Origin: Fidelibacterota bacterium | GTDB taxonomy: Bacteria > Fidelibacterota > Marinisomatia > SCGC-AAA003-L08 > TS1B11 | Direction of reading: 5' to 3' | NCBI GenBank assembly: GCA_020354025.1 | Contig: CP070638.1 | Span: 1,130,250 to 1,194,249 of the forward strand | DNA: 64,000 bases | Notes under the pieces: model-generated | The model's input: the letters and a program-made list of their open reading frames with translations, nothing else | The model's database searches: none | Told to the model about the DNA's origin: nothing | Translations under genes and position numbers: made by a program | Part shown: positions 1-64,000 of the stretch, piece after piece | How positions within the stretch are numbered: position 1 is the stretch's first letter | How the letters are laid out: each line of letters starts with the position of its first letter

Positions 1-408
1 ACCCTTGCGGTCCAGATAGGCAGCAAGATAGATGATAAGACTCAGACGGGCAAAATCGGATGGCTGAACTGAGATAGGCCCTATCGGGAGCCAGCGCCCC
101 GCTCCTTCCCCGCCAGTAGCGTGATGAACAATCGGAGTGATAACCAGCAGGAACAGGGAACCCACAAGCAGCCAATTGGCGAATCCCTTCAGATGGTGAT
201 AGTCCAGACGGCTGCAGATGAAAAGCAGAGCAGCTCCCAACAAGACCCGGACCACCTGGCGCTTGAGGAAGAACATATGATCACCGGTAAGTTCCACGGC
301 CGTGTCGGCGCTGGAGCTATACAGCATCACAATCCCCACCCCAACGAGGCCGAAAGTGAGCAGCAGGGTCCAGGTATCATATCGCTGTGTTGTGGCGACG
401 CTACGCAT
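1..408 (-). CDS. ftsW: FtsW (SEDS family) N-terminal 136 codons; the gene continues beyond the window start
   Basis: Not in the ORF track because it runs off the edge. I translated the minus strand by hand from the ATG at 408: MRSVATTQRYDTWTLLLTFGLVGVGIVMLYSSSADTAVELTGDHMFFLKRQVVRVLLGAALLFICSRLDYHHLKGFANWLLVGSLFLLVITPIVHHATGGEGAGRWLPIGPISVQPSDFARLSLIIYLAAYLDRKG. The frame is open to position 1. It has the SEDS-like RW..G...QPS(D/E)F motif. It follows murD as in canonical dcw clusters, and its ATG overlaps the murD stop by 8 nt. Confidence 0.8.
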   Translation of the reverse strand, partial: MRSVATTQRYDTWTLLLTFGLVGVGIVMLYSSSADTAVELTGDHMFFLKRQVVRVLLGAALLFICSRLDYHHLKGFANWLLVGSLFLLVITPIVHHATGGEGAGRWLPIGPISVQPSDFARLSLIIYLAAYLDRKG

Positions 409-1798
409 GAACCGTCTCCCGCTGATAAGCAAGGACAAGTCGGCGGAAAGTATCACCACGCTCTTCGAAATTGGTGAATTGATCGAAGCTGGCGCAGGCT
501 GGAGCTAGGAGCACAACATCACCGGGTTCACCGGCCCGATGGGCATCTTCCACAGCTGCGGCGAATTCTCTCTCGAAATGGACGGGGACCAGTCCCTGGA
601 AAATCCCCATGAGCCGTAGCCCCGCCTGGCCGTAAGTAACAAGTCGCTTCACCTTGTTACTGATCAGGTTGGTGAGCTCGGGGTAGTCGGTGGCCTCCTT
701 CTCACTGCCGCCAAGGATAAGGATGATGCTGCTGTCAAAGCTGGCCAAAGCCGCCCGGGTTGAGGCCACATTGGTGGCTTTGGAATCGTTGTAATAATTA
801 ACACCGTCAATCTCCGCTATCAGTTCCAGCCGATGCGGCAGCCCTTTGAATCGTCGCATCACGAGGGTAATGGCGGACTCCGATACGTCCATAAGATGAG
901 CGACTGAAGCCGAAGCGAGAAGGTTCATTACATTGTGGGAGCCGGGCATGGGAAGCTGGTTCAGAGGGAGAAGCCGCTCTCCCTGGTGGAGAATCCAACC
1001 ACTTTCGCACGTGAATAAGGACTCCTCAGCGGGTTCAAAGGCAAAGGGAACAGTGTTCTCCTGCCCCGTGAAAGCGGTGTGGAAGAAACTGTCATCCCGG
1101 TTATACACGATCCACCCGGTTTCGTCCATGTTCTTGACCAGCTTCAGTTTGGCCTGCCCATAGGCCTCCATGCCAGGATATCGATCCAGGTGGTCGGGAG
1201 ATAGGTTCAGGAATACGGCCACGTCGGGCTTGAAACACTCCAGGTGTTCGGCCTGGAAACTGCTCACTTCCACCACCTGTACCGGCGTGACCGGCTTCAG
1301 CTTGGACTCTTCTAGGACATTGTCTGCGAAAGGGACTCCTATGTTGCCGCCCAGGAAGCTGCGGAACCCACCGGCCGCCATCATCTGGTGGATCATGGTA
1401 GTGACCGTCGACTTGCCATTGGAGCCGGTGACGGCGATAACCGGTGCAGAGGTGAACCTGCCGGCCACATCCACCTCGCTCAGTACGGGCAGTCCCCGCT
1501 CCAGGAAGGAGGTTGCCAGAGGATGAGTATCCGGAACACCTGGGCTCAGCACCAGGACCGCGGCCTTGAGCTTATCAGGCGCATAACCTTCGGTAATAAT
1601 TGCGATATCTGGTATGTCCAGGGTTCGGGTAATTTCTTCCCGGGTCTTGCTGTCGTCTACCACGGTGACGCGAGTCCCGGTGGCGTGCAGGAGCCGGCAG
1701 ACCGCCAGCCCGCTGCGAGCGGCCCCAAGGACCAGAACCTCCTTGCCGGACAGGTCATTGGCGGTGGTGGAGAGGGTTGTTTTGGATGCGGATATCAC
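401..1798 (-). CDS. murD: UDP-N-acetylmuramoylalanine--D-glutamate ligase
   Basis: Mur ligase P-loop VTGSNGKSTV; N-terminal GKEVLVLGAARSG Rossmann-like motif; dcw position. The track ORF starts at 1891 and overlaps mraY by 94 nt. A GTG at 1798 shares one base with the mraY TAG (TAGTG) and gives a typical 465 aa, so I set the start there. The start is uncertain. Confidence 0.9.
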   Translation of the reverse strand: MISASKTTLSTTANDLSGKEVLVLGAARSGLAVCRLLHATGTRVTVVDDSKTREEITRTLDIPDIAIITEGYAPDKLKAAVLVLSPGVPDTHPLATSFLERGLPVLSEVDVAGRFTSAPVIAVTGSNGKSTVTTMIHQMMAAGGFRSFLGGNIGVPFADNVLEESKLKPVTPVQVVEVSSFQAEHLECFKPDVAVFLNLSPDHLDRYPGMEAYGQAKLKLVKNMDETGWIVYNRDDSFFHTAFTGQENTVPFAFEPAEESLFTCESGWILHQGERLLPLNQLPMPGSHNVMNLLASASVAHLMDVSESAITLVMRRFKGLPHRLELIAEIDGVNYYNDSKATNVASTRAALASFDSSIILILGGSEKEATDYPELTNLISNKVKRLVTYGQAGLRLMGIFQGLVPVHFEREFAAAVEDAHRAGEPGDVVLLAPACASFDQFTNFEERGDTFRRLVLAYQRETVHA

Positions 1799-2901
1799 TA
1801 CAGTACCTTGAAGGTCGATAGGCTTAGCAGCGCCAGGAGGATACCCATGATCCAGAACCGGATAACCACGCGGCTCTCGGGCCAGCCGCACAGCTCGAAA
1901 TGATGATGCAAAGGTGCCATGCGGAATACCCTCCGGCCTTCGCCGGTGATGCGCTTGGACAGCTTAAAGTAGCCCACCTGGACCATTACACTAAGGACTT
2001 CCGCGACGAATATTCCGCCGATGAGTAACAGGAGGACTTCCTGCTTGAGGATTACCGCCATGCAACCCAGCGCCGCGCCCATTGCCAGCGAGCCGGTATC
2101 TCCCATGAAGACCTCCGCGGGCTTGGCATTAAACCAGAGGAACCCCATGCACGCCCCCAGGAGGGCCATTGCAAAAATGAACAGCTCCCCCGTTCCGGGC
2201 AGGTAGAAAATATTGAGGTAGTCACTGAAGTCCACCCGTCCCATGATATAAGCAATAGCACCAAAAGCCAGCACAGCCACAGCCATCAGCCCGGTGGCTA
2301 AACCGTCGAGGCCATCAGTAAGGTTGACGGCATTGGAGAATCCGGTAATAACCAGCATCACCAGCGGAATGTACAGGAAACCCAGGTCCAGCGATCCGTT
2401 GGCCACGAAGGGAAGGCTGATGGAAGAGCGGATTTCCGCGTTAGCCGGCCAGAAGTACAGCCAGCCGCCGATGATCAATCCCAGGCTGATCTGCCCAGCC
2501 AGTTTGCGACGGGCGACAAGTCCATCAGGATACTTCCGGATGTCCTTCAGGTAGTCATCGTACAGGCCGATGAGACCCATCCACACCAGCGCCAGCAGGA
2601 CCATAAGTACGTAAGGCTGCTCAAATCGGGCAAGCAGGATCGTGGGCAGCAAAACTGCGATGAGAATAATCGTGCCACCCATGGTAGGGGTTCCCTTCTT
2701 GGTGGCGTGAGCAGTGGGTAACGTAGGGCCGATGGTTTCCCCAATCTGCATACGGGTGAGCCAGCGGATCATGGCCGGACCTATCCAGAAGGTAATGAGT
2801 AATGCCAGCACTGCCGCGGAAGCGCCGCGAAAGGTGATATACCGCAATAGGTTGAAACCGAAAAACCAATCCCGGAGCGGCAGGAGCAGATGGTACAGCA
2901 T
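1798..2901 (-). CDS. mraY: Phospho-N-acetylmuramoyl-pentapeptide transferase
   Basis: 367-aa polytopic membrane protein with NLTDGLDGLA and MGDTGSLA motifs typical of MraY; lies between murF and murD. Confidence 0.95.
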   Translation of the reverse strand: MLYHLLLPLRDWFFGFNLLRYITFRGASAAVLALLITFWIGPAMIRWLTRMQIGETIGPTLPTAHATKKGTPTMGGTIILIAVLLPTILLARFEQPYVLMVLLALVWMGLIGLYDDYLKDIRKYPDGLVARRKLAGQISLGLIIGGWLYFWPANAEIRSSISLPFVANGSLDLGFLYIPLVMLVITGFSNAVNLTDGLDGLATGLMAVAVLAFGAIAYIMGRVDFSDYLNIFYLPGTGELFIFAMALLGACMGFLWFNAKPAEVFMGDTGSLAMGAALGCMAVILKQEVLLLLIGGIFVAEVLSVMVQVGYFKLSKRITGEGRRVFRMAPLHHHFELCGWPESRVVIRFWIMGILLALLSLSTFKVL

Positions 2902-2903
2902 GG

Positions 2904-4259
2904 CTAGCGGTTGAATACCTCCTTTATAACGGTTTCCATGGCCATTCCCCGGCTGCCTTTGACGTAGACTACGTCTCCTGCTGCCACGGTCTGGGCTAGC
3001 GTGTAGCTCAGCTCCGACTTATCACCGTAGTGATGGGCTTCCATACCTGCCGAGAGGGCGGTGCAATAGGTGCCCCTAGTCTCCGGACCATAGCAGAGCA
3101 TTAAATCTATGCCACGAGCAGCTGCGAACTCACCCACCAGCCGGTGATGTTCCTCCGAAAATCGGCCCAGTTCCAGCATATCACCAATCACTGCGATGCG
3201 CCGCCCTTCGGATGGAAGATGGAGCAGCGTTTCCAACCCGGCCAGAGTTGAGGCCAGGTTAGCGTTATATGAATCGTCTATTACGGTAACGCCGTTAAAG
3301 TGTAAAATTTCCCCGCGGCCCGGGGGAGGCGTAAATCCTTCGATAGCTTCTTTGATCTCCTCCGGCGTTACCTCGAAACGCTCTGCTATGGCGACCGCGG
3401 CCAGGGCATTCGCTGCCAAGTGGGCACCCGCTTGTGGGAGCCGGATACGTAGTTCTGTGCCCACAACCAGTACACCGCCGGGCGCAGCCTCCTCATAGCG
3501 GCCGGTTACATCGGCGGGACGGTCAAAACCGTAGGTATAGCGCCAGGCGGGAGTCTCCATGCGGGCTATGGCTGGATCGTCCACATTCACTACAGCGGTC
3601 CCATCGGGCGGCAGGGCTTTGAACAGGGCTGCCTTCTCCCGGATGACACCCTCCTTATTCTTTAAATTGACTACATGGGCCTCACTTACGTTCGTGATCA
3701 GACCCACCTCCGGCTGGGCCAGACGGGCCAGGTAGGCGATCTCACCGGGCCGGTTGGAACCCAACTCCAGGACCGCAATCTCGTTCTTCTGACCGATACG
3801 CAGGAGAGTCAGTGGCAGACTAATGGTGCTGTTGTAACTGCCCTCCGTCCCCAGCACCTTGTACTTCATTGCTAGGATCCCCACCACCAGGTTCTTGGTA
3901 GTGGTCTTGCCGTTGGAGCCGGTAATAGCCACCACACGCGGCTGATACATTTGCCGCCAGACCTGAGCCAGGGCTCCCAATTCCCGAATGTTGTCAGCTA
4001 CCTTGATGACGACAGCGGGAGGAGCCAGCGGGGAGATATCCCGCTCTACCATCACTGCTACTGCGCCGGCTTCCATCGCTTCGGAAGCGAAATCGTGGCC
4101 ATCTGCCCGGCTGCCCACGATAGGTACGAACAGGTCCCCAGCCCGGGCCTTCCGCGAGTCGATGGTGATCCCCCTGATCTCAGGGATGCTTCCCAGGCCA
4201 TAACGATCTTGCAGTAGCCTGGTGAATCGCTTCGATTCGGCCAGTTCAATCCTCATCAC
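2904..4259 (-). CDS. murF: UDP-N-acetylmuramoyl-tripeptide--D-alanyl-D-alanine ligase
   Basis: Mur ligase P-loop ITGSNGKTTTK, 451 aa, dcw order murE-murF-mraY. Confidence 0.9.
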   Translation of the reverse strand: MMRIELAESKRFTRLLQDRYGLGSIPEIRGITIDSRKARAGDLFVPIVGSRADGHDFASEAMEAGAVAVMVERDISPLAPPAVVIKVADNIRELGALAQVWRQMYQPRVVAITGSNGKTTTKNLVVGILAMKYKVLGTEGSYNSTISLPLTLLRIGQKNEIAVLELGSNRPGEIAYLARLAQPEVGLITNVSEAHVVNLKNKEGVIREKAALFKALPPDGTAVVNVDDPAIARMETPAWRYTYGFDRPADVTGRYEEAAPGGVLVVGTELRIRLPQAGAHLAANALAAVAIAERFEVTPEEIKEAIEGFTPPPGRGEILHFNGVTVIDDSYNANLASTLAGLETLLHLPSEGRRIAVIGDMLELGRFSEEHHRLVGEFAAARGIDLMLCYGPETRGTYCTALSAGMEAHHYGDKSELSYTLAQTVAAGDVVYVKGSRGMAMETVIKEVFNR

Positions 4260-4310
4260 ACAGCTCTACCACAGATATTTCTGCAGGTGTCTTCTCCGCA
4301 TGTTCTGCGG

Positions 4311-5819
4311 TTATCCCTGATATGTTTCGACGATTTCAACATCGTTATGATAAACTTTTTCGGTCCCGATGACCTCATAATCCTCCCGGCCCTTACCGAG
4401 GATCAGGAGGATAGAGCGGTCAGTCATGTTGCCCAAGACATTGAGCAGGGCTTCCCGTCGATCGTTAATGACCACGTGTTTGCCGTGGTTCAGCCCTTTC
4501 ATGATGTCGGCGTTGATCTGTTCCAGGCTCTCGGTCCGGGGATTATCAGAGGTAATTATGAGCCGGTCCGAATAGGTCTCAGCCTGGGCGGCCATGAGTG
4601 GACGTTTAGCACGGTCTCTATCGCCACCGCAACCGAAAAGAGTGATGATCTCCACATCCCTGGATGCCAGCTGACGGATTGTGCCCAGCAGATTGGCGTA
4701 GGCATCCGGAGTATGGGCATAATCAATGAAAATTCTTCCCTTAGCGGCGGAAGGAATACACTCCAGTCGGCCAGGAACTGTCGTTACCGTCGAGATACCT
4801 TCCTGAATCGCAGTTATAGGGATACCAAGGGTTAGAGCTGTTGCAGTAGCAGCCAGCAGGTTCTCCAAGTTATACTGCCCCATAAGCCGGCTCTCAATAG
4901 AGAACGCCTGATCCTGATAAACCAGGTTGGCCACTGTGATCTCCAGGCTCAGTCCCATTTCAGTTACCCATAAGTCCGTCTGGCCGGAGCTGTCGGAGAG
5001 GTCTGTATCCTTCCTCAGACTGTAAGTAACCACCGGTCCCTGAGCCGCCTCGATAAAGTACTCCGCATGTGGATCATCCCGGTTGACAATGGCGGGCCGG
5101 TCGGGAGGCAGCAGGTGGAAAAGGCGCAGCTTGGACTCCAGGTAGTCATCCATGTCGTGATGGTAGTCCAGATGGTCCTGGGAGAAATTGGTGAAAACCG
5201 CCAGATTGAAGTCAACATCATCCACACGGCATTGTTTCAGAGCATGAGATGAGACTTCCATCACTATCCTCTGAATATCTTTTTCCCGGAGGTCGGATAA
5301 AATCCGGTGGACCTGATTGGCCTCCGGTGTGGTGAATCCGGTGGACTGCCTGGTCTGGTCCCACCGCAACCCCAGGGTACCGATGACAGCAGTGGGAAGC
5401 TGATGGACTCGAAGGATAGCCGCCAGGATCTCCGAAGTGGTAGTCTTCCCATTTGTACCAGTGATGCCGATGACGGATATCCGCCTGCTGGGGTGCTGAT
5501 AGAAGTTGGCCGCCATGCGGGAATACGCTGCCGGCAGGTTTTCCACCTCGATGTAGGGGCATAAAAAAGTTTGGGATTGCGGCGAAGGACCTACCACTAC
5601 TGCTGCGCCGTTGTCAATAGCTTGCGGGATATACTCGATCCCTTGGACATGCAGCCCGGGGAGAGCCACGAATAGGCCGCCGGGTATCACTTGCCGGGAG
5701 TCGTGAGTCAGGCCGTTGATATCCAGGTCCGGTAGCGGGGCTCTGGTGTGGATTCCGTTCATGATCTGCTGCAGAAACATCACCGCTATTCGCTTTCCGG
5801 GGCGAGCGTGATCAGGCAT
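4311..5819 (-). CDS. murE: UDP-N-acetylmuramoyl-L-alanyl-D-glutamate--2,6-diaminopimelate ligase
   Basis: P-loop GITGTNGKTTT and the MurE-type DNPR motif (ITSDNPRTE). The track start at 5819 overlaps ftsI by 34 nt. An alternative ATG at 5780 (M14) lies just after the ftsI stop. Confidence 0.9.
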   Translation of the reverse strand: MPDHARPGKRIAVMFLQQIMNGIHTRAPLPDLDINGLTHDSRQVIPGGLFVALPGLHVQGIEYIPQAIDNGAAVVVGPSPQSQTFLCPYIEVENLPAAYSRMAANFYQHPSRRISVIGITGTNGKTTTSEILAAILRVHQLPTAVIGTLGLRWDQTRQSTGFTTPEANQVHRILSDLREKDIQRIVMEVSSHALKQCRVDDVDFNLAVFTNFSQDHLDYHHDMDDYLESKLRLFHLLPPDRPAIVNRDDPHAEYFIEAAQGPVVTYSLRKDTDLSDSSGQTDLWVTEMGLSLEITVANLVYQDQAFSIESRLMGQYNLENLLAATATALTLGIPITAIQEGISTVTTVPGRLECIPSAAKGRIFIDYAHTPDAYANLLGTIRQLASRDVEIITLFGCGGDRDRAKRPLMAAQAETYSDRLIITSDNPRTESLEQINADIMKGLNHGKHVVINDRREALLNVLGNMTDRSILLILGKGREDYEVIGTEKVYHNDVEIVETYQG

Positions 5820-7741
5820 ACCTCGTTAAAATCTACCAGCGTTCCTGGTTTTATGGACTGCCGCACTACGCGTCCGAACCCTTCCATCTGCAGCCGTACA
5901 CCAGCCCGTCGTGCCAGCCGCAGGGCTTTGCGCAGACTGGACCCCCGGAAATCTGGTACCACACCCGGGGTGGTGTCAGCAGGTAATAGCCCGGCGGTGG
6001 CTAGGGTATAGGGGGTATGCAACTTTTCCTGTGCAGACATTTGCGACGGCTGTGGCGGGATATAAAAATCGTCATCCTGATTCAGGATACGTTTGATGGT
6101 GTTACGGACGATTGGTGCTGCCGCTCCGCTTCCGAAATGGCTGCCATACTTCGGGCTGTCAACAGCAACCAAGCAAACCAGTTTGGGCTCGTCAGCCGGG
6201 AACATCGCAGCGAAGGTGGCTACAAACTCCTTATCGGAATAGCTACCATCAAGGAACTTCTGGGCTGTTCCTGTTTTTCCGGCGATGGCGTAACCTGGCA
6301 GGCGGGCTTCACTTCCGGTGCCCTCTTCAACCACGTAGTAAAGAATGCGCCGCAACTGCTCCATAGTGGCAGGTGACGCCACCCGGCGAATGACTTCGGG
6401 ACGGTTAGTGACCAGTTCTTTCCCCTCCGGGCTTTGTATGTCGGCTACAAGCAAGGGTCGCATGAGCTGGCCTCCGTTTGCAACCGAGCTGTAAATCAAG
6501 CCCAGTTGAAGCGTAGTTACGCCAACTTCATGTCCCATGGCAATCCCACCAGTTGATACTGCGCTCCAATCCACAGGTTTCCTGAGAAGTCCCGGTGATT
6601 CGCCCGGTAAGCCGATGCCAGCGCGGGCTCCCAAACCGAAGCGGTAACAAAATTTGTAAATGAGGTCCGGTCCGAGATTCTCGGCAATCTTGACAATACC
6701 GATATTGCTGGAATGGGCTATGATTTCCGAAAACGTCAGGGTGTCGCTGGGAAAGGTGTCCTTTATCAACAGGCTGTGATAGGCAAACTCTCCGTTTTCA
6801 CAGTCGAATTCATCGACAGGGGAACAAATTTGGGCATCCAGGGCAGCGGTGGCGGGAACCACCTTGAGGGTAGACCCCGGTTCATACATATCGGTAATTG
6901 CCCTCAAACGCTGGTCAGCCGCTGGACTCGCCCATGGGCGATTGGGATCAAAACTGGGGTGTTGAGCTAGTGCCAGTATCTCTCCGGTCCGGGGATCTAT
7001 CAGAATTCCATGGATTGTCCTGGGTGCCAGGCGTTCATAAGCCCGGGCCAGCTCCTCCTGGAAAATGGACTGATAGTCGATATCGATGGTCAGCCGGAGC
7101 CGGGCTCCGTGAATGGGCATCTGGCCATTATCCCCTGAAGAAAAGAGGACACGTCCCTTCGCGTCTCGTCTTAATACCTGCCATCCTTTCTTGCCGCGAA
7201 GGAACGTGTCATACTCTAATTCAATCCCGGAGATACCTTTACCATCGACATCGGTGAAGCCCACCAGCGGGGCAATTATGTGTCCGTAGGGGTAGCGCCG
7301 CCGGACTTCGCGGCGCACAATAAGCCCTTGAGGCTGGTGGGCGAGAATTTCTCCGCACCGGCTACGGGAAACGTTGCGTTCCAGCCAGACAAACGACCGG
7401 TCAGCGGCCAGCTGTTTTCGGTAATAAGCTGCTGGACGATGGAAGGTACGGGCAAATAGAGTCACCAGAGTATCAGGGTGTTCAATTACCTGGGGATCGG
7501 CGGCGAAAGAGTAATGTATGATGTTAGATGTGAGTAATTCACCATTCCGATCCTCGATATTTCCCCGGATGGCAGGCAGGACCTCCACATTGGTACTCTG
7601 GCGCTGTGCCCTGTTGTGATAAACATCGTGTTCTAAAATCTGGACGTAAAACAGTTTCCCTATCACCGCCAGCAGCAAGCCAGTTACCAGGGTGTTCACC
7701 AGAATAACCCGCGGCCGATACTGGAGGTACAGCCGTGTCAT
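5786..7741 (-). CDS. ftsI: Class B penicillin-binding protein / peptidoglycan D,D-transpeptidase FtsI with one C-terminal PASTA domain
   Basis: N-terminal TM anchor; transpeptidase motifs STLK (SxxK), SSN (SxN) and KTGT. The C-terminal ~60 aa (VVPDFRGSSLRKALRLARRAGVRLQMEGFGRVVRQSIKPGTLV...) fits the PASTA pattern. Confidence 0.9.
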   Translation of the reverse strand: MTRLYLQYRPRVILVNTLVTGLLLAVIGKLFYVQILEHDVYHNRAQRQSTNVEVLPAIRGNIEDRNGELLTSNIIHYSFAADPQVIEHPDTLVTLFARTFHRPAAYYRKQLAADRSFVWLERNVSRSRCGEILAHQPQGLIVRREVRRRYPYGHIIAPLVGFTDVDGKGISGIELEYDTFLRGKKGWQVLRRDAKGRVLFSSGDNGQMPIHGARLRLTIDIDYQSIFQEELARAYERLAPRTIHGILIDPRTGEILALAQHPSFDPNRPWASPAADQRLRAITDMYEPGSTLKVVPATAALDAQICSPVDEFDCENGEFAYHSLLIKDTFPSDTLTFSEIIAHSSNIGIVKIAENLGPDLIYKFCYRFGLGARAGIGLPGESPGLLRKPVDWSAVSTGGIAMGHEVGVTTLQLGLIYSSVANGGQLMRPLLVADIQSPEGKELVTNRPEVIRRVASPATMEQLRRILYYVVEEGTGSEARLPGYAIAGKTGTAQKFLDGSYSDKEFVATFAAMFPADEPKLVCLVAVDSPKYGSHFGSGAAAPIVRNTIKRILNQDDDFYIPPQPSQMSAQEKLHTPYTLATAGLLPADTTPGVVPDFRGSSLRKALRLARRAGVRLQMEGFGRVVRQSIKPGTLVDFNEVCLITLAPESE

Positions 7742-8076
7742 TAGTCTGGCTCCGAGAGGTATACGATGAGCGACTCGGCCGGGGGAATTACCATTTCCAG
7801 CCTGAGTCGGGCAATGCCGGTGATCCGGTCGATCTGGGAGAGCTGGTCAATAGTTACCTGTAATTCACGGTTGATATTTTCCATCTCCAGTATCTGTTCC
7901 TTTTTTTCAATCAGGCTCTTTACAGCCATGTCTGTCTGATTATAGATCCACAGGTAGGAGATAGCTGCGCTTACCAGGAAGAAGGTCCAGAAAAAGAAAG
8001 TGATGGGAGAAGGACCGTGGCTGCGTTTCCTCCGAGAACGAACACTAGAATGTACCTTACGGCGTACACCACCCAT
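7741..8076 (-). CDS. ftsL: Cell division protein FtsL-like (small bitopic membrane protein)
   Basis: Lies between rsmH and ftsI. It has a basic N-terminus, one TM helix (ITFFFWTFFLVSAAISYLWIY) and a coiled-coil-like tail. I set the start at the ATG at 8076 (M43 of the track ORF), which overlaps the rsmH stop as TGATG. The longer track ORF would overlap rsmH by 127 nt. Confidence 0.6.
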   Translation of the reverse strand: MGGVRRKVHSSVRSRRKRSHGPSPITFFFWTFFLVSAAISYLWIYNQTDMAVKSLIEKKEQILEMENINRELQVTIDQLSQIDRITGIARLRLEMVIPPAESLIVYLSEPD

Positions 8077-9014
8077 CACAGTCGCTCCGCTATGCGTAAT
8101 TTCGCCGATCTGCTTCGGGGATTGAGGGCTATTTCCTCTGATGACGGGGTAATAGGTTTGCGAGTGAGGACTTTGAATGAAGCCGTGTGCCCGCAAATAC
8201 ATTGGGGGAAATACGTCGGACAGAGACAGTCCTTTGACTCTCGGGCAAAGAACTGCTTTACTAACCGGTCTTCTAGGGAATGGTAGGAGATAATTATCGC
8301 CCGGCGGCCCGATTCCAGTAGTCCATTAAGGCGTTCCAGGGTTGCCTGGAGCATATTCAGTTCATCGTTGATAAATATTCGTAAAGCCTGGAAAACCCTG
8401 GCCAGAGATCTGTCAGCGAGGGGACCTTTGGCGACAGTTCGCACGGTTTCTGCCAGTTCGCGGGAGGTGGTGAGACGGCCAGCCGCAGCCTCATTATGGA
8501 TGGCTTGTGCAATGGCACGAGCTTGGCGTTCCTCCCCATATCTGGTCAGAATACCGGCCAGAGCCTCAGGCGTCATATGCAATAGTACTTGGTGCAAAGG
8601 CCTCCCATGACTGGAGTCGAAACGCATGTCCAATGGCTCGTCCGACTGATAACTGAATCCTCGGCCGCTGGCCTCCAGGCTGAAACTGGACAATCCCAGA
8701 TCGAGTAGCACGCCCTGACACTCCTTTACCGCCAGCTCTTGCAGAAATAGCGCCGTCTGTGCATAGGACCCCTGGCGTAGAACCACTCGTAAATCGGCGG
8801 CCAGGTGATCCCGGGCAACGGCCAGGGAACCGGCGTCAAGGTCAATACCTAACACCCTCCCCTTCAGCGAGAGCCGGGAAAGGATGCCGGCGGTGTGCCC
8901 ACCTGTACCCACAGTACCATCTACATACCATCCATCGGGAGTGGTAACCAGCCAGTCCAGGACTTCGTCTACCATTACAGGGGTATGGCTGATTCCCTGG
9001 ATAAGTCCGCTCAT
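8076..9014 (-). CDS. rsmH: 16S rRNA (cytosine1402-N4)-methyltransferase
   Basis: HTPVM...DGTVGTGGHT SAM-binding motif typical of RsmH/MraW; lies second in the dcw cluster after mraZ. Confidence 0.95.
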   Translation of the reverse strand: MSGLIQGISHTPVMVDEVLDWLVTTPDGWYVDGTVGTGGHTAGILSRLSLKGRVLGIDLDAGSLAVARDHLAADLRVVLRQGSYAQTALFLQELAVKECQGVLLDLGLSSFSLEASGRGFSYQSDEPLDMRFDSSHGRPLHQVLLHMTPEALAGILTRYGEERQARAIAQAIHNEAAAGRLTTSRELAETVRTVAKGPLADRSLARVFQALRIFINDELNMLQATLERLNGLLESGRRAIIISYHSLEDRLVKQFFARESKDCLCPTYFPQCICGHTASFKVLTRKPITPSSEEIALNPRSRSAKLRIAERL

Positions 9015-9019
9015 AAGGG

Positions 9020-9481
9020 TCAGGAGAATACTTCATCAGAAATGGCATCCATTTCATCCTGCTGGTCGGCGAACTGGTTATCGGATTCATCGAGCCGCTC
9101 CGGGTTCCAGATTTCGATATGATCGAGCATACCCACGATCTCTATGCCCTTCTCAATGCCGGCATAATTAATCAGCTCAGCGGGTAGTGCAACCCGGCCT
9201 TGTTGGTCGTACTGCACAGCTTCAGCGTAGCGCACAAAGTTCCTAGTATAGTGTCGGTGGAGTGCGCGTCTTTTGTTCAGCCTGATCAATTTTTCAACAA
9301 TCTGTTTCCAGACCTCCACCGGATATAGAACAATACAGGAATCAGCCCCCCTAGTAGCCACAAATGTGCGGTCGTTGGCCGGATTCAGGGCCTTCCGCAT
9401 TTTAGCCGGAATATTAGCCCGACCTTTGGCATCAAGGGTGTAACTGTAGCTGCCAGTAAATGAACCGTCGGTTGAATTCAA
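9020..9481 (-). CDS. mraZ: Transcriptional regulator MraZ
   Basis: 153 aa with the two DxxGR motifs (LDAKGRANIPA, YDQQGRVALPA) that characterise MraZ; first gene of the dcw cluster. Confidence 0.95.
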   Translation of the reverse strand: MNSTDGSFTGSYSYTLDAKGRANIPAKMRKALNPANDRTFVATRGADSCIVLYPVEVWKQIVEKLIRLNKRRALHRHYTRNFVRYAEAVQYDQQGRVALPAELINYAGIEKGIEIVGMLDHIEIWNPERLDESDNQFADQQDEMDAISDEVFS

Positions 9482-9569
9482 TTCGCTATCCTGCTTGCTA
9501 GGATGAGTCTCCAGATTCCGCTATACAATCGAGCACCAGTCAGTAAGGTGCGCAATTTCAGGGATATCT

Positions 9570-9606
9570 ACCCACCTTTACCCACAAACATATTAGTTTT
9601 ACCCGC
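9570..9606 (-). promoter_or_regulatory. Candidate MraZ operator: three GYGGGT repeats upstream of mraZ
   Basis: The plus strand reads ACCCAC (9570-9575), ACCCAC (9580-9585) and ACCCGC (9601-9606). On the mraZ strand these are GTGGGT, GTGGGT and GCGGGT, spaced 10 and 21 bp and lying 90-125 nt upstream of the mraZ ATG. They resemble the phased TGGGN repeats bound by E. coli MraZ. Confidence 0.35.
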
Positions 9607-9881
9607 CAATGTCAAGGGAAATAGGAAATAAAAATTGTCCACCAGTTTTGCCGTTTGAAGTGCGATTCTTTCATCTTTGGAGGCTTTTTTTCAGCAAGAA
9701 AGATTCACATAAGGGAAAAAACAATCCCGCCACTTTTAGATGATCTCTTACTTCGTTTAGATTGACTTGCCAATAGCCGTAATAACGGATTTGGGAGTAA
9801 AACTCGTTGGAACAATATTGAAATTGCGGTCGACTTTTTTTGGTTGTGCATAACCTACATTTCCAATTAAGTTATTACGAA

Positions 9882-9932
9882 ATGATTTTGCAGCACGTCC
9901 ATCATCACCATTTTCATGGACTCGATACCTAA
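9882..9932 (+). CDS. Histidine-rich leader peptide (his operon attenuator mini-ORF), MILQHVHHHHFHGLDT
   Basis: ATG at 9882, TAA at 9930-9932. Six of 16 codons are His (CAC/CAT) and four are consecutive. It lies 109 nt upstream of the hisG ATG and is followed by a terminator hairpin. I saw no clear SD sequence. Confidence 0.6.
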   Translation: MILQHVHHHHFHGLDT

Positions 9933-9987
9933 GGGGAATTCGAGGGGTTCGTGCTGTAAATAAATCGCAGCGTAAAAAGTTTGACTG

Positions 9988-10016
9988 AAAACCCTCGGAA
10001 GCCCCGAGGGTTTTTA
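9988..10016 (+). terminator. Intrinsic terminator / attenuator hairpin between the leader ORF and hisG
   Basis: The stem CCCTCGG (9992-9998) pairs with CCGAGGG (10004-10010), has a 5-nt loop, is extended by AAAA/TTTT and is followed by TTTTTATTT. It ends about 8 nt before the hisG RBS AGGAGG (10024-10029). Confidence 0.6.
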
Positions 10017-10040
10017 TTTATACAGGAGGATATTATCACG

Positions 10041-10916
10041 ATGGCAAACATTCTGAAGCTGGGATTGCCCAAGGGCTCGTTACAGGAGAGCACCCTGGCC
10101 ATTTTTAAAAAAGCCGGGTGGAACTTCATCGTCTCCAACCGTACCTACACTCCCTACTGTGACGATCCCGAGCTGGAGTCCCTGCTCATTCGTGCCCAGG
10201 AGATAGCCCGGTACGTGGAGCAGGGGATCTTCGACGTGGGCATCACCGGCAAGGATTGGATTCTGGAGAATGACGCCGATATTGAGGAGGTCTGTGAACT
10301 GGTGTACGCCAAGTCCTCCCTGCGGCCGGTGCAGTGGGTGCTGGCGGTGCCCGAGGAATCACCGGTGAAGTCGGTAAAGGACCTGGAGGGCAGGCACATC
10401 AGTACCGAGGTAGTGAACCTCACCCGGCAGTATCTGGTCAGACAAGGGGTAAAAGCGGAAGTGGAATTTTCCTGGGGAGCCACGGAAGCCAAGCCCCGGC
10501 TGCTTTCGGACGCTATTGTCGAGGTAACCGAGACCGGCTCCTCCCTGCGGGCCAATAAGCTGCGTATTGTGGATACTATATTGAACTCCACTACCCGATT
10601 TATCGCCAACAGGGAGGCCTACCAGGATCCGTGGAAGCGGCAGAAGATTGACAACATGGCCCGTCTCCTGCAGAGCGGCATCATGGCAACAGGTCACGTG
10701 GGGCTGAAAATGAATGTCTCCAGTGAGAAACTGGACCGGATCATGGCCATGCTGCCGGCGATGAAAACCCCGACTGTGAGCCAGCTTTATAATGGTTCCG
10801 GGGCGGCGGTGGAGGTGATCGTTGAAGAGAAAACGGTACGGGAAATTATTCCCACCCTCATCCAGGCCGGTGCTACTGACATCATCGAGTACCCGCTTAA
10901 CAAGGTGATTCCGTAG
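10041..10916 (+). CDS. hisG: ATP phosphoribosyltransferase, long form (with C-terminal regulatory domain)
   Basis: N-terminus [16 protein letters not shown] is typical of HisG. At 291 aa it is the long form, and no hisZ is nearby. I chose the ATG at 10041 because AGGAGG lies 11 nt upstream. The track ORF starts 60 nt earlier, inside the terminator. Confidence 0.9.
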
Positions 10917-12200
10917 ATGAACATTCTACCTATCATCACCAGCGAGACCCAGTTCAATGAGCGGCTGGAGCGCCGCCAACAAGCCCTGGACGAGACTCGG
11001 ACATCGGTATCGGATATCCTTGCCAGGGTAAAAAAGGAGGGAGACCGGGCCCTGCGCCAGCTGACGGAAAGGTTCGACGGCGTCAGGATTGACGATCTGA
11101 TGGTTCCCGACCAGCAACTGGAGGTGGGCAGAGGTTCCCTTTCAGGACAGATGGAAACGACCATCCTCGCCGCCGCCGCCAACATCCGAACCTTCCATGA
11201 GCGCCAGATTCCGACAGGCTTCGCCATTACCCGGAAAGACGGCATGGAGGCTGCCTGGCGCTGGCGGCCGATCCAGCGGGTGGGGGTATACATCCCGGGC
11301 GGCCGGTATCCCCTCCTCTCCACCATACTGATGACGGTCATTCCCGCCCAGGTAGCAGGTGTGGCTGAAATTGTGGTTTGCACTCCGCCTGGCCCCTCCG
11401 GCTATCCTGCTGACGCCATATTGGGAATTTGCGCCCTCCTGGGTATCCGGGAGGTCTATCGTATCGGTGGCGCCCAGGCCATTGCAGCATTGGCGTACGG
11501 CACTGAAACCATCCAGGCCGTAGACAAGATCACCGGTCCGGGCAGCATTTACGTAACCAGCGCGAAGGAAGCGGTATCCAGCCAGGTGGGCATTGATATG
11601 CTGGCGGGCCCCAGCGAGGTAGTGGTGCTGGCCGACAGCACCGCCAATCCCAGGTGGATCGCCAGCGACCTGATCTCCCAGGCCGAACACGATCCCCTGG
11701 CCTGGTCGGTGCTGGTAACCGATAACCACAATCTTGCCCAGGAGGTGAATCGCCACCTTGCTGAACTGCTGAAAGACCTTACAACCCGATCCATCGCCGA
11801 GGCGTCATTGAAGGAGCACGGTTTCATCTTTCTGGGTGAGAACCTGGCGACATGTACAGCGGTGACTAACCGCATAGCGCCGGAGCATCTGTGCTTGCAG
11901 ACAGCCCGGCCGGAAGATATGCTTGAGCGGGTCCGGGCGGGAGCGATCTTCATAGGTGGCGAGACACCCGTTGCGTGGGGGGATTACTGGGCTGGTCCCA
12001 GCCACACCCTTCCAACGGCGGGGCACGCCCGTTTTCAGGGGCCTCTGTCGGTGTATGACTTCCTGGTTCCCTACTCGGTAATCAAGGCTGATGCGCGCAC
12101 TGCCCGGGTCAGCGGAGACAAGGTGAAAGCCCTGGCCGAGCTGGAGGGGCTGGCCGGGCACGCTCTTTCCATTACCCTGCGGGAGGAGAACGATGATTGA
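10917..12200 (+). CDS. hisD: Histidinol dehydrogenase
   Basis: 427 aa with TGPGSIYV and SQAEHD motifs typical of HisD. Its ATG directly abuts the hisG stop. Confidence 0.95.
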   Translation: MNILPIITSETQFNERLERRQQALDETRTSVSDILARVKKEGDRALRQLTERFDGVRIDDLMVPDQQLEVGRGSLSGQMETTILAAAANIRTFHERQIPTGFAITRKDGMEAAWRWRPIQRVGVYIPGGRYPLLSTILMTVIPAQVAGVAEIVVCTPPGPSGYPADAILGICALLGIREVYRIGGAQAIAALAYGTETIQAVDKITGPGSIYVTSAKEAVSSQVGIDMLAGPSEVVVLADSTANPRWIASDLISQAEHDPLAWSVLVTDNHNLAQEVNRHLAELLKDLTTRSIAEASLKEHGFIFLGENLATCTAVTNRIAPEHLCLQTARPEDMLERVRAGAIFIGGETPVAWGDYWAGPSHTLPTAGHARFQGPLSVYDFLVPYSVIKADARTARVSGDKVKALAELEGLAGHALSITLREENDD

Positions 12201-13257
12201 CCTCCCCTTGAAGCAGTGGATCAAGCCCGAGGTTTTGGCCCAGCCGGCTTACGAGGTCAAGACCGCCGATTATCGTATAAAACTGAACCAGAACGAAAGC
12301 CCCAGCGACTGGCCCCGGGAGCTTAAGGCAGAGGTACTGAAGCGCCTGAAAGAAGCTGCCTGGAACCGTTATCCCCTGATGATCCATCAAAGGCTGAAGG
12401 AGAAGCTGGCAAATGGTCTGGCGGTTTCGCCGGAGCAGGTGGTGATTGGTAAGGGTTCCAACGAGGTCTTACAAGCCCTGGCCCATATCACGCTTCGTCC
12501 CGGGGATACCCTGTGCACCCTCTCCCCCACCTTCGCCGTCTACCGGCTGCTGGGTGAGCAGCAGCAGGCGCTGGTATCCACATCCCCCCTCACCGTCGAC
12601 TTCCAGGTGGATGAGGAGGACCTGCTGGACAGGAGCAAGGAGGCCCGCCTCACGATCCTGAGCAATCCCAATTCGCCCACCGGGAGCCTGCTGCCGATAG
12701 AGCTCATCGGCCAGGTGGTGCGACAGGCTCAGGGACTGGTGGTTGTGGACGAAGCCTACGTCGACTTCTCCGGAGTGAGCGCTCTACCCCTGCTGGAGCA
12801 GTTCTCAAATCTTATTATCACCCGGACTTTTTCAAAGGCTTTTGCCCTGGCCGGTTTCCGGCTGGGTTTTGCCATTATGCATTCCCAACTGGCCCAACAG
12901 GTTCAGAAGGGCCTGCTGCCTTTCAACATCGATACACCCTCGGCGGTAGCGGCGGAAGTGCTGCTCGATCATCGGGAAGTGGTCAAGGAGCGAGCTGCGC
13001 TGACCATCCGGGAAAGGGACCAGCTGATAGCCCGCCTCGGGGACTTACCAGGTGTAACCGTATGGCCATCATGGGCTAACTTCTTTCTCCTGGCCACACC
13101 ACTGGGCGCTCAAAAGACTTTCACCCACCTTGCTAAGACAGGCATCCTGGTGCGGGACGTATCGGATTATCCAGGCTGCGAGAACGTGGTGCGCATCACG
13201 GTGGGCACACCGGAAGAAAACGAGGCCCTGTTCCAGGCTGTGCGAGATCTGCTGTGA
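12193..13257 (+). CDS. hisC: Histidinol-phosphate aminotransferase
   Basis: Class-II aminotransferase PLP-lysine motif TFSKAFALAGFRLG; NPNSPTG motif; 8-nt overlap with hisD. Confidence 0.9.
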   Translation: MIDLPLKQWIKPEVLAQPAYEVKTADYRIKLNQNESPSDWPRELKAEVLKRLKEAAWNRYPLMIHQRLKEKLANGLAVSPEQVVIGKGSNEVLQALAHITLRPGDTLCTLSPTFAVYRLLGEQQQALVSTSPLTVDFQVDEEDLLDRSKEARLTILSNPNSPTGSLLPIELIGQVVRQAQGLVVVDEAYVDFSGVSALPLLEQFSNLIITRTFSKAFALAGFRLGFAIMHSQLAQQVQKGLLPFNIDTPSAVAAEVLLDHREVVKERAALTIRERDQLIARLGDLPGVTVWPSWANFFLLATPLGAQKTFTHLAKTGILVRDVSDYPGCENVVRITVGTPEENEALFQAVRDLL

Positions 13258-14081
13258 TCTACGACGCCGTCATTTTCGATGTGGATGGAGTACTGGTGGA
13301 TGTGCGCCGATCATTTACCGCCGCCGCGGTGGATGCCGCTGCCGCCGCCACCGACTCCCGCCGCTTCACAGAAGATGACGCAAGGCAGTTGAAGTTTATC
13401 CGGGGTTTTAACAACGACTGGCACGTAGCCATTGCGGGCGCTGCCTGGGTCTGTTTCTGTGAGGGCTGGTCTTTTCCCGAATTCGCCCGAGAGTTGGACC
13501 GGTATGGCGGTGGCCTTAAAGGGCTCAGACACGTGGTGGGGAGTGATCTCACCACCGACTTTGAGGCTCACCTGATCCGCCTGGCCCAGGAGGCCTACGG
13601 TGGCACCACGGCCTGCAGGCAGCTGTACGGCATCAAGCCGGCTACTATCCGCCAGCCGGGGCGGTGGCAGGAGGAAGTTCCGCTGTTATCCGCTGAAGAC
13701 GCCGGACGTATAGCATCCAGGGCGGGTATCGTCACCGGACGAAGCCCAGCCGAGATGGAACTGGCCTTTCGCCTGCTCGGCTGGCGGCTGCCGGCTCAGC
13801 AGGTGGCGGTCTCCGATGACCCCGCCCGCGATAAGCCCGACCCGGGCAAGCTGGCTGCTATCCTCGAGTATCTCGGCAGCGAGAAGGCCCTGCTGGCCGG
13901 TGACGGCCGGGATGACCTGGAGCTGGCAGTAAATGCCCGAGCGAGCACCGGGAGGGAGGTGGTTTTCTGCTTCATCGGTAACTCGCCCGCGCCATGGCCG
14001 AATGTCGGGCACAGTTTCCCATCAGTTAATGAAATGCTAAACCATATTGAGGTGATCTATGACAAGTCCCAAACCGATTGA
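13254..14081 (+). CDS. HAD-superfamily (subfamily IA-like) hydrolase embedded in the his operon; candidate histidinol-phosphate phosphatase
   Basis: HAD motif I FDVDGVL, motif II IVTGRS, motif III K in DKPDP, motif IV AGDGRDD. The GTG start overlaps the hisC stop (GTGA) and the 3' end overlaps hisB by 23 nt. The function is inferred from context only. Confidence 0.7.
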   Translation: MIYDAVIFDVDGVLVDVRRSFTAAAVDAAAAATDSRRFTEDDARQLKFIRGFNNDWHVAIAGAAWVCFCEGWSFPEFARELDRYGGGLKGLRHVVGSDLTTDFEAHLIRLAQEAYGGTTACRQLYGIKPATIRQPGRWQEEVPLLSAEDAGRIASRAGIVTGRSPAEMELAFRLLGWRLPAQQVAVSDDPARDKPDPGKLAAILEYLGSEKALLAGDGRDDLELAVNARASTGREVVFCFIGNSPAPWPNVGHSFPSVNEMLNHIEVIYDKSQTD

Positions 14082-14646
14082 GATCAAGCGCAAAACCAAC
14101 GAGACGGACATCCGCCTGAAGCTGCTGCTCTGCGGAGAGCGGAAAGTGCAGGTGGAAACCGGTATCGGCTTTTTCGATCACCTGCTTCAGACCCTGGCCT
14201 TCTGGGCTGGATGGGACCTGGAGCTGTCCTGTACGGGTGACCTGCGCGTGGATACTCACCACACTGTGGAAGACGTGGCGCTTGCCCTGGGACAGGCTTT
14301 TACCAAGGCCAGGGAGGATGCCGGAAATATCGAGCGTTTCGGGATAGCCTGGATGCCCATGGGTGAGACTCTATCCCAGGTAGTGGTGGACCTGAGCGGC
14401 CGGCCCTTGTGTGTCTTCAAGGCCGACATCGGCGCCGAACGGGTCGGCACCTTTGAGACTGTCATGACGGGCCACTTTTTCCGCTCCTTCGCGGCTGAGT
14501 CAAAAGTGACCCTCCACGTCCGGACGCTTTATGGAGAAGACCCTCACCATATTATTGAGAGCATGTTCAAAGGTCTGGGCTTAGCTCTGCGACAAGCCCT
14601 GACACCCGGCACTGGTGGCGTGGCCTCTACCAAGGGAGCTTTATGA
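14059..14646 (+). CDS. hisB: Imidazoleglycerol-phosphate dehydratase (monofunctional)
   Basis: 195 aa with the two D/E-x-HH-x-x-E motifs (VDTHHTVED, GEDPHHIIES). It has no N-terminal phosphatase domain. Confidence 0.95.
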   Translation: MTSPKPIEIKRKTNETDIRLKLLLCGERKVQVETGIGFFDHLLQTLAFWAGWDLELSCTGDLRVDTHHTVEDVALALGQAFTKAREDAGNIERFGIAWMPMGETLSQVVVDLSGRPLCVFKADIGAERVGTFETVMTGHFFRSFAAESKVTLHVRTLYGEDPHHIIESMFKGLGLALRQALTPGTGGVASTKGAL

Positions 14647-15239
14647 TCGGTATGATCGACTATGGTGTGGGCAACGTAGGTAGCCTGGGCAACGCCCTGC
14701 GCTACCTGGAGCTGCCCTTTGTCCTGTCCGCCGATCCCGATGAGCTCGACCGCTGCGAGCAGCTTATCTTGCCTGGAGTGGGAGCCTTCGGCCCTGCCAT
14801 AGAGCGGCTGCGCAACTGCAACCTGGACGGATTTCTCCTCGAATGGGCGGCATCGGGGAAACCCCTCCTGGGCATCTGCCTGGGAATGCAGCTGCTCCTG
14901 TCTGCCAGCCGCGAACGGGGTCAATATGATGGCCTGGGACTGATCCCCGGCCAGGTGAGGAAAATCGAGGGAGCACCCAGGGAAGTCCATATGGGATGGA
15001 ACGAGGTAATACCCCGGCGGGAGAACTATCTTGTTCCCCGGTCAGGATACGCCTATTTCGTGCATTCCTACCGGTGTATTCTCGATGATCTCACCATAGT
15101 AATCGCTGACACCAGCTACGGTGGGCTCCTGGCGGCAGCGATACAGAAGGACAACATCCTAGGAGTACAGTTTCACCCGGAGAAATCCCAGGAGTACGGT
15201 CTGGATATCCTGCAAAGGTTTGCCGATGGGAAATTTTAA
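14643..15239 (+). CDS. hisH: Imidazole glycerol phosphate synthase, glutamine amidotransferase subunit
   Basis: Class-I GATase motifs: PGVGAF, nucleophile elbow LGICLGMQLL, QFHPEKS. ATGA overlap with hisB. Confidence 0.95.
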   Translation: MIGMIDYGVGNVGSLGNALRYLELPFVLSADPDELDRCEQLILPGVGAFGPAIERLRNCNLDGFLLEWAASGKPLLGICLGMQLLLSASRERGQYDGLGLIPGQVRKIEGAPREVHMGWNEVIPRRENYLVPRSGYAYFVHSYRCILDDLTIVIADTSYGGLLAAAIQKDNILGVQFHPEKSQEYGLDILQRFADGKF

Positions 15240-15969
15240 GGCAATCCCGGCCATAGACCTGATGGACGGCCGCTGCGTACGTCTGGTCCAAGGGGACTAT
15301 GACCGCAGCACCAAATACCCGCAGGAACCAGTAGAATTGGCCAGGCTGTTCCTAGACGCGGGACTGGACTGGCTCCATGTAGTTGATCTGGACGGGGCTA
15401 GAACGGGCAAGCCGATAGCCCTGGCCACCGTGAAGGCGCTGGCAACCACGGGCATCGGCATCGAGCTGGGCGGTGGCATCCGTACCTCGGACCACATCCA
15501 GCAGGCTCTGAACAGCGGCGCAACTAACGTAATCCTGGGCTCCAGCCTCATGAGCAACCGGGACGATCTGCCCCGGTGGCTGGACCGCTTCCCCGGACAG
15601 CTGGTGGCCGGGGTGGACGCCCGTAAAGACCGGGTTGCGGTGCACGGCTGGCAGGAAACCACCACAGTCCCGGCCTTGGACCTTATCACCCGGCTGGAAG
15701 ACATCGGCTTCCGGCGGGTGATCTACACCGATATAGCCACCGACGGCACCCTGGCGGGGCCGAACCTTGAGGGGCTGCGGGCCGTATCCCGAAGCACCCG
15801 GATGGATGTCACCGCCTCCGGTGGCATAGGCTCAGTAGCGGATATCCGGGCGGTAGCGGATCTGGCAGGACTGGGAGTAACGGGGGTCATTGTGGGTAAA
15901 GCTTTCTACGATGGGAGGATATCACTGGAGGAGTTAGCGACGTGCCTGAGCGGCGGCCAGATGGTCTGA
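15226..15969 (+). CDS. hisA: 1-(5-phosphoribosyl)-5-[(5-phosphoribosylamino)methylideneamino]imidazole-4-carboxamide isomerase
   Basis: AIPAIDLMDGRCVRLVQGDY N-terminus and GGGIR / GVIVGKA motifs of HisA. I used the ATG at 15226; the track ORF begins at the TTG at 15220. Confidence 0.9.
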   Translation: MGNFKAIPAIDLMDGRCVRLVQGDYDRSTKYPQEPVELARLFLDAGLDWLHVVDLDGARTGKPIALATVKALATTGIGIELGGGIRTSDHIQQALNSGATNVILGSSLMSNRDDLPRWLDRFPGQLVAGVDARKDRVAVHGWQETTTVPALDLITRLEDIGFRRVIYTDIATDGTLAGPNLEGLRAVSRSTRMDVTASGGIGSVADIRAVADLAGLGVTGVIVGKAFYDGRISLEELATCLSGGQMV

Positions 15970-16736
15970 CCCGGCGTATTATCCCTTGCCTGGATGTGCA
16001 TGAAGGCCAGGTGGTGAAAGGTGTGAAGTTTGTCAACCTGGTACAGGAAGGCGATCCGGTGGAGCTCGGCGCCCGTTACAGCGATATGGGGGCCGACGAA
16101 CTGGTGTTCCTGGACATCTCCGCGAGCGTTCAGGCCCGCCAGCACGTGCTGGACCTGACCAAACGGGTAGCCCGGGAAGTGTTCATTCCCTTCACCATCG
16201 GCGGGGGCATCCGGGCTCTGGATGACATGGAGGCGTTGTTGACCGCGGGTGCCGACAAGATCGCCCTCAATACCGCCGCATTGATCGATCCCGAAGTCGT
16301 TACCAGTGGTGCCAACCGCTTCGGCTCCCAGTGCATGGTAGTGGCCGTGGACGTGAAACGTACCGCGCCGGGCAGCTGGGAAGTCTTCTCCCACAGCGGC
16401 AGCCGATCCACCGGCCGAGAGGCCGCTGACTGGACCCGCGAGATCGCCGAACGCGGCGCCGGCGAGATCCTGCTCACAAGTATCGACGCCGACGGTACCC
16501 AGGCGGGGGTGGACCTTGAGATCACCCGGCGAGTTAGTGAGACCGTCCCCGTGCCGGTGATCGCCTCGGGCGGTATCGGGCAGCTGAGCCATTTCAAAGA
16601 CGCCGTTGAAAGAGGCAAGGCTGATGCGGTACTGGCTGCCTCGGTTTTTCACCGGGGTATTTTCACGATTGACGAAGTAAAGACCTATCTGCAGCAGGCG
16701 GGAATTCCCGTACGAATCACAGGAGAAACGCAGTGA
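15942..16736 (+). CDS. hisF: Imidazole glycerol phosphate synthase, cyclase subunit
   Basis: [16 protein letters not shown] and ASGGIG motifs typical of HisF. GTG start; overlaps hisA by 28 nt. Confidence 0.95.
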
Positions 16737-17071
16737 CCACCAAAGTCGAAAGTGTCAAGGAGTTGAAATACGATCCAGACGGCCTGATCCCCGCCATCGT
16801 CCAGGATGTGGAGAACGGCGAGGTACTGATGCTGGCGTACATGAGCGTTGATAGCCTGAACATATCGCTCGAGGAAGGGCGCACCTGTTTCTGGTCCCGG
16901 AGCCGCCAGCAGCTCTGGCGCAAGGGCGAGACCAGCGGCCACGTCCAGAGAATCCGGTCCATCACCACCGACTGCGACCGGGATACTCTGCTGGTCAGGG
17001 TGGAGCAGGTCGGTCCCGCTTGCCACACCGGCACCCGCAGCTGCTTCACTAAGCCAGTTAAACAGCTCTAG
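16733..17071 (+). CDS. hisI: Phosphoribosyl-AMP cyclohydrolase (HisI domain only, no HisE domain)
   Basis: 112 aa with the [27 protein letters not shown] motif of PRA-CH. GTGA overlap with hisF. Confidence 0.9.
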
Positions 17072-17397
17072 TGATTTCTCATTGAAAATAATACGGATTC
17101 AACCTCGAGCTGTAGCCGTCACCAGCACGATTGGCGTGCTATTATACCAGATTTAATTATCAACGATTAATGAGGACTTGGGATCTTTCTCAGGTCCTTC
17201 TCATTTGAGGCAAGGTATGGTTTAAATTGGAACTTAGCCGCTGGCGGCAATAATGGCAGGATATCTGCCATAATGACCTCCCTGCCTGCTATCTGGTGCC
17301 ATTTTCACAATTAAAACCAACCATTTACGGCCAGGCATAGCCTTTGCGCCAGATGATATAGATGCATGTATTCATCATAGAAGGAGTTTAAACCACC

Positions 17398-20070
17398 ATG
17401 GACCTTAGCCGCCTCACCCAAAAATCCCAGGAAGCCCTGATGGCGGCCCAAGGACTGGCCGCTCGCCGGGGCCAAGTTGAGGTGGACGTGCTGCACCTGC
17501 TGGGGGCCCTGCTGGAGCAGGAAGACGGCCTGGCCTTTCGGCTATTTCGCAAGGCGGACGTGCCGCTGGACCAGTTCCGTACCGACCTGGAGCAGGAACT
17601 TGATCGCCTGCCTCGGCAGACCGGCGGGGCCAAAGAGCTGGACAAGATCTACGTCACCGCCAACCTGAACAACCTACTGTTAAAGGCCGAGGACGAAGCC
17701 AAACGCCTGAAAGACTCCTACGTGTCAGTAGAGCACCTGGTCCTGGCCATGCTGGATGAGGGCAAGTCAGCTCCAATAGGACGCCTGTTCCAGCAATACG
17801 GCCTCACCAGGGACCGCTTTTTGGAGGCTCTGTCGAACGTGCGGGGCAGTCAGCGGGTGGAAAGCGCCACCCCGGAAGCCACCTATGACGTACTGGAGCG
17901 CTATGGCCGAGATCTGGTGAAAGAAGCCCGCTCGGGTAAAATGGACCCTGTCATCGGGCGGGACAACGAGATCCGGCGGGTAATAAGAATTCTGTCACGC
18001 AAGACCAAGAACAATCCGGTGCTCATGGGCGAGCCGGGTGTGGGTAAGACGGCTATCGTCGAGGGACTGGCCCAGCGCATCGTCAAGGGAGACGTACCGG
18101 ACAGCCTTAAGGAGAAGACCATCTTCGCCCTGGATATGGGTGCCTTGGTCGCGGGAGCCAAGTACCGCGGCGAGTTCGAGGAGCGCTTGAAGGCGGTGTT
18201 GAAGGAAATCAAGGAGTCGGAGGGGCGCATCCTGCTGTTTATTGACGAACTGCATACCGTTGTGGGCGCCGGCCGGGCCGAGGGAGCCGTGGATGCGGGT
18301 AACATGCTTAAGCCGATGCTGGCCCGGGGAGAGCTGCACTGTATCGGTGCCACCACCCTGGATGAATATCGCGAGCACGTCGAGAAGGACGCCGCCCTGG
18401 AGCGCCGCTTCCAGCCGGTGCTGGTCGATCAACCCGGAGTGGAAGACACTATTTCCATTCTGCGGGGGCTGAAGGAACGCTACGAGGTATTTCATGGAGT
18501 AAAAGTCCACGACAGCGCTCTGGTATCAGCGGCGGTACTGTCTCACCGCTACATTTCCGACCGCTTCCTACCCGATAAGGCCATTGACCTGGTGGACGAG
18601 GCGGCGGCCATGGTGCGCACCGAGATCGATTCGCTGCCCGCTGAGCTTGACGAAGTGACCAGGAAGCTGATGCGGCTGGAGATCGAGCAGGCGGCACTAA
18701 AAAAGGAAAAGGATAAGGCTAGTAATGAGCGGTTGAAAGCACTGGGTGCGGAACTGGCGAATCTACAGAGCATCGCCGACAATCTGCGTGTCAAGTGGGA
18801 GGCTGAAAAGGAGGCCATCGCCAAGGTGCAAGCCTTAAGGAAGGAAATTGAACATATCCACCGGGAGATGGAAGCGGCCGAGCGGCAATACGACTTGGAG
18901 AAGGCCGCAGCCCTGCGGCACGGAAAACTGCCTGAAGCCCAAAAGCAACTGCAAGAGGAAGAAACCCGTCTGGCGGGCGAGCAAGGTGCGGACAGGCTTA
19001 TCCGCGAGGAGATCACCGAGGAGGAAATCGCCGAGATCGTGAGCCGGTGGACGGGCATTCCAGTAGCCCGGCTGGTGGAGGGTGAACGGGAGAAGCTGCT
19101 GAAGCTGGACGAGGTATTACACCGGCGGGTCATTGGCCAGGACGAGGCGGTGAAGCTGGTTGCGGACGCAGTGATACGGGCTAGGGCGGGTATAAAAGAC
19201 CCCCGGAGACCCATCGGCTCGTTCATCTTTTTAGGGCCAACCGGTGTGGGCAAGACTGAACTGGCCCGGACCCTAGCCGAGACCCTGTTCGACACCGAAG
19301 AGAATATGGTACGCATCGACATGAGCGAGTACATGGAGCGTCATGCCGTCTCCCGGCTGATTGGTGCACCGCCGGGCTACGTGGGCTACGAGGAAGGCGG
19401 CCAGCTCACCGAGGCGGTGCGGCGGCGGCCTTACTCAGTCATCCTGTTTGACGAGATCGAGAAAGCCCACCATGACGTCTTTAACGTCCTGCTCCAGATC
19501 CTCGACGATGGGCGAGTCACAGACGCGCGGGGCCGCACGGTGGACTTCAAGAACACTGTGATCATCATGACCAGCAACATCGGTGCGCCGCAGCTGCTGG
19601 AGGGCATCACCGAGGACGGCGAGCTGCGCCCCGGTGTACGCGAGAAGGTTACCGGCTTGCTGAGGCAGCATTTCCGGCCCGAGTTCCTCAACCGGGTGGA
19701 CGAGACCGTCCTCTTTACTCCCCTCACACCCGGTGAGATCGCGTCCATCGTGGACCTGCTGGCTGACGACCTGCGCTGGCGGCTGGAAGGTTGGGCTGGA
19801 ACGGGCAGCGGGCCCGGCCTGATCCTGGAGCTCACTGACGAAGCTCGTAAGCACATCGCCCGCAGCAGCTATGATCCCGTATTCGGCGCGCGGCCTTTGA
19901 AGCGCTACCTGCAGCGGGAGCTGGAGACCCGCATCGGGCGGGCCATCGTAGCCGGCGAAGTGCCGGGCGGGGCACGGATCAAGGTGGACGTGAAGGAGGG
20001 CGAACTGGTGGTGGGAGTGGAGCAGCCGGAGCAACCTGAGGCCAGGCTGGAGGAACCGGCAAAGACCTGA
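17398..20070 (+). CDS. clpB: ATP-dependent chaperone / disaggregase ClpB
   Basis: 890 aa; two AAA+ Walker A sites ([18 protein letters not shown]); long coiled-coil middle domain; Clp N-repeat. RBS GAAGGAG lies upstream. Confidence 0.95.
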
Positions 20071-20136
20071 AGAGAGACGGTCAACTAGCATAGCCTCAGC
20101 ATCGCCTGACACCCACATACAGTGTAAATTCCCTCC

Positions 20137-21621
<1,485 letters not shown>

Positions 21622-21692
21622 TTAACGTGAATCAGCACCAATGATCAGCACTCACATTTACTGGCCTTCTTTGCCCATCATTCTATCATTCG

Positions 21693-24281
21693 TCAATCTT
21701 CAATATACAATGCATTGAATAGCAGCTTGAAAGTACCCCAGGTCTGGGCGCGGTTCTGTACGCGGAAGCCGTAGAGTATGGCGCGGCCTTTACCGGTGGT
21801 CACTTCCGCTAAGGCTACCCTGTTGTGCAGGTGTTTTTCCCCCTCTACCCAGCCACTGAGCAGGGTGTTGGTATGACCGTAAACAGCCGTCTCCCGGTGA
21901 GGCTTCAAACCAGCCATCAGAGCATAAACCGGGTCCTGGATGAAATAGATAGACGCCGTTGCGGGCATGCCATATGTGAGGTGCGAGTCGGTATCCAGGT
22001 CCACCTGGAAAATTGAGCCGGGAGCATAGAAATCATCGCTTTTAACATCATTGAGCACGTTGCTGGCCGGTGCGCTCAGCTCGTCAATGGCGAAATTCCC
22101 GGCCCGGCCGAAAAAGAGCACCGTCCCTCCATCGAGTAGATAGCGCTTGATGTTTTCTGCCCCCTCTTTACCTATACCACCCCGGTACTTTATGGGCATA
22201 GACGGATCGCCGATGCGATCCTTCTGACCGGGGCTGCGCTTTCCGTCAACGATCTGGCTGGTACTCATACTGGGCATGATGATTACGTCATATCGCTTCA
22301 GGGTCCCCAGCGACGCGAAATCCTTATTACGTAGAACAGTATAATCGAAACCGAAGTTGTCAAAGAGGTAACGGGTCCAGCCTTCATCGGAAGAGGGAAG
22401 CCAGGGTCCATAAATGGCGATGCGGGCAACCTTGAGTGGTGTGCTTTCGGGCACATCAGACACCGGTGTTAACCGCACCTCGTAAGTAACATGGGCTTTC
22501 TGAATAGTATTTCGGTTCTTCTTGCTGCTAGGGATGACGAATGATCCAACGGGAAAGTATCTATCCTTGGTCAGGACGGGCTTGGCCAGAGAGCCGACTT
22601 TCTGCCCGGACTTCAGGAGGGCGTTCACCAGTCGATAGCTACCCAGCCAGCGGCGGCCTATCAGGTATGCTTGGGCATCGTCACTTACCGGGGGAAAATC
22701 CCACGAGGGATGATCCACCTCTTCCAGAGCGGTGGTGAGGGGGAGGTTTACCGCCTCCACCTGAACCCCCATCATAAGGGGGAGTGACCAGGTGGTAAGG
22801 TCGTAGGGAGGTATTGGAGGACCACCGGTATAGAGGCGCATCTCCGGGTAGTACTGTCGCTCCATGAGATCCTTGATGCAGGGTCGGTTGGCCTGGGCGA
22901 GCGGAACGACGAAAGAACCGGCCGGGACAGTGCCCGCACCGGTATTCACCGGTCCCTTAGCCCGATATACTTTTATATTGTTATAGCGCAAACGCCGGAG
23001 GAGTTCTACGGCGGCGTTGGGATCATGCTGGCCTGGGGGGAGGATCCAGGCATAGGGTGGCTCGGTGCGACCCTTTTCAATAGCCTCCCGGTTGAGTTCG
23101 TAGAAGGTAGTCTTGTAGCGTATTTTGTACATGGCGGCCAGGTCAAGGACGGCATACGCGGCAGCCTTTTCGTATTCGATGATGTCCCGCAGGTGCCACC
23201 AGCCGCCGGGCCAGGGTTGGGGGAAGTTGGTCTGGGCCTGGTAATCACTCAGGGACCGGTCCATACCGTGCAGGCTGGTCTTCGGGTGGTAAACAGGCGT
23301 GGCATAGCGTACACTGGCGGCCTCGGAGAGGATGCCCACGCGGTTATGCCATAGAGGCGTCTTGGACATGGTGCCCTCGAAGAAGGCATTGAAGACGGTA
23401 CCGGTGACGATGCCGGTAAAGCCTCGGTCGGTCAGGTCGGATGCCACATACTCACCCAGCATGTTCACGGATGCGGTTATCCGGGGGTGGACGTTGGGAT
23501 TGATGGGATCCTGGTAAGGGGGCACGAAGAGTCGGGCACTGCTTGATCCCATCTGGTGTTGATCGTATACGATCTCGGGAAACCAGTCGTGGTGTAGGAT
23601 CCGGGAGACCAGGCGGGATTCGGCCAGATTGAAGAAGAACAGGTCGCGGTTATTGTCGTGGCCGGCGTAGTAGTGATACAGACCCGGGAAAGAAGCCCCC
23701 TCACTTTCAGTGCCCTTGGTTTCATTATAATAATCCACAACCATCTGCTGTCCATCGGGATTAAGGGAGGGAACCATCAATAGGATTACATTATCCAGGA
23801 TGTCAAGGATGCGTTGATCTGTCCGGGTGGCAAGCTCCCATGCCAGTTCCACCGACTCCTGGCTGGCAGCGATCTCGGTGGCGTGGATATTGAGTGTGAG
23901 CAGCACCACCGTCTTGCCCTCCTCGATGAGGGCGCTGGCGTCATAGGGGCTGAGATTCTCAGCGCGGCCAATCAGACGCTGGATTTCCTTGAACCGTTCC
24001 AGGCGGGGAATGTCCTCAGCGGCGGTAATGGTCACCAGGAGGAAGGGTTTGCCCATAGTGGTCTGCCCCAGTTCCTCCACCAGGACGCGATTGCAGCCCT
24101 CGTCCAGGTATCGGAAATATTCAACTATCTGCTTCCAGTCGATGAGCTCCCGGTCCGCGCCCATCTCGTGGCCGAAATAGGCTTCCGGGGACTTGATCCC
24201 CTGGGCCAGCAGAAAGGGAAAGGACAAGGCAAAGCATATAAGGACACTACGAACTAACCGCATGGTGCCTCTTCTCTTCAT
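21693..24281 (-). CDS. Secreted M14-family zinc carboxypeptidase-like protein (large, multi-domain)
   Basis: HxxE zinc-motif context LTLNIHATEIAASQE. The signal peptide MKRRGTMRLVRSVLICFALSFPFLLAQG appears when the gene starts at M35 (24281). About 860 aa. The family call is from pattern recognition only. Confidence 0.6.
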   Translation of the reverse strand: MKRRGTMRLVRSVLICFALSFPFLLAQGIKSPEAYFGHEMGADRELIDWKQIVEYFRYLDEGCNRVLVEELGQTTMGKPFLLVTITAAEDIPRLERFKEIQRLIGRAENLSPYDASALIEEGKTVVLLTLNIHATEIAASQESVELAWELATRTDQRILDILDNVILLMVPSLNPDGQQMVVDYYNETKGTESEGASFPGLYHYYAGHDNNRDLFFFNLAESRLVSRILHHDWFPEIVYDQHQMGSSSARLFVPPYQDPINPNVHPRITASVNMLGEYVASDLTDRGFTGIVTGTVFNAFFEGTMSKTPLWHNRVGILSEAASVRYATPVYHPKTSLHGMDRSLSDYQAQTNFPQPWPGGWWHLRDIIEYEKAAAYAVLDLAAMYKIRYKTTFYELNREAIEKGRTEPPYAWILPPGQHDPNAAVELLRRLRYNNIKVYRAKGPVNTGAGTVPAGSFVVPLAQANRPCIKDLMERQYYPEMRLYTGGPPIPPYDLTTWSLPLMMGVQVEAVNLPLTTALEEVDHPSWDFPPVSDDAQAYLIGRRWLGSYRLVNALLKSGQKVGSLAKPVLTKDRYFPVGSFVIPSSKKNRNTIQKAHVTYEVRLTPVSDVPESTPLKVARIAIYGPWLPSSDEGWTRYLFDNFGFDYTVLRNKDFASLGTLKRYDVIIMPSMSTSQIVDGKRSPGQKDRIGDPSMPIKYRGGIGKEGAENIKRYLLDGGTVLFFGRAGNFAIDELSAPASNVLNDVKSDDFYAPGSIFQVDLDTDSHLTYGMPATASIYFIQDPVYALMAGLKPHRETAVYGHTNTLLSGWVEGEKHLHNRVALAEVTTGKGRAILYGFRVQNRAQTWGTFKLLFNALYIED

Positions 24282-24391
24282 CGGGTTGGCTGGAAAACGT
24301 GATGCTGAAACTAGCGGTGAGGTAAAAGCGCCTGCAAGGCTAAAAAAAGGGCGCAACAAACCGCAGAGTCTACGCCGGGCCATACTGGGAA

Positions 24392-24421
24392 ATGAAAGCG
24401 GATAGTGAAGCAGAATCCGCC
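24392..24421 (-). terminator. Possible weak terminator after pckA
   Basis: On the minus strand, GCGGAT (24420-24415) pairs with ATCCGC (24403-24398) across an 11-nt loop and is followed by TTTCATTTCC. The stem is short. Confidence 0.3.
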
Positions 24422-24454
24422 CGAGGTGCTGTCTATTTCAGGCTTAGGCTATCT

Positions 24455-26104
24455 CTATTGAAGCCTCTTCGGTCCAGCGTTGATCACCTCTTGCGAGCAG
24501 TTGCTGGCGAAGAGCTTGAAATTCTCTATAAACCTGGCCGCCAAAGCGTCATACTTCTTCCAGTAATCGTCCTTGACGCCCCAGGAATTTGATGGCTCGA
24601 GTACATCTTCGGGCACGTCAGGGCATGATAGCGGGACCTCAAAGCCGAAGAGCTTGTCTTTTCGGTACTGCACCTTGTCCAGCTTGCCTTCCAAAGCTGC
24701 GTTCAGCAGGTTGCGGGTATGCCGGATGCTGATACGTTTGCCTACGCCGAAGCGTCCGCCTACCCAACCGGTGTTGACCAGCCAGCACCGTGCCCCGTGC
24801 CTGAGCATCCGCTGCTTGAGCATCTCGGAGTACTCGAAAGGATGTCGCACCATGAACGGGCCACCGAAACAGGCACTGAAAGTGATCTGCGGCTCGATAC
24901 CAAGTCCTATCTCGGTACCGGCGATCTTGGAGGTGTATCCGCTGATGAAGTGGTACTGTGCCTGTTCGGGGCTCAGCCGCGCTATAGGGGGCATTACGCC
25001 CGAGGCATCACAGGTCAGAAAAATGATGTTCCTGGGATGGGATTCAGCCATCCTTTCAGGTACGGTATTGGGGATGAATTCCAACGGATAGGAAGCGCGG
25101 GTATTCTCCGTTACGACGTCATCATCCAGGTCAACCCGGCGAGTGGGTGGGTCATATACTACATTCTCAAGTATTGTGCCGAATTTCCTGGTGCAGGCGT
25201 AGATCTGCGGTTCATACTCCGCGGAGAGGCGGATAACCTTGGCGTAGCATCCACCCTCGAAGTTGAACACGCCGGTGGAACTCCAGCCATGCTCGTCGTC
25301 ACCGATCAACCTTCGCTTGGGATCCGCGGACAGGGTGGTCTTGCCCGTCCCGCTGAGACCGAAGAAAATGGCCACGTCCCCATCATTACCCATATTAGCG
25401 GAACAGTGCATGGGGAGTACGTCCTCAAAAGTCAGGAGGAAGTTGAGCACCGTGAAGATAGTCTTCTTGATCTCGCCGCCGTAGAGAGAATTGGCGATAA
25501 TGCCCAACCGTTCGGAAAAATTGAGCACAATACCGGTCGAGCTTCGGGTGCCGTCTATCTTGGGATCGACTTTGAAGCCCGGTACGGCGATTACGGTGAA
25601 GTCGGGGATGAAGCGCTTGAGTACGTCCTGATCGTCGATGGTGATAAACATATTCCGGGCGAATAGACTGTGCCAGGCTTTCTCGGTTATGATTCTCACC
25701 TTCAGGCGGTATTCAGGATCAGCCCCGGCATAGCAATCCTGCACAAAGAATTCCTCATCCTGGGCGAAAGCCTGCACCCGTGCCCATAACGCATTGAATT
25801 TTTCTACGCTGAAAGGCCGGTTATAGTCCCCCCACCAGATCTTATCCATGGTAGTCTCTTCCTGTACCACGAATTTGTCCGTCGCCGCCCTTGCCGTATG
25901 TTTCCCCGTGTTTACCAGCACCGGACCTTGATGAGCTATGCGTCCTTCGTTGCGAAAGACGATCTCCTCATACAGGGCTGGATTCGGCAGGTTCCAGAAC
26001 ACCCGGTCAAGGTGCAGCATGCCGTGATTCTTCAGCCCGTAATCCGAAGCTAGTTCTTTGGCCTGTTTGGTAGCTGGTGTATCAAAATGTAGGTATTTGC
26101 TCAT
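24455..26104 (-). CDS. pckA: Phosphoenolpyruvate carboxykinase (ATP)
   Basis: 549 aa with the kinase-1a motif GLSGTGKTTLS and overall PckA-like sequence. Its start overlaps the aspC-like stop (ATGA). Confidence 0.95.
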   Translation of the reverse strand: MSKYLHFDTPATKQAKELASDYGLKNHGMLHLDRVFWNLPNPALYEEIVFRNEGRIAHQGPVLVNTGKHTARAATDKFVVQEETTMDKIWWGDYNRPFSVEKFNALWARVQAFAQDEEFFVQDCYAGADPEYRLKVRIITEKAWHSLFARNMFITIDDQDVLKRFIPDFTVIAVPGFKVDPKIDGTRSSTGIVLNFSERLGIIANSLYGGEIKKTIFTVLNFLLTFEDVLPMHCSANMGNDGDVAIFFGLSGTGKTTLSADPKRRLIGDDEHGWSSTGVFNFEGGCYAKVIRLSAEYEPQIYACTRKFGTILENVVYDPPTRRVDLDDDVVTENTRASYPLEFIPNTVPERMAESHPRNIIFLTCDASGVMPPIARLSPEQAQYHFISGYTSKIAGTEIGLGIEPQITFSACFGGPFMVRHPFEYSEMLKQRMLRHGARCWLVNTGWVGGRFGVGKRISIRHTRNLLNAALEGKLDKVQYRKDKLFGFEVPLSCPDVPEDVLEPSNSWGVKDDYWKKYDALAARFIENFKLFASNCSQEVINAGPKRLQ

Positions 26105-27318
26105 GTCCAGTCTCTTACCAGTTTGCGATCACCGATGTAAAGTTCATTGGGGGAATTCATGTCAAGCGCCCATTTCATACGCTCGACACCATCCTTGATG
26201 TCTTTGACTGAGCCACAGTAGCTCAATCGCAGAAATCCTTCCATGCCGAATTCAACTCCCGGTACGGTTACAACCTGTACCTTCTCGATCAGGAATTCCG
26301 CCAGCTTGGTTGAATCCTTGCTGTATGTGTTGAAATCGGCAAAACAGTAAAAGGTGCCATCAGGCTTGGTTACCTTCACCCCATCAAATGAGTCGAGATA
26401 GTCGATCATCAGGTTGCGGTTGTTCTCCAGGGTCAGTCTCAGATTCTCTACACTGGATTGTATGCCGTTGATGGCCCCGACCGCGGCTTTCTGCAGCAGT
26501 ACCGAAGGCCCGGAAGTCTGATGCCCCTGAATATTGGCCATGACCTCAATAAGCCTTTTATTGGCTACCGCCCAGCCGATCCTGTATCCGGTCATGGCGT
26601 ACTGCTTGGAAACTCCGTTGATGACGATCAGCTTGGAGTTCTCGCTCAGGTCATGGGCATAATCATAGCAGTTAATTTGTTTGCGGTTGTCAAAAATCAG
26701 CCGGTGGTAAATATCATCCATGATGAGGTACAGGTCGCGCTTTTCACAGAAGTCCACAACCTCAGCAATGAACTCTTCCGAGTACATGGCCCCGGAGGGA
26801 TTATTAGGGCTGTTGATAATGACCGCCTTGGTGTAGGTCCCTACCTTTTCCTCGATATCCTGAAGCCGCGGGTAGAAAGTGCCATCTTCAGGCAGGGCGG
26901 GCACGGGGATCGCCTGACAGAGCTTGACCATCTCAGGATAACTCACCCAATAGGGTGACGGAAAAATGACTTCCTCCTGGGGATTCAGAATGGCCTGCAA
27001 AGCTACCATGACGGCCTGCTTGGCTCCACCCGAGGCAATCACATTTTCCGGTGATACCAGACGGCGGTAATACTCCTCCGTGTACCGGATGATGGCCTTC
27101 TTCATCTCGACGGTGCCATCGGCAGGCGTGTACCTGATTTCAGCGCTACTCAGCAGCCCCGTAGTAGCCAGGATAGCGTCAACAGGAACTGTACTTTTAG
27201 GTTCGCCCCCTCCCAGGTGAATAACGGGATCCCCTTTCGCCCGGAGGATAGCCGCTTTTTCATTCAGCTTGAGCGTGGCTGATTCACTGATTGTTCTGGC
27301 AATCTGGCTGATACTCAT
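26101..27318 (-). CDS. Class-I pyridoxal-phosphate aminotransferase (aspartate/aromatic type)
   Basis: Motifs NSPNNPSG and SKQYAMTGYRIGW (PLP lysine). 405 aa. Confidence 0.85.
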   Translation of the reverse strand: MSISQIARTISESATLKLNEKAAILRAKGDPVIHLGGGEPKSTVPVDAILATTGLLSSAEIRYTPADGTVEMKKAIIRYTEEYYRRLVSPENVIASGGAKQAVMVALQAILNPQEEVIFPSPYWVSYPEMVKLCQAIPVPALPEDGTFYPRLQDIEEKVGTYTKAVIINSPNNPSGAMYSEEFIAEVVDFCEKRDLYLIMDDIYHRLIFDNRKQINCYDYAHDLSENSKLIVINGVSKQYAMTGYRIGWAVANKRLIEVMANIQGHQTSGPSVLLQKAAVGAINGIQSSVENLRLTLENNRNLMIDYLDSFDGVKVTKPDGTFYCFADFNTYSKDSTKLAEFLIEKVQVVTVPGVEFGMEGFLRLSYCGSVKDIKDGVERMKWALDMNSPNELYIGDRKLVRDWT

Positions 27319-27773
27319 TTCTCACTTACCTTAATGAATTTCGAAAGACGATTTTAAAATAATAGCCTGCAACTATCTCTTGGCTGGAAGCTCGAATCGC
27401 CTTCAGTCTATGTAATCCGCGGTCTCTTGTACTCTCGATCAACGCGGGCTTTTGTCTTAAACCTAAGCACTGAAATGCCCGGTAAAATATATGAAATCTA
27501 CGGTAGAAAAGTATATCCGTTACATGCCTTCAAGCAACTATTTCATGATAATATTTCACTCATTTTCTGCCGACTCCGCATATTTATATCCCAACCACTG
27601 GACCATTACCAAGAATCATAAGCCTCTAGTTCCATTTCTCCCGCCTCTAACTATGTGATGTAACAGCATGCTGGACTTCGACGTTCCTAACCCGTAGATT
27701 CTCGAATGCCAACGCAACATCAGGAACCAACAAGTCCTGCTTTGCCAAACAGGCACAAACTGAGGAACGACAG

Positions 27774-28604
27774 ATGAAGGTATCCATTTCTTTCTATTCC
27801 CTTACGTTTTCAGTGTTACTGATAGGAGCGTCATTATCGGGTCAGGGAGTCCCACCACCAACCAACCTGGTCTCTATCCCCACCGGCGGAACCCTGCAAC
27901 GGGGGCAATATGAGCTCGAGATATTGATGCAGACCGGTGGTGGTATTCTGAGCCGATTGGGAGTTGGCTTCTCCGACCGGTTTTCCATGGGTATGAGCTA
28001 CGGGATTCAACATTTCATTGGAAATGAGAAACCGTCTCTTAACCGGTTTATCCCCGAAGTTCAGTTGAAATACCGATTTATGGATGAGAGCTATAACCGG
28101 CCGGCCATCTCCCTGGGACTGGACACCCAGGGACGGGGTATCTTCCAGGAGATCAATCTGGACACTGCAACCACCATTGAAAGGTATGAGATAAAAGCTA
28201 TCGGTATTTACCTGGTGGCAAGCAAGAACTGGCAGATTATGGGCAACCTAGGCATTCATGGGGGCGTATCCAAGAACACCATCGAGGCCGATCAGACTGA
28301 CAATGACATAAACCTCTTTTTCGGGCTGGATAAGGACATCATCCCCGGTCTCAGCACCTTTCTGGAATATAACTTCGCCCTGGATGACAACGACTATGAC
28401 ATCGATGAGATCAATCTTTACACCCTCTCAGAGATCACCGTGGGAAAGGGAAAGGGCTACCTGAATGCCGGCATTCGTTGGAATATGAGCTCCAGCTTAT
28501 CGTTAGAAGTGGACATTAATGATATCCTGGTTAATAAGGTGGGGAAGGTAGAGTGGTATAACTTCAGCCGCGAGCTGAAGGTGGTATACAACGAATTCTT
28601 TTAA
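27774..28604 (+). CDS. Hypothetical outer-membrane beta-barrel protein
   Basis: N-terminal signal peptide, alternating amphipathic strands and a C-terminal ...VVYNEFF (terminal aromatic OMP signature). I recognise no family. Confidence 0.45.
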   Translation: MKVSISFYSLTFSVLLIGASLSGQGVPPPTNLVSIPTGGTLQRGQYELEILMQTGGGILSRLGVGFSDRFSMGMSYGIQHFIGNEKPSLNRFIPEVQLKYRFMDESYNRPAISLGLDTQGRGIFQEINLDTATTIERYEIKAIGIYLVASKNWQIMGNLGIHGGVSKNTIEADQTDNDINLFFGLDKDIIPGLSTFLEYNFALDDNDYDIDEINLYTLSEITVGKGKGYLNAGIRWNMSSSLSLEVDINDILVNKVGKVEWYNFSRELKVVYNEFF

Positions 28605-28628
28605 ACCTGTTCTATCGAGGAGAGAGTC

Positions 28629-29405
28629 ATGAAAACACAACAGCATCTAACTGAGTTGAAGAGGCTGGCTTTTTTTGGGATTATCTTTTTTGTGAGCGTA
28701 CTCAGGTCCCAGGTGGACCCGTCTGCCTGGCAGCAGATCGACGACCTGGACGAAACCAAGGACTTCGACGGAGTCTACGCCCTGCTGGCACCGCTGGAGG
28801 GTGAGTACGGGGATGACGTGCGCTACCTGTGGCGCATGGCCCGGCACCACTTCAACAAATCGGATAATACCACCGACGAGGCGGTCATCGAACAGGAGCT
28901 AAAAACCGGCTTTGAGTTCTCCCAGAGGGCCCTGGCAGCCGATTCGGCCAGCGCCGATGCCCACGGCTACTACGGCATCCTCATCGGACGTGTGGGTGAG
29001 ATCCAGGGGACCAAGCAGAAGATCCTCAACTCCTATGATGTCAAGAAGCATACCATGAAGGCCATCGAGTTGGACCCGGAGAACGACTCCTGGCAGCACG
29101 TGATGGGGCGCTGGCATTACACGCTGGCCGACCTCAGCTGGTTCGAGCGCACCATTGCCTCCATCGTTTACACCTCACCGCCCAAGGCATCCTTCGAGGA
29201 AGCGGAGCAGTACTTTACCCGTGCCGCCGAGCTGGACCCGGAAGATATCCGCCACTTCCTCTGGTTGGGCAAGACCCAGCTGGAGCTCGACAAGGAAGCA
29301 GCGGCCAGAGGCAGCCTGGAAACAGCCGTCGGGTTGACCAAGAAGTCGGACAGCGACGACATCCTGCAGGAAGAGGCCAGGGAGCTACTGGAAGACTTGG
29401 ATTAA
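28629..29405 (+). CDS. Secreted TPR-like helical-repeat protein
   Basis: Signal/anchor segment and helical-repeat character (AIELDPEN..., AAELDPED...). Function unknown. Confidence 0.4.
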   Translation: MKTQQHLTELKRLAFFGIIFFVSVLRSQVDPSAWQQIDDLDETKDFDGVYALLAPLEGEYGDDVRYLWRMARHHFNKSDNTTDEAVIEQELKTGFEFSQRALAADSASADAHGYYGILIGRVGEIQGTKQKILNSYDVKKHTMKAIELDPENDSWQHVMGRWHYTLADLSWFERTIASIVYTSPPKASFEEAEQYFTRAAELDPEDIRHFLWLGKTQLELDKEAAARGSLETAVGLTKKSDSDDILQEEARELLEDLD

Positions 29406-29431
29406 CTGGCGTACAGCTGAGTACTCGGGGC

Positions 29432-30025
29432 TTGAAACCTGAAACTCGGAAGCTAAGACTCGATTCATTGAACTTGGAGCATTTAGCGGAGAAAAAAATC
29501 TCAAGCGAGCCGGTCTTCCAAGGCCGGCTGTTGGACGTGCACCGGGACGAGGTGCAGCTGCCCAACGGCACCACCACCGTCCGTGAGTATATCCGCCATC
29601 CCGGCGCCGCCGTCATGGTACCTCTGCTGGAAAATGGAAACCTGGTATTCCTCCACCAGTTCCGGTACGCGTTGGGAGCTGTGATGGTGGAGCTGCCGGC
29701 GGGCAAGCTGGATCCGGGCGAAGATCCCCTGGACACCGCTCGGCGTGAGCTGGCCGAAGAGACCGGGTATAACTGTGATCGCCTCGTCCGCCTGGGATTG
29801 ATTCACCCCTGCATTGGCTACAGCGATGAGCGGATCGGTGTCTACCTGGCCACCGGCTTGAAACCCGCGAAGGCGGAAGGGGAATCAGACGAGTCCCTGG
29901 AACCCTTCGAGCTGTCCCTGGAGGAGGCGCTGGCTTGGATAGAACAAGGCCGGATCACCGACGTGAAGACCATCATCGCCCTCTACTGGGCCGAGCGCTA
30001 CCTGGCGGGGGAATGGGGTTCCTAG
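29432..30025 (+). CDS. Nudix hydrolase (ADP-ribose pyrophosphatase-like)
   Basis: Nudix box GKLDPGEDPLDTARRELAEETGY. The TTG start from the track is uncertain. Confidence 0.8.
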   Translation: MKPETRKLRLDSLNLEHLAEKKISSEPVFQGRLLDVHRDEVQLPNGTTTVREYIRHPGAAVMVPLLENGNLVFLHQFRYALGAVMVELPAGKLDPGEDPLDTARRELAEETGYNCDRLVRLGLIHPCIGYSDERIGVYLATGLKPAKAEGESDESLEPFELSLEEALAWIEQGRITDVKTIIALYWAERYLAGEWGS

Positions 30026-30120
30026 GTTCGGATTTCTAGTTACGAGTTGCCAGTATCCAGCATCCAGATAACCTGAAACGCTTCATCCGCGAGGCGGCTG
30101 CCCGTCTGGGCTTCCAAAAA

Positions 30121-31008
30121 GTGGGTTTCGCTGTACCTGAGACTCTTGACCAGGAAGCGGAGGATCTGAGATCGTGGCTCGAGGAAGGTCGCCACGGCAC
30201 CATGACCTGGATGGCCCGGAGGCTTGATAAACGAATCAATCCCCGCGCCTACTACCCACCGGTCGAAACCATCGTCTCCCTGGCCATGAACTATTACACT
30301 GGGCCGGCTGTTAAGACTGTCACTGCTCCCGAACACCCCCGCTGGTCCCGCTACGCCTGGGGGGACGACTACCACCGCCTGCTGAAGGAGCGCTTGAAAG
30401 CCCTGCTGGACGAGGTTGCCACCGCCTTTCCCCGGATTAACGGCATTTCCTGTGTAGACACATCCCCCGTTATGGAGAAAGTATGGGCGGAAAAGGCCGG
30501 ACTGGGCTGGCGGGGTAAGCACACTATCCTTATCACCAGGGAGTACGGTTCCTGGCTGTTTCTGGGTGAGCTATTACTGGATGTGCCCTTGGAATCCGAC
30601 CAATCCTTCGAAGAGGATCTGTGCGGCGATTGCACCGCCTGCCTGGACGCCTGCCCTACCGGTGCCCTCACAGCCCCATACCGGATAGATGTGAGACGAT
30701 GCATATCCTATCTTACTACTATGTACAAGGAGCCCTTCCAACCTGATCAACCTGCACTGCACGGCTGGATCTACGGCTGCGATATCTGTCAGGAGGTATG
30801 CCCCTGGAACCTGCGCTCCGCAAAACCCAGCCCGGAGCCAGCCTTCGCACCGCGAGAGTTTGTCAATACCTATGGTTGGGAGGACTGGGAGGAGCTGAGT
30901 CAGGAGCGATGGGGCGATCTACTTCAGCGCAACGCCGCCCGGTCAATCGGGTACGCCGGTCTACGGCGAAACATTGCTGGCCAGAAACCAGAGCCTGGTG
31001 ACCAGTAA
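30121..31008 (+). CDS. queG: Epoxyqueuosine reductase (tRNA queuosine biosynthesis)
   Basis: Two 4Fe-4S motifs, CGDCTACLDACPTGA and CDICQEVCPWN. The frame is open upstream to 30040 and encodes a QueG-like N-terminus (DNLKRFIREAAARLGFQK) with no in-frame ATG/GTG/TTG. The true start is therefore probably upstream of the GTG at 30121. Confidence 0.85.
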   Translation: MGFAVPETLDQEAEDLRSWLEEGRHGTMTWMARRLDKRINPRAYYPPVETIVSLAMNYYTGPAVKTVTAPEHPRWSRYAWGDDYHRLLKERLKALLDEVATAFPRINGISCVDTSPVMEKVWAEKAGLGWRGKHTILITREYGSWLFLGELLLDVPLESDQSFEEDLCGDCTACLDACPTGALTAPYRIDVRRCISYLTTMYKEPFQPDQPALHGWIYGCDICQEVCPWNLRSAKPSPEPAFAPREFVNTYGWEDWEELSQERWGDLLQRNAARSIGYAGLRRNIAGQKPEPGDQ

Positions 31009-31032
31009 CAAGCAATTGTCAACTGCCCCTGA

Positions 31033-33330
31033 TCAGGAAACCCCATCACCCAGCACCTTCCGTACTTCGATAGCAGGCAGGTAGACCTCATCGGCCTGTT
31101 GCCAGATATCCGCCAGGCGGACGAGTGTCGAGCGGGCGGCATAGGCATCGGTAAGTTTCTGAATCTGGTATAGCTCATACAACACGGACGGGTCATTGGG
31201 ATAGACGGCCAGGAGCTGGTTGATAGTAGCCAGGGCCGCCTCGGGATCGCCCAGCTTCCGGTAGCAGCGGGCTATGTACTTCTGCGACATCAACCGTTGG
31301 GGATATCGCGAGAGTGTGGTGATATAGCCCTGGATCGCTTGGCGGTAGTCCCGGTTGTTCTCATGGATCCGGGCCATGATGAGGTCGTAGGGGATATCCA
31401 CCAGGAATTTGTACTCCTGATAGAAAGCCTCCACCTGGGCTACTTCAGCGGCTGAAATGGAACGGTTTTCCTGTTCGATCTTGAATCCCACCTGTAGTAC
31501 CGGCAGGGCACTGCCTAGGGGATCGGGTAGCTGCTGATTCATCCTCGCCAGCAAAATTTCGGCGGAGTCGGCCAGAGTAGTGCGGGCGAACTTATCGAAA
31601 TGGGACAGTCGGAGAAGCACGCTTGGCACCGGTCCGTGCACCTTGCGTTCCAGGGGCATGCTTTCCCGGGCAACGGCCATAGCCTCCCTGATCCGGCCCA
31701 GCGATTCGTAGGTATTCTCCAGGGGTCGCAGGGCCATGAGCCGGACCTCTTCAATCTGGGCAATGTTAGCGGCCTCGCGAGCCCTATCCAGCGCCTCCTG
31801 GTACAGTCCTCGCTGAAAGAGGAGCTCTGCCTGGTGGGCCATCACCCGGGCCGGATTATGCCCCAGAAGCAAGGCCCGGTCATACACCTGTCCCGCGTGG
31901 TCCGTTTGTCCAAGGAGCTGATACACCTCTCCCATTGCTATCAGGACTTCGGTATCACGCGGATTGTTCTTGGCATAGTCTCGGAGACTTACCAGGGCCT
32001 CCTGGAAATCACCCAGCGCGGCATGAACCTCGGCAATGTCCCGCAATACCAGGTCGTTCTCGGGATTCAGGTTCAGGATGATGCGATATTCCTCCAGGGC
32101 ATCAGAGTAAAAGCCGGTGCGGTTATAGAAGCTGGCCAGTCGGCGGTGGGCTATAATATCATCGGGAAAGAGGGATACATCAAGCATCAAGGCCGACAGG
32201 GCTTTTTCCGGTTCATCCTGGTATAAGTAGTACACCTCCTTGATTGCCCCTTGCAGCCGCTCGGGGACCTTATAGATATATCTCATGGCGGCCTTGATAG
32301 CCTTTTCCGACTCCTGCCCCAGGTACAGGCTCACCTGATAGAGATGAAACTGGGCATGAACTAAGGTGGAATCGAGGTTGGTAGCTGCTGTGAGTGACCT
32401 GGCGGCGCCGGGCAGGTTACTGTGTAGATAGTATTGATCCAGACCATCGATGTAATAGGCCAGAGCCTGGGGATTATCGGATGTAAGTGCCGCCACGGGC
32501 AAATCCTCCACCTCGTCGATATGAGTCCTGGAGAGATCAAGGTCCCCCTTGATATCAATGGAAATTCGGTCGATGATGTTCTCCAGGTCCTCCCCCTCGT
32601 AGCGATGTTTGGCCAGCAAGCGGCCTCCCCTCGTAAGATAGAGACGGGTTTCAACATCGTAGGGCTTGATGGAGTGGACGCTCCCTTCAAGAAAGTGGGT
32701 CAGGTGGAATCTGCGGGCGAGCTCGCGCATGAGGGCCAGGGGAGCATCGCCACCTTCAGCACCGGCCTCCTTCATGGCACGACTCATCTGATAAGGATTA
32801 CGGTTATCAAAGAATAGATCCTGGATGAGATCCAGGTAGATCCCCTCAGGCAGCCAGTGTCCCACCCATTCGGCATCTGGGTCGCCCGTTTCGTTAGCAA
32901 AGAAAAACAGGGCAACCTGTCGACGGAAGTCAGCCTTAGGAACCACCCGTTCGACCCGGGCACCGGTTTCGTCCTCCGCCGTCACCACTAGCGTGGTTGC
33001 GCCCAGGTCCTCTCCTCCAAAAAAAATCAGGATCAAACCAATGGTCAGCATCACATTCACCGGCACCACCACCTTTTCCGCAATGGTCCACTGGTCTTTA
33101 CCCGGTTTACCGTGGGTATAAACCAGAACCAGTACCGAAGGGATCATTGCCCCCAGCGCCAGGAGAACCAGGTCAATGAGATATGGGGAGAGAGCGTAGC
33201 GGTCGACGAGAAAACCAAGAAATTCTAAGGCCACCCAGGAGGCACCCATATAGAGCCCCACCAGCTGGATCACCCGCCGCTCTTTCAGCTCCCGCCAGAG
33301 ACTTTTCCTTAGCTGTAGCTGTTCACTCAC
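31033..33330 (-). CDS. Membrane-anchored tetratricopeptide (TPR) repeat protein
   Basis: 765 aa; N-terminal ~110 aa contains 3 predicted TM helices; multiple TPR-like repeats in the C-terminal half (e.g. ALGDFQEALVSLRDYAKNNP). Function unknown. Confidence 0.6.
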   Translation of the reverse strand: MSEQLQLRKSLWRELKERRVIQLVGLYMGASWVALEFLGFLVDRYALSPYLIDLVLLALGAMIPSVLVLVYTHGKPGKDQWTIAEKVVVPVNVMLTIGLILIFFGGEDLGATTLVVTAEDETGARVERVVPKADFRRQVALFFFANETGDPDAEWVGHWLPEGIYLDLIQDLFFDNRNPYQMSRAMKEAGAEGGDAPLALMRELARRFHLTHFLEGSVHSIKPYDVETRLYLTRGGRLLAKHRYEGEDLENIIDRISIDIKGDLDLSRTHIDEVEDLPVAALTSDNPQALAYYIDGLDQYYLHSNLPGAARSLTAATNLDSTLVHAQFHLYQVSLYLGQESEKAIKAAMRYIYKVPERLQGAIKEVYYLYQDEPEKALSALMLDVSLFPDDIIAHRRLASFYNRTGFYSDALEEYRIILNLNPENDLVLRDIAEVHAALGDFQEALVSLRDYAKNNPRDTEVLIAMGEVYQLLGQTDHAGQVYDRALLLGHNPARVMAHQAELLFQRGLYQEALDRAREAANIAQIEEVRLMALRPLENTYESLGRIREAMAVARESMPLERKVHGPVPSVLLRLSHFDKFARTTLADSAEILLARMNQQLPDPLGSALPVLQVGFKIEQENRSISAAEVAQVEAFYQEYKFLVDIPYDLIMARIHENNRDYRQAIQGYITTLSRYPQRLMSQKYIARCYRKLGDPEAALATINQLLAVYPNDPSVLYELYQIQKLTDAYAARSTLVRLADIWQQADEVYLPAIEVRKVLGDGVS

Positions 33331-33517
33331 AGCCTGAATCTAAACAGTAGATGCCCGATATACAAAAGGCCCGTTGCCATATTATGGGAGCCGGGCAGCG
33401 GATATTTTATACCACCAAACCTGCCTCTATAGACCATGTCCATCGAGAGGAACCCGAGTCCGCTAACCTCATGATACAGTCATCGCTTTAGCCATATGGC
33501 TTACATTGTTTCCCAAT

Positions 33518-33582
33518 TCTATAGTAGTGGTTGAAATGGCAGACACAGGGGACTTAAAATCCCCGGGCTCCAAATGCTGTGC
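33518..33582 (+). pseudogene. Truncated tRNA-Leu(UAA) relic: D-arm, anticodon arm and variable region only
   Basis: GTGGTTGAAATGGCAGACAC is a Leu-type D-arm. The anticodon stem GGGGA/TCCCC (33548-52 / 33560-64) carries the loop CTTAAAA (anticodon TAA, 33555-57). GGGCTCCAAATGCTGTG is variable-arm-like. I found no GTTCRA T-loop, no matching 3' acceptor strand, and a 5' acceptor (TCTATAG) with no partner. Confidence 0.55.
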
Positions 33583-33809
33583 AAGGCCTCGGCATGATGA
33601 GTCTGGAGGATAATCTCTACAGTCGGGGACTGGCGCGCGCTATACAGGACCTGCATAGGAAATTACGCAGAGACGTGAATACATGCAATGCCTTGGATAA
33701 ACAGGAGTTAGAGACACTCAATTTTAGTGTTTAAAGCAGCTGAAACGCCGGATATAGACCCTATCCAGAATCAATATGCACCAAAGCTGAGCAGCCCGAA
33801 GAGTGCCTG

Positions 33810-35390
33810 ATGAACATTAAAACACTGATTATTATCTTAGCTGCCGCTTTACCATTCGCAAGTTGTCAGCATGCAACAACGTCAGAATCCCAAGTAACAA
33901 CCCAACTCCCCTTTGCCCGAGGTTTGCAGAATGCATTGGACTTTGCAGTCAAGTCATCCAACGGAACTGGAGTCTCGGCAGCCATCGTTATTCAAGGTCA
34001 GGGAGCCTGGACGGGCGCAAGCGGATACTCGGACTCTGCAACCCAGATCACGCCCAATATGCTTTTTGATATCGGGAGTATCGGGAAGAACTACCTAGCT
34101 GCTCTGGTTCTCCAACTGGCGGAAGAGCAAGCTCTAAGCTTGGACGATCCGATATCCAGATGGCTGCCAGACTATCCCCACATCGACAACACCGTCACTA
34201 TTCGCCAACTGCTCAATCATACCAGCGGCATCTTTGATTGGGTCGAACATCCTCGATCACCGTTCAGGATACCGTTCGAGGATATCGACTTTGAAGAAGC
34301 CTCATCTCCCGAAGAGATGCTCACATCGTTGGTTGACGAACCTTATTTCTCACCAGGGCGTGGCTGGCACTATTCCACCACAAACTACATTCTGCTCAGA
34401 ATGATTGTGGAGAGAGTGACCCAGTCGAGCATATCCGAAGAGCTGCAACTGCGCTTCTTAGGCCCATTGGACTTATCCCATACCGTTGTCCTGGACTCAG
34501 GGATACGGCCTGGCAGGGATTTCAATGCCGCTCATGCCTGGTGGGACGTTGATGGAGATGGGATTCTTGATGATATTTCTTCCAGATCGACAACCTGGAT
34601 GACTACCAGGTCTCCGGCAATGATGTATGCCACCGCGGAAGATCTAGCCCGGTGGTCGCAAGCTTTCCATAGTGGTGAGCTGCTTAGTCAAGCGTCCATC
34701 GACCGGATGGTGGATTTCCATTACCCGGCGACAGGCGAACCCTACTCCGGTTTTGGGCTTGGGACCGGTGTGTTTAGGCTATGGGGTCTGGAATTTTGGG
34801 GACATCTTGGATGGCAATATGGATATACGGCTGCGATGCTCTATCTGCCAGGAAACTCCACCAGTTTTGCGGTACTGGCGAATGACAACAACATGGCGAG
34901 CATGTATTCTGCCGCTCTTGCTCTTTTGGCCATAGCGGGACTTCATATTTCGCCGATGGGCTTTATTTCTGTGGCTGCCATAATACTTCTACTGATATCC
35001 ACTTTACTCTGGCCTGTTGGCTGGTTGGTTAATCTCTTCAGAAAGCAAGCAGTCCTTCCTGGGAAAGGCATTCCTATTAGACCAAGATTTGCCCGGCCTT
35101 CGCGGATTGTTGCGATAATCGTCATGATCACATTTTTCGCAGTCGCAACGCTCTATGCGCTTTATTCCTTAGATCCACAGGGACCATTGAGCTGGAAGGG
35201 CGGGACAACCATAGCAAGAGCCATATTGTTTCTATTAATTGCGAGTTCTGGGCTCTCGATCAGTCTGATTGTCTTTTCCTTTTTGGCCTGGAAGGACCGG
35301 TACTGGTCACTCTGCGGGCGTATTCACTACACCCTTGTTGTGCTGGCCGCAATGACAGGTGTTTCCTCTTTTTTGGCTCAGATTTTCTGA
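33810..35390 (+). CDS. Serine hydrolase (beta-lactamase/PBP4*-like family) fused to a C-terminal polytopic membrane domain
   Basis: Signal/lipoprotein-like N-terminus (ALPFASC); SxxK motif in FDIGSIGKNY. The C-terminal ~170 aa contains 4-5 hydrophobic helices. Base composition is visibly more AT-rich than the neighbours. Confidence 0.7.
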   Translation: MNIKTLIIILAAALPFASCQHATTSESQVTTQLPFARGLQNALDFAVKSSNGTGVSAAIVIQGQGAWTGASGYSDSATQITPNMLFDIGSIGKNYLAALVLQLAEEQALSLDDPISRWLPDYPHIDNTVTIRQLLNHTSGIFDWVEHPRSPFRIPFEDIDFEEASSPEEMLTSLVDEPYFSPGRGWHYSTTNYILLRMIVERVTQSSISEELQLRFLGPLDLSHTVVLDSGIRPGRDFNAAHAWWDVDGDGILDDISSRSTTWMTTRSPAMMYATAEDLARWSQAFHSGELLSQASIDRMVDFHYPATGEPYSGFGLGTGVFRLWGLEFWGHLGWQYGYTAAMLYLPGNSTSFAVLANDNNMASMYSAALALLAIAGLHISPMGFISVAAIILLLISTLLWPVGWLVNLFRKQAVLPGKGIPIRPRFARPSRIVAIIVMITFFAVATLYALYSLDPQGPLSWKGGTTIARAILFLLIASSGLSISLIVFSFLAWKDRYWSLCGRIHYTLVVLAAMTGVSSFLAQIF

Positions 35391-35458
35391 CCGGAGAGAA
35401 GGAATTCGCAACCGCAAGGGATTATGCAAAAACTATCATAGGGGAAGGAGATCGCCGA

Positions 35459-36421
35459 ATGATCAGGGAAATCACCGCGCAGGAGCTTAACGCCCAGCAC
35501 TTCATAGATGAGCAGGTCAAGGAGATCAGCGATGCCGTTGGAGACGGAACGGCGATCAATGCCCTCTCGGGAGGCGTCGATTCGTCTACGGTCACGATGC
35601 TCGGTCACCGAGCCCTGGGCAAGCGCCTCAGGACCGTCTTCATCGAAAACGGTCTCATGCGCGAGGGGGAGTCCAAACAGGTCACGGATTTGTTCCAAAA
35701 GCTCGGTGTCACCGTTGAGGTTGTCGATGCGCACGAAGAATTCTTCTCTGCGCTCAAAGGAATCACCGACCCGGAAGAGAAACGCGAGGCTATTACCCAG
35801 ACTTTTTATCGAGACGTGTTCGGACACCTGGTCAAGGAAAGCGGAGCGAAGCACCTGCTGCAAGGGACTATCCTGACCGATGTTGACGAGACCGTCGCTG
35901 GAATCAAGCGCCAGCACAATGTCTTCGAGCAGCTCGGGATCGACCCGGAGAATGCTTTCGGTTACCGTATCATCGAACCACTCATTCAGCTGCGCAAGGA
36001 TGGTGTCAGGAAGGTGGGCCAGGCTCTCGGTCTTCCTCCGGAGGTCTTCGAGAGGATTCCATTCCCGGGACCGGCGCTCTCGGCCCGAGTGATAGGCGAG
36101 GTGACGCCGGAACGCATCGATACTGTCCGCAGGGCAACCTTAATCGTTGAGCGGCTGCTAAAAGATACTGGTGCATTTCAGTATATGGCGATCCTTCATC
36201 AAGACCGCGTGACCGGTATGCGCGAGGGCGAGCGCGACTACGGCCAGCAGATTGAAGTACGCTGCTGGGACAGCGTGGATGCGCGGACCGCAACACCGAC
36301 AAGACTCCCGTTCGAAATCCTCGAGCAGGTCGCTCGCGAGATTATACTCGAGATGCCCGGCATTGTCAGCGTAACCTATAACGTTACCCCGAAGCCCCCC
36401 TCAACGCTCGAAGTGGTCTGA
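35459..36421 (+). CDS. GMP synthase ATP-pyrophosphatase subunit-like protein (stand-alone, no GATase domain)
   Basis: PP-loop SGGVDSS; FIENGLMREGE, LLQGTILTDV, IEPLIQLRKDGVRKVG and FPGPALSARVIGEV align by eye with the GuaA C-terminal half. It ends ...KPPSTLEVV where canonical GuaA has ...KPPATIEWE. Confidence 0.7.
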   Translation: MIREITAQELNAQHFIDEQVKEISDAVGDGTAINALSGGVDSSTVTMLGHRALGKRLRTVFIENGLMREGESKQVTDLFQKLGVTVEVVDAHEEFFSALKGITDPEEKREAITQTFYRDVFGHLVKESGAKHLLQGTILTDVDETVAGIKRQHNVFEQLGIDPENAFGYRIIEPLIQLRKDGVRKVGQALGLPPEVFERIPFPGPALSARVIGEVTPERIDTVRRATLIVERLLKDTGAFQYMAILHQDRVTGMREGERDYGQQIEVRCWDSVDARTATPTRLPFEILEQVAREIILEMPGIVSVTYNVTPKPPSTLEVV

Positions 36422-36670
36422 TTATAGCTGCTGAATTAGGAGTAAAGTCAGAGTAAAAGTCGTTTCCCCGGATACGGCCTGGCTACGCGATCACTCCAGA
36501 TACACCACCATTATATTGCCCCACATCAGACTCATGCTCTGAAAGGATGAGCGCTGGGACACTGAGTGTATCGATACCTCCAATTTATTTGACCGTTTTA
36601 GCGTTCTGCCGCATAATTGGCTTGTTGGGCAACCTTTTAACCTCAGCCAACGTCTAAGAGATAAAGAAAC

Positions 36671-37069
36671 ATGAAAGGACTCGAGAATAAAATGAAGTCA
36701 ATTATGAAAAAGTCGCTTTCTATCTCAGGCATCATATTAGCCATGGTGCTATTGATTAATGCTCTGCCAACCGGTGGTGCTAACCGTGTTGTCTTTGAAG
36801 TAGGGAGAACTTACGGCGTGTATGCCAGTGTAGCGGAGAACGAATCAGTCAGTTGCTTCGACGAGGCACTCTGGAGAGCAATAACCAACGTCGCCGACAT
36901 CGAGGCCGAGCTGCCGAGCAATCTGATTACTCTTGAAGTGGAGATTCGCCCGACCAAACATGTTCCTGTACCGTTGCGGATGGTCTTTACTAGAGAGGCT
37001 CTACGTTGGTTGAAAAAAGGAAAATTGACTCCTGACCGTTTTCTTCGGGAATATGTGCGGTTCATCTAA
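36671..37069 (+). CDS. Hypothetical small secreted protein
   Basis: ORF with a signal-peptide-like segment SISGIILAMVLLINALP. No recognisable family. Lower-GC region. Confidence 0.4.
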   Translation: MKGLENKMKSIMKKSLSISGIILAMVLLINALPTGGANRVVFEVGRTYGVYASVAENESVSCFDEALWRAITNVADIEAELPSNLITLEVEIRPTKHVPVPLRMVFTREALRWLKKGKLTPDRFLREYVRFI

Positions 37070-37249
37070 GGGATCTGCAGTTGTTTCGTCCTGAGAATAT
37101 CCTCGGTCTAACCGGCTGTACGGATTCGTTGCCTCGTCCTGCCAACTGTTTACTGCCGCTCTAACTCCTTTCTATAACAACCATTTTTTCTACCGCCAGT
37201 CATGGAGAGGGCGGAGTCTGCTCCTCCAGGCTATGCTCCAACACCGCAA

Positions 37250-37750
37250 TTATTCCTCTCCATACCAGTAATCCACTGGTTTGTCGCTTCGGAGGAACAG
37301 GTCCAGGGTGCGTTTGGATTTGTCCCCGCCTGGTGCGGATCCGGCAAATACACCAACCTTGTTGGAATCTGGGTAACCGTTCACTTCCGGCTCAATCATA
37401 GTGGACACGATGATCAGCCGTAGGTTGCCCTCCGAGCCTGCCACGATAACGTGGGCTCCCTCAGGCCCCACCCGTAGCGCCAGGAAATCACCAGGCTCGA
37501 TGGGGTGCTCACCGTCAGGCAGCCGCACCTGACCCTGACCTTCCAGAACATACACGGCCTCTTCGTTGGCACAATGATAGTGATAGGTATACAGACGCTC
37601 TCCCGGTGGTATCTCGTAAAGACTGACACCCAGTTTCTCCCCACCTGCAGCCTGGCCAAGGGCTTTGCGCCGGAAGAGTACTTTGCCATCCCTGGTATGA
37701 TCGGTCCAGTTGATACTGTCACTATTGATTAGATTGTGCGGTCTTGACAT
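37250..37750 (-). CDS. Cupin-domain protein
   Basis: Cupin motif LYTYHYHCANEEAVYVLEGQG (H-x-H-x4-E-x6-G) and a second motif region. 166 aa. Confidence 0.7.
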   Translation of the reverse strand: MSRPHNLINSDSINWTDHTRDGKVLFRRKALGQAAGGEKLGVSLYEIPPGERLYTYHYHCANEEAVYVLEGQGQVRLPDGEHPIEPGDFLALRVGPEGAHVIVAGSEGNLRLIIVSTMIEPEVNGYPDSNKVGVFAGSAPGGDKSKRTLDLFLRSDKPVDYWYGEE

Positions 37751-37954
37751 ATGCCTCTCCTTTAATTGTATCCCTGCTAATTTACTCTACCCCATCCTAC
37801 GATATCTGCTTATCCATTCCCTTCGATACGATAAACCTCCAACGTAGCCGCTAGTCCCGGGAAAATCCCCCAGTAAACGGGAGAAATGGTGGATCGAATG
37901 ATCTTCCACTCTTCCCCTTCTATACCTCAGGGAGAGGTTCTCACGAAATTAGAT

Positions 37955-38073
37955 GGGTGTGAGTTCTTCTTCGCGCATCTCGCGCATCTCGCGCACCTCG
38001 CGCACCTCGCGAACGACAAGTCGCGTCTACGTGTTTATATTCCGATGCCATGAGGACACCGTCGCAAGATCGC
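37955..38073 (+). repeat. Composite repeat element, copy A: GGGTGTGAGTTC flank, 9-bp tandem array (GCGCAYCTC x4 + GCGAACGAC), AAGTC, conserved downstream boxes
   Basis: Array units: 37973-81 and 37982-90 GCGCATCTC; 37991-99 and 38000-08 GCGCACCTC; 38009-17 GCGAACGAC. Downstream boxes: AAGTC; ATATTCC (38037-43); GCCATGA (38047-53); GATCGC (38068-73). The architecture matches copy B at 45795-45896. Confidence 0.8.
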
Positions 38074-38289
38074 AACGTTGATGCTTCCATCGCAAATTTT
38101 CAGGGTGGAAAATTCATCACCCCGGATTCGCGCTTCCCGTCGGGAAAAAACTCTATAATGCGGAATTCTGGTGGGATTTTGCGGAATTTTTCGCCGGTCC
38201 CGTCTTTCCCATCTATTACCGGCAGTTCTCCTTATCCCCTGTTAACCGTCACCACCTGCAGCCAATCCCCTTCTGCTATTGCCGCCTTC

Positions 38290-39663
38290 TCAATCCTCCA
38301 CCATCTGGCCCATGAAGTGATGGATGCCTGGCAGGGTCTCGCAGTTGAAGATCGCCTCCTTGATCCGGCTGCGATCTTCATCGGTCAGATGGGAAGCCGT
38401 AAGGGCGGCGAACTTGTCGTCAAGGTCCTCTTCAGTCATCGGCTCCCGGGGATCACCCTTTGGGTATTCAAGGTAGACCGAGTGCTCTCGGCCATCGGTG
38501 GTGTGGATGGTGACCCGCGACGGCTGCTTTTCCGGGAAAAGCTGCTCAAATTCCTCGCTGGCCTCCCCCTTGATCTTGTGGATGAGCTCCTTGAGGCGCG
38601 GGTCCTGGATATTCTCGTCATCGAAGGTCTGGGTGGTGATCTTTCGGTCTAGAATAGCCCGTGCGATACAATAGGGCAAGCTATGGTCGGCGGTCTCACG
38701 GCTGGTGGGTTCGTACTTATGAGGGTCAAATAGGATATCACAGGCCCGGGCGATAGTCGTTACCCGCACTTCATCAACCTGCTCAGGCTGGACATCATTT
38801 TCGATAACCGCCCTCAGAGTGGCCGTGATATGGGTGTGCGTAAGGGCTTCGGTGGGGAAGGCCTTCATGGAACACTCCATAATCTTGAAGGTGTTTCCCA
38901 GATCATCCACAAGTTTCGTCATGTCCCAGTCGGGACCATAAACCTCCATGAGCCCCTCTTTGCCCTCGAAGACCTCCTCTGTACCGGTGTAGTCTTCTTT
39001 AGCCATGAGGGCGGCGAAAACCCCTGCCTGTACTGCCAGGGGATCCACCGTGTTCTTCATCATGGTCAGCTTGCCGGCAGTAGGGCAGCCGATGGTGTGG
39101 CTGTGACTGCCGGAGATGCCGATGGCGTTGACCAACTGATCTTCGGACAGGCCTAGCAGTTTCCCAGCCACTAGTGGCGAGACGAACTGGGTTATGGTAG
39201 CGTGATGCCACTTGCGCTCCCTGAGGCCTGGTACGGCGAATTCACACAGGCGCTGTTCAAACTCGTAGGCCAGCACGACCGCCACGATGATGTCTTTCAT
39301 GGTCGCACCAACCAGCTCGCCAATGTTCAGAGCGGCGGGGATGAGGTCTGAGGGATGGGACGGGTCCTCTTTCCAGTAGATATCGTTGAAGTCCAGGGCC
39401 CGGATGGCCAGGGAGTTGACGAGAGTGGCGTTGACAGCAGGCATGCGCTCTCCACTCACCAGTAGGCTGGCCTCACTCGTCCCTTCCATTTGGCGGTAGA
39501 TTTTGCGCATGATCTGCACATCCCTGGTGTAAAACCCGCCGAAGGCGCAGCCAATGGAATCATACAGGTACCGCTTGACCTCGTGAACCACATCGGCGGG
39601 CAGGTCGTCATATTGCAGATCGAGAGTGAATCGCGCCATCCGACGGGAAATGCTTATCTCCAT
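38290..39663 (-). CDS. MmgE/PrpD-family protein (2-methylcitrate dehydratase-like)
   Basis: 457 aa. The N-terminus ...RFTLDLQYDDLPADVVHEVKRYLYDSIGCAFGG is typical of the MmgE/PrpD family. No other prp genes are adjacent. Confidence 0.7.
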   Translation of the reverse strand: MEISISRRMARFTLDLQYDDLPADVVHEVKRYLYDSIGCAFGGFYTRDVQIMRKIYRQMEGTSEASLLVSGERMPAVNATLVNSLAIRALDFNDIYWKEDPSHPSDLIPAALNIGELVGATMKDIIVAVVLAYEFEQRLCEFAVPGLRERKWHHATITQFVSPLVAGKLLGLSEDQLVNAIGISGSHSHTIGCPTAGKLTMMKNTVDPLAVQAGVFAALMAKEDYTGTEEVFEGKEGLMEVYGPDWDMTKLVDDLGNTFKIMECSMKAFPTEALTHTHITATLRAVIENDVQPEQVDEVRVTTIARACDILFDPHKYEPTSRETADHSLPYCIARAILDRKITTQTFDDENIQDPRLKELIHKIKGEASEEFEQLFPEKQPSRVTIHTTDGREHSVYLEYPKGDPREPMTEEDLDDKFAALTASHLTDEDRSRIKEAIFNCETLPGIHHFMGQMVED

Positions 39664-39935
39664 ACCACTTCCTTCAAGTGATTTAATCCTTAAAGACCCA
39701 TAGAATATAAAGATTAAGTCTCGGTAATTCTATTGTGTTCGCAAAGGTATTGAGTTTGAGATTGAGAAAGAGGTAGTTGGACATCCCAGATAAAGTCTAC
39801 CCGTACTGATCAGAGTAAATCTGACTGGATTGGTGAGTTTCTAAGGAGGGTGGAGATTAGGCGTAAGCAGTATTGGATAGCGGTCAGCCGTCAGATCTCA
39901 GCTACTGACGACGGACGACTGATAACGGACAACCG

Positions 39936-40850
39936 CTAATCCCCCGTCCACTTGATATCAATGCTGCCCAGTCCCACGGAAGCAGTAATCTGCAGGGTGG
40001 GTCGACCGGGTACGTAGTCCTCGCTGCGATATTGGCCGCGGCCTTTCATCACCATATCCCGGGTATCGATAGTTGAAAGGAAATTTTCCTCGGCCTCCAT
40101 TTCTACATTATATCCCCGGGGAATCCACATGGTCACGTTGCCCAGGCCGACGTTCACGTCCACCAACATATCCTGCAGGACCTCGCCGCTGAAGTCGAGC
40201 TCGGCCGAGCCCAGGCCGCAGTCGAATTTGAGACGGTCGGTCCGAGCGTTTGAGAGGTTACGGGCAATCAGCTCTCCCAGGCCATTGTCAACCGAGATCC
40301 GACGCAGTATAACACCGTTGGGAGTGGAGAAATCGAGAGTGGTTTCACCTAGGCCGTTATCCAAATTCAGATCCATCACTTTAAGGTCCCCCAGATCCAA
40401 GTCAGCCTCCCCCAGGCCGCAGGAAAAATCCACCTCGAGAGGAATCCGGGTAGTGAAATATAGTTCGCTTTCGGGCGATTCCATGTCACGCATCCTCAGA
40501 CCTTCCCAGCCTCCGCGGCGCCTGCTCTCGGTGCTAAGCCGAAACCGCGCCAGACCCCCTCTGACCTCGTACTCGACTTTGGGATGGAGATAGTCCTCGT
40601 CGTACTGGATATAGCCGGTAACGGCCTTGGACGGATTACCACGTTCAACGCTGATTTCCCCGAAGCCGAACTCCACTTCAATCTCCATCCGTTCGACTTT
40701 GTCTGTCAGGGCTTCATCGATGGTCAGGATGGTGCGTTCGTCTTCAGGGAATCCCGGTCCATACCTGCCGGTGCCAGAGCTGCCGCCAGTTCCGGCCAGG
40801 ACCACTGACAAGCCAAAGAGGAGTTGTGAGAACCATAGTAGGCGATTCAT
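39936..40850 (-). CDS. Secreted repeat protein with GLG(E/S)xxLD repeats (LiaF/DUF2154 toastrack-like)
   Basis: Signal peptide; repeated CGLGEADLDLG / NGLGETTLDF / NGLGELIARN / CGLGSAELDF / VGLGNVTMWI / VGLGSIDIKW at ~20-aa spacing. Last gene of the ECF operon. Confidence 0.5.
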   Translation of the reverse strand: MNRLLWFSQLLFGLSVVLAGTGGSSGTGRYGPGFPEDERTILTIDEALTDKVERMEIEVEFGFGEISVERGNPSKAVTGYIQYDEDYLHPKVEYEVRGGLARFRLSTESRRRGGWEGLRMRDMESPESELYFTTRIPLEVDFSCGLGEADLDLGDLKVMDLNLDNGLGETTLDFSTPNGVILRRISVDNGLGELIARNLSNARTDRLKFDCGLGSAELDFSGEVLQDMLVDVNVGLGNVTMWIPRGYNVEMEAEENFLSTIDTRDMVMKGRGQYRSEDYVPGRPTLQITASVGLGSIDIKWTGD

Positions 40851-40859
40851 GATTGTTCC

Positions 40860-42446
40860 TTAAAATTCAAGAATCCTTAGGTAAAAGACCCAATCATCCT
40901 TGCCTGCATCGAGTGGTCTGAAGAGTTCTATCCGGGCGTCTTCGTCGCCCATGCTGATCCCTATCGCGTGGTTGCCATTCTTCTGCAGGTCGTTGAAGTA
41001 GTTGCCGGCAAAGAGCCGATCCTGACTGTCCCAATTAAGACCGAAATGCCAGTGGAGGCTGAACATATCCTTTTCTCTGCGCTTCAGCAGGGAGAAGGTG
41101 GCGTTGATCACGGCGTAATGATTACCGGTATCGTAGGCACCATCTCCGTTGAGATCTTTATAGTTATAGCCCTGGACCGAGCCGATGCCGCCTATGGGAA
41201 CCCTATGCTGCAAGCCAATGGCATCGCCTTGGACAGTGCCGGTGCGGGCGTTGAGCCTGATACCCAGCCGGCGGTGGAAGGGGACAAATGCCTCTAGGAC
41301 TATGTCTTCCCGTTTATAATCAAAAGCGCTGCCGGACATGGTTTGGGTATAGGCATAGGACAGGTTGCCCTGGATACGTCGCGGGAAGTAGCCAACAGGC
41401 CGGCCGAGGGTCACCAGGTACTGCAGGTTGACGTCTTTCCCCTCGGTGATACTATAGGCGTCGTTGAATTTCAAATCCTTATAGAATAGGCTCCATTCGG
41501 TGACTTTTTCCATAGTCCGGTGCTTCTCATCTCGGTAGCGGACTTTGAACTCCATGAGGGGAGGCAAGCCCAACACAAAGGAACCTCCATAGCCTTCGGC
41601 TTCATAAAAATCATACCAGTCCCGGTGGATTAGGAAGGCCCCCAGTGAGTTCTCTCTAGGCGTAACCCGCCAGCCATCGTCATTGCGGGACTCTTTGTGA
41701 CCCTCTACCAGAAAACCGATCCGCCCCCGCCAGAAGTATTCGCCGATACCCAGACGACCATACCATTCGCGAGCGCCAAATGCACGGCCGAAGAAACCAT
41801 AGATATTGAACCCGGGAATATCGTCGGTGTCCGGGTGAAATGGGATATAGAGTGCCAGTCCTTCGGCCCGGTTGTACCTGAAGCTTACGCGGTTGAAGAC
41901 CTCGAAGTCGGGCCGTGTGCGTCTCCGGGCGTAGGGCTGCCAGATAGATCTTTCGTCATCTACATCTCTGGTCACCCACTCGTCTTCTTCGGTCTCCTCG
42001 TCACGCCAGTCGAGGCGTTCATCCTTATCCTCATCGTAACCGAAGATTTCCCGGGCCTCTTCCCGGGCAAGGCTGACTTTGCCCCGATTCACCTCCAGCA
42101 CATCGCCGGTGACCTGGGCCTCCTCGCTGCGACTGATCTTGCCGCCGAGGGCTACGATAGCACCTTCCACCTGAGCCGTGGGCAGAAGTTCCACGTCGCC
42201 ACCCAGAACGGTAATACGGCCAGTGACCCGACCGGCCACGGTGAGGTTGCCGCCGATGACCCGAATATTGCCGGAACGTACTTCCCCTTCCGGAATAACC
42301 AGGTCGTTGAAAATTTTTAACTCGCCGGAAAGACTTTCTCTGGTTTCGTCCGGCTGGTCACCTTCGATCGGTTCCTGGGCCATAGCTGGCAGCCAGGTTA
42401 GCAGGAGGAGGACCAGTACTCCGGTGGGTGAGAATAGGACTCGCAT
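40860..42446 (-). CDS. Secreted protein: N-terminal bactofilin-like beta-helix repeats, acidic linker, C-terminal Omp85-like beta-barrel
   Basis: Signal peptide MRVLFSPTGVLVLLLLTWLPAMA. The segment GNIRVIGGNLTVAGRVTGRITVLGGDVELLPTAQVEGAIVALGGKI resembles polymer-forming (bactofilin/DUF583) repeats. Acidic linker DEDKDERLDWRDEETEEDEW. C-terminal half: IGGIGSVQGY resembles the Omp85 L6 (V/L)RG(F/Y) region. The protein ends ...YLRILEF. Confidence 0.5.
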   Translation of the reverse strand: MRVLFSPTGVLVLLLLTWLPAMAQEPIEGDQPDETRESLSGELKIFNDLVIPEGEVRSGNIRVIGGNLTVAGRVTGRITVLGGDVELLPTAQVEGAIVALGGKISRSEEAQVTGDVLEVNRGKVSLAREEAREIFGYDEDKDERLDWRDEETEEDEWVTRDVDDERSIWQPYARRRTRPDFEVFNRVSFRYNRAEGLALYIPFHPDTDDIPGFNIYGFFGRAFGAREWYGRLGIGEYFWRGRIGFLVEGHKESRNDDGWRVTPRENSLGAFLIHRDWYDFYEAEGYGGSFVLGLPPLMEFKVRYRDEKHRTMEKVTEWSLFYKDLKFNDAYSITEGKDVNLQYLVTLGRPVGYFPRRIQGNLSYAYTQTMSGSAFDYKREDIVLEAFVPFHRRLGIRLNARTGTVQGDAIGLQHRVPIGGIGSVQGYNYKDLNGDGAYDTGNHYAVINATFSLLKRREKDMFSLHWHFGLNWDSQDRLFAGNYFNDLQKNGNHAIGISMGDEDARIELFRPLDAGKDDWVFYLRILEF

Positions 42447-42449
42447 GGT

Positions 42450-43697
42450 TTACTGTTCTCCTTTCATAATCTTGATTTCACCTGTCGTGGTTTCAATAAC
42501 GATGCTGTGGAATGGTCTGTCGGTGGAATAGGTTGCCAGCGTATTGCCGTTGTCCTTCTTATAGGTGAAGTCTACATTACCGCTAATGCGATCCACGGCA
42601 TAACGGGGCGAATACCCGAAAACTTTGGCGGTAATGTCAACCGGCCTTTTGGAGTAGTAGTTCACGTACACGTCCCCGGTTGACGTGGTGAGAGTGGATT
42701 CTTCCTTTCCAGGTTCCTCCAGAACCATCTCATAAATCTCAATGTCCCCGCTACCGGACTTGGCTCTTACCGCTCCAGTAATCCGACGGATATCGATATC
42801 ACCGGAGGCGCTGAAAAGGATTGCGTCTCCGTGAATACGTTCCAGTGAGAGATTCCCACCGCTGCTGGCCGCTTCAACACCCCCTGTGAGGTTTTCAGCA
42901 GAGATGTCTCCACCACCGGTCATGAGGTTAGCCTGTGCGGAAACATCTGCGATATCAATGTCTCCACCACCGGTACGCGCTTCTACGCTGGTGCCCTCCA
43001 GGCTCCTGAGATCAATATCCCCACCACCGGTGTTGATCGTGAAGTTGCCCTTACTTGTCCAGAAATCAATGTCCCCAGCACCGGTGGATGCGCTGATCCT
43101 TCCCTCCACGGTGCGACCTTCGATATCCCCGCCACCTGTGAATAGATCCACTTGGCCTTCCACCTTGAACACGTCGATATCTCCGCCTCCGGTATGGGCC
43201 TTAACCCTACCTGCCGAGTTGGACAAGGCAATGTCACCACCACCCGTCTTGGTCTCCAGGTCGCCCTGGAGGTCCGACATGTCCACATTCCCGCCGTAGG
43301 AGTGGATGATCACGTTGAAAGTTTTGGGCACCCGTGTCTTGTAGTGGAATGAAACATTGCGGTTACTCACCTTACCCACTTTGAAGATGTAGGCCTCACC
43401 ACTGGCTGATGGGGGGCTCAACTCACCCTGTATCCGCTCAATGATTTCTTGGGCCTCGTCCTTATGTTTAGTTTTAACGGTGATCTTCTCTTCGATCACA
43501 ATCCGTTGGACATCGGTACCCATGAGGACTATATCCCCTCGGAGTGCTTTCATATGCAACGTAGCCTTGGGTTCCACGTCCAGGCGATGAACTATTACAC
43601 CCTGATACTTGCCTTGATAATCCCGTAGTTCGGGTAGTGACTGCCCGGTTAGGGGAATACAGATAATGAGCGCCGTTATAATGGATCTTACTATCAT
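42450..43697 (-). CDS. Signal-anchored protein with ~9 tandem GGGDI repeats (DUF4097/toastrack-like)
   Basis: N-terminal hydrophobic anchor. Repeats TGGGDIALS / TGGGDIDVF / TGGGDIEGR / TGAGDIDFW / TGGGDIDLR / TGGGDIDIA / TGGGDISAE / SSGGNLSLE / ASGDIDIRR at ~18-20 aa periodicity. ATGA overlap with the upstream gene. Confidence 0.6.
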   Translation of the reverse strand: MIVRSIITALIICIPLTGQSLPELRDYQGKYQGVIVHRLDVEPKATLHMKALRGDIVLMGTDVQRIVIEEKITVKTKHKDEAQEIIERIQGELSPPSASGEAYIFKVGKVSNRNVSFHYKTRVPKTFNVIIHSYGGNVDMSDLQGDLETKTGGGDIALSNSAGRVKAHTGGGDIDVFKVEGQVDLFTGGGDIEGRTVEGRISASTGAGDIDFWTSKGNFTINTGGGDIDLRSLEGTSVEARTGGGDIDIADVSAQANLMTGGGDISAENLTGGVEAASSGGNLSLERIHGDAILFSASGDIDIRRITGAVRAKSGSGDIEIYEMVLEEPGKEESTLTTSTGDVYVNYYSKRPVDITAKVFGYSPRYAVDRISGNVDFTYKKDNGNTLATYSTDRPFHSIVIETTTGEIKIMKGEQ

Positions 43698-44611
43698 AGT
43701 TGCGAATCTAGACGTTCTTCTTCTTGAGATTCGGGCGCCTGTGAAAGAACCTGATAGGCCTGGTAGCGCACGCTTTCCATGGGGTCCATGCGGGAGACCA
43801 GCAGTAGAGCCGACCGGACCGACAGATCGTCCAGAAAATAAGCCAGGTTTTCCACCGCGGCCAGTCGCACTCCCTCGTTGTCGTCCTCCATGACTGTTTT
43901 GACGAGCGCGTCCTTAACAAGCGGTGACTGCACTCCGTGCAGACTCTTGAGTATGGATAGTCGGACGCCTGGATTTTCGTCTGTCAGCAGGGCTGAGATG
44001 AGAGCCATCATGGTGGATTCCTTCTCCGGCAAACCCGGCGTACCTCCCAGAATGCGTGCTGATTGCAGGCGTTGCCCCGGATTGGGATCCTTTACTAGTA
44101 CATATTCTAGGGCTGCCAGTATATCCTCGCGGTCTGCGGATCCGGTGAGTTTCATCTCTTGACCCATGGTGAGGTTGAGCTCCACTGGAGTATCCGGATC
44201 ATCCAGGAGGTTCACATCGATATCTTCTAGCTGTCCGGACCGAATAAGCTCCGCTAGATCGGTCTGGGAGATCTGGCTCACCTGTTGGGCGGCGGTGGGG
44301 AAAGCCGAAGTGACGGGACGGGTGATAATAAACCTGCCCACCAGGATACCCAGGATCAGAGCAGTGCTCCAGACCAGGATCGGCCTGGCTGGCATCCACA
44401 GGTAGGGGAGTTCCTCCCACCACAGCTGGAGCCGCTCCCACAAGCGCGACAGCAGGCCGGCCTCTTCTGTTACCGCGATGGCGCCCTTGAGTCTTACTCG
44501 TTGGTCAAGCAGCCACTCATCGCTTACACGATAGACAGGTTCGATCCCGGCGAAGATTTCCCTGATCTGCTCGTCAGATAGGCTGGGTGTTCGTTGAACT
44601 TTTCTAGGCAT
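43694..44611 (-). CDS. Putative anti-sigma factor: single-pass membrane protein with extracytoplasmic HEAT-like repeats
   Basis: Overlaps the ECF sigma stop by 8 nt. Central TM helix PILVWSTALILGILVGRFII. C-terminal repeats DENPGVRLSILKSL / DDNEGVRLAAVENL / DPMESVRYQAYQVL. No HxxxCxxC zinc motif. The role is inferred from position and topology. Confidence 0.45.
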   Translation of the reverse strand: MPRKVQRTPSLSDEQIREIFAGIEPVYRVSDEWLLDQRVRLKGAIAVTEEAGLLSRLWERLQLWWEELPYLWMPARPILVWSTALILGILVGRFIITRPVTSAFPTAAQQVSQISQTDLAELIRSGQLEDIDVNLLDDPDTPVELNLTMGQEMKLTGSADREDILAALEYVLVKDPNPGQRLQSARILGGTPGLPEKESTMMALISALLTDENPGVRLSILKSLHGVQSPLVKDALVKTVMEDDNEGVRLAAVENLAYFLDDLSVRSALLLVSRMDPMESVRYQAYQVLSQAPESQEEERLDSQL

Positions 44612-45140
44612 AAGCTGCCAGGTCCTTCCTCAGTTTAAGGGTTGCCCGGTGTAGGTACCGCTTGATGGTACCGGTGGTGCAACCCAGGAGTATGGCAATG
44701 TCCTTGATTTTATGCCCCTGGTAATAGCGCATGACAAAAACAGTCCGCTGTTTCGGGGGCAAGGCCTCAACGGCTTCAATGATGTTCTGTTGCTGTTCGG
44801 TACGCTCCCGATTCTCATCGTTGTAGGAGTCGTGATAGCCCTCTTCCAGGGAGACGTTTTCCAGGTGATAACGCTGCCGGCTGCTGCGGTAGCTGAAACA
44901 GGTATTGGCCGTAATGCGATAAAGCCAGGTGTAGAACTCGCTCTTAAACTCGAAGGAGGGGAGATTCTTCCAGGCTTTAATGAAAACTTCTTGGTAAATA
45001 TCTTCTGCATCTTCCTTGTTCTTCAAAAGTTGCATCGCCACGGCCATGATTCTCGCATCGTACATGGCCACCAGTTCGTGGAACGCTCGCTGATCGCCTC
45101 CTTGGGCTGATCTGATTAATGCGACGGTCTTTTCGTCCAC
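44604..45140 (-). CDS. ECF (group IV) RNA polymerase sigma-70 factor
   Basis: 178 aa. Region 2 (EDIYQEVFIKAWKNL..., FYTWLYRITANT) and region 4 (LPPKQRTVFVMRYYQGHKIKDIAILLGCTTGTIKRYLHRA). GTG start at 45140. Confidence 0.9.
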   Translation of the reverse strand: MDEKTVALIRSAQGGDQRAFHELVAMYDARIMAVAMQLLKNKEDAEDIYQEVFIKAWKNLPSFEFKSEFYTWLYRITANTCFSYRSSRQRYHLENVSLEEGYHDSYNDENRERTEQQQNIIEAVEALPPKQRTVFVMRYYQGHKIKDIAILLGCTTGTIKRYLHRATLKLRKDLAAYA

Positions 45141-45258
45141 GTCCCGCCTTTCACACCTGCTTAGACCCTCTTGACGAGGATTTGGTTGTCATCAGAATTG
45201 CACCCTTTAGTATTAGTTCTGTTGAAAACAGAATTACCTCCCTGAAGATAGTAAACTG

Positions 45259-45286
45259 AGACGGTGTCTGGGGAGAAAATGTTGCC
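45259..45286 (-). promoter_or_regulatory. Candidate ECF-type promoter (GGCAAC-N17-CGTCT) upstream of the ECF sigma gene
   Basis: The minus strand reads GGCAAC attttctccccagacac CGTCT about 120 nt upstream of the GTG. This AAC/CGT architecture is typical of autoregulated ECF promoters. It is a single occurrence judged by eye. Confidence 0.3.
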
Positions 45287-45297
45287 CGTAAATGTTT

Positions 45298-45454
45298 CTG
45301 GTTTCGAGGTCCTGGTTTCGAGTTTCTAGCCCCGCCAACGGCGGGGTAGTGCAACGTAGCGGAGCCTTCCCCGCCTTCTCTTTCCCCTCTCTCAGGAGAG
45401 AGGGGACGACACGAAGTGAGAGCCTGTCCCGACCTTGCGTCGGGAGGGTGAGTG
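45298..45454. repeat. Cluster of direct repeats and GC-rich hairpins (REP-like module)
   Basis: CTGGTTTCGAG occurs twice (45298-308, 45312-322). Hairpins: CCCCGC/GCGGGG (45330-46), with a third complementary CCCCGCC at 45369-75; CCCCTCTC/GAGAGGGG (45384-91 / 45398-405); TCCCGAC/GTCGGGA (45427-33 / 45439-45). GGGTGAGTG follows. Confidence 0.7.
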
Positions 45455-45702
45455 ATCTTAAAAGCCAGTTCGCCAGCTGCCTCACACCGGTCTTCCTTAG
45501 CAGGGCTAACGGTAGGACAGCGGCTAGTGCGAGTTTTCACTTGCCATATTCAGCTTCATACCCACATTCGGCGCAAAGTCAGTTTCCGATAATCGTATTT
45601 ATCTGAAGAGTTCCCAGGCTCGATGCCGCCTGATTCTTGCCCACTCGCGCCTTCTCACCCTCCACTATCCTTCATCCTTCGAAGCCGTTGTTCCCGTTTG
45701 AG

Positions 45703-45783
45703 CCCTTCGCGCACTTTGCGCCCTTTGCGCCCTTCGCGCCCTTCGCGCCCTTTGCGCCCTTCGCGCCCTTCGCCCCTCTGCGC
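45703..45783. repeat. 9-bp tandem repeat array, about 9 units of CCCTTYGCG
   Basis: Units in register from 45703: CCCTTCGCG, CACTTTGCG, CCCTTTGCG, CCCTTCGCG, CCCTTCGCG, CCCTTTGCG, CCCTTCGCG, CCCTTCGCC, CCTCTGCGC. Confidence 0.9.
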
Positions 45784-45794
45784 CAGCTGAAACA

Positions 45795-45896
45795 GGGTGA
45801 GTTCGCGCACCAGGCGCACCAGGCGCACCAGGCGAACGACAAGTCCTTCCCTTTTCCATATATTCCCGCCATGACCAAAGCGCGGACCAGGATCGC
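45795..45896 (+). repeat. Composite repeat element, copy B: GGGTGAGTTC flank, 9-bp tandem array (GCGCACCAG x3 + GCGAACGAC), AAGTC, conserved downstream boxes
   Basis: GGGTGAGTTC (45795-804). Array units: 45805-13, 45814-22 and 45823-31 GCGCACCAG; 45832-40 GCGAACGAC. Downstream boxes: AAGTC; ATATTCC (45860-66, the same 14-nt spacing after AAGTC as in copy A); GCCATGA (45868-74); GATCGC (45891-96). Confidence 0.8.
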
Positions 45897-46094
45897 CTGC
45901 TACCCCCAGCACGTCCGGGAGGATGCCTTCGCCTACTACTGCGCCGGGCATACCCGGGCGGAGGGGGAGCCGGAACAGGAAACGGCTCAGGAGGCTGCGA
46001 AATGATTTCTGATCGCAGCGCGCTTTTTTTAGCGCCCGCAATATTGGTTCATCGCTCCCCTCGGCAGGCATTGGCCATTTTCTGGCCATTTGCT

Positions 46095-46177
46095 GGGTAT
46101 CCGGTGGGCCTTACCGGGGTATCCGGTAGACCTTACCGGGGTACCCGGTAGACCTTGCCGGGGTTATCGGTGGGTAG
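46095..46177. repeat. 22-bp tandem repeat (3.7 units), each unit containing the palindrome CCGGTA-N5-TACCGG
   Basis: Units: GGGTATCCGGTGGGCCTTACCG (46095-116), GGGTATCCGGTAGACCTTACCG (46117-138), GGGTACCCGGTAGACCTTGCCG (46139-160), GGGTTATCGGTGGGTAG (partial). A perfect palindrome lies at 46123-46139. The array sits 145-225 nt upstream of apbE. Confidence 0.85.
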
Positions 46178-46216
46178 TGAAGGGGTTTCTCCGGGGCGTT
46201 GACGGGGTCGTGGCTG

Positions 46217-46290
46217 GCCTCAAGCTTCAAGTCCCAAGCCCCATGTCTCAAGCCCCAAGCCTCAAGCCCCCAGCCTCCAATTCCCCATTC
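46217..46290. repeat. C/A-rich degenerate short repeats (CAAGCCCC-like)
   Basis: CTCAAGCTTCAAGTCCCAAGCCCCATGTCTCAAGCCCCAAGCCTCAAGCCCCCAGCCTCC, directly upstream of apbE. Confidence 0.7.
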
Positions 46291-46319
46291 CCGGTCCTGG
46301 CGGAGGTATATTCAGACCT

Positions 46320-47351
46320 ATGACTTTTGCACCGAGCAGCAGCGTTGCTGAGCCGCGGGGACGTTTCCTGCCGCTCGTGTTAATTAGCCTGGCTCTAATG
46401 GCAGGGGCCCTGGCGACCTCTGGATGCAAACCACGTTTCACCCCGGTTACAGTAGTTGAAACCCACTTCTTTCAGTCGCCGGTTGTCCTCAGCATGGGCG
46501 CAGGAAGCCCGGAAGAGCTGCAGGTGGCTGCGACACTGGCCAGCTCCGAGATTCGCCGATTAGAAAGGGTATTTAATCCATTAAATCCCGATGGGGGTCT
46601 ATATCAGCTCAACGAGACCAGAAGTATTACCGATTCGGAGCTTTACCCGATCCTGGAACGGGCTTATCAGGTCTCACAGTTGACCAACGGCGGCCTGAAC
46701 ATCTTCATGGGCTATCTGGAGCGGGCTTACGGTTTTGACAAGCGCTTCCCTCGTCCCCCGGATCGGAGTGCAGTGCGGGAGCTGTTGCTGCCCTTGCGGC
46801 GGGCAAGCATTCAGTTTGTCCCGGATGACTATCAGATGAAGATGCCCAATGATGCCTTTGCCATTTCGTTGACGGGTATCGAGGAGGCGTATACGGCTGA
46901 TCAGGCGTTGGCCCATCTGGTTTTTGCCGGGATATCGAACGCTATGGTACAGGTAGGTCCCCATGTGGCCTGCGGGGGGTCGCCCGACGGTTTGGGATGG
47001 CCAATCAGCGTCAGGGATCCAGTATCGGGAGAAACGGCAGTGCGGTTGTTTGTAGAAAACAGCGGCGTCGCCATCGCCTCCATCAACGACCAGGCCTACA
47101 CCTTCCGGGATAGCACCTACTACAATCACCTGGACCCGACCACAGGGCGTCCAGCCCGCTCACTCAGGTCGGTAACCGTCGTAGCACCTTCCTGCGAACT
47201 GGCTGGCGGCCTGGCTCGGGGCATTTTCGTCATGAATCCCGAAGATGGCTTGCGGCTGCTGAACGACCTGCCCGAGATAGATGGGATTATCCTGGATTCT
47301 GAAGGGGGGATAACCATATCGGATAGCCTGTTCATCTGGATAGGAAAATAA
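46320..47351 (+). CDS. apbE: ApbE-family FAD:protein FMN transferase (lipoprotein)
   Basis: Lipobox LATSGC. ApbE-like motifs GIEEAYTAD, ASINDQAYTF and NHLDPTTGRPA (H-x-x-DP-x-TG). Confidence 0.75.
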   Translation: MTFAPSSSVAEPRGRFLPLVLISLALMAGALATSGCKPRFTPVTVVETHFFQSPVVLSMGAGSPEELQVAATLASSEIRRLERVFNPLNPDGGLYQLNETRSITDSELYPILERAYQVSQLTNGGLNIFMGYLERAYGFDKRFPRPPDRSAVRELLLPLRRASIQFVPDDYQMKMPNDAFAISLTGIEEAYTADQALAHLVFAGISNAMVQVGPHVACGGSPDGLGWPISVRDPVSGETAVRLFVENSGVAIASINDQAYTFRDSTYYNHLDPTTGRPARSLRSVTVVAPSCELAGGLARGIFVMNPEDGLRLLNDLPEIDGIILDSEGGITISDSLFIWIGK

Positions 47352-47433
47352 GACCATGCCTATCTTTCGAGTGCAGGCGGTTCATTGCCGTATCTATCGG
47401 CGGAATACCCACAGTTGATGAGGGTGATTGAAG

Positions 47434-48576
47434 ATGGCTGGTATGGTTATTTGGATTTTACTGCTGCTGACCACCTTGGTATTTGCCTGGTGGCTGCTCA
47501 GTTGGGGCATGATCTTCCTGCGAGCCACAGGGGCATTGCTGTATCTGTCTGGGGGAATGAATCCTTTTCTGAGGTGTTTGTATTACCGGATCGAGGTACA
47601 TACCGAACACTACCCCCATGGCAAGGACGGGCTACTGCCCTACCGTGTTTATCGACCCCTAACCCGTTCAGTCGCACCAGCCCTGGTGATTTATCACGGC
47701 GCTACTCCCCACGGTGAAGAGCACCCAGACTTGGACAACCTAGCTCGGGCCCTGGCCCATATCGGGCTGATAGTCTTCATACCCCGGCTACCCCGACTAA
47801 AGGCGGTCATAATTGACGAGAGTAACTTAGACTCTATAACGACCTTCTATCGGTATATCCAAGGGCATGAGCGAATCTGCCCGGGCTATATTAGTGTGAC
47901 TGGGACCAGTTTCGCAGGCGGCATGCTACTCAAAGCCCTGCTGGAGGAGGATATGCACATGCCATCACCAAGGGCAGTATTCCTCTATGGCACCTACTGC
48001 GATCTTGAGACCACTCTCCGATTCATTCTTACCGGGTCAGTAGTTGAAGAGGGGGTGGAAGTTACCGTTGAGCCTGACCGTTGGGGCCAGGTGATCTTTT
48101 TCTATAACTACCTTGAGCATATCACCCAATCATTTAACCGGGAAACAATGCAAGAAGTGCTGGGCTACTACATCACCGACAGGATTGCTGAAGGGGATGA
48201 GGCCAGGGCTAGGCTGTCCATCAATGAACGCCGGATAGCAGACCTCATACTAACCCCAAGTAATCCCGAAAGCAACGCCCTGGCCGAAGAAGTTCTCCAG
48301 CACGCCCGCCCACTTATTGGAAAACTCTCCCCGTCCAGGTTCTACTCCCGGATTCATTTCCCATTCTGGGTTCTACACGGCCGTAGCGATACAATGGTGC
48401 CCTACACCGAAGCCCTGGCTCTGAAACGGCTCATGCCCAGCCAGGTTCGCTTGTACGTGTCCACCCGGTATGGTCATAAGAAGCCGGGCCACGAAAGCAG
48501 CTTATGGCGGTCTCTTCGGGATATGGTGGGGCTGGTTGTTTACCTGGGACGATTCCTGTACGCCGTGAAGGAATAG
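47434..48576 (+). CDS. Membrane-anchored alpha/beta-fold hydrolase
   Basis: N-terminal TM helices; a nucleophile-elbow-like VTGTSFAGG (G-x-S-x-G) region; C-terminal HGRSD...H pattern typical of the dienelactone hydrolase / prolyl oligopeptidase type. I used the ATG at 47434; the track has the TTG at 47428. Confidence 0.6.
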   Translation: MAGMVIWILLLLTTLVFAWWLLSWGMIFLRATGALLYLSGGMNPFLRCLYYRIEVHTEHYPHGKDGLLPYRVYRPLTRSVAPALVIYHGATPHGEEHPDLDNLARALAHIGLIVFIPRLPRLKAVIIDESNLDSITTFYRYIQGHERICPGYISVTGTSFAGGMLLKALLEEDMHMPSPRAVFLYGTYCDLETTLRFILTGSVVEEGVEVTVEPDRWGQVIFFYNYLEHITQSFNRETMQEVLGYYITDRIAEGDEARARLSINERRIADLILTPSNPESNALAEEVLQHARPLIGKLSPSRFYSRIHFPFWVLHGRSDTMVPYTEALALKRLMPSQVRLYVSTRYGHKKPGHESSLWRSLRDMVGLVVYLGRFLYAVKE

Positions 48577-48590
48577 CCTGCTTGACGTAC

Positions 48591-49277
48591 ATGGCTAATA
48601 CGCTGAACAGCGGCCAGACACTGCAGGTGGTGACTTTTGAGGGGGGGTATGACCGGAACTTCTGCTACCTGGTCTGGTGTCCTGATACCCGGATAGCCGC
48701 GCTGGTGGATGCCGCCATCCCCGCCGGTCCCATTCAGGCCACTATTCAGGAAAAGAAAGTGAGCCTCAAGTATGCCCTCATCACCCACACTCACGGTGAC
48801 CACCTAGCCCACTTAGAAGAGTGGTTATCGCTGGAACCGCAGCTGGAGACAGTCGGCCACCATCGGCCTGTGCGGCGTGATTTACCAAACTATCGTGGTC
48901 TGCCTGACGGTGCCGAAGTCGAGCTAGGTCGCCAGCGTATAATCCTACTAGAAACACCTGGGCATTATCCAGACTGCGTCTGCTGGTACCATGAAGAGGA
49001 CGGCCTACTCTTTTCCGGGGATACAGTCTTTACTGACCGGACGGGACGCACTCTCAGCCCCTTGAGCGATACACACCAGCTTTATCACAGCGTCTATGAC
49101 CGTATTCTGATCCTTCCACCCAAGACCTTGGTGTATCCCGGCCACAACTACGGACCGGTCTCCAGCATCACCCTGGAGGAGCTCAAGGCAAGCTCGGACT
49201 TCTTCTCATGCGCCAGCACCGCTCAGTTTGAGGAGGTTATGGCACGGTTCGAAAAGTGCCAGCAGCGTGGAGATTAG
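48591..49277 (+). CDS. MBL-fold metallo-hydrolase
   Basis: HTHGDH (H-x-H-x-D-H) motif, plus later GHYPD and GH residues. I used the ATG at 48591, just after the stop of the preceding gene. The longer track ORF overlaps the upstream gene by 73 nt. Confidence 0.8.
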   Translation: MANTLNSGQTLQVVTFEGGYDRNFCYLVWCPDTRIAALVDAAIPAGPIQATIQEKKVSLKYALITHTHGDHLAHLEEWLSLEPQLETVGHHRPVRRDLPNYRGLPDGAEVELGRQRIILLETPGHYPDCVCWYHEEDGLLFSGDTVFTDRTGRTLSPLSDTHQLYHSVYDRILILPPKTLVYPGHNYGPVSSITLEELKASSDFFSCASTAQFEEVMARFEKCQQRGD

Positions 49278-49536
49278 TCCCGCTGTCATCAAGGTGCCAA
49301 CGATCAACCGAACCACGGATACAGTTCATATCGGTCTTGCTCCCGGGCACGTAGATGTCCTATGGAATTGCTCCGCCGCCAATTTTGGACGGACCGCCCG
49401 GACAATTACCCGATCCCCAGAAGGAGCGTTTTTTCAGCTTGATGATCCATGCAAACCATCGTAATATATTGTTATTAAGAAGCATGTGGCTATAAAGCAG
49501 ATTATAAAATAGGTGATAAAGAGAGCGGAAAAATTC

Positions 49537-49577
49537 TTGACTTTCTCGACGAGAAGGTTAAAATTCTCCGTCGAGAG
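49537..49577 (+). promoter_or_regulatory. Candidate sigma-70 promoter with an overlapping inverted-repeat operator, upstream of the 75-aa gene
   Basis: TTGACT (49537-42), 16 nt, TAAAAT (49559-64). A perfect 8-bp inverted repeat, TCTCGACG (49544-51) / CGTCGAGA (49569-76), straddles the -10. There is also a local palindrome TTCTCGaCGAGAA (49543-55). Confidence 0.45.
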
Positions 49578-49630
49578 TGCCCTCAAATTGGTTTTTAATC
49601 CGAAAACCCACTAAGAAGGAGATTCCTGTT

Positions 49631-49858
49631 ATGGCAGAGAAAGTCAAAACCGTTGGTGTAAGGAAGGAGCCTGGCTTCTTATACTATCTGGGCAAGGACG
49701 GCAATGTATGGCGTTCAAAAATGGCCCGGGCCGGTCAGAAAGGCGGGGACGCCACCAAGGTAGCCGATGCCGGTGTACGGCGTGAGCCGGGCTATCTGTA
49801 TTTCATTGACAAAAGCGGTGACGTTTCACGTTCAAAGATGGCCCGCGGGCGACGTTAA
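49631..49858 (+). CDS. Small basic protein (75 aa) made of two tandem ~30-aa repeats; unknown family
   Basis: RBS AAGGAG lies 11 nt upstream of the ATG at 49631. Repeat 1 is GVRKEPGFLYYLGKDGNVWRSKMAR and repeat 2 is GVRREPGYLYFIDKSGDVSRSKMAR. A strong terminator follows. Confidence 0.65.
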   Translation: MAEKVKTVGVRKEPGFLYYLGKDGNVWRSKMARAGQKGGDATKVADAGVRREPGYLYFIDKSGDVSRSKMARGRR

Positions 49859-49883
49859 CCGACGATCTTTTTTCATCTGAGCG

Positions 49884-49922
49884 AAAAAGGTCTCACGACC
49901 AGGTGAGACCTTTTTTGTTTTT
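49884..49922 (+). terminator. Rho-independent terminator
   Basis: The stem GGTCTCAC (49889-96) pairs with GTGAGACC (49903-10), has a 6-nt loop, is flanked by AAAAA and is followed by TTTTTTGTTTTT. Confidence 0.85.
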
Positions 49923-49935
49923 CCTATTACACGCA

Positions 49936-51267
49936 ATGCATTATTCAACCGGCTACTACGCCCGCTTGTCGGTTCCAGCATGCAAGTGCCTGACCAATTG
50001 GTTGCTTATCTTCCTGCTGATCACCGCCCGGCTCCTCGCCCAGGCTGAGGGGCCACTCATTACTAGTGTGGTGGTTGAGGGCAACAGGGTGACTCGTGAG
50101 TATATCATCACCAGGGAACTGTCTCATCCACTAGATCAGCCGTTCGACTCCAGCCTGGCCCTTGATGACCGCAATCGCCTCTACAACCTGGGGATCTTCG
50201 AATGGGTAGACGTGTACCCCCGACCAACAACGTCTGGGGAAGCAGCACTGATAGTAGCGGTGGTGGAGACTTTCCGGAAGATCCCTTACCCTACTTACTA
50301 TCACCTTAAGGACCTTGGCTGGGCCTACGGCGGAGGCCTTATGGTGACCAATTTCAGGGGGCTAAACCAGAGTCTGGACGTCGGTGGTACGATAGGGGCT
50401 GAGCTATCCTACTACCTGCTGTTCACTGATCCCTGGTTTATGGGGAACCGCGTATCTTTAAGTAGTCAGGTGATGCAAATCAGCCGTAACCACCCGGAAT
50501 ACAGCTTCCGCTATAGGAAACGGAACTTCAAGGTGGGCATTGGGAAGTACTTCCTGGATAAGACGGTCTATATTGCTGGAGCAACTACTTTTGAAGACCG
50601 CAGGGTGATGTGGCCGCCGGATGATCCGCTAAAGCTGGTCTGGGGGGACCTTCGCCACCGTATATTTACCGCTAGGGGGATGCTACTGTGGCGCACCACC
50701 GATATCTGGCGTGATCCGACGACTGGATTTCAGCTCCAGCTCGATCTTGCCCCGGTATGGGGGCTGGATTCGGATTCGCCGACCTATGGGCTGGTTAAGA
50801 GCCAGGGGGCGGTGTTTGTTCCCCTGTGGAAAGGCTACCGGCCGCTGGTCTGGGGGGCAGTCCTCGCGGTTTCTCACGCCACTCAACCAACACCCATTTA
50901 CTTGACCCAGTACGTCGGTGGCCAATGGGTTCGAGGCTACAACGTAGCCCCCGAGCGGAATCCACTTGAGATTCAAGACCGCCTGAAAGGCTCAAGTATA
51001 GTTTTCACCAGCATGGAGCTGCGCCAGACCCTGTTCCCTAGGCGATTGTGGCAGCAGACGGAGGTCGGACTATCGGGGGTGCTGTTTGTCGATGCCGGGT
51101 GGGGCTATGGTCCCGGGATACCCCTCCGGCAGGCCTTACCTTTAGTGGGCTATGGCGTTGGGCTGAGGTTCTTCTTCCCCAATATCGATGCCCTGGCCCT
51201 GGATGTGGGTACCAACCCCTATGACCATATCCTGAGGTACCACCTGAACCTCACCCACAAGTTCTAG
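49936..51267 (+). CDS. Omp85/BamA-family outer membrane protein with a single POTRA-like domain
   Basis: The POTRA-like segment ITSVVVEGNRVTREYIITRELSHPLDQPFDSSLALDDRNRLYNLGIFEWVDV is followed by a beta-barrel ending ...HLNLTHKF. The start is uncertain: the track ORF start at 49903 lies inside the upstream terminator, so I used the ATG at 49936. Confidence 0.65.
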   Translation: MHYSTGYYARLSVPACKCLTNWLLIFLLITARLLAQAEGPLITSVVVEGNRVTREYIITRELSHPLDQPFDSSLALDDRNRLYNLGIFEWVDVYPRPTTSGEAALIVAVVETFRKIPYPTYYHLKDLGWAYGGGLMVTNFRGLNQSLDVGGTIGAELSYYLLFTDPWFMGNRVSLSSQVMQISRNHPEYSFRYRKRNFKVGIGKYFLDKTVYIAGATTFEDRRVMWPPDDPLKLVWGDLRHRIFTARGMLLWRTTDIWRDPTTGFQLQLDLAPVWGLDSDSPTYGLVKSQGAVFVPLWKGYRPLVWGAVLAVSHATQPTPIYLTQYVGGQWVRGYNVAPERNPLEIQDRLKGSSIVFTSMELRQTLFPRRLWQQTEVGLSGVLFVDAGWGYGPGIPLRQALPLVGYGVGLRFFFPNIDALALDVGTNPYDHILRYHLNLTHKF

Positions 51268-51392
51268 TCCTTCGATACCCGCGCCGACAACCACCGGATA
51301 TTCAGATCTGCCGCGAAGTATCGGGACAACCTTTTGCTAGTTGGTACGGTCATACATATAATAAAATAAGCGAAAATAATACCTGGTATGGA

Positions 51393-53618
51393 ATGTGGAG
51401 GGTGAGTCAAAAGACAAACATCCTGGCGGGATTTTTTATCCTGGTGGGTTTTGCTTACGCAGAGGTGCGGATCGTGCCCATCAGGACCGACACGCCACCG
51501 GTTCTTGACGGCCGCCTTGACGATGATGTATGGCAGCAGGCACCTGGCTATGAGGACTTCGAGACCTTTCAACCCGACTACGGCAAACCTCTGAGCGAGC
51601 GGACAATCGCCTGGGTGGCCTATGATCGGGGAAATCTGTATTTTGCTTTCAAGTGTTACGATTCACGACCAGATTTGATTAAGTCCACCGTCACCAAATG
51701 GGACAACGTGTTCCCCGAAGACTGGGTGGGAGTAGCCCTGGACGCTCTTAATGACCAGCAAAGCGCCTACGTCTTCGCGGTCAATGCCCACGGCTCCCAG
51801 GGGGATCTCCTGACAGATAGCAATGGTAACGGGAACGGCTCGGAGGATTATATCTGGGACGCTGCCGGGATGCTGGATTCCGACGGCTTTTCGGTGGAGA
51901 TACAGGTCCCCTTACAGAGTATTAGATTTAATATGGACCGGGAAGTGGCAATGGGCATTGCTTTTGTCCGGCGCATCAGCCGCAGTTCCGAGCAGGCTGC
52001 TTATCCATCCTTCCAGCCGGAAGAGGGTGCCATGACCACCCAATTGGGGAAGGTGGTTTTCCACGACTTGCAGTACAGGCGGACCTACGAAATCCTGCCC
52101 TCGTTCACCCAGTCGGAAAACAGTGGCGCCGAGGAGGGCAAACTGCAGTGTATTGATGAGGACTCCGGATCCGATCCGGGTCTTACGGCCAAAGTAGGGC
52201 TCACACCGACCTTGACGGTGGATCTGACCGTAAATCCCGACTTCAGCCAGATCGAGTCCGATGCCAGCCAGGTAGACGTGAACCTGCGCTACCCCAACTT
52301 CTATCCCGAGAAACGCCCTTTCTTCCTGGAAGGCATCAAGAGTTTCGATATGGCGGGTATCGGAAGTTTCGGCGCCATCTCACAAGTGGTACACACGCGC
52401 ACCATCGCCGACCCCAGCTTCGGCTTGAAGCTTTCCGGTAAGCTGGGTCGTGCCAACTCCCTGGCGGCCATTCTCGCCCGGGACGAATCACCCATCTATG
52501 AGGAAGACGGCGATCAGCCAGCAAACTTCGGCATCCTACGGTACAAACGACTGCTGAAGGATGAGAGCTACCTCGGCGGGATTGTAACCATCCGGGAACA
52601 TGACAGCGACTACAACCGGGTGGCGGGTGTGGACGGCCTCTGGCGGTTGACCGGGACGATGAGGATCGAAGGCAATGTTTTCTACGCGCGAAACAAAGAT
52701 CCAGAAAGCGGCGAGGTTACCGAGGCCCACAATGCCGACCTGTCATGGTCCTATGACAACCGGAACTACACCGTGCTGGCAGGAATCCATGACATCAGCA
52801 AGGACTTCAGGCTTGATACTGGCTATATCCCCCGTGATGGCACCAAGACCGTGAACTTCCTGGGCCTGCGGACTTTCTACTACGAATCCAAGCTCCTGCA
52901 GAGAATAACCGTGGGATACTGGGGCTATATGCAGCGGGATAAGTACTTCGATATGAACGACGGCCTTCAAAATATCAACGTTTGGATCGGTATGGTCCGG
53001 TCCATTCAGTGTGAATGGAATTATACTTTCGGATCGGAAGTATACGAGGGTAAATCATTTGACCGCAGCGGATTCAAGATTAGAATGAATGGGCAAGTTC
53101 TGAAACCGTTGTATATCTCCATCGGGCTGGGAAATGAAGGCAGTCCCTACTACGATGATCCCGATGATCCTATCCAGGGGGATGCCGCCTCTTGGTGGGC
53201 TTTCTTCAATTTCCAGCCCACTGAGAATTTCAGTACAGAGTTCAATACGATTCGCACAGATTTCACCAGCCGCGATGGCCGCCTGCAGCTCTATGATTAT
53301 CAGATCTATCGCAGCAAGACCACCTACCAGTTGAATAAATACCTGTTTATCAGGGGCATCCTGGATTACACCTACGTGCAGTTTCCTGACTATGGAATCA
53401 AGTATCCCGAGGAAGGGGATGATGATTCAAAGGGCCTGACAGCCGAATTCCTAGTCGGCTTCACCTATTTCCCCGGAACGGTGATCTACATAGGGTATGG
53501 TTCCCGGCTGGAAAACCTGGAGTACGATACTACCGAGCTGGATTACCTGCCAACAAAAAGTCTGACAGAGATGAAGCGGGGGCTGTTTTTCAAGGCCTCC
53601 TACAACTGGCGGCTTTAG
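51393..53618 (+). CDS. DUF5916 / CBM9-like domain protein (predicted outer-membrane associated)
   Basis: Signal peptide. The N-terminal DGRLDDDVWQQAPGYEDF motif is typical of CBM9-like/DUF5916 proteins. The long beta-rich C-terminus ends ...FKASYNWRL. Confidence 0.5.
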   Translation: MWRVSQKTNILAGFFILVGFAYAEVRIVPIRTDTPPVLDGRLDDDVWQQAPGYEDFETFQPDYGKPLSERTIAWVAYDRGNLYFAFKCYDSRPDLIKSTVTKWDNVFPEDWVGVALDALNDQQSAYVFAVNAHGSQGDLLTDSNGNGNGSEDYIWDAAGMLDSDGFSVEIQVPLQSIRFNMDREVAMGIAFVRRISRSSEQAAYPSFQPEEGAMTTQLGKVVFHDLQYRRTYEILPSFTQSENSGAEEGKLQCIDEDSGSDPGLTAKVGLTPTLTVDLTVNPDFSQIESDASQVDVNLRYPNFYPEKRPFFLEGIKSFDMAGIGSFGAISQVVHTRTIADPSFGLKLSGKLGRANSLAAILARDESPIYEEDGDQPANFGILRYKRLLKDESYLGGIVTIREHDSDYNRVAGVDGLWRLTGTMRIEGNVFYARNKDPESGEVTEAHNADLSWSYDNRNYTVLAGIHDISKDFRLDTGYIPRDGTKTVNFLGLRTFYYESKLLQRITVGYWGYMQRDKYFDMNDGLQNINVWIGMVRSIQCEWNYTFGSEVYEGKSFDRSGFKIRMNGQVLKPLYISIGLGNEGSPYYDDPDDPIQGDAASWWAFFNFQPTENFSTEFNTIRTDFTSRDGRLQLYDYQIYRSKTTYQLNKYLFIRGILDYTYVQFPDYGIKYPEEGDDDSKGLTAEFLVGFTYFPGTVIYIGYGSRLENLEYDTTELDYLPTKSLTEMKRGLFFKASYNWRL

Positions 53619-53670
53619 GCACCGGACACCGGATTGAGTATTAACTAAAACTCAACGGACAGGAAAAATA

Positions 53671-53709
53671 AAGGGGGCAGGGACCGATGAACCTTGCACC
53701 CCTTTTTTC
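53671..53709 (+). terminator. Probable terminator after the DUF5916 gene
   Basis: AAGGGGGCAGGG ... CCTTGCACCCC forms an imperfect hairpin followed by TTTTTTCTTCT. Confidence 0.45.
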
Positions 53710-53864
53710 TTCTGTCTAAATTTTACAAAAAGGGTCGGCGCAGCTGAGAACGGCCTGACCAGTAGGTCCGGCATGATTCGCATGATTCAGGTCCGAGACT
53801 ATGAGCAGCAGTTGCGAGATAGCATGTCTACAGGCTTAGGATACAAACTATAGGGAAAGGTACT

Positions 53865-54680
53865 ATGCCAGACGGGGCCTTCAGTATCGAAGCATTTTCA
53901 CAGCACTCCTTTTACAAAGATGTTATAAACCGTCTGGTAATCCTCACCGATCTCAAGCCGGGCCAGCGGGTGATGGATCTTGGCGCGGGTACGGGTGCAG
54001 TCACTCGGCTGCTAGTAGAGAAGGTGGCCGGACAGGCCGGCTCGGAAGTAATTGCCGTGGAACCTTCCGCCTCTGCCTTGGATATCGCCCGCCGAAACCT
54101 GGAGGGTGTCGGGGACGCGGTAGTGCGCTTTGTACAATCAAAAGCGGAGCAGTTATCGGACATTGTGCGCAAACCCTTGGATGCAGTATTATTTTGTAAC
54201 GCCATCCACCTAGTAAAGGAAAAAGCCAGGGTAGTGGAGGAAGTATGCAGGTCCCTCCGACAGGGCGGTGTTTTTTCATTCAATACCACCTTTTTTGAAG
54301 GGGCCGAACCACCCGAGTCCCAACAATTCTACAAGCGGTGGATGCTCAGGGCACTGCGGCTGCTGAAAAGCCGATACGACCTGAGTCCCACCAGGGAAAA
54401 GGTAGAAGCCCGCCACCGTTTGTCAGAGGCACAATATGACCAGTTGATGCTGGAACACGGCTTCGTGGTAAAATCCAAGGAAATGCTCAAAGTGGAGATG
54501 TCTTTGCAGAGCTTTGAGGACATCAGCGGATACGAGCTCTGGATCAGGGGAGTGCTCCCCGGAATACCCCTGGACGTCGGCGCTGAGGTCCTCAAAGATG
54601 CAGTTGACGATGCCTTTGAGGATCTACAACTCAGCTCCTCACCCCGCAACTGGTTGCTTATGGTAGCCAGCAAAGTCTAG
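53865..54680 (+). CDS. Class I SAM-dependent methyltransferase
   Basis: Motif I VMDLGAGTGAVT; post-I acidic residue; 271 aa. Confidence 0.8.
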   Translation: MPDGAFSIEAFSQHSFYKDVINRLVILTDLKPGQRVMDLGAGTGAVTRLLVEKVAGQAGSEVIAVEPSASALDIARRNLEGVGDAVVRFVQSKAEQLSDIVRKPLDAVLFCNAIHLVKEKARVVEEVCRSLRQGGVFSFNTTFFEGAEPPESQQFYKRWMLRALRLLKSRYDLSPTREKVEARHRLSEAQYDQLMLEHGFVVKSKEMLKVEMSLQSFEDISGYELWIRGVLPGIPLDVGAEVLKDAVDDAFEDLQLSSSPRNWLLMVASKV

Positions 54681-54940
54681 TGCAGCCGATCACCGTCCCT
54701 CATCTCATATAGCTTCAACACAACGAAAAGATGGCTTACACCGCAATCCTGTAATGTGCGTCACCAGGTTAGTCAGATGAATCCCCCAGGGGAAAAGAAG
54801 TCCAGACAGTGCAAGTATCACAGCAAAAGCTAAAGAATCACTTGTTGGACAATGCCAGTCGGTTCCAAAATATCGAGGACAAGGACTATCGTCTGCTGAA
54901 TGCTTGATTGGATGGATCGTATGTGAGGACCATAGAGATG

Positions 54941-55459
54941 TTTAAGTTGGAACATGATATTGTTATCGAAGAAAGCCCGTCGGTTGTTTGGACGTTCCTT
55001 GCCAACCTTCCAATAAGCTTAACGTGTCGTCGGATGAAGTATCAGTTCCAATGGATAGGTACTCCCAAGCCTGAACTAGGCGGACGGTACTCCTTGGAAT
55101 TGAATCTGCCGGGGATCATCCTTCAGCGTGAAGGGAGGATCACCCGATGGGATCCGCCCAATAATCTGGCTATCGCCCAGTGGAATCCGCGTCATCCTCA
55201 CCGCGGTTTTACTTGTCAGCAGCGACTGAGTGTCGATCCGATCGAGGGACGTCCTAGTACATCCGTCCTGCGGTCATACATCGTGGGTAACCTGCGACCC
55301 AAGTATGTGGAAGTACTTTTCAAGGAGATCGTTCGCCGTAGCATGCTCGATAACCTGAAGTCTCTCAAGCTCGCTATCGAGTCAACCGACAGGAGTGGCC
55401 GTACCCGACGAGATCCGGCCCGGCACCTGGCGGAAATGCCTGCAGCCGGTACGGGTTGA
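54941..55459 (+). CDS. SRPBCC (START/polyketide-cyclase-like) superfamily protein
   Basis: Its size and the N-terminus MFKLEHDIVIEESPSVVWTFLANL resemble SRPBCC-fold proteins. This is a weak call. I used the ATG at 54941; the track has the TTG at 54908. Confidence 0.4.
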   Translation, partial: FKLEHDIVIEESPSVVWTFLANLPISLTCRRMKYQFQWIGTPKPELGGRYSLELNLPGIILQREGRITRWDPPNNLAIAQWNPRHPHRGFTCQQRLSVDPIEGRPSTSVLRSYIVGNLRPKYVEVLFKEIVRRSMLDNLKSLKLAIESTDRSGRTRRDPARHLAEMPAAGTG

Positions 55460-55617
55460 CCAGAAGGCGTCTTTCGTGGAAACCTCCTTTTTTAAAGGCT
55501 CTCCCGGCACCAGTTCCGTTGATCCAATCACAATCAGGAAATCAGGCTGAATCCGATGCAGCAGTGGTGTAAATTGTCATTATAAAATCCGTCTGATACA
55601 TCCAAGTTGCTAATATC

Positions 55618-56898
55618 GTGGAAAACGAACTAACAGTTGTTGATAGTTTTACCCGCCGCCTGCAGGTGGAAGTACCCTGGGAGGAGCTCCAGGATAAATA
55701 TGCGGTCTTTCTCCAGAAGTTCAGCAAGAAAGTGAGGCTCCCGGGATTCAGAAAGGGGAAAGTACCTCCGAAGCTGGTACGCCAGCAGTTTGGTGCTGCG
55801 GCTGAATCAGAATTCGCCGAAAGCATGGTTCAGGAGTATTACCAGTCAGCCCTAGAGGACACCGGCGTGGAATCCATCAGTCAGGCCACCATCCGCGCTG
55901 TACAATTCCGCGAAGGACAGACTTTCCGTTTCGAGGCCACCTTTGAGGTGGAGCCGGAAGTGATTTTACCATCCTATCAGAAAGGGATGAAATTCGAACA
56001 GATTACATACGACTGTGACGATGAGGATGTGGGGCGGGCCATCGAAGACATCCGCCAACAGCAGGCAGAGCTGCGGACGGTGGAGGGCGCCCTCGAAGAG
56101 AACCAATACCTGCTGGCTGACCTCCAGGAAGTTGATGAAAGCGGCATGCCGCTGGTGGGCAGGAAGATGGAGGATCGTTACATTCACCTGCATCCCGAAG
56201 GCCCTCTTGGACCGGAGAACCTGGAGAAGCTGCGTGGGGCCCGCGTGGGAGATACCCGCCGGGTCGTACTCACCGACGATGCGGGGCTACCGATACATTA
56301 TGAGCTGATCGTACGCGAAGTGACCGAACGGATCCTACCGGATGTTGACGACGCTTTTGCCCGTCAGGTTGATCCGGAAGCCGAGAACCTGGATCAGCTG
56401 CAGGCCAACCTGAGACAAAAGATTCAGGAAGCCTATGAGCACGAAAGCCACAAGCGCCTGACCCATGACATCGCCGATCACTTCGTTCGGAATGCCCAGC
56501 TGGAAGTACCTACTTCCCTATTCGAGAATTACGTAGATACACTTGTGGCCGACCTCGAGCGGGAGGGCTATCCTAAAGAGCAAATAGACCGGGACGCGGT
56601 CCGGGAAGAACACAAGGCTTCAATTATCTGGAACCTCAAGTGGTATCTTCTACGCAAGCAGCTCATCGAAACAGAAGAGATCACGGTGGCCGATGCAACG
56701 GTGGATGAACGCATCCAGGAGATCATCGCCGCGGATGAGACCCAGGCCAATCAGATCCGCAACCATTACCGACGTCCGGAGAACCGGCGGAGCTTGAGAC
56801 AGGATCTGATCTCTAACGCCCTGTTCGAGCGACTGAAAAGCTACGCCAAGATCAAGGTGGTCCATAAATCCTCACGTGAATTACGGAAAGCGAGCTAG
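55618..56898 (+). CDS. tig: Trigger factor
   Basis: 426 aa with the N-terminal ribosome-binding-region-like FRKGKVP motif (GFRxGxxP). It lies immediately upstream of clpP, the classical arrangement. Confidence 0.9.
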   Translation: MENELTVVDSFTRRLQVEVPWEELQDKYAVFLQKFSKKVRLPGFRKGKVPPKLVRQQFGAAAESEFAESMVQEYYQSALEDTGVESISQATIRAVQFREGQTFRFEATFEVEPEVILPSYQKGMKFEQITYDCDDEDVGRAIEDIRQQQAELRTVEGALEENQYLLADLQEVDESGMPLVGRKMEDRYIHLHPEGPLGPENLEKLRGARVGDTRRVVLTDDAGLPIHYELIVREVTERILPDVDDAFARQVDPEAENLDQLQANLRQKIQEAYEHESHKRLTHDIADHFVRNAQLEVPTSLFENYVDTLVADLEREGYPKEQIDRDAVREEHKASIIWNLKWYLLRKQLIETEEITVADATVDERIQEIIAADETQANQIRNHYRRPENRRSLRQDLISNALFERLKSYAKIKVVHKSSRELRKAS

Positions 56899-57504
56899 AT
56901 GGTCATGATCGAGAAGAATAATATGTTGGTCCCTATTGTTGTCGAGCAGAGTTCCCGGGGGGAGCGGGCTTTTGACATCTATTCCCGGCTTCTCAAAGAG
57001 CGTATTATCTTCCTGGGCACACCTATCGATGACAACATTGCTAGCCTTATCATAGCCCAGCTGCTTTTCTTGGAGGCCGAGGACGAGAAGCAGGACGTTT
57101 TTCTGTACATCAACAGTGCCGGCGGCATCGTCACTTCGGGAATGGCCATCCTGGACACCATGAACTTCATAAAGCCTAATGTGGCCACTATATGCATGGG
57201 CCAGGCGGCCAGTATGGCCGCCATTCTGCTGGCGGCGGGCACACCGGGGAAGCGGTCAGCGCTACCCAACGCCCGCATTATGATCCACCAGCCGGGGGGC
57301 GGAGTGGAAGGCCAAGCCTCCGACATCGAGATTCACGCTACGGAGATCCTGAAGCTCAAGAAGGACCTCAACCGTATTCTGGCCAAGCTCACCGGGCAGT
57401 CTATCAAGCGCGTTGAAAAAGACACCGACCGTAACAAATTCATGTCCGTCGAGGACGCCAAAACTTACGGCTTGATAGACAATATTCTGGACAAGCGCAG
57501 CTGA
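56899..57504 (+). CDS. clpP: ATP-dependent Clp protease proteolytic subunit
   Basis: [11 protein letters not shown], the catalytic Ser context GQAASMAA and the His context MIHQP. 201 aa. Its ATG abuts the tig stop. Confidence 0.95.
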
Positions 57505-57668
57505 TATCAACCGTCAGCAGCAAGTCAATATCAATCAGCCTTTAGCCTTCTTTGATCTTCATTATTCAATTGACAGTCGATAATCAGTCCCCATCACTCA
57601 ATGCCGGGATCCCGGCTGCCATAAGCCATCGCTCTCGGTAGCAGTCTAGTTACAGACGGATGATATTT

Positions 57669-58406
57669 TCAGCGGTGAGAAGTGCCGCTGTGAGTTAACA
57701 GCCCGGTCGTCTCCTCTTTACCGGCCAGCAGATGGAATAGCTGGTACATGGCGTGAAACAGCACCAGGGCAAACAGGTCAATGATAGGGATGTACCAAGG
57801 CCAGGGTGGCAATAGGTTTATAGGATTGAAGTCGACGAGCGGGACACTTCGGAGATAGACGTAATTCCCACCCACCAGTAAATCAACTGGTGCGGCGATG
57901 AAGAGGGCATAGAGGTTTAGGGCGATGAACGCGGTCATTACACTTTTGCGCGAAGGCCTGACTCCCTGGACCAGGATAAGGTGGAGGATGGCGAAGAGAG
58001 GCAACCCATGGGCAATGAAGAATCCCGAGAATTCACTGGACGGATAGCCAGCTGTAAGATCGGGGAGGATAAGGGCCAGGGTGGCCCCTGCCAGGGTCCA
58101 GTAGAACAGGATATCGAAAAGCGACTGGCGCGGCTTCCAGAGATAGGCGGCAATCAGGTAGGGGCTGATATCGCATAGGTGGAAGGGGAGATCGTCGTCA
58201 ATTGTGAAGTAGCCGCCCCTAATAGCCACCACATTCCAGAAAACGGCATTGGATATCACCAGCACTCCCAGCCAGTGGTTGAACCGGTCCTCATTAAGGC
58301 TGGGCGCCCGTTTGCGCAGCCTGAGGATCGCCATGGCGATAAGAGCCGTGACAATGAAGATGGCCGTAAAGTGGGTCAGGCTGAACAGCGTGAATGAGCG
58401 AGTCAT
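57669..58406 (-). CDS. Integral membrane protein (about 7 TM, YwaF/TIGR02206-like)
   Basis: Highly hydrophobic 245-aa ORF. The family assignment is tentative. Confidence 0.4.
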   Translation of the reverse strand: MTRSFTLFSLTHFTAIFIVTALIAMAILRLRKRAPSLNEDRFNHWLGVLVISNAVFWNVVAIRGGYFTIDDDLPFHLCDISPYLIAAYLWKPRQSLFDILFYWTLAGATLALILPDLTAGYPSSEFSGFFIAHGLPLFAILHLILVQGVRPSRKSVMTAFIALNLYALFIAAPVDLLVGGNYVYLRSVPLVDFNPINLLPPWPWYIPIIDLFALVLFHAMYQLFHLLAGKEETTGLLTHSGTSHR

Positions 58407-58753
58407 GAAGTGGTTGAAACCAGCGTTTGGATACTGCCTGAAAACATGTCAAAATGGCCCAAATGTCCGTCGATGCGCGCATAAAAGTACATGCAATTAT
58501 TTAACGTTGCAAGTGTTGGCATTACCACAGCTTCAGGTCTCCCCGGCGCAGGCGGCATCCGTAGATTGATTTTGTGCTTTGGGTAGTTGATAGCGGATCC
58601 ATCTCAAGGCTCTCGAACGGCGATAGGCGATCGATAATCCATATTCAATATTCCCTTAATCCCAAGTCCTTAGTCTTAACCCTCACAAACCAGAATCCAA
58701 GCCACCAGCTGCCATAAAGTAGCCCCTGGGATGATCTCCAGTTAAATTCAGCC

Positions 58754-59971
58754 ATGACTTATGATCTGATCATTGTCGGGAGTGGTCCCTCCGGCGCGGC
58801 GGCGGCCATGTTTGCCAGGCGATACAGCCTGCGGACTCTGCTGCTGGATAAGGCTGCCTTCCCTCGCGACAAGATCTGTGGCGACGCTCTCTCGGGCAAG
58901 TCGGTAGCCATCCTGCGGGAGCTGAACCTGCTTGATGGTGTCCGCCGACTGCCCGGAGCAACCATCTCCCGCATCATCTTCACCAGCCCCCGACACACCG
59001 AGCTGGCGATCGACCTCAAACGGAGCAGCCTCAACCAGGTACCGGAGGGCTTTGTCATCCGCCGCCGGAACTTCGACCGGTTCCTCTTCGAAGAGGCCCG
59101 GCGGGCGGCGGATACCTGCTTGGAGAGCTTCACCGTTACCGACCTGGTATATGAAGACGGATTCGTCTGCGGTGTGCGCGGGCGGCAGGGAGACAACGCC
59201 GAGATCGAGCATCGCGGCCGCATTGTCCTAGGTGCCGATGGCTATAACTCGCTGGTAGCGCGTAAAACCGACCTGTATCACCACGATCCCCGGCACTGGG
59301 TTGTAGCGCTACGGCAGTATTACCACAATGTCAGCGGCCTCAGCGACCAGATCGAGCTGCACTACGTGGACGAAGTAATCCCCGGCTACTTTTGGATATT
59401 TCCCCTGGAGAACGGCTGCGCCAACGTGGGCATCGGGATGCTCCACCAGTACATCAAGGACCAGAAGGTAGACCTGCGGCAGGCCCTCAAGGCGGCCATT
59501 GACAGCCCGGCTTTCCGAGAACGGTTTACCGGCGCTGAGTCCCTGGAGGAACCGGTAGGCTGGAACCTGCCGGTGGGTAGCAAGCACCGCCGGATAGTGG
59601 GCAACGGATTCATGCTCTTAGGCGACGCCGCCGGTCTTATCGATCCCTTCACCGGTGAAGGCATCGGCAACGCCCTGTACTCGGCCAGATTCGCGGTAGG
59701 AACGGCCCGGGAAGCCATCAAGGCAGAGGACGTGAGCGAGACCTTCCTGGCTCGTTACGATAAGCGCCTGTGGGATGCCATTGGAGGTGAGCTCAGAGTA
59801 AGCACCCAGCTGCAGAAGATCGGCCGATATCGGCTGCTGCTAAACTTTGTCATCAGCAAGGCCGCTCGGAACGGGCAAGTAAGCGATCTCATCGCCGGCA
59901 TGATCGCCAACGAGGTGCCCCGGAAGCAGCTGGCCAATCCCCTGTTCTATCTGAAGCTGCTGTTCAGCTGA
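58754..59971 (+). CDS. Geranylgeranyl reductase-family FAD-dependent oxidoreductase
   Basis: N-terminal dinucleotide-binding motif DLIIVGSGPSGAAAA; GDAAGLIDPFTGEGI motif typical of the GGR / FixC-like family. Confidence 0.75.
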   Translation: MTYDLIIVGSGPSGAAAAMFARRYSLRTLLLDKAAFPRDKICGDALSGKSVAILRELNLLDGVRRLPGATISRIIFTSPRHTELAIDLKRSSLNQVPEGFVIRRRNFDRFLFEEARRAADTCLESFTVTDLVYEDGFVCGVRGRQGDNAEIEHRGRIVLGADGYNSLVARKTDLYHHDPRHWVVALRQYYHNVSGLSDQIELHYVDEVIPGYFWIFPLENGCANVGIGMLHQYIKDQKVDLRQALKAAIDSPAFRERFTGAESLEEPVGWNLPVGSKHRRIVGNGFMLLGDAAGLIDPFTGEGIGNALYSARFAVGTAREAIKAEDVSETFLARYDKRLWDAIGGELRVSTQLQKIGRYRLLLNFVISKAARNGQVSDLIAGMIANEVPRKQLANPLFYLKLLFS

Positions 59972-60140
59972 CGTCGATCCACCAGCCGACAGATCAAGGG
60001 ATTAAATTTAGTAAACTCATTCTACGAGGAACTCACGGTACTATTAATCCTTGTATGGCAACCTCAGGCGCAATTATTTTGAATCCATGAACTCGCAGAA
60101 AGAATCCAGATATGAACAGTATACCACCTGAAGAAGAACT

Positions 60141-61199
60141 GTGAGCATGGCCATTCCCCTTCTTGAGAAGTACCGGGAATTTCTTTCTGTAACCGACGAG
60201 ACACCGATTGTTTCCTTGGGAGAAGGAGACACGCCGTTGCTACCGGCGCCCGAACTGGGGAAAAAGATCGGTGCTGAGGTTTATCTCAAGATCGAAGGAT
60301 GCAATCCCACCGGGTCGTTCAAGGATCGCGGTATGACCCTGGCGATATCAAAGGCCGAGGAAAAGGGCACCAGAGCAGTAGTGTGCGCCTCGACGGGAAA
60401 CACTGCTGCATCTGCGGCCACCTATGCCGCCAGGGCCGGCCTGCGTTGCATCGTACTCCTGCCTGAGGGTAAAGTTGCCTTGGGGAAGCTGGCACATATC
60501 TCGGCATGTGGGGCCGAGGTAGTAGCAATTCAGGGAAATTTCGATCAGGCGCTGGAGATTGTTCGCTATCTCATCAGTGCCTTTCCGGTGGAAGTTGTCA
60601 ATTCCATCAATCCCTACCGGATTGAAGGGCAGACAACCGGTGCCTTCGAGATTGTTGATGTATTGGGCAACGGTCCGATCTATCAGGCCATGCCGGTAGG
60701 CAACGCGGGCAACATTACCGCCTACTGGCGTGGATATAAGACCTATCAGGCCGCCGGGAAGCTGACACGGCTGCCAAAAATGCTTGGATTTCAGGCTGCC
60801 GGTGCCGCGCCTATCGTGCAAGGCAAGCCGGTGCCAAATCCCGAGACGGTCGCCAGCGCTATTCGGATCGGTCACCCTGCCAGCTGGGAGACTGCAGTAC
60901 AAGCCAGAGATGAATCAGGCGGGATAATCGATGCCGTAACCGACGAAGAGATCCTGGCTGCTTACCAGCTGCTGGGCTCGGTCGAGGGCGTTTTTTGCGA
61001 ACCGGCATCAGCAGCGGGCGTGGCCGGGATATTGAAATTAGCTCAGGAGGACTTTTTTAGACCGGGCGATATTGTAGTGTGTATTATTACCGGGCATGGA
61101 CTGAAAGACCCAGATACAGCCATCGCTACTTCATCAACTCCCACTGCCTTGACCGCTGACCGCCAGGCGGTAGCCGATCACCTGGGCTTCAGTCCCTGA
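60141..61199 (+). CDS. thrC: Threonine synthase (short form)
   Basis: PLP-lysine motif NPTGSFKDRG; GNAGN motif. 352 aa. The GTG start at 60141 is from the track; an ATG lies at 60147. Confidence 0.85.
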   Translation: MSMAIPLLEKYREFLSVTDETPIVSLGEGDTPLLPAPELGKKIGAEVYLKIEGCNPTGSFKDRGMTLAISKAEEKGTRAVVCASTGNTAASAATYAARAGLRCIVLLPEGKVALGKLAHISACGAEVVAIQGNFDQALEIVRYLISAFPVEVVNSINPYRIEGQTTGAFEIVDVLGNGPIYQAMPVGNAGNITAYWRGYKTYQAAGKLTRLPKMLGFQAAGAAPIVQGKPVPNPETVASAIRIGHPASWETAVQARDESGGIIDAVTDEEILAAYQLLGSVEGVFCEPASAAGVAGILKLAQEDFFRPGDIVVCIITGHGLKDPDTAIATSSTPTALTADRQAVADHLGFSP

Positions 61200-61309
61200 A
61201 ACCCGGTAATCCTGCACACGAGACTAGTATACACTGGCTAATCCCGAAGCTAGATTCCAGGTTTGTATTACCGTCGACAGGCCTCGTTCCCCCGCGGGAA
61301 CGAATCCAC

Positions 61310-61867
61310 CTACTCTCTTCGAGGCTGGTTGACGTACTTTATCTGCCGGGAGAAGTCACGCTGGGAACTGTCGTGTTGGTCCAAAATAGAATCATTGGGT
61401 GAGGTAGTAAGCAACGGGCTAGCGGTCTGGGACGTTCCTGAGGGATTGGGTATCATCATGGCAGGCGGATTTTGGCCCATGCTCCTCTTAGGTGGATCTA
61501 CCAAGGGGGCCGATTCCTGGTTGAGGAGGCTTACTCCTATGACCAGCAGCGCTAGGACCGCAGCTGCCAGTCCACTCAACGAGATCGGTGAGAAGCCCAT
61601 GATTCGCGGTGTTGCCAGCTGACGCCACCACGAAGGCGCGCGGTTGATCTCCGCTCGGAGCCGTGCTTGCAGGCGGGGCACAAAATCCGGTGACAGCGAT
61701 GTATCAAGACTTCCTACTAAGGCTAGCCTGATGCCTTCCATATTCGACACCAGTTCAGCACAGCTGGAGCACGACTCGGAGTGCTCCTTGAAGTTCTTCA
61801 GTTCAGTAAACGAAAGCTCAGAGTCCAGATAGGGAGATATTTTAAGACGAAACTGAGAACAATTCAT
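61310..61867 (-). CDS. ZAS-type anti-sigma factor (zf-HC2, single TM)
   Basis: The N-terminal HSESCSSC matches H-x3-C-x2-C. One TM helix (LSGLAAAVLALLVIGVSLL). 4-nt overlap with the upstream ECF sigma gene. Confidence 0.75.
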   Translation of the reverse strand: MNCSQFRLKISPYLDSELSFTELKNFKEHSESCSSCAELVSNMEGIRLALVGSLDTSLSPDFVPRLQARLRAEINRAPSWWRQLATPRIMGFSPISLSGLAAAVLALLVIGVSLLNQESAPLVDPPKRSMGQNPPAMMIPNPSGTSQTASPLLTTSPNDSILDQHDSSQRDFSRQIKYVNQPRRE

Positions 61868-62454
61868 TCAGAGTGATTCCCCCCTTTAATCCTAAGGTTT
61901 GATAGCATCTCCTGAAGTCTTAGCCGGGCGCGGTTAACCCTGGACTTCACGGTACCAAGTGGAATTTTCATAATTTTACTGATCTCTTCATAAGAAAGTT
62001 CCTGCACATCTCGCAAAATAATTACAGTGCGGAAGTGCAGAGGCAGTTTGGCCAGAGCGCTACGGATGTGCTTTTCGGTCTGCTCTCCCTCCAACGTTTT
62101 CGTGGGGGCATAGTCCTCCGATGGCAGCTCATATTCCCGCTCACCGATACCAAGAGTGCTCATGCTGAAGGTCGCACGGCGCTTCCGCTTGCGAAGCTCC
62201 GTCCGGGCCAGATTACCGGCGATGGTATAGATCCAGGTCGAGAAGCGGGCGATCTCCCTGTAAGCATGCCGATGAGTATAGACCTTTATCAGGGTGTCCT
62301 GTACGAGGTCTTCGGCAAGATCACTATCTCCCACAAACCGATAGACGAAAGCGAACAGCCGGTCTTTAAATCGCTCAACGATTTCCAGGTAGGCATTCTC
62401 ATTGCCAGCCTGGAATTGGGCAATTAGTTCCTCATCTGTGAATTGATGCGACAT
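61864..62454 (-). CDS. ECF (group IV) RNA polymerase sigma-70 factor
   Basis: Region 2 (AEDLVQDTLIKVY..., FSTWIYTIAGNL) and region 4 (LPLHFRTVIILRDVQELSYEEISKIMKIPLGTVKSRVNRA). Its ATG shares one base with the holA stop (TAATG). Confidence 0.9.
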   Translation of the reverse strand: MSHQFTDEELIAQFQAGNENAYLEIVERFKDRLFAFVYRFVGDSDLAEDLVQDTLIKVYTHRHAYREIARFSTWIYTIAGNLARTELRKRKRRATFSMSTLGIGEREYELPSEDYAPTKTLEGEQTEKHIRSALAKLPLHFRTVIILRDVQELSYEEISKIMKIPLGTVKSRVNRARLRLQEMLSNLRIKGGNHSE

Positions 62455-63428
62455 TATCCAATACCACGGCAGACACCGGCAACCAGTGCAATCAACATCT
62501 GATCCGCCGCTACACTTGTGGATTTCAAACTCAGATCGGTAGCCTGGAGTTTCCGCAGAATCCAGGTCGTTTCATCTAGTGTGTAAAGTCCGCGCATCGG
62601 TCGCAGCTGTGTGGTAACCAGTTTATTCAGACCGGTGTAGCCTCGTTCCATATTAGTATCAGTCTGGATAAACAGCAACTGACAGAACAATGTGGAGAGA
62701 CTCCCGATAATCCTGGCGGGTAGAGTGCCGTATTCCAAAAGGGATAAGCATATTCTCAAAGATCGGTCCGTCTCCCGGCGCGCCAGGCTCTCCTGCAGGT
62801 GCCATAGCTGGAAAGATTTGTCCGAACACACCTGGACTTCTACAAGCTCCCGGGTTACCGCCTCACCCTTCTCCATCTGGGTAAAGAGCTTATCCAGCTC
62901 GCTCATCACATGTCCGGCCGAATCACCTATCAGGTCGATGAGCAGTTCCAGGGCATCTGACCGGAGGATGAATCCCTTTTGCTTCGCGTAGTAGTTGGCC
63001 AGTGACCGGAGCGTATTTGGAAAGGGTGGACGTGTATCAATTACCGATATTGATTTCGCCAGGCTCTTCTGCAATCCCTTGGTCGGCTGGTACTCTTCCA
63101 TGACCAGCAGGAGACACTTGTCAGGATTGGGATTTCCGGTATATGCTATCAATTCATCTCTGGCAGTACCTTTAATCCGCTGTATCTGGTGGACAACTAG
63201 CAGCTGCCGATCCTGGAACAAGCCGTAAGCATTCAGCTCAGCCAGGACCTGCTCAGCCCGGTCATCGTCCAGGGCAAATACCTGTTTCCTGGAACCTGGA
63301 GGCAGAAAGTGCCTGGCCACCTCACCAATGAAAAAATCCTCCAGATATCCATCACCGCCTGCCAGAAGATAGACCGGTGCGATAGTACCAGCTGTGACCA
63401 GTTGGATAGCATCGTTGAAAGGTGGCAT
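62454..63428 (-). CDS. holA: DNA polymerase III delta subunit
   Basis: About 324 aa. The N-terminus ...APVYLLAGGDGYLEDFF and the overall helical C-terminal half resemble HolA. I used the ATG at 63428 (M17 of the track ORF), just after the upstream symporter stop. Confidence 0.6.
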   Translation of the reverse strand: MPPFNDAIQLVTAGTIAPVYLLAGGDGYLEDFFIGEVARHFLPPGSRKQVFALDDDRAEQVLAELNAYGLFQDRQLLVVHQIQRIKGTARDELIAYTGNPNPDKCLLLVMEEYQPTKGLQKSLAKSISVIDTRPPFPNTLRSLANYYAKQKGFILRSDALELLIDLIGDSAGHVMSELDKLFTQMEKGEAVTRELVEVQVCSDKSFQLWHLQESLARRETDRSLRICLSLLEYGTLPARIIGSLSTLFCQLLFIQTDTNMERGYTGLNKLVTTQLRPMRGLYTLDETTWILRKLQATDLSLKSTSVAADQMLIALVAGVCRGIG

Positions 63429-63435
63429 TGGTGCT

Positions 63436-64000
63436 CTATTCCTGCCTGGACATGACGGTTGCTGCCTCTCTCCCACGTTCCACCAAGCTTACGACCACAA
63501 CAGCTAGGAGTGCTGCCAGAAAACCAGGGACCAGGGAATAGAGGTAGCCACCCCAGGGTATGTTATCCCAGATGATCACGGTGAAAAATCCGATCAGCAT
63601 GCCTGCCAGAACACCATTTCGGGTGGTTTTCGGCCACCATAGGGTAAGCACTAGGGCCGGGCCGAATGCTGCCCCCAGGCCACCCCAAGCGAACAGGACC
63701 TTATCGAAAATGGAGCTCGGAAGCTGGGATAGACCGATGGCCAGAAGGCCGATAACCAGAGTCGCCAGCCGAGAAATAAGCAGAAGGTGCTTCTGTCCCG
63801 CCGAAGGATTCAGGGAGGAGTGGTACACATCTTCTGAAACAGAGGAGGTGGTTACCAGCAGCTGTGAATCGGCAGTGGACATCATAGCCGCCAGAGCCCC
63901 GCTAATGAGAATGCCGGCAAACCACGCCGGGAAAATGGACATGGCCAACTGGGGCATCATTCTCTCCGGATCATCGAAATAGCCTCCACCGAAGTAGGCC
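63436..64000 (-). CDS. Sodium:solute symporter family protein (PutP/PanF-like), C-terminal part; the gene continues beyond the window end
   Basis: Hydrophobic C-terminal helices with ...AGILISGALAAMMSTADSQLL..., typical of the SSS family. The frame is open to the window edge. Confidence 0.7.
   Translation of the reverse strand, partial: AYFGGGYFDDPERMMPQLAMSIFPAWFAGILISGALAAMMSTADSQLLVTTSSVSEDVYHSSLNPSAGQKHLLLISRLATLVIGLLAIGLSQLPSSIFDKVLFAWGGLGAAFGPALVLTLWWPKTTRNGVLAGMLIGFFTVIIWDNIPWGGYLYSLVPGFLAALLAVVVVSLVERGREAATVMSRQE

Follow-up and report, generated by a model that had tools for sequence, protein, structure and literature searches.

A candidate ribosome-mediated attenuator of the histidine operon in Fidelibacterota

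How does an uncultivated bacterium of the Fidelibacterota match the expression of its histidine operon to the supply of histidine? The question is raised by a short intergenic region of the window (the whole 64-kb stretch of DNA analysed), in which a reading frame rich in His codons and a GC-rich hairpin immediately precede hisG. To our knowledge, gene regulation in this phylum of the FCB group is essentially unstudied. A first-pass annotation, made from the letters alone, had compared the region with the classical attenuator of enterobacteria while judging the host not to be enterobacterial, and the HisG sequence indeed places the window in Fidelibacterota. The region contains structural features expected of the attenuator class: a His-rich ORF, a terminator, an overlapping antiterminator and, in silico, a choice of structure that depends on the ribosome. 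On the basis of sequence, conservation and modelled folds, we give a probability of about 85% to the reading that the his operon is under ribosome-mediated (leader-peptide) transcription attenuation and that the element senses the supply of histidyl-tRNA.

The leader reading frame and its distribution

The 5' part of the region comprises the following features:

9835-9873, + strand: putative promoter, recognized by conservation, with a T-tract (9835-9841), a -35-like TTGTGC (9844-9849), an 18-nt spacer and a -10-like TAAGTT (9868-9873)
9882-9932, + strand: leader-peptide ORF (hisL-like), with ATG at 9882 and TAA at 9930-9932, encoding MILQHVHHHHFHGLDT in 16 codons
9894-9917, + strand: regulatory run of His codons, CAC GUC CAU CAU CAC CAU UUU CAU

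The coordinates and translation given for the mini-ORF in the first-pass annotation were borne out by the sequence, and six of its 16 codons, at 9894, 9900, 9903, 9906, 9909 and 9915, specify His. Stretches with at least five His per 12 codons occur seven times in the six-frame translation of the whole 64-kb window, and the leader ORF is the only one of them with both an ATG start and an intergenic position. Another of these stretches, at 33034-33070, was dismissed as a chance occurrence because it runs off-frame and antisense within a 765-aa gene, with no start codon of its own.

The ATG and the His run are kept in all 17 leaders compared, one from the window and 16 from its Fidelibacterota relatives. 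The leaders of the relatives have three to eight His codons in the same place, and the choice between CAU and CAC differs while His is retained. The leaders are between 16 and 26 codons long, and most relatives have an ORF of 23-26 codons that reads through the 5' arm of the antiterminator (region 2, below) and stops at the end of the 3' arm of a long-range helix, H1. The window has an in-frame TAA at this very place (9957-9959), the stop codon of most relatives, and the longer reading frame ending there is the ancestral one. On the 3' side of the His run, the same conserved nucleotides are read in different frames in L003 and in L004, L005 and L085. As the CAU/CAC choice varies with His kept and the frames differ downstream, selection acts on the His codons and the RNA and not on the leader peptide.

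When the 17 sequences were lined up on the leader ATG, the promoter elements fell at fixed positions, with the end of the -10 element 8 nt from the ATG in 12 sequences and 7-10 nt from it in the others. A generic scan with a simple sigma-70 consensus did not call a promoter at 9835-9873. No Shine-Dalgarno sequence is found upstream of the leader ATG, whereas hisG has AGGAGG. Because of this lack and because the conserved -10 element ends 8 nt before the ATG, the leader ORF is probably translated from a leaderless transcript; transcription would then start at the leader ATG (9882) or within ~2 nt of it. The promoter abutting the ATG and the longer ancestral frame to the TAA at 9957-9959 had been overlooked in the first-pass annotation, as had a second hairpin, P2, described below.

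The annotation had also proposed searching relatives for a His-run mini-ORF and a terminator before hisG. Both were present at all 16 other Fidelibacterota loci recovered, while the element was found at none of 43 hisG loci of other phyla (L013-L055). A covariance-model search gave exactly one match per Fidelibacterota locus and zero in the other-phylum loci searched. The genes upstream of the element vary among loci, with mraZ in that position only in the closest relatives.

Four further His leaders were seen in marine 'Planctomycetota' metagenome-assembled genomes (MAGs; L010-L012 and L089). Homology between these and the Fidelibacterota leaders was rejected, model R1 (below) finding none at E <= 1; the two groups have a GGGGUUCG motif in common, which is too short to weigh.

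Competing helices and their covariation

The remaining features are the helices, the terminator and the operon itself:

9887-9897, + strand: 5' arm of H1 (region 1a), spanning leader codons 2-6; a long-range helix in the minimum-free-energy (MFE) fold
9950-9960, + strand: 3' arm of H1, pairing with 9887-9897 and containing the in-frame TAA
9921-9925, + strand: 5' arm of P2 (region 1b), CUCGA, pairing with UCGAG at 9940-9944, the start of the antiterminator arm
9939-9946, + strand: region 2, the antiterminator 5' arm, UUCGAGGG, of which 9940-9944 are alternatively in P2
9986-10019, + strand: intrinsic terminator of 13 bp, with 5' arm 9986-9998, loop 9999-10003, 3' arm 10004-10016 (region 4) and U-run 10011-10019
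10024-10029, + strand: hisG Shine-Dalgarno sequence AGGAGG, outside the terminator stem, with purine-rich counterparts conserved in relatives
10041-17071, + strand: operon proposed to be regulated, consisting of hisG, hisD, hisC, a HAD-family hydrolase, hisB, hisH, hisA, hisF and hisI (NCBIfam)

The core of the terminator, region 3, is CCCUCGG (9992-9998), which pairs with CCGAGGG (10004-10010). Its stem is extended by AAAA (9988-9991) with TTTT (10011-10014), and the run TTTTTATTT (10011-10019) follows. The first-pass annotation had described this hairpin and its extension correctly and had rightly placed the hisG ribosome-binding site just past it; the hisG ATG is at 10041. The hairpin 9986-10016 has a computed energy of -19.3 kcal/mol and is followed by UUUUUAUUU; a generic terminator scan did not call it. 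Within the operon, hisG, hisD, hisC, hisB, hisH, hisA, hisF and hisI score above the curated NCBIfam cut-offs, HisG being of the long form (TIGR00070 and TIGR03455), while the HAD-family hydrolase exceeds the cut-off only for a generic HAD subfamily model.

Two alternative pairings had been picked out by eye in the first-pass annotation. The helix 9888-9897/9950-9959 appears in the MFE fold as H1 (z = -4.06; none of 200 shuffles folds as well). The other pairing, 9941-9949/9990-9997, proved real, with a core better given as 9939-9946/9992-9999, the antiterminator duplex, at -14.1 kcal/mol. Extended antiterminator segments (9948-9951/9986-9989 and 9952-9957/9967-9972) are confined to the window's own clade. 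A C:D-like hairpin at 9952-9957/9967-9972, hinted at by the Rfam alignment, was likewise unconserved beyond this clade and was discarded as a feature of the family.

An alignment of 16 leaders with MAFFT, folded with RNAalifold, recovered the terminator only and missed H1 because the divergent sequences were misaligned there. We used instead the alignment of a covariance model, R1, which represents 17 sequences as a motif of ~140 nt with covarying helices. Counted on this alignment, which is fitted to the structure of the model and thus favours it, 90.9% of the cells were paired, against 83.0% in shuffles, and 20 pairs had changed on both sides, against 8.2 in shuffles; none of 500 shuffles reached 20, and slid controls gave at most 8.

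The first-pass annotation had suggested looking for compensatory substitutions, and these are present among the 17 sequences in its helix 1:2, our H1, and in the terminator. In H1, 9 of the 11 pairs have changed on both sides (for instance, GCAGCACG:CGUGCUGU in the window, AAGCGGC:GCCGCUU in L086 and ACACAGCG:CGCUGUGU in L009), and in the terminator 6 of the 11 pairs in the model carry compensatory changes. P2 is paired in 97% of cells and has wobble changes and one two-sided change. Region 2 is near-invariant, and the antiterminator pairing is conserved in 13-14 of the 17 sequences; with its arms nearly invariant, this helix has no double compensatory changes and only wobble-compatible ones (L004 and L006).

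Ribosome position and the choice of structure

We folded nascent transcripts with the RNA cut before the 3' arm of the terminator and the ribosome footprint set as a constraint. The switch was measured as pairing of the terminator core to positions <=9965, which leaves out a trivial local 4-bp pairing (9985-9988/9995-9998). None of the seven nucleotides of the core (9992-9998) was paired with the leader in free RNA, all seven were with the ribosome on His codon 9900, 9909 or 9915, and none was with the ribosome at the stop codon. This free/stalled/stop pattern was reproduced by 7 of 1000 dinucleotide shuffles. Folding with and without a ribosome on the His codons had been recommended in the first-pass annotation, and the competing structures do depend on that footprint: the 1:2 / 2:3 / 3:4 logic that it had proposed is reproduced, the 5' arm of the terminator pairing with the leader only when the His codons are covered.

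Most relatives behaved like the window. The free truncated RNA folded as H1 plus P2, with the terminator arm unpaired, in the window and eight relatives; in four relatives (L081, L002, L005 and L006) it already favoured the antiterminator, and the 'off' lock is therefore not universal. The energies of the competing structures are balanced, at -26.9 kcal/mol for H1 plus P2, -20.9 for the antiterminator region and -19.3 for the terminator. With the full leader including the terminator, the MFE fold retained the terminator whatever the constraint, since at equilibrium the 13-bp hairpin prevails; the model therefore requires kinetic, co-transcriptional control, as in classical systems.

Under the proposed mechanism, H1 and P2 would enclose the His codons in the 'off' fold and lock region 2, whereas in the 'on' fold region 2 would pair with region 3 (9992-9999), within the 5' arm of the terminator. 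Under a shortage of His-tRNA, a ribosome would stall on the His codons at 9894-9917, its footprint lying over the 5' arms of H1 and P2. The freed region 2 could then capture region 3 once this is made, no terminator would form and the polymerase would enter hisG. When His-tRNA is plentiful, the ribosome would reach the stop codon (the UAA at 9930 in the window) and either sit on region 2 or be followed by renewed pairing of H1 and P2. Region 3 would be left free, the hairpin 9986-10016 would form and transcription would end in the U-run near 10016-10019. The start site, leaderless translation, the coupling of transcription with translation and the response to histidine are parts of this scheme that we infer.

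An alternative design would be a two-state attenuator that has no working anti-antiterminator, in which the antiterminator is the default and is melted only as a ribosome bound for the distal stop translates onto or across region 2; the role of H1 would lie elsewhere, for example as a hairpin that pauses the polymerase and so synchronises the ribosome, or in RNA stability. The four relatives whose free nascent RNA is already in the antiterminator form fit such a design, as does the longer ORF of most relatives, which crosses region 2 and has its stop where the 3' arm of H1 ends, and the His leaders of L010-L012 and L089, which are unrelated, seem to follow it. We nevertheless consider it unlikely: the window and eight relatives fold their free RNA as H1 plus P2 with the terminator arm unpaired, the covariation of H1 is strong and its 5' arm falls exactly within the footprint of the stalled ribosome, and the ORF of the window stops early (9930), ahead of most of region 2.

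Other explanations dispense with attenuation by a translating ribosome. Intergenic DNA often contains short ORFs and hairpins, and the generic scans picked up no promoter or terminator here, as might be expected of a chance mini-ORF beside an ordinary terminator or stabilising 5' hairpin with no sensing of histidine; that the His run, ATG, helices and terminator recur in 17 distinct sequences, always before hisG whatever the upstream gene, that the element is missing from hisG loci of other phyla and that the switch arises so seldom in shuffles make coincidence extremely improbable. The strict linkage to hisG also speaks against a small His-rich protein with a function of its own, such as metal binding, to which the hairpin would merely supply a terminator. 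Although peptides with His runs can bind Ni or Zn and the ORF is conserved, the peptide is unconserved past the His run, its frames and stops differ and its length varies from 16 to 26 codons; moreover, a full terminator would deprive the his operon of the conserved promoter, and we give this explanation very little credence. Control in trans, by a His T-box with uncharged tRNA or by an RNA-binding antiterminator or repressor protein, has parallels in other phyla, where T-boxes or the HisR repressor control his operons (PMC9413887). Yet a search of the window and relatives with all 4227 Rfam families found no T-box or other family at the site; over 9400-10400 the T-box model (RF00230) gave nothing with E <= 10, and nowhere in the window did it reach its gathering threshold. 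As the element, at ~140 nt, is too short for a T-box and a conserved, translatable His run would have no role in such mechanisms, we regard control in trans as highly unlikely.

Significance and comparison with known systems

The predicted leader-peptide attenuator is poorly described by existing models. The best Rfam match at the site was RF00514 (His_leader), which in a search of 1 kb scored 31.3 bits (E = 0.006), short of its gathering threshold of 49 bits; a search of the whole window at that threshold gave no match. Among 13 related loci (12 from Fidelibacterota and L010), L002 scored 32.2 bits and the other 12 had no match at E <= 1. With RF00514 under its threshold in the window and nil in most relatives, the element is an RNA family separate from RF00514 and one that would use the classical mechanism. 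The first-pass annotation had suspected a poorly documented occurrence, which agrees with these scores and with our literature search, in which no description of attenuators in Fidelibacterota was found. Vitreschak et al. reportedly predicted attenuators in some Bacteroidetes/Chlorobi in 2004 (FEMS Microbiol Lett).

We see about an even chance that the leaders are a lineage-specific family of Fidelibacterota His attenuators, independent of the gamma-proteobacterial hisL, leaderless and with the regulatory codons looped by a covarying long-range helix. If so, no leader-peptide attenuator would have been documented earlier in this largely uncultivated phylum, of which Fidelibacter multiformis is the isolated member, the family would be direct evidence of transcription-translation coupling there, and the His leaders of the marine 'Planctomycetota' would be a second independent invention. 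The mechanism being textbook, nothing conceptually new is involved; the element would add Fidelibacterota (Marinimicrobia/SAR406 relatives) to the lineages whose his operons are attenuated through leader peptides and would support a repeated origin of His attenuators, in gamma-proteobacteria, several Firmicutes lineages, Fidelibacterota and the marine 'Planctomycetota' group. A leaderless start would further imply efficient leaderless initiation, along with transcription-translation coupling, in the lineage. Current Rfam models miss the element, and the ~140-nt motif of model R1 could enter RNA family databases, so that the mini-ORF would no longer be overlooked or mis-called in MAGs.

A close parallel is the enterobacterial hisL of E. 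coli, Salmonella and other gamma-proteobacteria. Both systems have a short ORF with a His run before hisG, an operon of the hisGDCBHAFI type, a GC-rich intrinsic terminator before hisG and mutually exclusive pairings set by the ribosome, while the host here belongs to Fidelibacterota. The E. coli his leader consists of six segments (A:B, C:D and E:F) with the His codons within segment A, and in hisL a Shine-Dalgarno sequence lies in the 5' UTR. In the element described here, by contrast, the His codons are looped between the 5' arms of H1 and P2 in a nested lock, there is no conserved C:D hairpin and the start, devoid of a Shine-Dalgarno sequence, is probably leaderless.

The same competition among anti-antiterminator, antiterminator and terminator is known from trpL, and in both systems a ribosome that has reached the stop codon would overlie the first part of region 2. 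The element here has His and not Trp codons, its region 1 consists of two separate arms, one on either side of the regulatory codons, and there is no sequence relationship between the two systems. Histidine T-box leaders (Lactococcus, Corynebacterium and others) have the same output, read-through of a terminator before his genes when charged tRNA-His is low, but their sensor is the direct binding of tRNA and not translation.

His leader-peptide attenuators have been predicted in Firmicutes, namely in the Bacillus cereus group, Peptostreptococcaceae and Erysipelotrichales (PMC9413887, PMC2965389, PMC4833913). They are likewise lineage-specific, lie outside proteobacteria and are missed by RF00514, and the comparative logic of their discovery, from leader ORF, terminator and antiterminator, was the same. 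They belong to different phyla and have no detectable sequence homology with the element here; some of them control hisZ or hisS paralogues, and they are not reported to be leaderless.

Leaderless leader peptides are known from Actinobacteria, in the trp, ilv and leu leaders of Corynebacterium and the Cys-rich uORFs of mycobacteria. In Deinococcus deserti, too, attenuators have leaderless leader peptides (PMC4007540). The starts in these systems were mapped by dRNA-seq, whereas ours is predicted from the position of a conserved -10 element, 8 nt upstream of the ATG; the phyla differ as well. The likeness would lie in the arrangement: the start of the ORF coincides with that of transcription or lies within 1-2 nt of it, no Shine-Dalgarno sequence precedes it and the downstream biosynthetic gene has a Shine-Dalgarno sequence of its own, as hisG does here.

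The histidine leader and its operon

Ahead of its histidine operon the window carries a short reading frame rich in His codons and, after it, a GC-rich hairpin with the appearance of an intrinsic terminator. The features of the region are as follows:

9020-9481, − strand: mraZ, the upstream neighbour
9844-9849, + strand: −35-like TTGnnn, from an alignment of 17 upstream regions
9868-9873, + strand: −10-like element, from the same alignment
9882-9932, + strand: leader mini-ORF, 16 codons plus TAA, peptide MILQHVHHHHFHGLDT, read from the sequence
9992-9998 with 10004-10010, + strand: terminator stem CCCTCGG:CCGAGGG, lengthened by AAAA:TTTT
10011-10019, + strand: run after the terminator stem, TTTTTATTT
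10024-10029, + strand: hisG Shine-Dalgarno AGGAGG, the next ATG being at 10041

The leader (ATG ATT TTG CAG CAC GTC CAT CAT CAC CAT TTT CAT GGA CTC GAT ACC TAA) contains six His codons, all within 9894-9917. Reading positions 9600-10300, we confirmed the coordinates that the first-pass annotation had given for this mini-ORF, the terminator and the AGGAGG. In a six-frame translation of the whole window, just seven places showed at least five His per 12 codons, and the leader was the sole one with an ATG start in intergenic DNA. The His-rich QHHIHRHHH at 33034-33070 (+ frame) was judged a chance occurrence, lacking a start codon and lying antisense to a 765-aa gene (31033-33330, −). The RNA of 9870-10045 folds at −54.9 kcal/mol (z = −4.06; 0/200 shuffles equally stable), and this fold includes the terminator and the helix 9888-9897:9950-9959 previously proposed by eye.

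The gene starting at 10041 encodes a long-form ATP phosphoribosyltransferase; after it come hisD, hisC, a HAD-family hydrolase gene, hisB, hisH, hisA, hisF and hisI, every named his gene, hisG included, scoring above NCBIfam cut-offs. The hydrolase (13254-14081, +, 275 aa) exceeded the cut-off for the generic HAD-IA model only; because hisB here consists of the dehydratase domain alone (195 aa), a role as non-orthologous histidinol-phosphate phosphatase is plausible. The final his gene (16733-17071, +) encodes the cyclohydrolase only (HisI, 112 aa), and no phosphoribosyl-ATP pyrophosphatase (HisE) domain was visible within the operon. The ORF after hisI (17398-20070) has 890 aa.

Conservation and covariation among relatives

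A HisG scan with one genome per species recovered nine loci of 73-90% identity, labelled as Fidelibacterota (a phylum in the FCB group), Candidatus Neomarinimicrobiota, 'FCB group' or, in five cases, just 'uncultured bacterium'; a metagenome scan added seven further close loci. All 16 have a His-rich mini-ORF (3-8 His codons) and then a GC-rich hairpin with a U-run, 20-30 nt ahead of hisG, and the arrangement first noted in the window recurs in every one of these loci. No comparable element was found at the 43 hisG loci scanned from other phyla (L013-L055), which form a built-in negative control. The gene upstream of the leader varies across Fidelibacterota loci, being mraZ in the nearest relatives only and elsewhere a pirin-like, AsnC/Lrp-like regulator or membrane-protein gene (labels by eye from translations); the element therefore belongs to hisG and not to the upstream gene.

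At locus L085 the gene divergent from the leader (700-845, −) encodes the AsnC/Lrp-like regulator (MLDQTDKQLIEYLQQDGRQTASELAERVG...), probably likewise in L004 and L005, and could give that clade a further tier of amino-acid-responsive control. In the window, the ~350-nt intergenic region 9482-9834, between the divergent mraZ and the his promoter, is partly conserved in the closest relative L002 (e.g., TACCCGCCAATGTCAAGnGAAATAGGA) and contains a consensus-like minus-strand promoter call (TTGACA-17-TATGTT, 9615-9587); it may be a dcw-cluster promoter with MraZ operator repeats.

Lined up at the leader ATG, the 17 upstream regions have in common a T-tract, a TTGnnn resembling a −35 element and, after a spacer of 17-18 nt, a −10-like TAAGTT/TAATAT/TAAACT, which ends 8 nt from the ATG in 12/17 sequences and 7-10 nt from it in the others; the consensus promoter scan made no call at this site. 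A Shine-Dalgarno before the leader ATG is absent from 17/17 regions, while hisG always has one. Given this absence and the closeness of the −10 element, the mRNA from which the leader is translated is probably leaderless or nearly so. In Deinococcus deserti, leaderless starts have been experimentally mapped for 14 predicted leader peptides (PMC4007540).

Among relatives the ATG and His run are conserved, with CAU and CAC freely swapped, and 3' of the run conservation extends to the nucleotides and not to the reading frame: the frame of L003 reads ...GLDPIGVFEEVVL*, and the same region in L004, L005 and L085 is one base out of frame, reading ...GLVPTGNSGKSCCS* and stopping at a neighbouring UAG. 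Early stops, at codon 17 or 18, occur in the window and in the relatives nearest to it (L081, L002, L083 and L088), and the other relatives have 23-26 codons and stop where the 3' arm of the long-range helix described below ends. In the window the ancestral stop survives in frame (TAA, 9957-9959). This clade has gained an early stop (window, 9930-9932), which shows that the distal leader ORF is dispensable as coding sequence. Together, the swapped codons, changed frames and moved stops indicate selection on the His codons and the RNA, not on the peptide.

As alignment by MAFFT with RNAalifold recovered the terminator only, we built a covariance model (R1) from 11 well-aligned sequences and their 'off' structure, containing the long-range helix H1 (9887-9897 with 9950-9960) and the hairpin P2 (9921-9925 with 9940-9944), searched 60 sources and re-aligned the 17 matches to the model. 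The matches (31-157 bits) were a single site per Fidelibacterota locus; elsewhere in the 60 sources there were only reverse-strand echoes of the terminator. In the 17-sequence alignment, standard pairs filled 90.9% of cells versus 83.0% in shuffles, and 20 pairs had changed on both sides versus 8.2 in shuffles (at least 20 in 0/500) and 3-8 in controls where the 3' partner was displaced by 1-3 columns, although a model-fitted alignment leans to that model's structure. The compensatory substitutions looked for in relatives were found at 9/11 pairs of H1 and 6/11 of the terminator, and P2 is 97% paired, chiefly via wobble changes. By eye, the H1 arms are GCAGCACG:CGUGCUGU in the window, AAGCGGC:GCCGCUU in L086, CGCCGAC:GUCGGCG in L007 and ACACAGCG:CGCUGUGU in L009.

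The first-pass annotation had also paired 9941-9949 with 9990-9997 in the terminator 5' arm. The pairing is real, the antiterminator core being UUCGAGGG 9939-9946:CCCUCGGA 9992-9999 and present in 13-14/17 sequences; both arms are near invariant, however, and the only informative changes, the A-to-G of L004 and the C-to-U of L006, are wobble-compatible. Two more antiterminator segments of the window were not conserved beyond its clade among the 17 sequences.

Constrained folds and proposed mechanism

With the complete terminator included, the minimum free energy fold retained it under every mask, as expected for a kinetically controlled element, and we therefore folded the transcript as it stands before synthesis of the 3' arm (9882-10003, ribosome footprint 29 nt). 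Without a ribosome, H1 and P2 formed and the core of the terminator 5' arm (9992-9998) was paired with the leader at 0/7 positions; with the A site at His codon 9900, 9909 or 9915, the core was 7/7 paired with 9939-9946; and with the ribosome at stop codon 9930 it was again 0/7 paired. The masking of the His codons thus had the effect foreseen from the sequence, and the full pattern appeared in only 7/1000 dinucleotide-preserving shuffles of 9882-9985. Most relatives show the same switch; the antiterminator is favoured even in the free RNA of L081, L002, L005 and L006. The energies of the competing folds are balanced, at −26.9 for H1 with P2, −20.9 for the antiterminator region and −19.3 kcal/mol for the terminator.

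Conservation, covariation and constrained folding support the 1:2 / 2:3 / 3:4 logic initially suggested, and we consider it likely (probability about 0.85) that the element is a His-tRNA-sensing, ribosome-mediated transcription attenuator. The model is a classical three-way competition with one architectural twist, a 'region 1' split into two arms, one on each side of the His codons. The first, on codons 2-6, is the 5' arm of H1, and the second, immediately past the His run, is the 5' arm of P2. Wherever in the run it paused, a ribosome would cover one or, usually, both of these arms, releasing region 2 (9939-9946) to capture the terminator 5' arm. A ribosome at the stop codon would occupy region 2, and in long-ORF relatives it would translate right through it; in either case the terminator would form and transcription would end at ~10016-10019, before the hisG Shine-Dalgarno. 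As the latter lies outside the stem, control is predicted to act on transcription and not on ribosome-binding-site access.

Comparison with known histidine attenuators

At this site RF00514 (His_leader, the enterobacterial hisL family) was the best of 4227 Rfam families, at 31.3 bits versus a gathering score of 49, a score owed to the GC-rich terminator together with the His codons. Among the related loci searched, L002 scored 32.2 bits and the rest gave nothing at E ≤ 1; no Rfam family reached its own threshold anywhere in the window. By Rfam's own criterion the element is outside RF00514.

His leaders of another type (MTKTLHVFHHPIHHHLRHSPRRGSQVC) were observed on four marine MAG contigs (L010:600-800, L011:20-217, L012:2780-2975 and L089:975-1175), labelled Planctomycetota except L012, just 'uncultured bacterium'. 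Their HisG proteins, 65-66% identical to the window's, are the nearest outgroup, and model R1 did not detect these leaders. They have a canonical promoter (TTGACA-17-TACAAT), a Shine-Dalgarno AGAGG and a terminator CCCGUAAC...GUUACGGG-U9, and their folding suggests a simpler two-state design, in which a large antiterminator with ~3 nt overlap with the terminator would be melted only once the ribosome gets to the distal stop.

Some attenuators in Bacteroidetes/Chlorobi were reportedly described by Vitreschak et al. in 2004. We found no paper joining Marinimicrobia or Fidelibacterota with attenuators, and an earlier prediction may exist for a sister phylum; the description of the element as a poorly documented, non-enterobacterial occurrence thus fits its host phylum, its subthreshold RF00514 score and the literature found. 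The regulatory kind is well known; the sequence family and the phylum are new to it. The element will hardly surprise specialists, yet the motif is clean, unannotated and easily tested.

For His attenuators there is experimental proof from E. coli and Salmonella, with predictions extending over the gamma-proteobacteria. Lineage-specific ones of unrelated sequence have been predicted, too, for the Bacillus cereus group, Peptostreptococcaceae and Erysipelotrichales (PMC9413887, PMC2965389, PMC4833913). Like the window's element, the predicted Firmicutes-type attenuators are missed by RF00514. In contrast to the A:B / C:D arrangement of enterobacterial hisL, the element of the window forms a nested 'clamp'.

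What the first reader, a model, noticed from the sequence alone, without database searches (positions are those of the whole stretch)
13254..14081. HAD-family hydrolase translationally coupled inside the his operon: candidate for the missing histidinol-phosphate phosphatase
- hisB here (195 aa) is a monofunctional IGP dehydratase. No PHP-type or IMPase-type (HisN) phosphatase is present in the operon.
- A 275-aa HAD-superfamily ORF sits exactly between hisC and hisB. It carries all four HAD motifs: FDVDGVL, TGRS, DKPDP and GDGRDD. It also has a large cap insertion between motifs I and II.
- Its GTG start overlaps the hisC stop (GTGA) and its 3' end overlaps hisB by 23 nt.
- The enterobacterial HisB N-domain is also a HAD-type phosphatase, but that domain is a small cap-less DDDD type. 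This protein looks like a different HAD subfamily recruited to the same step.
Basis: inference. Interest (0 to 1): 0.6.

Follow-up and report, generated by a model that had tools for sequence, protein, structure and literature searches.

The report
Histidinol-phosphate phosphatase of archaeal HAD type
The gene between hisC and hisB in this Fidelibacterota (Marinimicrobia) histidine operon is very probably the cell's histidinol-phosphate phosphatase, a bacterial member of a capped HAD family whose enzyme activity is already proven in archaea, so it fills an annotation gap but is not a new kind of enzyme.

Summary
A 275-aa ORF (13254-14081, +) has all four HAD motifs and a large helical cap. Its GTG start overlaps the hisC stop, and its end overlaps the start of a monofunctional hisB by 23 nt.

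The reading as the missing histidinol-phosphate phosphatase (HolPase) is supported:
- **Homology.** A family profile matches Thermococcus thioreducens Tt82 (PDB 6IAH) over its full length, cap included (E 6e-32). Tt82 is also the best structural match. It is 62% identical to the HAD gene that closes the T. kodakarensis his operon, the toHisN type.
- **Same position as a proven enzyme.** Nitrosopumilus nmHisN, also between hisC and hisB, is a biochemically proven HolPase (Kinateder 2024).
- **Gene context.** Relatives lie in or beside his operons in at least 9 bacterial phyla.
- **Distribution.** Of 78 sampled Fidelibacterota genomes with IGP dehydratase, 63 carry the HisB-N fusion and no such HAD. 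Fourteen of the 15 with monofunctional hisB have the HAD next to hisB. The exception has a near-cut-off HisN-like IMPase.
- **No rival found.** This genome has no PHP-type HolPase, no HisB-N and no IMPase with the HisN motifs.

Two of nmHisN's four fingerprint residues are kept (Lys, acidic). Tyr is Phe and Asp is Thr. Activity was not assayed.

Verdict: new member of a known kind, of moderate interest.

The parts
13254..14081 (+). HAD-superfamily phosphatase with a large helical C1 cap, 275 aa. It is the proposed histidinol-phosphate phosphatase of toHisN/nmHisN type and is TIGR01548-like.
   Evidence: ORF and motifs. Pfam and NCBIfam. Structure model. PDB sequence and fold matches to 6IAH. 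hhalign against the T. kodakarensis his-operon HAD gives probability 99.6%.
13254..13257 (+). GTGA overlap. The GTG start of the HAD gene shares bases with the TGA stop of hisC, which fits translational coupling.
   Evidence: sequence. The N-terminus MIYDAVIFDVDG is conserved in orthologues.
14059..14081 (+). 23-nt overlap between the 3' end of the HAD gene and the 5' end of hisB. A GAGGTGA box lies just upstream of the hisB ATG.
12193..13257 (+). hisC, histidinol-phosphate aminotransferase. It makes the substrate of the proposed phosphatase.
   Evidence: TIGR01141 scores 312 bits, over its cut-off.
14059..14646 (+). hisB, a monofunctional imidazoleglycerol-phosphate dehydratase of 195 aa. It has no N-terminal HolPase domain.
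   Evidence: PF00475 covers residues 34-177, and there is no HAD domain.
9981..17071 (+). The his operon as a whole: hisG-hisD-hisC-HAD-hisB-hisH-hisA-hisF-hisI.

Best explanation
The ORF encodes the histidinol-phosphate phosphatase (EC 3.1.3.15) of this Fidelibacterota bacterium.

It is an Mg2+-dependent HAD phosphatase. Asp9 is the nucleophile and Asp11 the general acid/base. Thr161, Lys194, Asp217 and Asp221 complete the phosphoryl-transfer site. A single large all-helical C1 cap closes over this site and selects L-histidinol phosphate. The cap residues Lys47 and Asp55 (GFNNDW motif) match nmHisN Lys56 and Glu64. Phe21 and Thr22 occupy the places of nmHisN Tyr24 and Asp25.

The gene is translated as part of the hisG-D-C-HAD-B-H-A-F-I mRNA and is coupled to hisC and hisB by overlapping start and stop codons. 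It takes the product of HisC and hands histidinol to HisD. It replaces the HisB-N domain that most other members of the phylum carry fused to hisB.

Shown here: sequence, motifs, fold model, homology, gene context and phylogenetic distribution. Inferred: substrate, catalytic roles and translational coupling.
For: **1. Homology to characterised HolPases, cap included.**
- The family profile hits PDB 6IAH (Tt82, Thermococcus thioreducens) at E 6.4e-32 over profile positions 6-254.
- Foldseek ranks 6IAH first, with TM 0.68/0.76.
- Tt82 is 62% identical to T. kodakarensis P0171. P0171 is the last gene of the his operon there and overlaps hisC.
- hhalign of the family against P0171 gives probability 99.6% and E 7e-24.
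[quoted passage not shown] It also proves HolPase activity and specificity for the related nmHisN, which likewise lies between hisC and hisB.

**2. Conserved gene context.**
- 20 of 35 bacterial loci from a scan of GTDB species genomes have the homologue inside or beside his genes. They come from Fidelibacterota, Planctomycetota, Atribacterota, Armatimonadota/Abditibacteriota, Fervidibacterota, Chloroflexota, Acidobacteriota, Synergistota and Myxococcota.
- In the 11 other Fidelibacterota genomes with a clear homologue, the gene sits directly upstream of hisB-hisH. hisC lies upstream of it in the ten whose contigs reach that far.

**3. Complementary distribution in 151 sampled genomes of the phylum.**
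- IGPD is present in 78.
- 63 genomes score over the HisB-N cut-off. In the rows listed it lies in the same 345-471-aa reading frame as IGPD (two hits are on cut contig ends). None of these 63 has the HAD.
- 15 have a short IGPD, and 14 of these carry the HAD or a short-cap relative directly upstream of hisB.
- Genomes without IGPD lack the HAD.
- The one exception, G019, has a HisN-like IMPase at 269 bits against a cut-off of 275.

**4. No rival in this genome.**
- There is no PHP HisJ/K. None was found in any of the 151 genomes either.
- There is no HisB-N over cut-off.
- The two IMPases carry SuhB- or CysQ-type motifs and Gly at motif-6 position 219, not the HisN pattern (criteria from PMC5516325).

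**5. Purifying selection.** Orthologues of 40-83% identity keep all catalytic and cap motifs.
Against: - No enzymatic or genetic test exists for any bacterial member.
- Two of the four fingerprint residues that define HolPase function in nmHisN are changed. Tyr24 is Phe21 and Asp25 is Thr22. In nmHisN, Y24A and D25A each cost more than 200-fold in kcat/KM.
- The protein scores only 79 bits against TIGR01548, whose cut-off is 140.
The link to nmHisN runs through the Thermococcales and haloarchaeal relatives and through the paper's description of its clusters.
- By my recollection, Tt82 was published as a phosphatase of broad specificity, so family members may be promiscuous.
- A GmhB-like HAD-IIIA protein (L005) passes the generic 'histidinol-phosphatase domain' model TIGR01656. 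Some GmhB enzymes have side activity on histidinol phosphate (PMC9798254 abstract).
- 15 of the 35 bacterial homologues, and all 45 haloarchaeal ones, are not next to his genes.
Confidence: 0.85

Rival explanations
1. The ORF is a general or promiscuous HAD phosphatase, for example of phosphoglycolate or sugar-phosphate type, that merely travels with the operon. Under this reading histidinol phosphate is hydrolysed by another enzyme of the genome: the GmhB-like HAD-IIIA protein (G000:C1:2808949-2809473) or the SuhB-like IMPase.
For: - L005 passes the TIGR01656 'histidinol-phosphatase domain' cut-off (108.7 against 84 bits).
- GmhB enzymes can have promiscuous HolPase activity (PMC9798254 abstract).
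- The weak NCBIfam hits of the ORF include phosphoglycolate phosphatase models.
- JGI annotates relatives as 'phosphoglycolate phosphatase-like'.
Against: - GmhB-like genes of 185-200 aa occur all over the phylum. They are present in genomes with a HisB-N fusion and in genomes without any IGPD (one search compared), so they do not track histidine synthesis.
- This genome has a gmhA homologue (196 bits), which gives L005 its ordinary role.
- The L003 IMPase has the SuhB motif RR-x-GAAAL-D and Gly219, not the HisN motifs.
- The HAD tracks monofunctional hisB almost perfectly and sits in his operons in at least 9 phyla.
Confidence: 0.09
2. The HAD replaces the missing HisE (phosphoribosyl-ATP pyrophosphohydrolase), not the HolPase. 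The operon has a HisI-only gene, and the genome has no dedicated HisE.
For: - hisI is 112 aa and holds PRA-CH only.
- The only PF01503 hit in the genome is a 27-bit match inside a MazG protein.
- Some HAD enzymes are pyrophosphatases; there is a weak PpaX hit.
Against: - The distribution is complementary to the HolPase domain HisB-N, not to HisE.
- T. kodakarensis has a fused HisIE and still carries the HAD at the end of the operon.
- nmHisN did not hydrolyse ATP or PRPP.
- The position between hisC and hisB matches the HolPase step.
Confidence: 0.03
3. The ORF is a decaying or non-functional remnant.
For: One genome of the phylum (G019) has lost the gene from the same site.
Against: - The frame is intact and all catalytic residues are present.
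- The structure model is of high confidence.
- Orthologues conserve the catalytic and cap motifs.
Confidence: 0.01

Closest known systems
toHisN-type HolPase of Thermococcales: T. onnurineus (Lee et al. 2008, as cited in PMC10804674), its T. kodakarensis orthologue P0171, and the crystal structure Tt82 (PDB 6IAH)
   Same: - It has a HAD core plus one all-helical C1 cap.
- Profile and fold matches cover the full length.
- It is encoded inside the his operon, overlapping hisC.
- The cap Lys/Arg and the acidic residue of the (N/D)D(W/F) motif are conserved.
   Different: - Pairwise identity is only 27%.
- The cap residues are Phe-Thr instead of Tyr-Asp, and Lys instead of Arg.
- The gene sits between hisC and hisB, not at the operon's end.
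- The host is bacterial.
nmHisN (Nmar_1556) of Nitrosopumilus maritimus and its clusters in Thaumarchaeota, Bathyarchaeota, Euryarchaeota and a few delta-proteobacteria (Kinateder et al. 2024, PMC10804674)
   Same: - The gene position is the same, between hisC and hisB.
- The architecture is the same: one large helical cap.
- The Lys56 and Glu/Asp64 equivalents are kept, with the same 8-residue spacing.
- The haloarchaeal relatives of our protein show the Y-R-K-D pattern that the paper describes for its cluster II.
   Different: - Tyr24 is Phe and Asp25 is Thr.
- The accessory Ile28 and Ile52 are both Ala in this protein; they are Ala/Val and variable, respectively, in its clade.
- A direct alignment with Nmar_1556 could not be made here.
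- The paper lists only 22 bacterial sequences, all delta-proteobacterial. It lists none from Fidelibacterota or from the other phyla found here.
NCBIfam TIGR01548 (HAD-SF-IA-hyp1, a 'hypothetical equivalog' with no assigned function)
   Same: It is the best NCBIfam hit and covers the full length of the model (positions 1-197). Haloarchaeal members are the next tier of homologues, at 30-36% identity.
   Different: The score of 79 bits is below the 140-bit cut-off, so the protein is not a member by NCBI's rule. The haloarchaeal members are not linked to his genes.
HisB-N, the HAD-IIIA (DDDD) histidinol-phosphatase domain of enterobacterial bifunctional HisB (TIGR01261)
   Same: It belongs to the same superfamily and performs the same proposed reaction. 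It is the enzyme used by most other Fidelibacterota.
   Different: HisB-N has no C1 cap, carries a Zn-binding Cys motif and is fused to IGPD. It has no significant similarity to this ORF beyond the core HAD motifs.

Membership tests
HAD superfamily phosphatase | Four core motifs: DxD nucleophile motif, S/T motif II, K motif III, and the acidic (G)DxxxD/DD motif IV. | tested here: met
   D9-x-D11, T161, K194 and D217/D220/D221 are present. All but T161 (at least 90% conserved) are invariant in 62 homologues. PF00702 scores 41 bits against a cut-off of 26.
toHisN/nmHisN-type capped HAD HolPase | Full-length homology, cap included, to an experimentally characterised member or its close orthologue. 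| tested here: met
   Profile against 6IAH/Tt82 gives E 6.4e-32. hhalign against T. kodakarensis P0171 gives probability 99.6%. Tt82 is 62% identical to P0171. No direct comparison with Nmar_1556 was possible.
toHisN/nmHisN-type capped HAD HolPase | A single large all-helical C1 cap between motif I and motif II. | tested here: met
   The AlphaFold model (pLDDT 94.6) has helices 21-33, 40-47, 55-68, 74-83, 87-98 and 101-125, plus two shorter ones, between strand 5-8 and strand 157-160. The best fold match is 6IAH.
toHisN/nmHisN-type capped HAD HolPase | Fingerprint Lys56 (Arg in toHisN), the first criterion of Kinateder 2024. | tested here: met
   K47 aligns with Arg of Tt82 and P0171. The position is K in 87 and R in 6 of 93 family members.
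toHisN/nmHisN-type capped HAD HolPase | Fingerprint Glu64 (Asp in toHisN). | tested here: met
   D55 of GFNNDW aligns with Asp of GDDF in Tt82 and P0171. The position is D or E in 92 of 93 members.
toHisN/nmHisN-type capped HAD HolPase | Fingerprint Tyr24. | tested here: not met
   Phe21 aligns with the Tyr of S-Y-D. Phe is fixed in this class-level clade. Phe also occurs in his-linked members of other phyla, and Tyr in the rest.
toHisN/nmHisN-type capped HAD HolPase | Fingerprint Asp25 (Arg in the paper's cluster II). | tested here: not met
   The residue here is Thr22. Across the family this position is R, T, S, I, P or H, also among his-linked members.
toHisN/nmHisN-type capped HAD HolPase | Gene located in the his cluster next to hisC. 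| tested here: met
toHisN/nmHisN-type capped HAD HolPase | Specific hydrolysis of L-histidinol phosphate. | not testable with these tools
   This needs an enzyme assay or a complementation test.
NCBIfam TIGR01548 | Score over the curated cut-off of 140.2 bits. | tested here: not met
   79 bits.
HisB-N / HAD-IIIA histidinol phosphatase (TIGR01261, TIGR01656) | Score over the cut-off, and the capless DDDD architecture. | tested here: not met
   TIGR01656 scores 15.9 bits against a cut-off of 84, and TIGR01261 gives no hit. A large cap is present.
PHP-type (HisJ/HisK) and IMPase-type (HisN) HolPases | PHP fold or IMPase fold. | tested here: not met
   The ORF has only HAD-family hits. Elsewhere in the genome there is no TIGR01856 hit, and no IMPase reaches the HisN cut-off or carries the HisN motifs.

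The most novel reading that the evidence does not exclude
This capped HAD family has so far been presented as the 'archaeal' HolPase, with 22 delta-proteobacterial outliers. It may in fact be a major bacterial HolPase. It lies in or beside his operons in at least nine bacterial phyla and has been exchanged by gene transfer: Fidelibacterota carry at least three separate lineages of it. It tolerates a different substrate-binding set, Phe-Thr-Lys-Asp instead of Tyr-Asp-Lys-Glu. If so, it would close part of the hisN gap that GapMind 2026 still reports in 20% of prototrophs, and it would show that the published four-residue fingerprint is too strict.
Probability: 0.6. Interest if true: 0.5.

Novelty: new member of a known kind. 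Interest (0 to 1): 0.38.

Why it matters
Histidinol-phosphate phosphatase is the step most often missing from reconstructions of amino-acid biosynthesis. GapMind 2026 reports it absent in 42 of 208 prototrophs (PMC13759103).

Public annotation calls this protein and its relatives only 'HAD family hydrolase' or 'phosphoglycolate phosphatase-like'. A metabolic model of these uncultured marine bacteria would therefore wrongly predict histidine auxotrophy.

The assignment here lets the pathway be called complete for this lineage. It also points to the same solution in several other bacterial phyla. The Phe/Thr variant gives enzymologists a natural test of which cap residues really determine specificity.

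It does not reveal a new enzyme class.

Tried and rejected
- **Sequence of Nmar_1556.** I tried to obtain it for a direct alignment. The paper's supplements are not held, no other paper mentions it, and the best 80 loci of the GTDB scan held no Thaumarchaeota. The link to nmHisN therefore stays indirect.
- **TIGR01548 in the literature.** The search gave only an unrelated Phytophthora paper.
- **IMPases as HisN.** I considered the two IMPase-family genes and rejected them on the motif criteria of PMC5516325. L003 has the SuhB motif 5, L004 is CysQ-like, and both have Gly at motif-6 position 219.
- **GmhB-like L005 as the HolPase.** I rated this unlikely. Such genes are present across the phylum whether or not IGPD is present, and this genome has gmhA.
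- **HisE replacement.** I judged it unlikely.
- **The three monofunctional-hisB genomes without a protein-level HAD hit.** Two have a short-cap relative that the profile search found. The third has no remnant in the hisC-hisB spacer, only a 14-nt tandem repeat.
Full report
**1. Observation**

The ORF at 13254-14081 (+) is real. It is 275 aa and starts with GTG inside the tetranucleotide GTGA, which also holds the TGA stop of hisC (12193-13257). It ends with TGA at 14079-14081, 23 nt after the ATG of hisB (14059). A GAGGTGA box lies just before that ATG.

The neighbours were identified as follows:
- hisC: TIGR01141, 312 bits, over the cut-off.
- hisB: 195 aa, with PF00475 covering residues 34-177 and no phosphatase domain.
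- hisI: PRA-CH only.

The operon order is hisG-hisD-hisC-HAD-hisB-hisH-hisA-hisF-hisI.

The ORF passes Pfam PF00702 (41 bits). Its best NCBIfam hit is TIGR01548, a 'hypothetical equivalog' without assigned function. That hit covers the full model but scores 79 bits against a cut-off of 140. The motif residues D9, D11, G162, R163, K194, D217, D220 and D221 are invariant in a 62-sequence alignment of homologues; T161 is at least 90% conserved.

**2. Organism and orthologues**

The window lies in a single-contig genome of 3.40 Mb, 95% complete. The closest homologues come from Fidelibacterota (Marinimicrobia, 'Neomarinimicrobiota') MAGs at 44-83% identity. The next tier, at 30-36%, is the TIGR01548 family of Halobacteria.

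**3. Is a HolPase encoded elsewhere in this genome?**

- **PHP type.** There is no HisJ/HisK hit (TIGR01856) in this genome, nor in any of 151 sampled genomes of the phylum.
- **IMPase type.** Two IMPase-family genes exist, at 192 and 157 bits against a HisN cut-off of 275.
  - One carries the SuhB signature of Kulis-Horn et al. (two Arg followed by G-A-A-A-L-D). The other is closest to CysQ.
  - Both have Gly at motif-6 position 219, where HisN does not (criteria from PMC5516325).
- **GmhB-like.** One GmhB-like HAD-IIIA protein of 174 aa, beside ddl, passes the generic TIGR01656 domain model.
  - It scores far below the HisB-N model (45 bits against 140).
  - The genome has a gmhA homologue.
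  - GmhB-like genes occur throughout the phylum, including in genomes with no IGP dehydratase at all. They do not track histidine synthesis.

**4. What family is it?**

A 14-sequence profile (A1) hits one solved structure strongly: 6IAH, phosphatase Tt82 of Thermococcus thioreducens. The E-value is 6.4e-32 and the match covers profile positions 6-254, cap included.

The AlphaFold model, built on 62 sequences, has pLDDT 94.6. It shows a Rossmann-like core and one all-helical insertion between strand 1 and the strand before motif II. Foldseek against the PDB ranks 6IAH first, with TM 0.68/0.76.

Tt82 is 62% identical to the T. kodakarensis HAD hydrolase P0171. P0171 is the last gene of the operon hisG-D-B-H-A-F-IE-C-HAD and overlaps hisC. 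hhalign of our family against P0171 gives probability 99.6% and E 7e-24 over 214 columns.

According to Kinateder et al. 2024 (PMC10804674):
- The related nmHisN (Nmar_1556) is encoded between hisC and hisB of Nitrosopumilus. It has one large nine-helix cap and is a specific HolPase, with kcat/KM about 1.1e4 M-1 s-1 and no activity on nine other phosphoesters.
- Their similarity network holds a Euryarchaeota cluster with the pattern Tyr-Arg-Lys-Asp, and 22 delta-proteobacterial sequences.

The haloarchaeal TIGR01548 proteins that are our second-tier homologues show that pattern with the spacing of the nmHisN residues (S-Y-R-R-A-I ... I-x-x-F-K ... G-G-F-N-N-D-W). I conclude that the ORF belongs to this toHisN/nmHisN family. 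I could not align Nmar_1556 itself.

**5. Fingerprint**

The mapping rests on the alignments to Tt82 and P0171, which carry toHisN's Tyr-Asp-Arg-Asp.

| nmHisN residue | Kind | This protein |
|---|---|---|
| Tyr24 | fingerprint | Phe21 |
| Asp25 | fingerprint | Thr22 |
| Lys56 | fingerprint | Lys47 |
| Glu64 | fingerprint | Asp55 |
| Ile28 | accessory | Ala25 |
| Ile52 | accessory | Ala43 |

Across 93 family members:
- The Lys site is K or R in all.
- The acidic site is D or E in 92.
- The Tyr site is Y or F, with a few I or L. Both Y and F occur among his-linked genes.
- The Asp25 site is highly variable (R, T, S, I, P, H).

The two residues with the largest effect in the alanine scan are therefore kept. 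The aromatic ring is kept without its hydroxyl. The fourth position seems free in the bacterial and haloarchaeal branches. This is the main caveat on specificity.

**6. Gene context elsewhere**

A scan of one genome per GTDB species returned 80 loci. I located his genes in them by tblastn with the window's own His proteins.

All 45 haloarchaeal loci lack his neighbours. Of 35 bacterial loci, 20 have the homologue inside or beside his genes:
- Directly hisC-HAD-hisB in Fidelibacterota, Planctomycetota, Chloroflexota, Acidobacteriota (Holophagaceae), Myxococcota ('Deltaproteobacteria'), one Atribacterota locus and three unclassified bacteria.
- hisD-HAD-hisB in the other Atribacterota loci.
- Near hisD or hisB in Armatimonadota, Abditibacteriota and Fervidibacterota.
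- After hisI in a Synergistaceae genome.

In a maximum-likelihood tree the window's protein lies in a clade of 10 sequences, all his-linked, with support 100/99. The eight that could be placed come from its own class or phylum; one further row is an unclassified MAG. Two other Fidelibacterota lineages (families f18/f20, and f21) sit elsewhere in the tree, one next to a Bacteroidota MAG and one near the haloarchaeal branch. This suggests several acquisitions. The deep branches are weakly supported and the root is arbitrary.

**7. Distribution within the phylum**

The sample is 151 genomes, drawn evenly. Relatives are not independent, so these are counts, not statistics.

- IGP dehydratase is found in 78 genomes.
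- 63 genomes score over the TIGR01261 cut-off for HisB-N. In the rows listed it lies on the same contig and in the same 345-471-aa frame as IGPD, apart from two hits on cut contig ends. None of these 63 has the HAD.
- 15 genomes have a short IGPD frame of 191-232 aa.
  - 12 have the HAD by protein search. All 12 have it directly upstream of hisB-hisH. The 11 whose locus reaches that far also show hisC upstream.
  - 2 more (G022, G125) have a 225-aa short-cap relative between hisC and hisB, found with the profile.
  - 1 (G019) has none. Its hisC-hisB spacer holds a 14-nt tandem repeat. This genome carries a HisN-like IMPase at 269 bits against a cut-off of 275. Together with its congener G025, this is the highest score in the sample, so a displacement is plausible.
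- In the window's own class, every sampled genome with IGPD has the HAD, and every listed genome without IGPD lacks it.

**8. Mechanism**

*Shown:* the catalytic motifs, the capped fold, the operon position and the overlapping start and stop codons.

*Inferred from established HAD chemistry and from the nmHisN alanine scan:*
- Asp9 attacks the phosphate, and Asp11 protonates the leaving histidinol.
- Mg2+ is held by Asp9, Asp11 and Asp217/Asp221.
- Thr161 and Lys194 bind the phosphoryl group.
- The cap closes over the site and contacts the substrate through Lys47, Asp55 and Phe21.
- Translational coupling with hisC and hisB keeps the stoichiometry.

I did not re-test it. It would put the gene under histidine control.

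**9. Rivals**

- A generic HAD phosphatase, with the real HolPase being GmhB-like or SuhB-like: 0.09.
- A HisE substitute: 0.03. The genome has only a MazG as a PF01503 hit. However, T. kodakarensis has HisIE plus the HAD, and nmHisN does not cleave ATP or PRPP.
- A dead gene: 0.01.

**10. Novelty and verdict**

The enzyme class and its place in his clusters are published (toHisN 2008, nmHisN 2024). This is therefore a new member of a known kind.

Three things appear not to be described. I searched the library only for 'TIGR01548', 'Nmar_1556', 'nmHisN' and HolPase terms.
- The breadth of the family in bacterial his operons.
- Its clean complementarity with the HisB-N fusion inside one phylum.
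- The Phe-Thr variant of the cap.

GapMind 2026 still lists hisN as missing in 20% of prototrophs and does not cite the 2024 paper. The practical value for annotation is therefore real.

Confidence that this ORF is the HolPase is 0.85. Interest is 0.38.

Noticed in passing
G000:C1:2641020-2642024 (locus L089:1360-2364, minus strand); hisI at window 16733-17071: The operon's hisI encodes PRA-CH only. The only PF01503 (PRA-PH/HisE) hit in the whole genome is a 27-bit match inside a 334-aa tandem-domain MazG protein. The HisE step therefore has no dedicated enzyme, and MazG is the obvious candidate.
   Followed up: partly
L108 (G022:C43) 4119-4790; also G125:C68:1668-2330: Two Fidelibacterota genomes of another family (f21) carry a 225-aa short-cap version of the HAD between hisC and hisB. 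It lacks about 75 residues of the central cap and has the haloarchaeal-type Y-R-K-D residues. In the tree it groups away from the window's clade, which suggests a separate acquisition.
   Followed up: partly
L107 (G019:C5) 4400-4774: In one genome the HAD is missing from the hisC-hisB junction. The 374-nt spacer holds about ten copies of a 14-nt tandem repeat (GTGAAAAGTGAGAA). The same genome, and its congener G025, have a near-cut-off HisN-like IMPase (269 bits), a possible non-orthologous displacement caught in progress.
   Followed up: partly
Loci L014-L083 (Halobacteria); L010, L013, L029 (Bacillota/Sulfobacillus): All 45 haloarchaeal TIGR01548 genes are unlinked to his genes. A Bacillota/Sulfobacillus subgroup has a variant cap motif (S-Y-P ... 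N-D-E-W) and no his neighbours. Its function may differ.
   Followed up: no
G000:C1:2808949-2809473 (L005:1489-2013): A GmhB-like HAD-IIIA phosphatase with the CxH...CxC zinc motif overlaps the stop of an upstream 319-aa multi-pass membrane protein and is overlapped by the start of ddl (D-Ala-D-Ala ligase). This is an unusual neighbourhood for a heptose-pathway enzyme.
   Followed up: no

Follow-up and report, generated by a model that had tools for sequence, protein, structure and literature searches.

A conserved five-gene ECF sigma factor operon of Marinimicrobia combining a putative HEAT-domain anti-sigma factor, two toastrack proteins and an Omp85-type barrel

The window analysed here is a stretch of 64,000 nt from a Fidelibacterota bacterium (contig CP070638.1; assembly GCA_020354025.1), and it contains five consecutive ORFs on the minus strand at positions 39936–45140. 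In the direction of transcription these are:

44604–45140, minus strand: sigma, an ECF (group 4) sigma factor of 178 aa with a GTG start
43694–44611, minus strand: gene 2, a putative membrane anti-sigma factor of 305 aa with a periplasmic HEAT domain
42450–43697, minus strand: gene 3, an exported DUF4097 toastrack (beta-helix) protein of 415 aa
40860–42446, minus strand: gene 4, an outer-membrane protein of 528 aa with a beta-helix and an Omp85-type barrel
39936–40850, minus strand: gene 5, an exported DUF2154-type toastrack protein of 304 aa (Toast_rack_N + LiaF-like_C)

ORF calling reproduces exactly the gene positions, overlaps and gaps given in the initial annotation of this DNA, with junctions from sigma to gene 5 of −8, −4, +3 and +9 nt. 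No minus-strand terminators were detected inside the operon by a sequence scan, nor any excess of sigma-70 promoter-like sites, and as read from the sequence the five genes form one tightly coupled transcription unit. The five domain assignments proposed at the outset are all correct, as judged by Pfam profiles and, for the gene 4 barrel, by AlphaFold2 and Foldseek. All five proteins fall in known families and the novelty is their combination; a literature search turned up no description of a system that unites an ECF sigma factor, a HEAT anti-sigma candidate, two toastracks and an Omp85 barrel, just as the first reading had named none.

The sigma factor contains Pfam domains Sigma70_r2 (E 3e-17) and Sigma70_r4_2 (E 2e-18), and scores 115 bits against the NCBIfam sigma70-ECF model TIGR02937 (cut-off 42.9) and 124.2 bits, under the cut-off of 126.4, against the Bacteroidetes-type TIGR02985. 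Among solved structures it is closest to AlgU-type 6in7, SigW 5wuq and E. coli sigma-E 1or7, and it lies well below the equivalog cut-offs for RpoE (103 vs 236 bits) and SigW (104 vs 243 bits). Gene 2, which overlaps the sigma gene by 8 nt, has a HEAT_2 match (1.8e-14) and encodes a cytoplasmic part of about 69 residues folded into three short helices, a single transmembrane helix (~70–96), then a variable linker and a small alpha/beta unit, followed by a periplasmic HEAT solenoid modelled by AlphaFold2 as eight helices (about four repeats; pLDDT >90 over residues 162–290), for which the fold matches are solely alphaRep/HEAT proteins. The HEAT domain is the best conserved part, with a mean identity of 78% against 55% for the cytoplasmic part. 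The gene 2 N-terminus shows no detectable resemblance to known anti-sigma domains, lacks a zf-HC2 motif and has no sequence match in the PDB, and its first 100 residues contain neither Cys nor His, in keeping with the HxxxCxxC motif having been reported absent. Deep-branching homologues have an additional N-terminal LYVLxALxxxExxAFE helix, and one of them has a sub-threshold RskA_N match (E 0.11). By position and topology, gene 2 is a putative membrane anti-sigma factor.

Genes 3 and 5 encode toastrack proteins. Gene 3, which overlaps gene 2 by 4 nt, has a DUF4097 match (7e-20) and 12 G-G-D-I-like rungs; GGGDI repeats, put earlier at about nine, are indeed present but number six as exact matches and 12 by a looser pattern. 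It scores 38.7 bits against the LiaG equivalog, far under the 285-bit cut-off. Its description as signal-anchored is probably wrong, since its N-terminus resembles a cleavable signal peptide (...LTG|Q) and the N-termini of orthologues end in A/G/S then Q, as in cleavable FCB-group signal peptides. Gene 5 also has an N-terminal signal peptide, has Toast_rack_N and LiaF-like_C matches over their cut-offs, matches the solved toast-rack structure 4QRK (E 7e-19), and contains five of the GLG repeats first noticed there. The products of genes 3–5 all appear to carry cleavable signal peptides rather than signal anchors.

Gene 4 encodes a signal peptide, a bactofilin-like beta-helix of about 80 residues, a linker of about 55 residues of which 20 are D/E, and a barrel ending in ...LRILEF. 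In the AlphaFold2 model (pLDDT 78) the beta-helix spans residues 43–119, the disordered acidic linker 121–173 and the 16-strand barrel 188–525. The top 50 Foldseek matches are all BamA/TamA barrels (best PDB matches E 1e-13 to 1e-10), and the Pfam Bactofilin score of 24.9 bits is slightly below the 27.9-bit cut-off. The protein thus shares the 16-strand barrel of the Omp85 superfamily (BamA/TamA, noNterm Omp85, PlpD type Vd and TpsB), with BamA and TamA the best structural matches, but the bactofilin-like beta-helix and acidic linker replace POTRA; neither a POTRA nor a TPS domain was found by Pfam or in the model. The beta-helix is the best conserved segment (78%), and its conservation, like that of the HEAT domain, fits the pattern expected of conserved contact surfaces.

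Homologues of gene 4 have precomputed PF01103 or PF04519 matches, and the beta-helix/Omp85 fusion makes up a large family without a name that is spread over phyla of the FCB group (Fibrobacteres-Chlorobi-Bacteroidetes and relatives). The 2014 survey of the Omp85 superfamily does not mention bactofilin or DUF583 and does not name this architecture, and a literature search yielded no paper with both 'bactofilin' and 'Omp85'. The wider family retains the Omp85 signature motifs (L/V)RG(Y/F) in L6 and FxDxG in beta13, whereas in the main Marinimicrobia clade the L6-Arg (kept in 0/30) and beta13-Asp (kept in 1/30) are replaced by Gln/Gly and His/Gln. A gene 5-type toastrack gene directly follows the barrel gene in Marinimicrobia, Calditrichota and KSB1; the Calditrichota (L024) and KSB1 (L030) pairs occur without sigma/anti-sigma genes, another pair (L027) lies beside other genes, and one Bacteroidota genome has the barrel alone.

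The five-gene order is kept in every sufficiently long, uninterrupted Marinimicrobia (SAR406/Fidelibacterota) locus, down to 25–30% identity, bearing out the neighbourhood conservation that the initial annotation proposed to check. Junction lengths are repeated almost exactly in relatives, and deep-branching loci with the same order adjoin rplU-rpmA and mdh. There is one partial exception (L005), with gene 2 broken by an assembly gap and the sigma gene not found. The operon is therefore more than a chance arrangement, and it is conserved across the whole uncultured marine phylum Marinimicrobia.

Three ECF-type promoter sites, one weaker look-alike and two further genes are relevant to transcription within the window:

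45161–45191, minus strand: conserved ECF-type promoter TGACAACC-N17-GTCTAA, ending 20 nt upstream of the GTG that starts sigma
45257–45286, minus strand: initially proposed promoter GGCAAC-N17-CGTCT, which shifted by one base reads CAACA-N17-GTCTCA
51327–51354, plus strand: second promoter, CAACC-N17-GTCATA, 38 nt ahead of the DUF5916 ATG
51393–53618, plus strand: DUF5916 gene, 741 aa with a Pfam DUF5916 match, a candidate regulon member
36630–36657, plus strand: third promoter, CAACC-N17-GTCTAA, 13 nt upstream of the small ORF
36671–37069, plus strand: small ORF, 132 aa with a signal-peptide-like N-terminus, a candidate regulon member

The site at 45161–45191 presumably serves as the operon's autoregulatory promoter. 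Its bipartite motif, with a spacer of 16–17 nt and located 16–22 nt before the sigma start, is present in 14/14 loci with spacer sequences that are unrelated among them, and a fifteenth locus (L025) has a GTCACA variant. The strict pattern occurs once in the window against 0.00 expected. The AAC-containing −35 and GTC/TCTAA-like −10 elements resemble known ECF consensus sequences. ECF sigma factors often autoregulate and require near-consensus promoters (PMC7776599). The sequence originally proposed as promoter, about 120 nt upstream of the sigma gene, is present at 45259–45286, but the conserved promoter is the other site. GGCAAC-N17-CGTCT is rejected as the main operon promoter: it is degraded (GGCAAA) in L021, whose sigma factor is ~88% identical, and is missing at the corresponding position in L001, L007, L010 and loci further removed. 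This sequence only weakly resembles the shared consensus and could serve as a secondary promoter at most.

A search for further promoters, also suggested initially, finds two more of the conserved type. CAACC-N16/17-GTCWWA has three matches in the window against 0.12 expected (0/100 shuffles reached three), all of them intergenic and each directed at the start of a gene. Orthologues of the DUF5916 gene retain the motif upstream in 7/7 metagenome loci (proteins 61–85% identical). Two of these (L033 and L034) are samplings of one identical upstream sequence, in which the spacer is unrelated and the motif retained. The 132-aa ORF has no Pfam match and no orthologue among the loci compared. Two to three loci have the conserved promoter: the operon, DUF5916 and perhaps the small ORF.

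The nearest functional analogue of the operon appears to be rpoE-rseABC / algU-mucABCD. In E. coli rpoE-rseA-rseB-rseC and P. aeruginosa algU-mucABCD, too, a sigma factor, a single-pass anti-sigma factor and periplasmic modulators form one autoregulated operon, but here the putative anti-sigma factor has a HEAT solenoid as its periplasmic part and no RseA/MucA or zf-HC2 domain, toastrack beta-helix proteins take the place of RseB/MucB, and an Omp85-type barrel lies within the operon. B. subtilis LiaIH-LiaGFSR, S. aureus VraTSR and the PSP toastracks similarly have DUF4097 (as in LiaG) or DUF2154/LiaF_C beside a membrane-bound envelope-stress regulator, although that regulator is a two-component system rather than an ECF sigma/anti-sigma pair; PspA and PspC are absent here and scores fall short of both the LiaF and the LiaG equivalog cut-off. 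The toastracks described here have signal peptides but no LiaI-LiaF 4-TM domain and hence are probably periplasmic; a survey predicts toastrack domains to be intracellular and describes LiaF and VraT as modulators of signalling close to the membrane (PMC11237479). In LytTR systems (HdrRM type), the DUF2154 inhibitors are membrane-proximal modulators too, coupling a toastrack to a membrane-sequestered regulator with an inactive basal state (PMC6193735). There, however, the regulator is LytTR and the toastrack lies within the inhibitor, whereas here a separate exported toastrack accompanies an ECF anti-sigma candidate; the same paper found no anti-sigma factor bearing DUF2154 (PMC6193735).

The reading we favour, with a probability of roughly 0.55, is an autoregulated envelope switch of sigma and anti-sigma factor, RpoE/SigW-like, to which an older barrel-toastrack module has been joined, sensing assembly included. 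We infer all protein contacts in this scheme, as well as the signal and the proteolytic release. The ~70-residue cytoplasmic N-terminus of gene 2 would hold the sigma factor at the inner membrane, and its periplasmic part, by sequence a highly conserved HEAT solenoid, would provide a protein-binding surface. The products of genes 3–5 would be exported, with the two toastrack beta-helix proteins remaining periplasmic and the POTRA-less barrel residing in the outer membrane, its small beta-helix dangling into the periplasm by the long acidic linker. Together with the HEAT domain they would form a periplasm-spanning assembly that shields the anti-sigma factor for as long as the outer membrane is undamaged. 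Disturbance would free the HEAT domain, leading to anti-sigma degradation (although the five-gene operon includes no protease gene) and release of sigma, which would then transcribe the CAACC-N17-GTCWWA promoters identified by sequence at its own operon, the DUF5916 gene and the small secreted protein gene. These predicted locations agree with the inner membrane-periplasm-outer membrane layout suggested initially; the observation behind that suggestion is confirmed and its interpretation partly supported.

An unlikely but serious alternative is that the sigma/anti-sigma pair senses alone, through the HEAT domain or the membrane, and that genes 3–5 encode its main regulated product, a stress-induced structural or repair module of the outer membrane and periplasm without feedback on sigma. 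The barrel-toastrack pair does stand alone in Calditrichota and KSB1 and beside other genes in L027, genes 3–5 lie behind a sigma-dependent promoter, neither a further promoter nor a terminator was detected, and the other predicted regulon genes encode a signal-peptide-like small protein and a DUF5916 protein assumed to be located in the outer membrane. Against this, the order and overlaps are fixed phylum-wide, a pattern more characteristic of stoichiometric partners than of genes in a loose regulon, conservation of the periplasmic HEAT domain far exceeds that of usual ligand-sensing domains, suggesting a fixed protein partner, and known toastrack proteins are signalling modulators (PMC11237479).

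It is improbable that the system is one of strict cell-surface signalling, in which the barrel is a receptor whose beta-helix acts directly on the HEAT anti-sigma factor, as FecA does on FecR, with the toastracks as adaptors. As in FecI-FecR-FecA and Bacteroidetes SusC-type signalling, one operon encodes an ECF sigma factor, an anti-sigma factor that crosses the membrane once and a barrel whose N-terminal periplasmic domain is flexible, and the beta-helix and HEAT domain are the best conserved segments of their proteins. However, the barrel is a 16-strand Omp85 type and not a 22-strand TonB-dependent transporter, no TonB box is present, Pfam detects no TonB-dependent receptor, FecR domain or FecA-type signalling domain, the barrel family mostly occurs without sigma factors, and nothing points to a ligand. 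Equally hard to credit is a secretion or display system (TPS or type Vd-like) exporting the barrel's own beta-helix and/or the toastracks to the surface, for example as adhesins, with sigma setting the timing: the Omp85 family does include TpsB translocators of beta-helical substrates and PlpD-type passenger fusions (PMC4104836, PMC11116518), gene 4 has the order N-terminal beta-helix, linker, barrel, and the gene 3–5 proteins all have signal peptides, but gene 4 lacks POTRA and TPS domains, its beta-helix is just ~80 residues, the L6-Arg/beta13-Asp pair is replaced in the main Marinimicrobia clade, and toastrack domains are otherwise tied to signalling and not adhesion (PMC11237479).

Because the barrel-toastrack pair occurs without a sigma factor in Calditrichota and KSB1, and the barrel alone in Bacteroidota, the exported module functions in its own right and signalling need not be its role, and the three exported proteins may be what the sigma factor turns on rather than what it senses through. 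In evolutionary terms, Marinimicrobia would have put an older FCB-group barrel-toastrack pair under the control of a dedicated sigma/anti-sigma pair.

The operon lies downstream of a conserved ECF-type promoter and consists of five genes, arranged in the order of transcription as follows.

45161-45191, minus strand: conserved ECF-type promoter (strict pattern unique in the window, 0.00 expected)
44604-45140, minus strand: ECF sigma factor gene, 178 aa, GTG start
43694-44611, minus strand: gene 2, HEAT-repeat membrane protein, 305 aa
42450-43697, minus strand: gene 3, DUF4097 toastrack protein, 415 aa
40860-42446, minus strand: gene 4, beta-helix/Omp85-type barrel protein, 528 aa
39936-40850, minus strand: gene 5, DUF2154/LiaF_C toastrack protein, 304 aa

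The ORF list reproduces the five minus-strand genes and the junctions of -8, -4, +3 and +9 nt proposed in the initial annotation, and Pfam and NCBIfam searches agree with its domain calls for all five proteins. No minus-strand terminator was found in the operon interior, where sigma-70 promoter-like sites are not above expectation, and there are no matches to Rfam families across positions 39000–47000. The five genes constitute a single operon in which the gene for the single-pass membrane protein (gene 2) is translationally coupled to the sigma gene, and genes 3–5 are predicted to encode three exported partners, one of them an outer-membrane barrel.

Aligned upstream sequences of the sigma genes show the motif TGACAACC-N16/17-GTC(T/A/G)(A/T)A, situated 16–22 nt 5′ of the sigma start codon in all 14 of the 14 loci and containing spacers of unrelated sequence; a further locus, L025, has a GTCACA variant of the -10 half. 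ECF promoters typically have AAC in the -35 element and GTC in the -10 element, and both features are present in the motif at 45161–45191. ECF sigma factors often autoregulate and require near-consensus promoters (PMC7776599). A candidate promoter had initially been placed further upstream, at GGCAAC-N17-CGTCT, but this site (45257–45286) reads CAACA-N17-GTCTCA, a weaker form of the same consensus, and is degraded in a related locus (L021) with a sigma factor ~88% identical to that of the window and absent further out. It was rejected as the main promoter because it is not conserved beyond relatives at that level of identity, and is possibly a weak second promoter.

The pattern CAACC-N16/17-GTCWWA has three matches in the window against 0.12 expected, and none of 100 shuffles gave three. 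All three are intergenic and point at the start of a gene:

site 1, minus strand: upstream of the sigma operon itself
site 2, plus strand: 38 nt upstream of a DUF5916 gene (51393-53618, 741 aa)
site 3, 36630, plus strand: strong match 13 nt upstream of a 132-aa ORF (36671-37069)

The DUF5916 protein is assumed to be an outer-membrane protein. When its orthologues are gathered by protein similarity alone, the motif is present upstream of the gene in 7/7 loci with proteins 61–85% identical; two of the seven (L033 and L034) are samplings of one identical upstream sequence, whose spacer is unrelated. Elsewhere in ~396 kbp of window-related loci the pattern matches almost only the sigma upstream regions. 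The 132-aa ORF has a signal-peptide-like N-terminus, belongs to no Pfam family, and lacks orthologues in the loci compared. A promoter of the sigma type precedes at least one further gene for a predicted exported protein.

Directly upstream of the DUF5916 gene is a gene for a conventional 454-aa POTRA+Omp85 protein (49903–51267, plus strand), and the window therefore has two different Omp85-type barrels within 10 kbp. A 382-aa ORF (47428–48576, plus strand) with no Pfam matches has a hydrophobic stretch at its N-terminus and contains the GxSxG-like motif GTSFAGG; its product may be a membrane-bound hydrolase. The 1.17 kbp gap (45150–46320) between the sigma operon and a divergent ApbE gene (46320–47351) is packed with short tandem arrays:

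45702-45777: 9-mer, 8.6 copies
45805-45834: 9-mer, 3.3 copies
46095-46164: 22-mer, 3.2 copies
46217-46280: 7/14-mer

The equivalent gap in L021 contains a defence-like insert (GmrSD_N, AAA_15/21, and one unknown gene), and the region looks like a hypervariable spot.

The five-gene neighbourhood recognized in the window keeps its gene order in all loci of sufficient length and without interruption, with protein identities down to 25–30% (including L001–L004, L007, L009–L016, L018, L021, L023, L025, and L026), and the junction pattern is near-identical across these loci. All named operon homologues are from Candidatus Marinimicrobia, Neomarinimicrobiota, or Fidelibacterota. In a scan, one locus was obtained from each of the two complete Fidelibacterota genomes. 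In the deep branches, rplU-rpmA and mdh precede the operon. The sole long locus without all five genes is L005 (CP070656), in which a 100-N assembly gap (3938–4038) interrupts gene 2 and no sigma gene was found upstream of the gap. In L021 the sigma gene (5224–5759) is split by a frameshift and matched as two tblastn pieces, reflecting either an assembly error or a pseudogene.

The sigma factor is a member of the ECF (group 4) sigma-70 factors, with sigma-2 and sigma-4 domains only (Pfam Sigma70_r2, 62.5 bits; Sigma70_r4_2, 66.4 bits) and a score of 115.3 bits with the NCBIfam sigma70-ECF model TIGR02937 (cut-off 42.9). It falls below the equivalog cut-offs for RpoE (TIGR02939, 103.2 vs 236.15) and SigW (TIGR02948, 103.9 vs 243.1), just below that of the Bacteroidetes subfamily (TIGR02985, 124.2 vs 126.4), and scores 102.6 with the PG0214/GFO_1088 family against a cut-off of 130. 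The closest solved structures are AlgU, SigW, and sigma-E. The main text of the ECF classification 2.0 (PMC7826278) does not mention DUF4097, bactofilin, LiaF or Marinimicrobia, and its sole match to 'heat' is the word heatmap.

The gene 2 product is a HEAT / PBS-HEAT repeat solenoid protein (Pfam HEAT_2, 54.2 bits vs 27.7, E 1.8e-14). The model contains three short N-terminal helices of modest confidence, one transmembrane helix (residues 70–96) followed by a disordered, poorly conserved linker, a helix with a three-stranded sheet (116–157), and eight HEAT-type helices (162–290) with pLDDT above 90. Foldseek searches with the whole model return only alphaRep, PBS-HEAT, and CpcE-like proteins, the best folds being alphaRep and CpcE/F. 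No Pfam anti-sigma domain was found, neither the zf-HC2 nor the RskA type of the class I anti-sigma factors, and residues 1–100 contain no Cys or His, in agreement with the early observation that the protein has no HxxxCxxC motif. Homologues in three deep-branching loci (L003, L018, and L026) have an extra N-terminal helix, LYVLxALxxxExxAFE; the RskA_N match in L003 is sub-threshold (E 0.11, 13 bits vs a cut-off of 27), and a PDB sequence search with the N-terminus of a deep-branching homologue gave no matches. Because no anti-sigma domain is detected, the case for gene 2 as a putative anti-sigma factor is circumstantial, and is built on its position, its topology, with a cytoplasmic N-terminus ahead of the one transmembrane helix, the 8-nt overlap with the sigma gene that is present in all relatives, and an invariant WLxxQRxxLxGA motif directly before the membrane segment.

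Genes 3 and 5 encode toastrack beta-helix proteins. Gene 3 matches DUF4097 (Pfam, 71.8 vs 22.9 bits, E 7e-20), and gene 5 matches both LiaF-like_C (33.9 vs 29) and Toast_rack_N (25.2 vs 22) as well as the solved toast-rack structure 4QRK (E 7e-19). The LiaF and LiaG equivalogs are not reached (LiaF_C_term, 30.5 vs a cut-off of 57; LiaG, 38.7 vs a cut-off of 285). LiaF proper has an N-terminal LiaI-LiaF four-transmembrane domain in addition to its C-terminal domain and partners with LiaSR; in gene 5 a signal peptide alone precedes the toastrack domain, the four-transmembrane domain is missing, and the ORF list contains no kinase or response-regulator gene within the five-gene operon. The orthologues of genes 3 and 4, and some of those of gene 5, have short hydrophobic N-termini ending in A/G/S followed by Gln, a pattern that cleaved signal peptides show in the Bacteroidetes group (Q-rule). 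Because the N-termini fit this pattern, the products of genes 3–5 are predicted to be exported, and to be soluble or located in the outer membrane, and the initial description of gene 3 as signal-anchored is probably wrong. A common origin of the three beta-helix domains (the gene 4 helix, gene 3, and gene 5) is unsupported, with hhalign probabilities below 1%.

The AlphaFold2 model of gene 4 (built from 30 homologues; mean pLDDT 78) has a signal peptide, a beta-helix (43–119), a disordered acidic linker (121–173; 20 D/E among the 55 residues of 121–175), and 16 strands within residues 188–525. In this model the C-terminal part is a 16-strand barrel of the Omp85 superfamily: the best 50 PDB matches in Foldseek are all BamA/TamA barrels (E 1e-13 to 1e-10, probability 1.0), and the homologues carry PF01103. 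Outer-membrane barrels usually end in an aromatic residue, and the gene 4 product ends ...LRILEF. It shares the barrel with the Omp85 superfamily but has no POTRA domain detectable by Pfam, the beta-helix and disordered linker occupying that position in the model; a relative protein (P0094) has the same type of barrel and does contain POTRA. The beta-helix is bactofilin-like, and is not a cytoskeletal bactofilin, because it scores just under the cut-off for Bactofilin PF04519 (24.9 vs 27.9 bits), is preceded by a signal peptide, and forms a fusion with an outer-membrane barrel.

Signatures of the Omp85 proteins include the tip of loop L6 and an FxDxG motif on strand beta13 (PMC4490367), and the corresponding positions align in gene 4:

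41025-41190, minus strand: Omp85 signature segments by alignment (gene 4 residues 419-430 and 465-474), with VQGY for (V/L)RG(Y/F) in L6 and HWHFG for FxDxG in beta13

In the main Marinimicrobia clade the L6 Arg is present in 0/30 sequences and the beta13 Asp in 1/30, with Gln or Gly substituting for Arg and His or Gln for Asp; in the wider beta-helix/barrel family both are kept in 61/96. Their loss is ruled out as a marker of sigma linkage, as L025 has the full operon yet keeps both residues.

Word-indexed searches, both single-sequence and profile, returned gene 4 relatives in Marinimicrobia only and suggested a phylum-restricted protein, but this was overturned by an exhaustive HMMER search, which finds members of the family in several other phyla of the FCB group (Fibrobacteres-Chlorobi-Bacteroidetes and relatives). 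Among 1.84 billion cluster representatives, 4515 match at E <= 1e-3, roughly 870 at E <= 1e-10, and 128 at E <= 1e-30; named members are from Marinimicrobia, Calditrichota, Bacteroidota, Eisenbacteria, Zixibacteria, and KSB1. The beta-helix and the barrel occur together in 85 of 96 aligned sequences (the window protein and 95 of the best representatives with a length of ~350 aa or more), some with two or three helix units. The neighbourhoods in other loci are as follows.

Calditrichota (L024): barrel, then LiaF_C toastrack; no sigma
KSB1 (L030): barrel, LiaF_C toastrack, DUF4097, DUF4097; no sigma
L027, adjoining a T9SS-signal protein: triple-helix barrel, with LiaF_C and DUF4097 genes nearby
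Zixibacteria (L029): kinase, sigma-54 regulator, barrel, DUF4390
Bacteroidota (L028): barrel alone

Judged from these neighbourhoods in other phyla, including the sigma-less pairs, the barrel–toastrack pair is the older core, and the form with a sigma factor, a HEAT protein, and a fixed order of five genes is that of Marinimicrobia. The genes that flank the Zixibacteria barrel gene (L029, 3043–8415) encode DUF4390, a HAMP histidine kinase, and a sigma-54 response regulator, and the same three genes are located 1.5 kbp downstream of the five-gene operon in L025 (9943–13049); they may give the barrel family a second link to regulation. In a Candidatus Eremiobacteria locus (L020, 4666–6738), an ECF sigma gene and a zf-HC2 anti-sigma gene are followed, with a 4-nt overlap, by a gene for a 288-aa secreted protein, one stretch of which shares 38% identity with the beta-helix of gene 4. 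This is a second, independent instance of a secreted bactofilin-like helix adjoining a sigma/anti-sigma pair.

The operon is a real and strongly conserved system of known parts. No described system that combines them could be named initially, and the literature search found none either. No paper was found that combines 'bactofilin' and 'Omp85', and the 2014 Omp85 survey mentions no bactofilin or DUF583 fusion. We give a probability of roughly one in four to a reading in which the POTRA-swapped Omp85 barrel is the outer-membrane end of a previously unknown trans-envelope signalling chain, running from the beta-helix through the periplasmic toastracks to the HEAT domain of a new-type anti-sigma factor and the ECF sigma factor, that reports outer-membrane integrity or assembly state in Marinimicrobia, the sigma-less FCB pairs being its evolutionary precursor. 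In the mechanism considered most likely, gene 2 would hold the sigma factor sequestered. The HEAT solenoid and the gene 4 beta-helix, each the most conserved segment of its protein (78% in both), would act as protein contact surfaces, with the toastrack proteins as bridges between them or modulators of them; once the contact is lost, gene 2 would be degraded and the sigma factor set free. The working mode proposed is most similar to that of rpoE-rseABC and algU-mucABCD, although the sigma factor is outside those equivalogs. Toastracks are known to act as modulators of this kind in LytTR systems as well as in the Lia and Vra systems (PMC11237479; PMC6193735). Toastrack domains are common to the Lia and PSP systems and this operon, but those of the operon are predicted to be exported and are coupled to an ECF pair. 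According to the LytTR study (PMC6193735), anti-sigma factors carrying DUF2154 had not been found, and the toastrack here is encoded by a separate neighbouring gene rather than as a fusion.

The main rival to this most likely mechanism is that genes 3–5 are solely the output of the switch and do no sensing, and it is favoured by the sigma-less barrel–toastrack pairs of other phyla. A role in secretion or display, TpsB- or PlpD-like, is less likely. So is strict FecA-like cell-surface signalling: the layout resembles that of FecIRA, but the operon is without a TonB-dependent transducer, a signalling domain, or a FecR-type anti-sigma factor, with no Pfam matches to TonB_dep_Rec, STN, or FecR in any of the five proteins.

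Marinimicrobia (SAR406) are uncultured bacteria that are abundant in the ocean, and to our knowledge their regulation is essentially unknown. The operon is likely to be one of the principal envelope-stress circuits of the phylum, because it is a fixed phylum feature and is beside ribosomal protein genes in the deepest branches. The consensus CAACC-N17-GTCWWA can be used to read the regulon in any Marinimicrobia genome or metatranscriptome, and gene 2, with its periplasmic HEAT domain, is a candidate for a new type of anti-sigma factor. The barrels form a large, unnamed FCB-group family of Omp85 type in which a beta-helix replaces POTRA and which is repeatedly paired with toastrack genes. A survey of toastrack domains predicts that they are intracellular (PMC11237479); if the exported proteins feed back on the sigma factor, the toastracks would, contrary to that prediction, act in the periplasm, and the barrel would be an Omp85 protein with a signalling rather than an assembly role.
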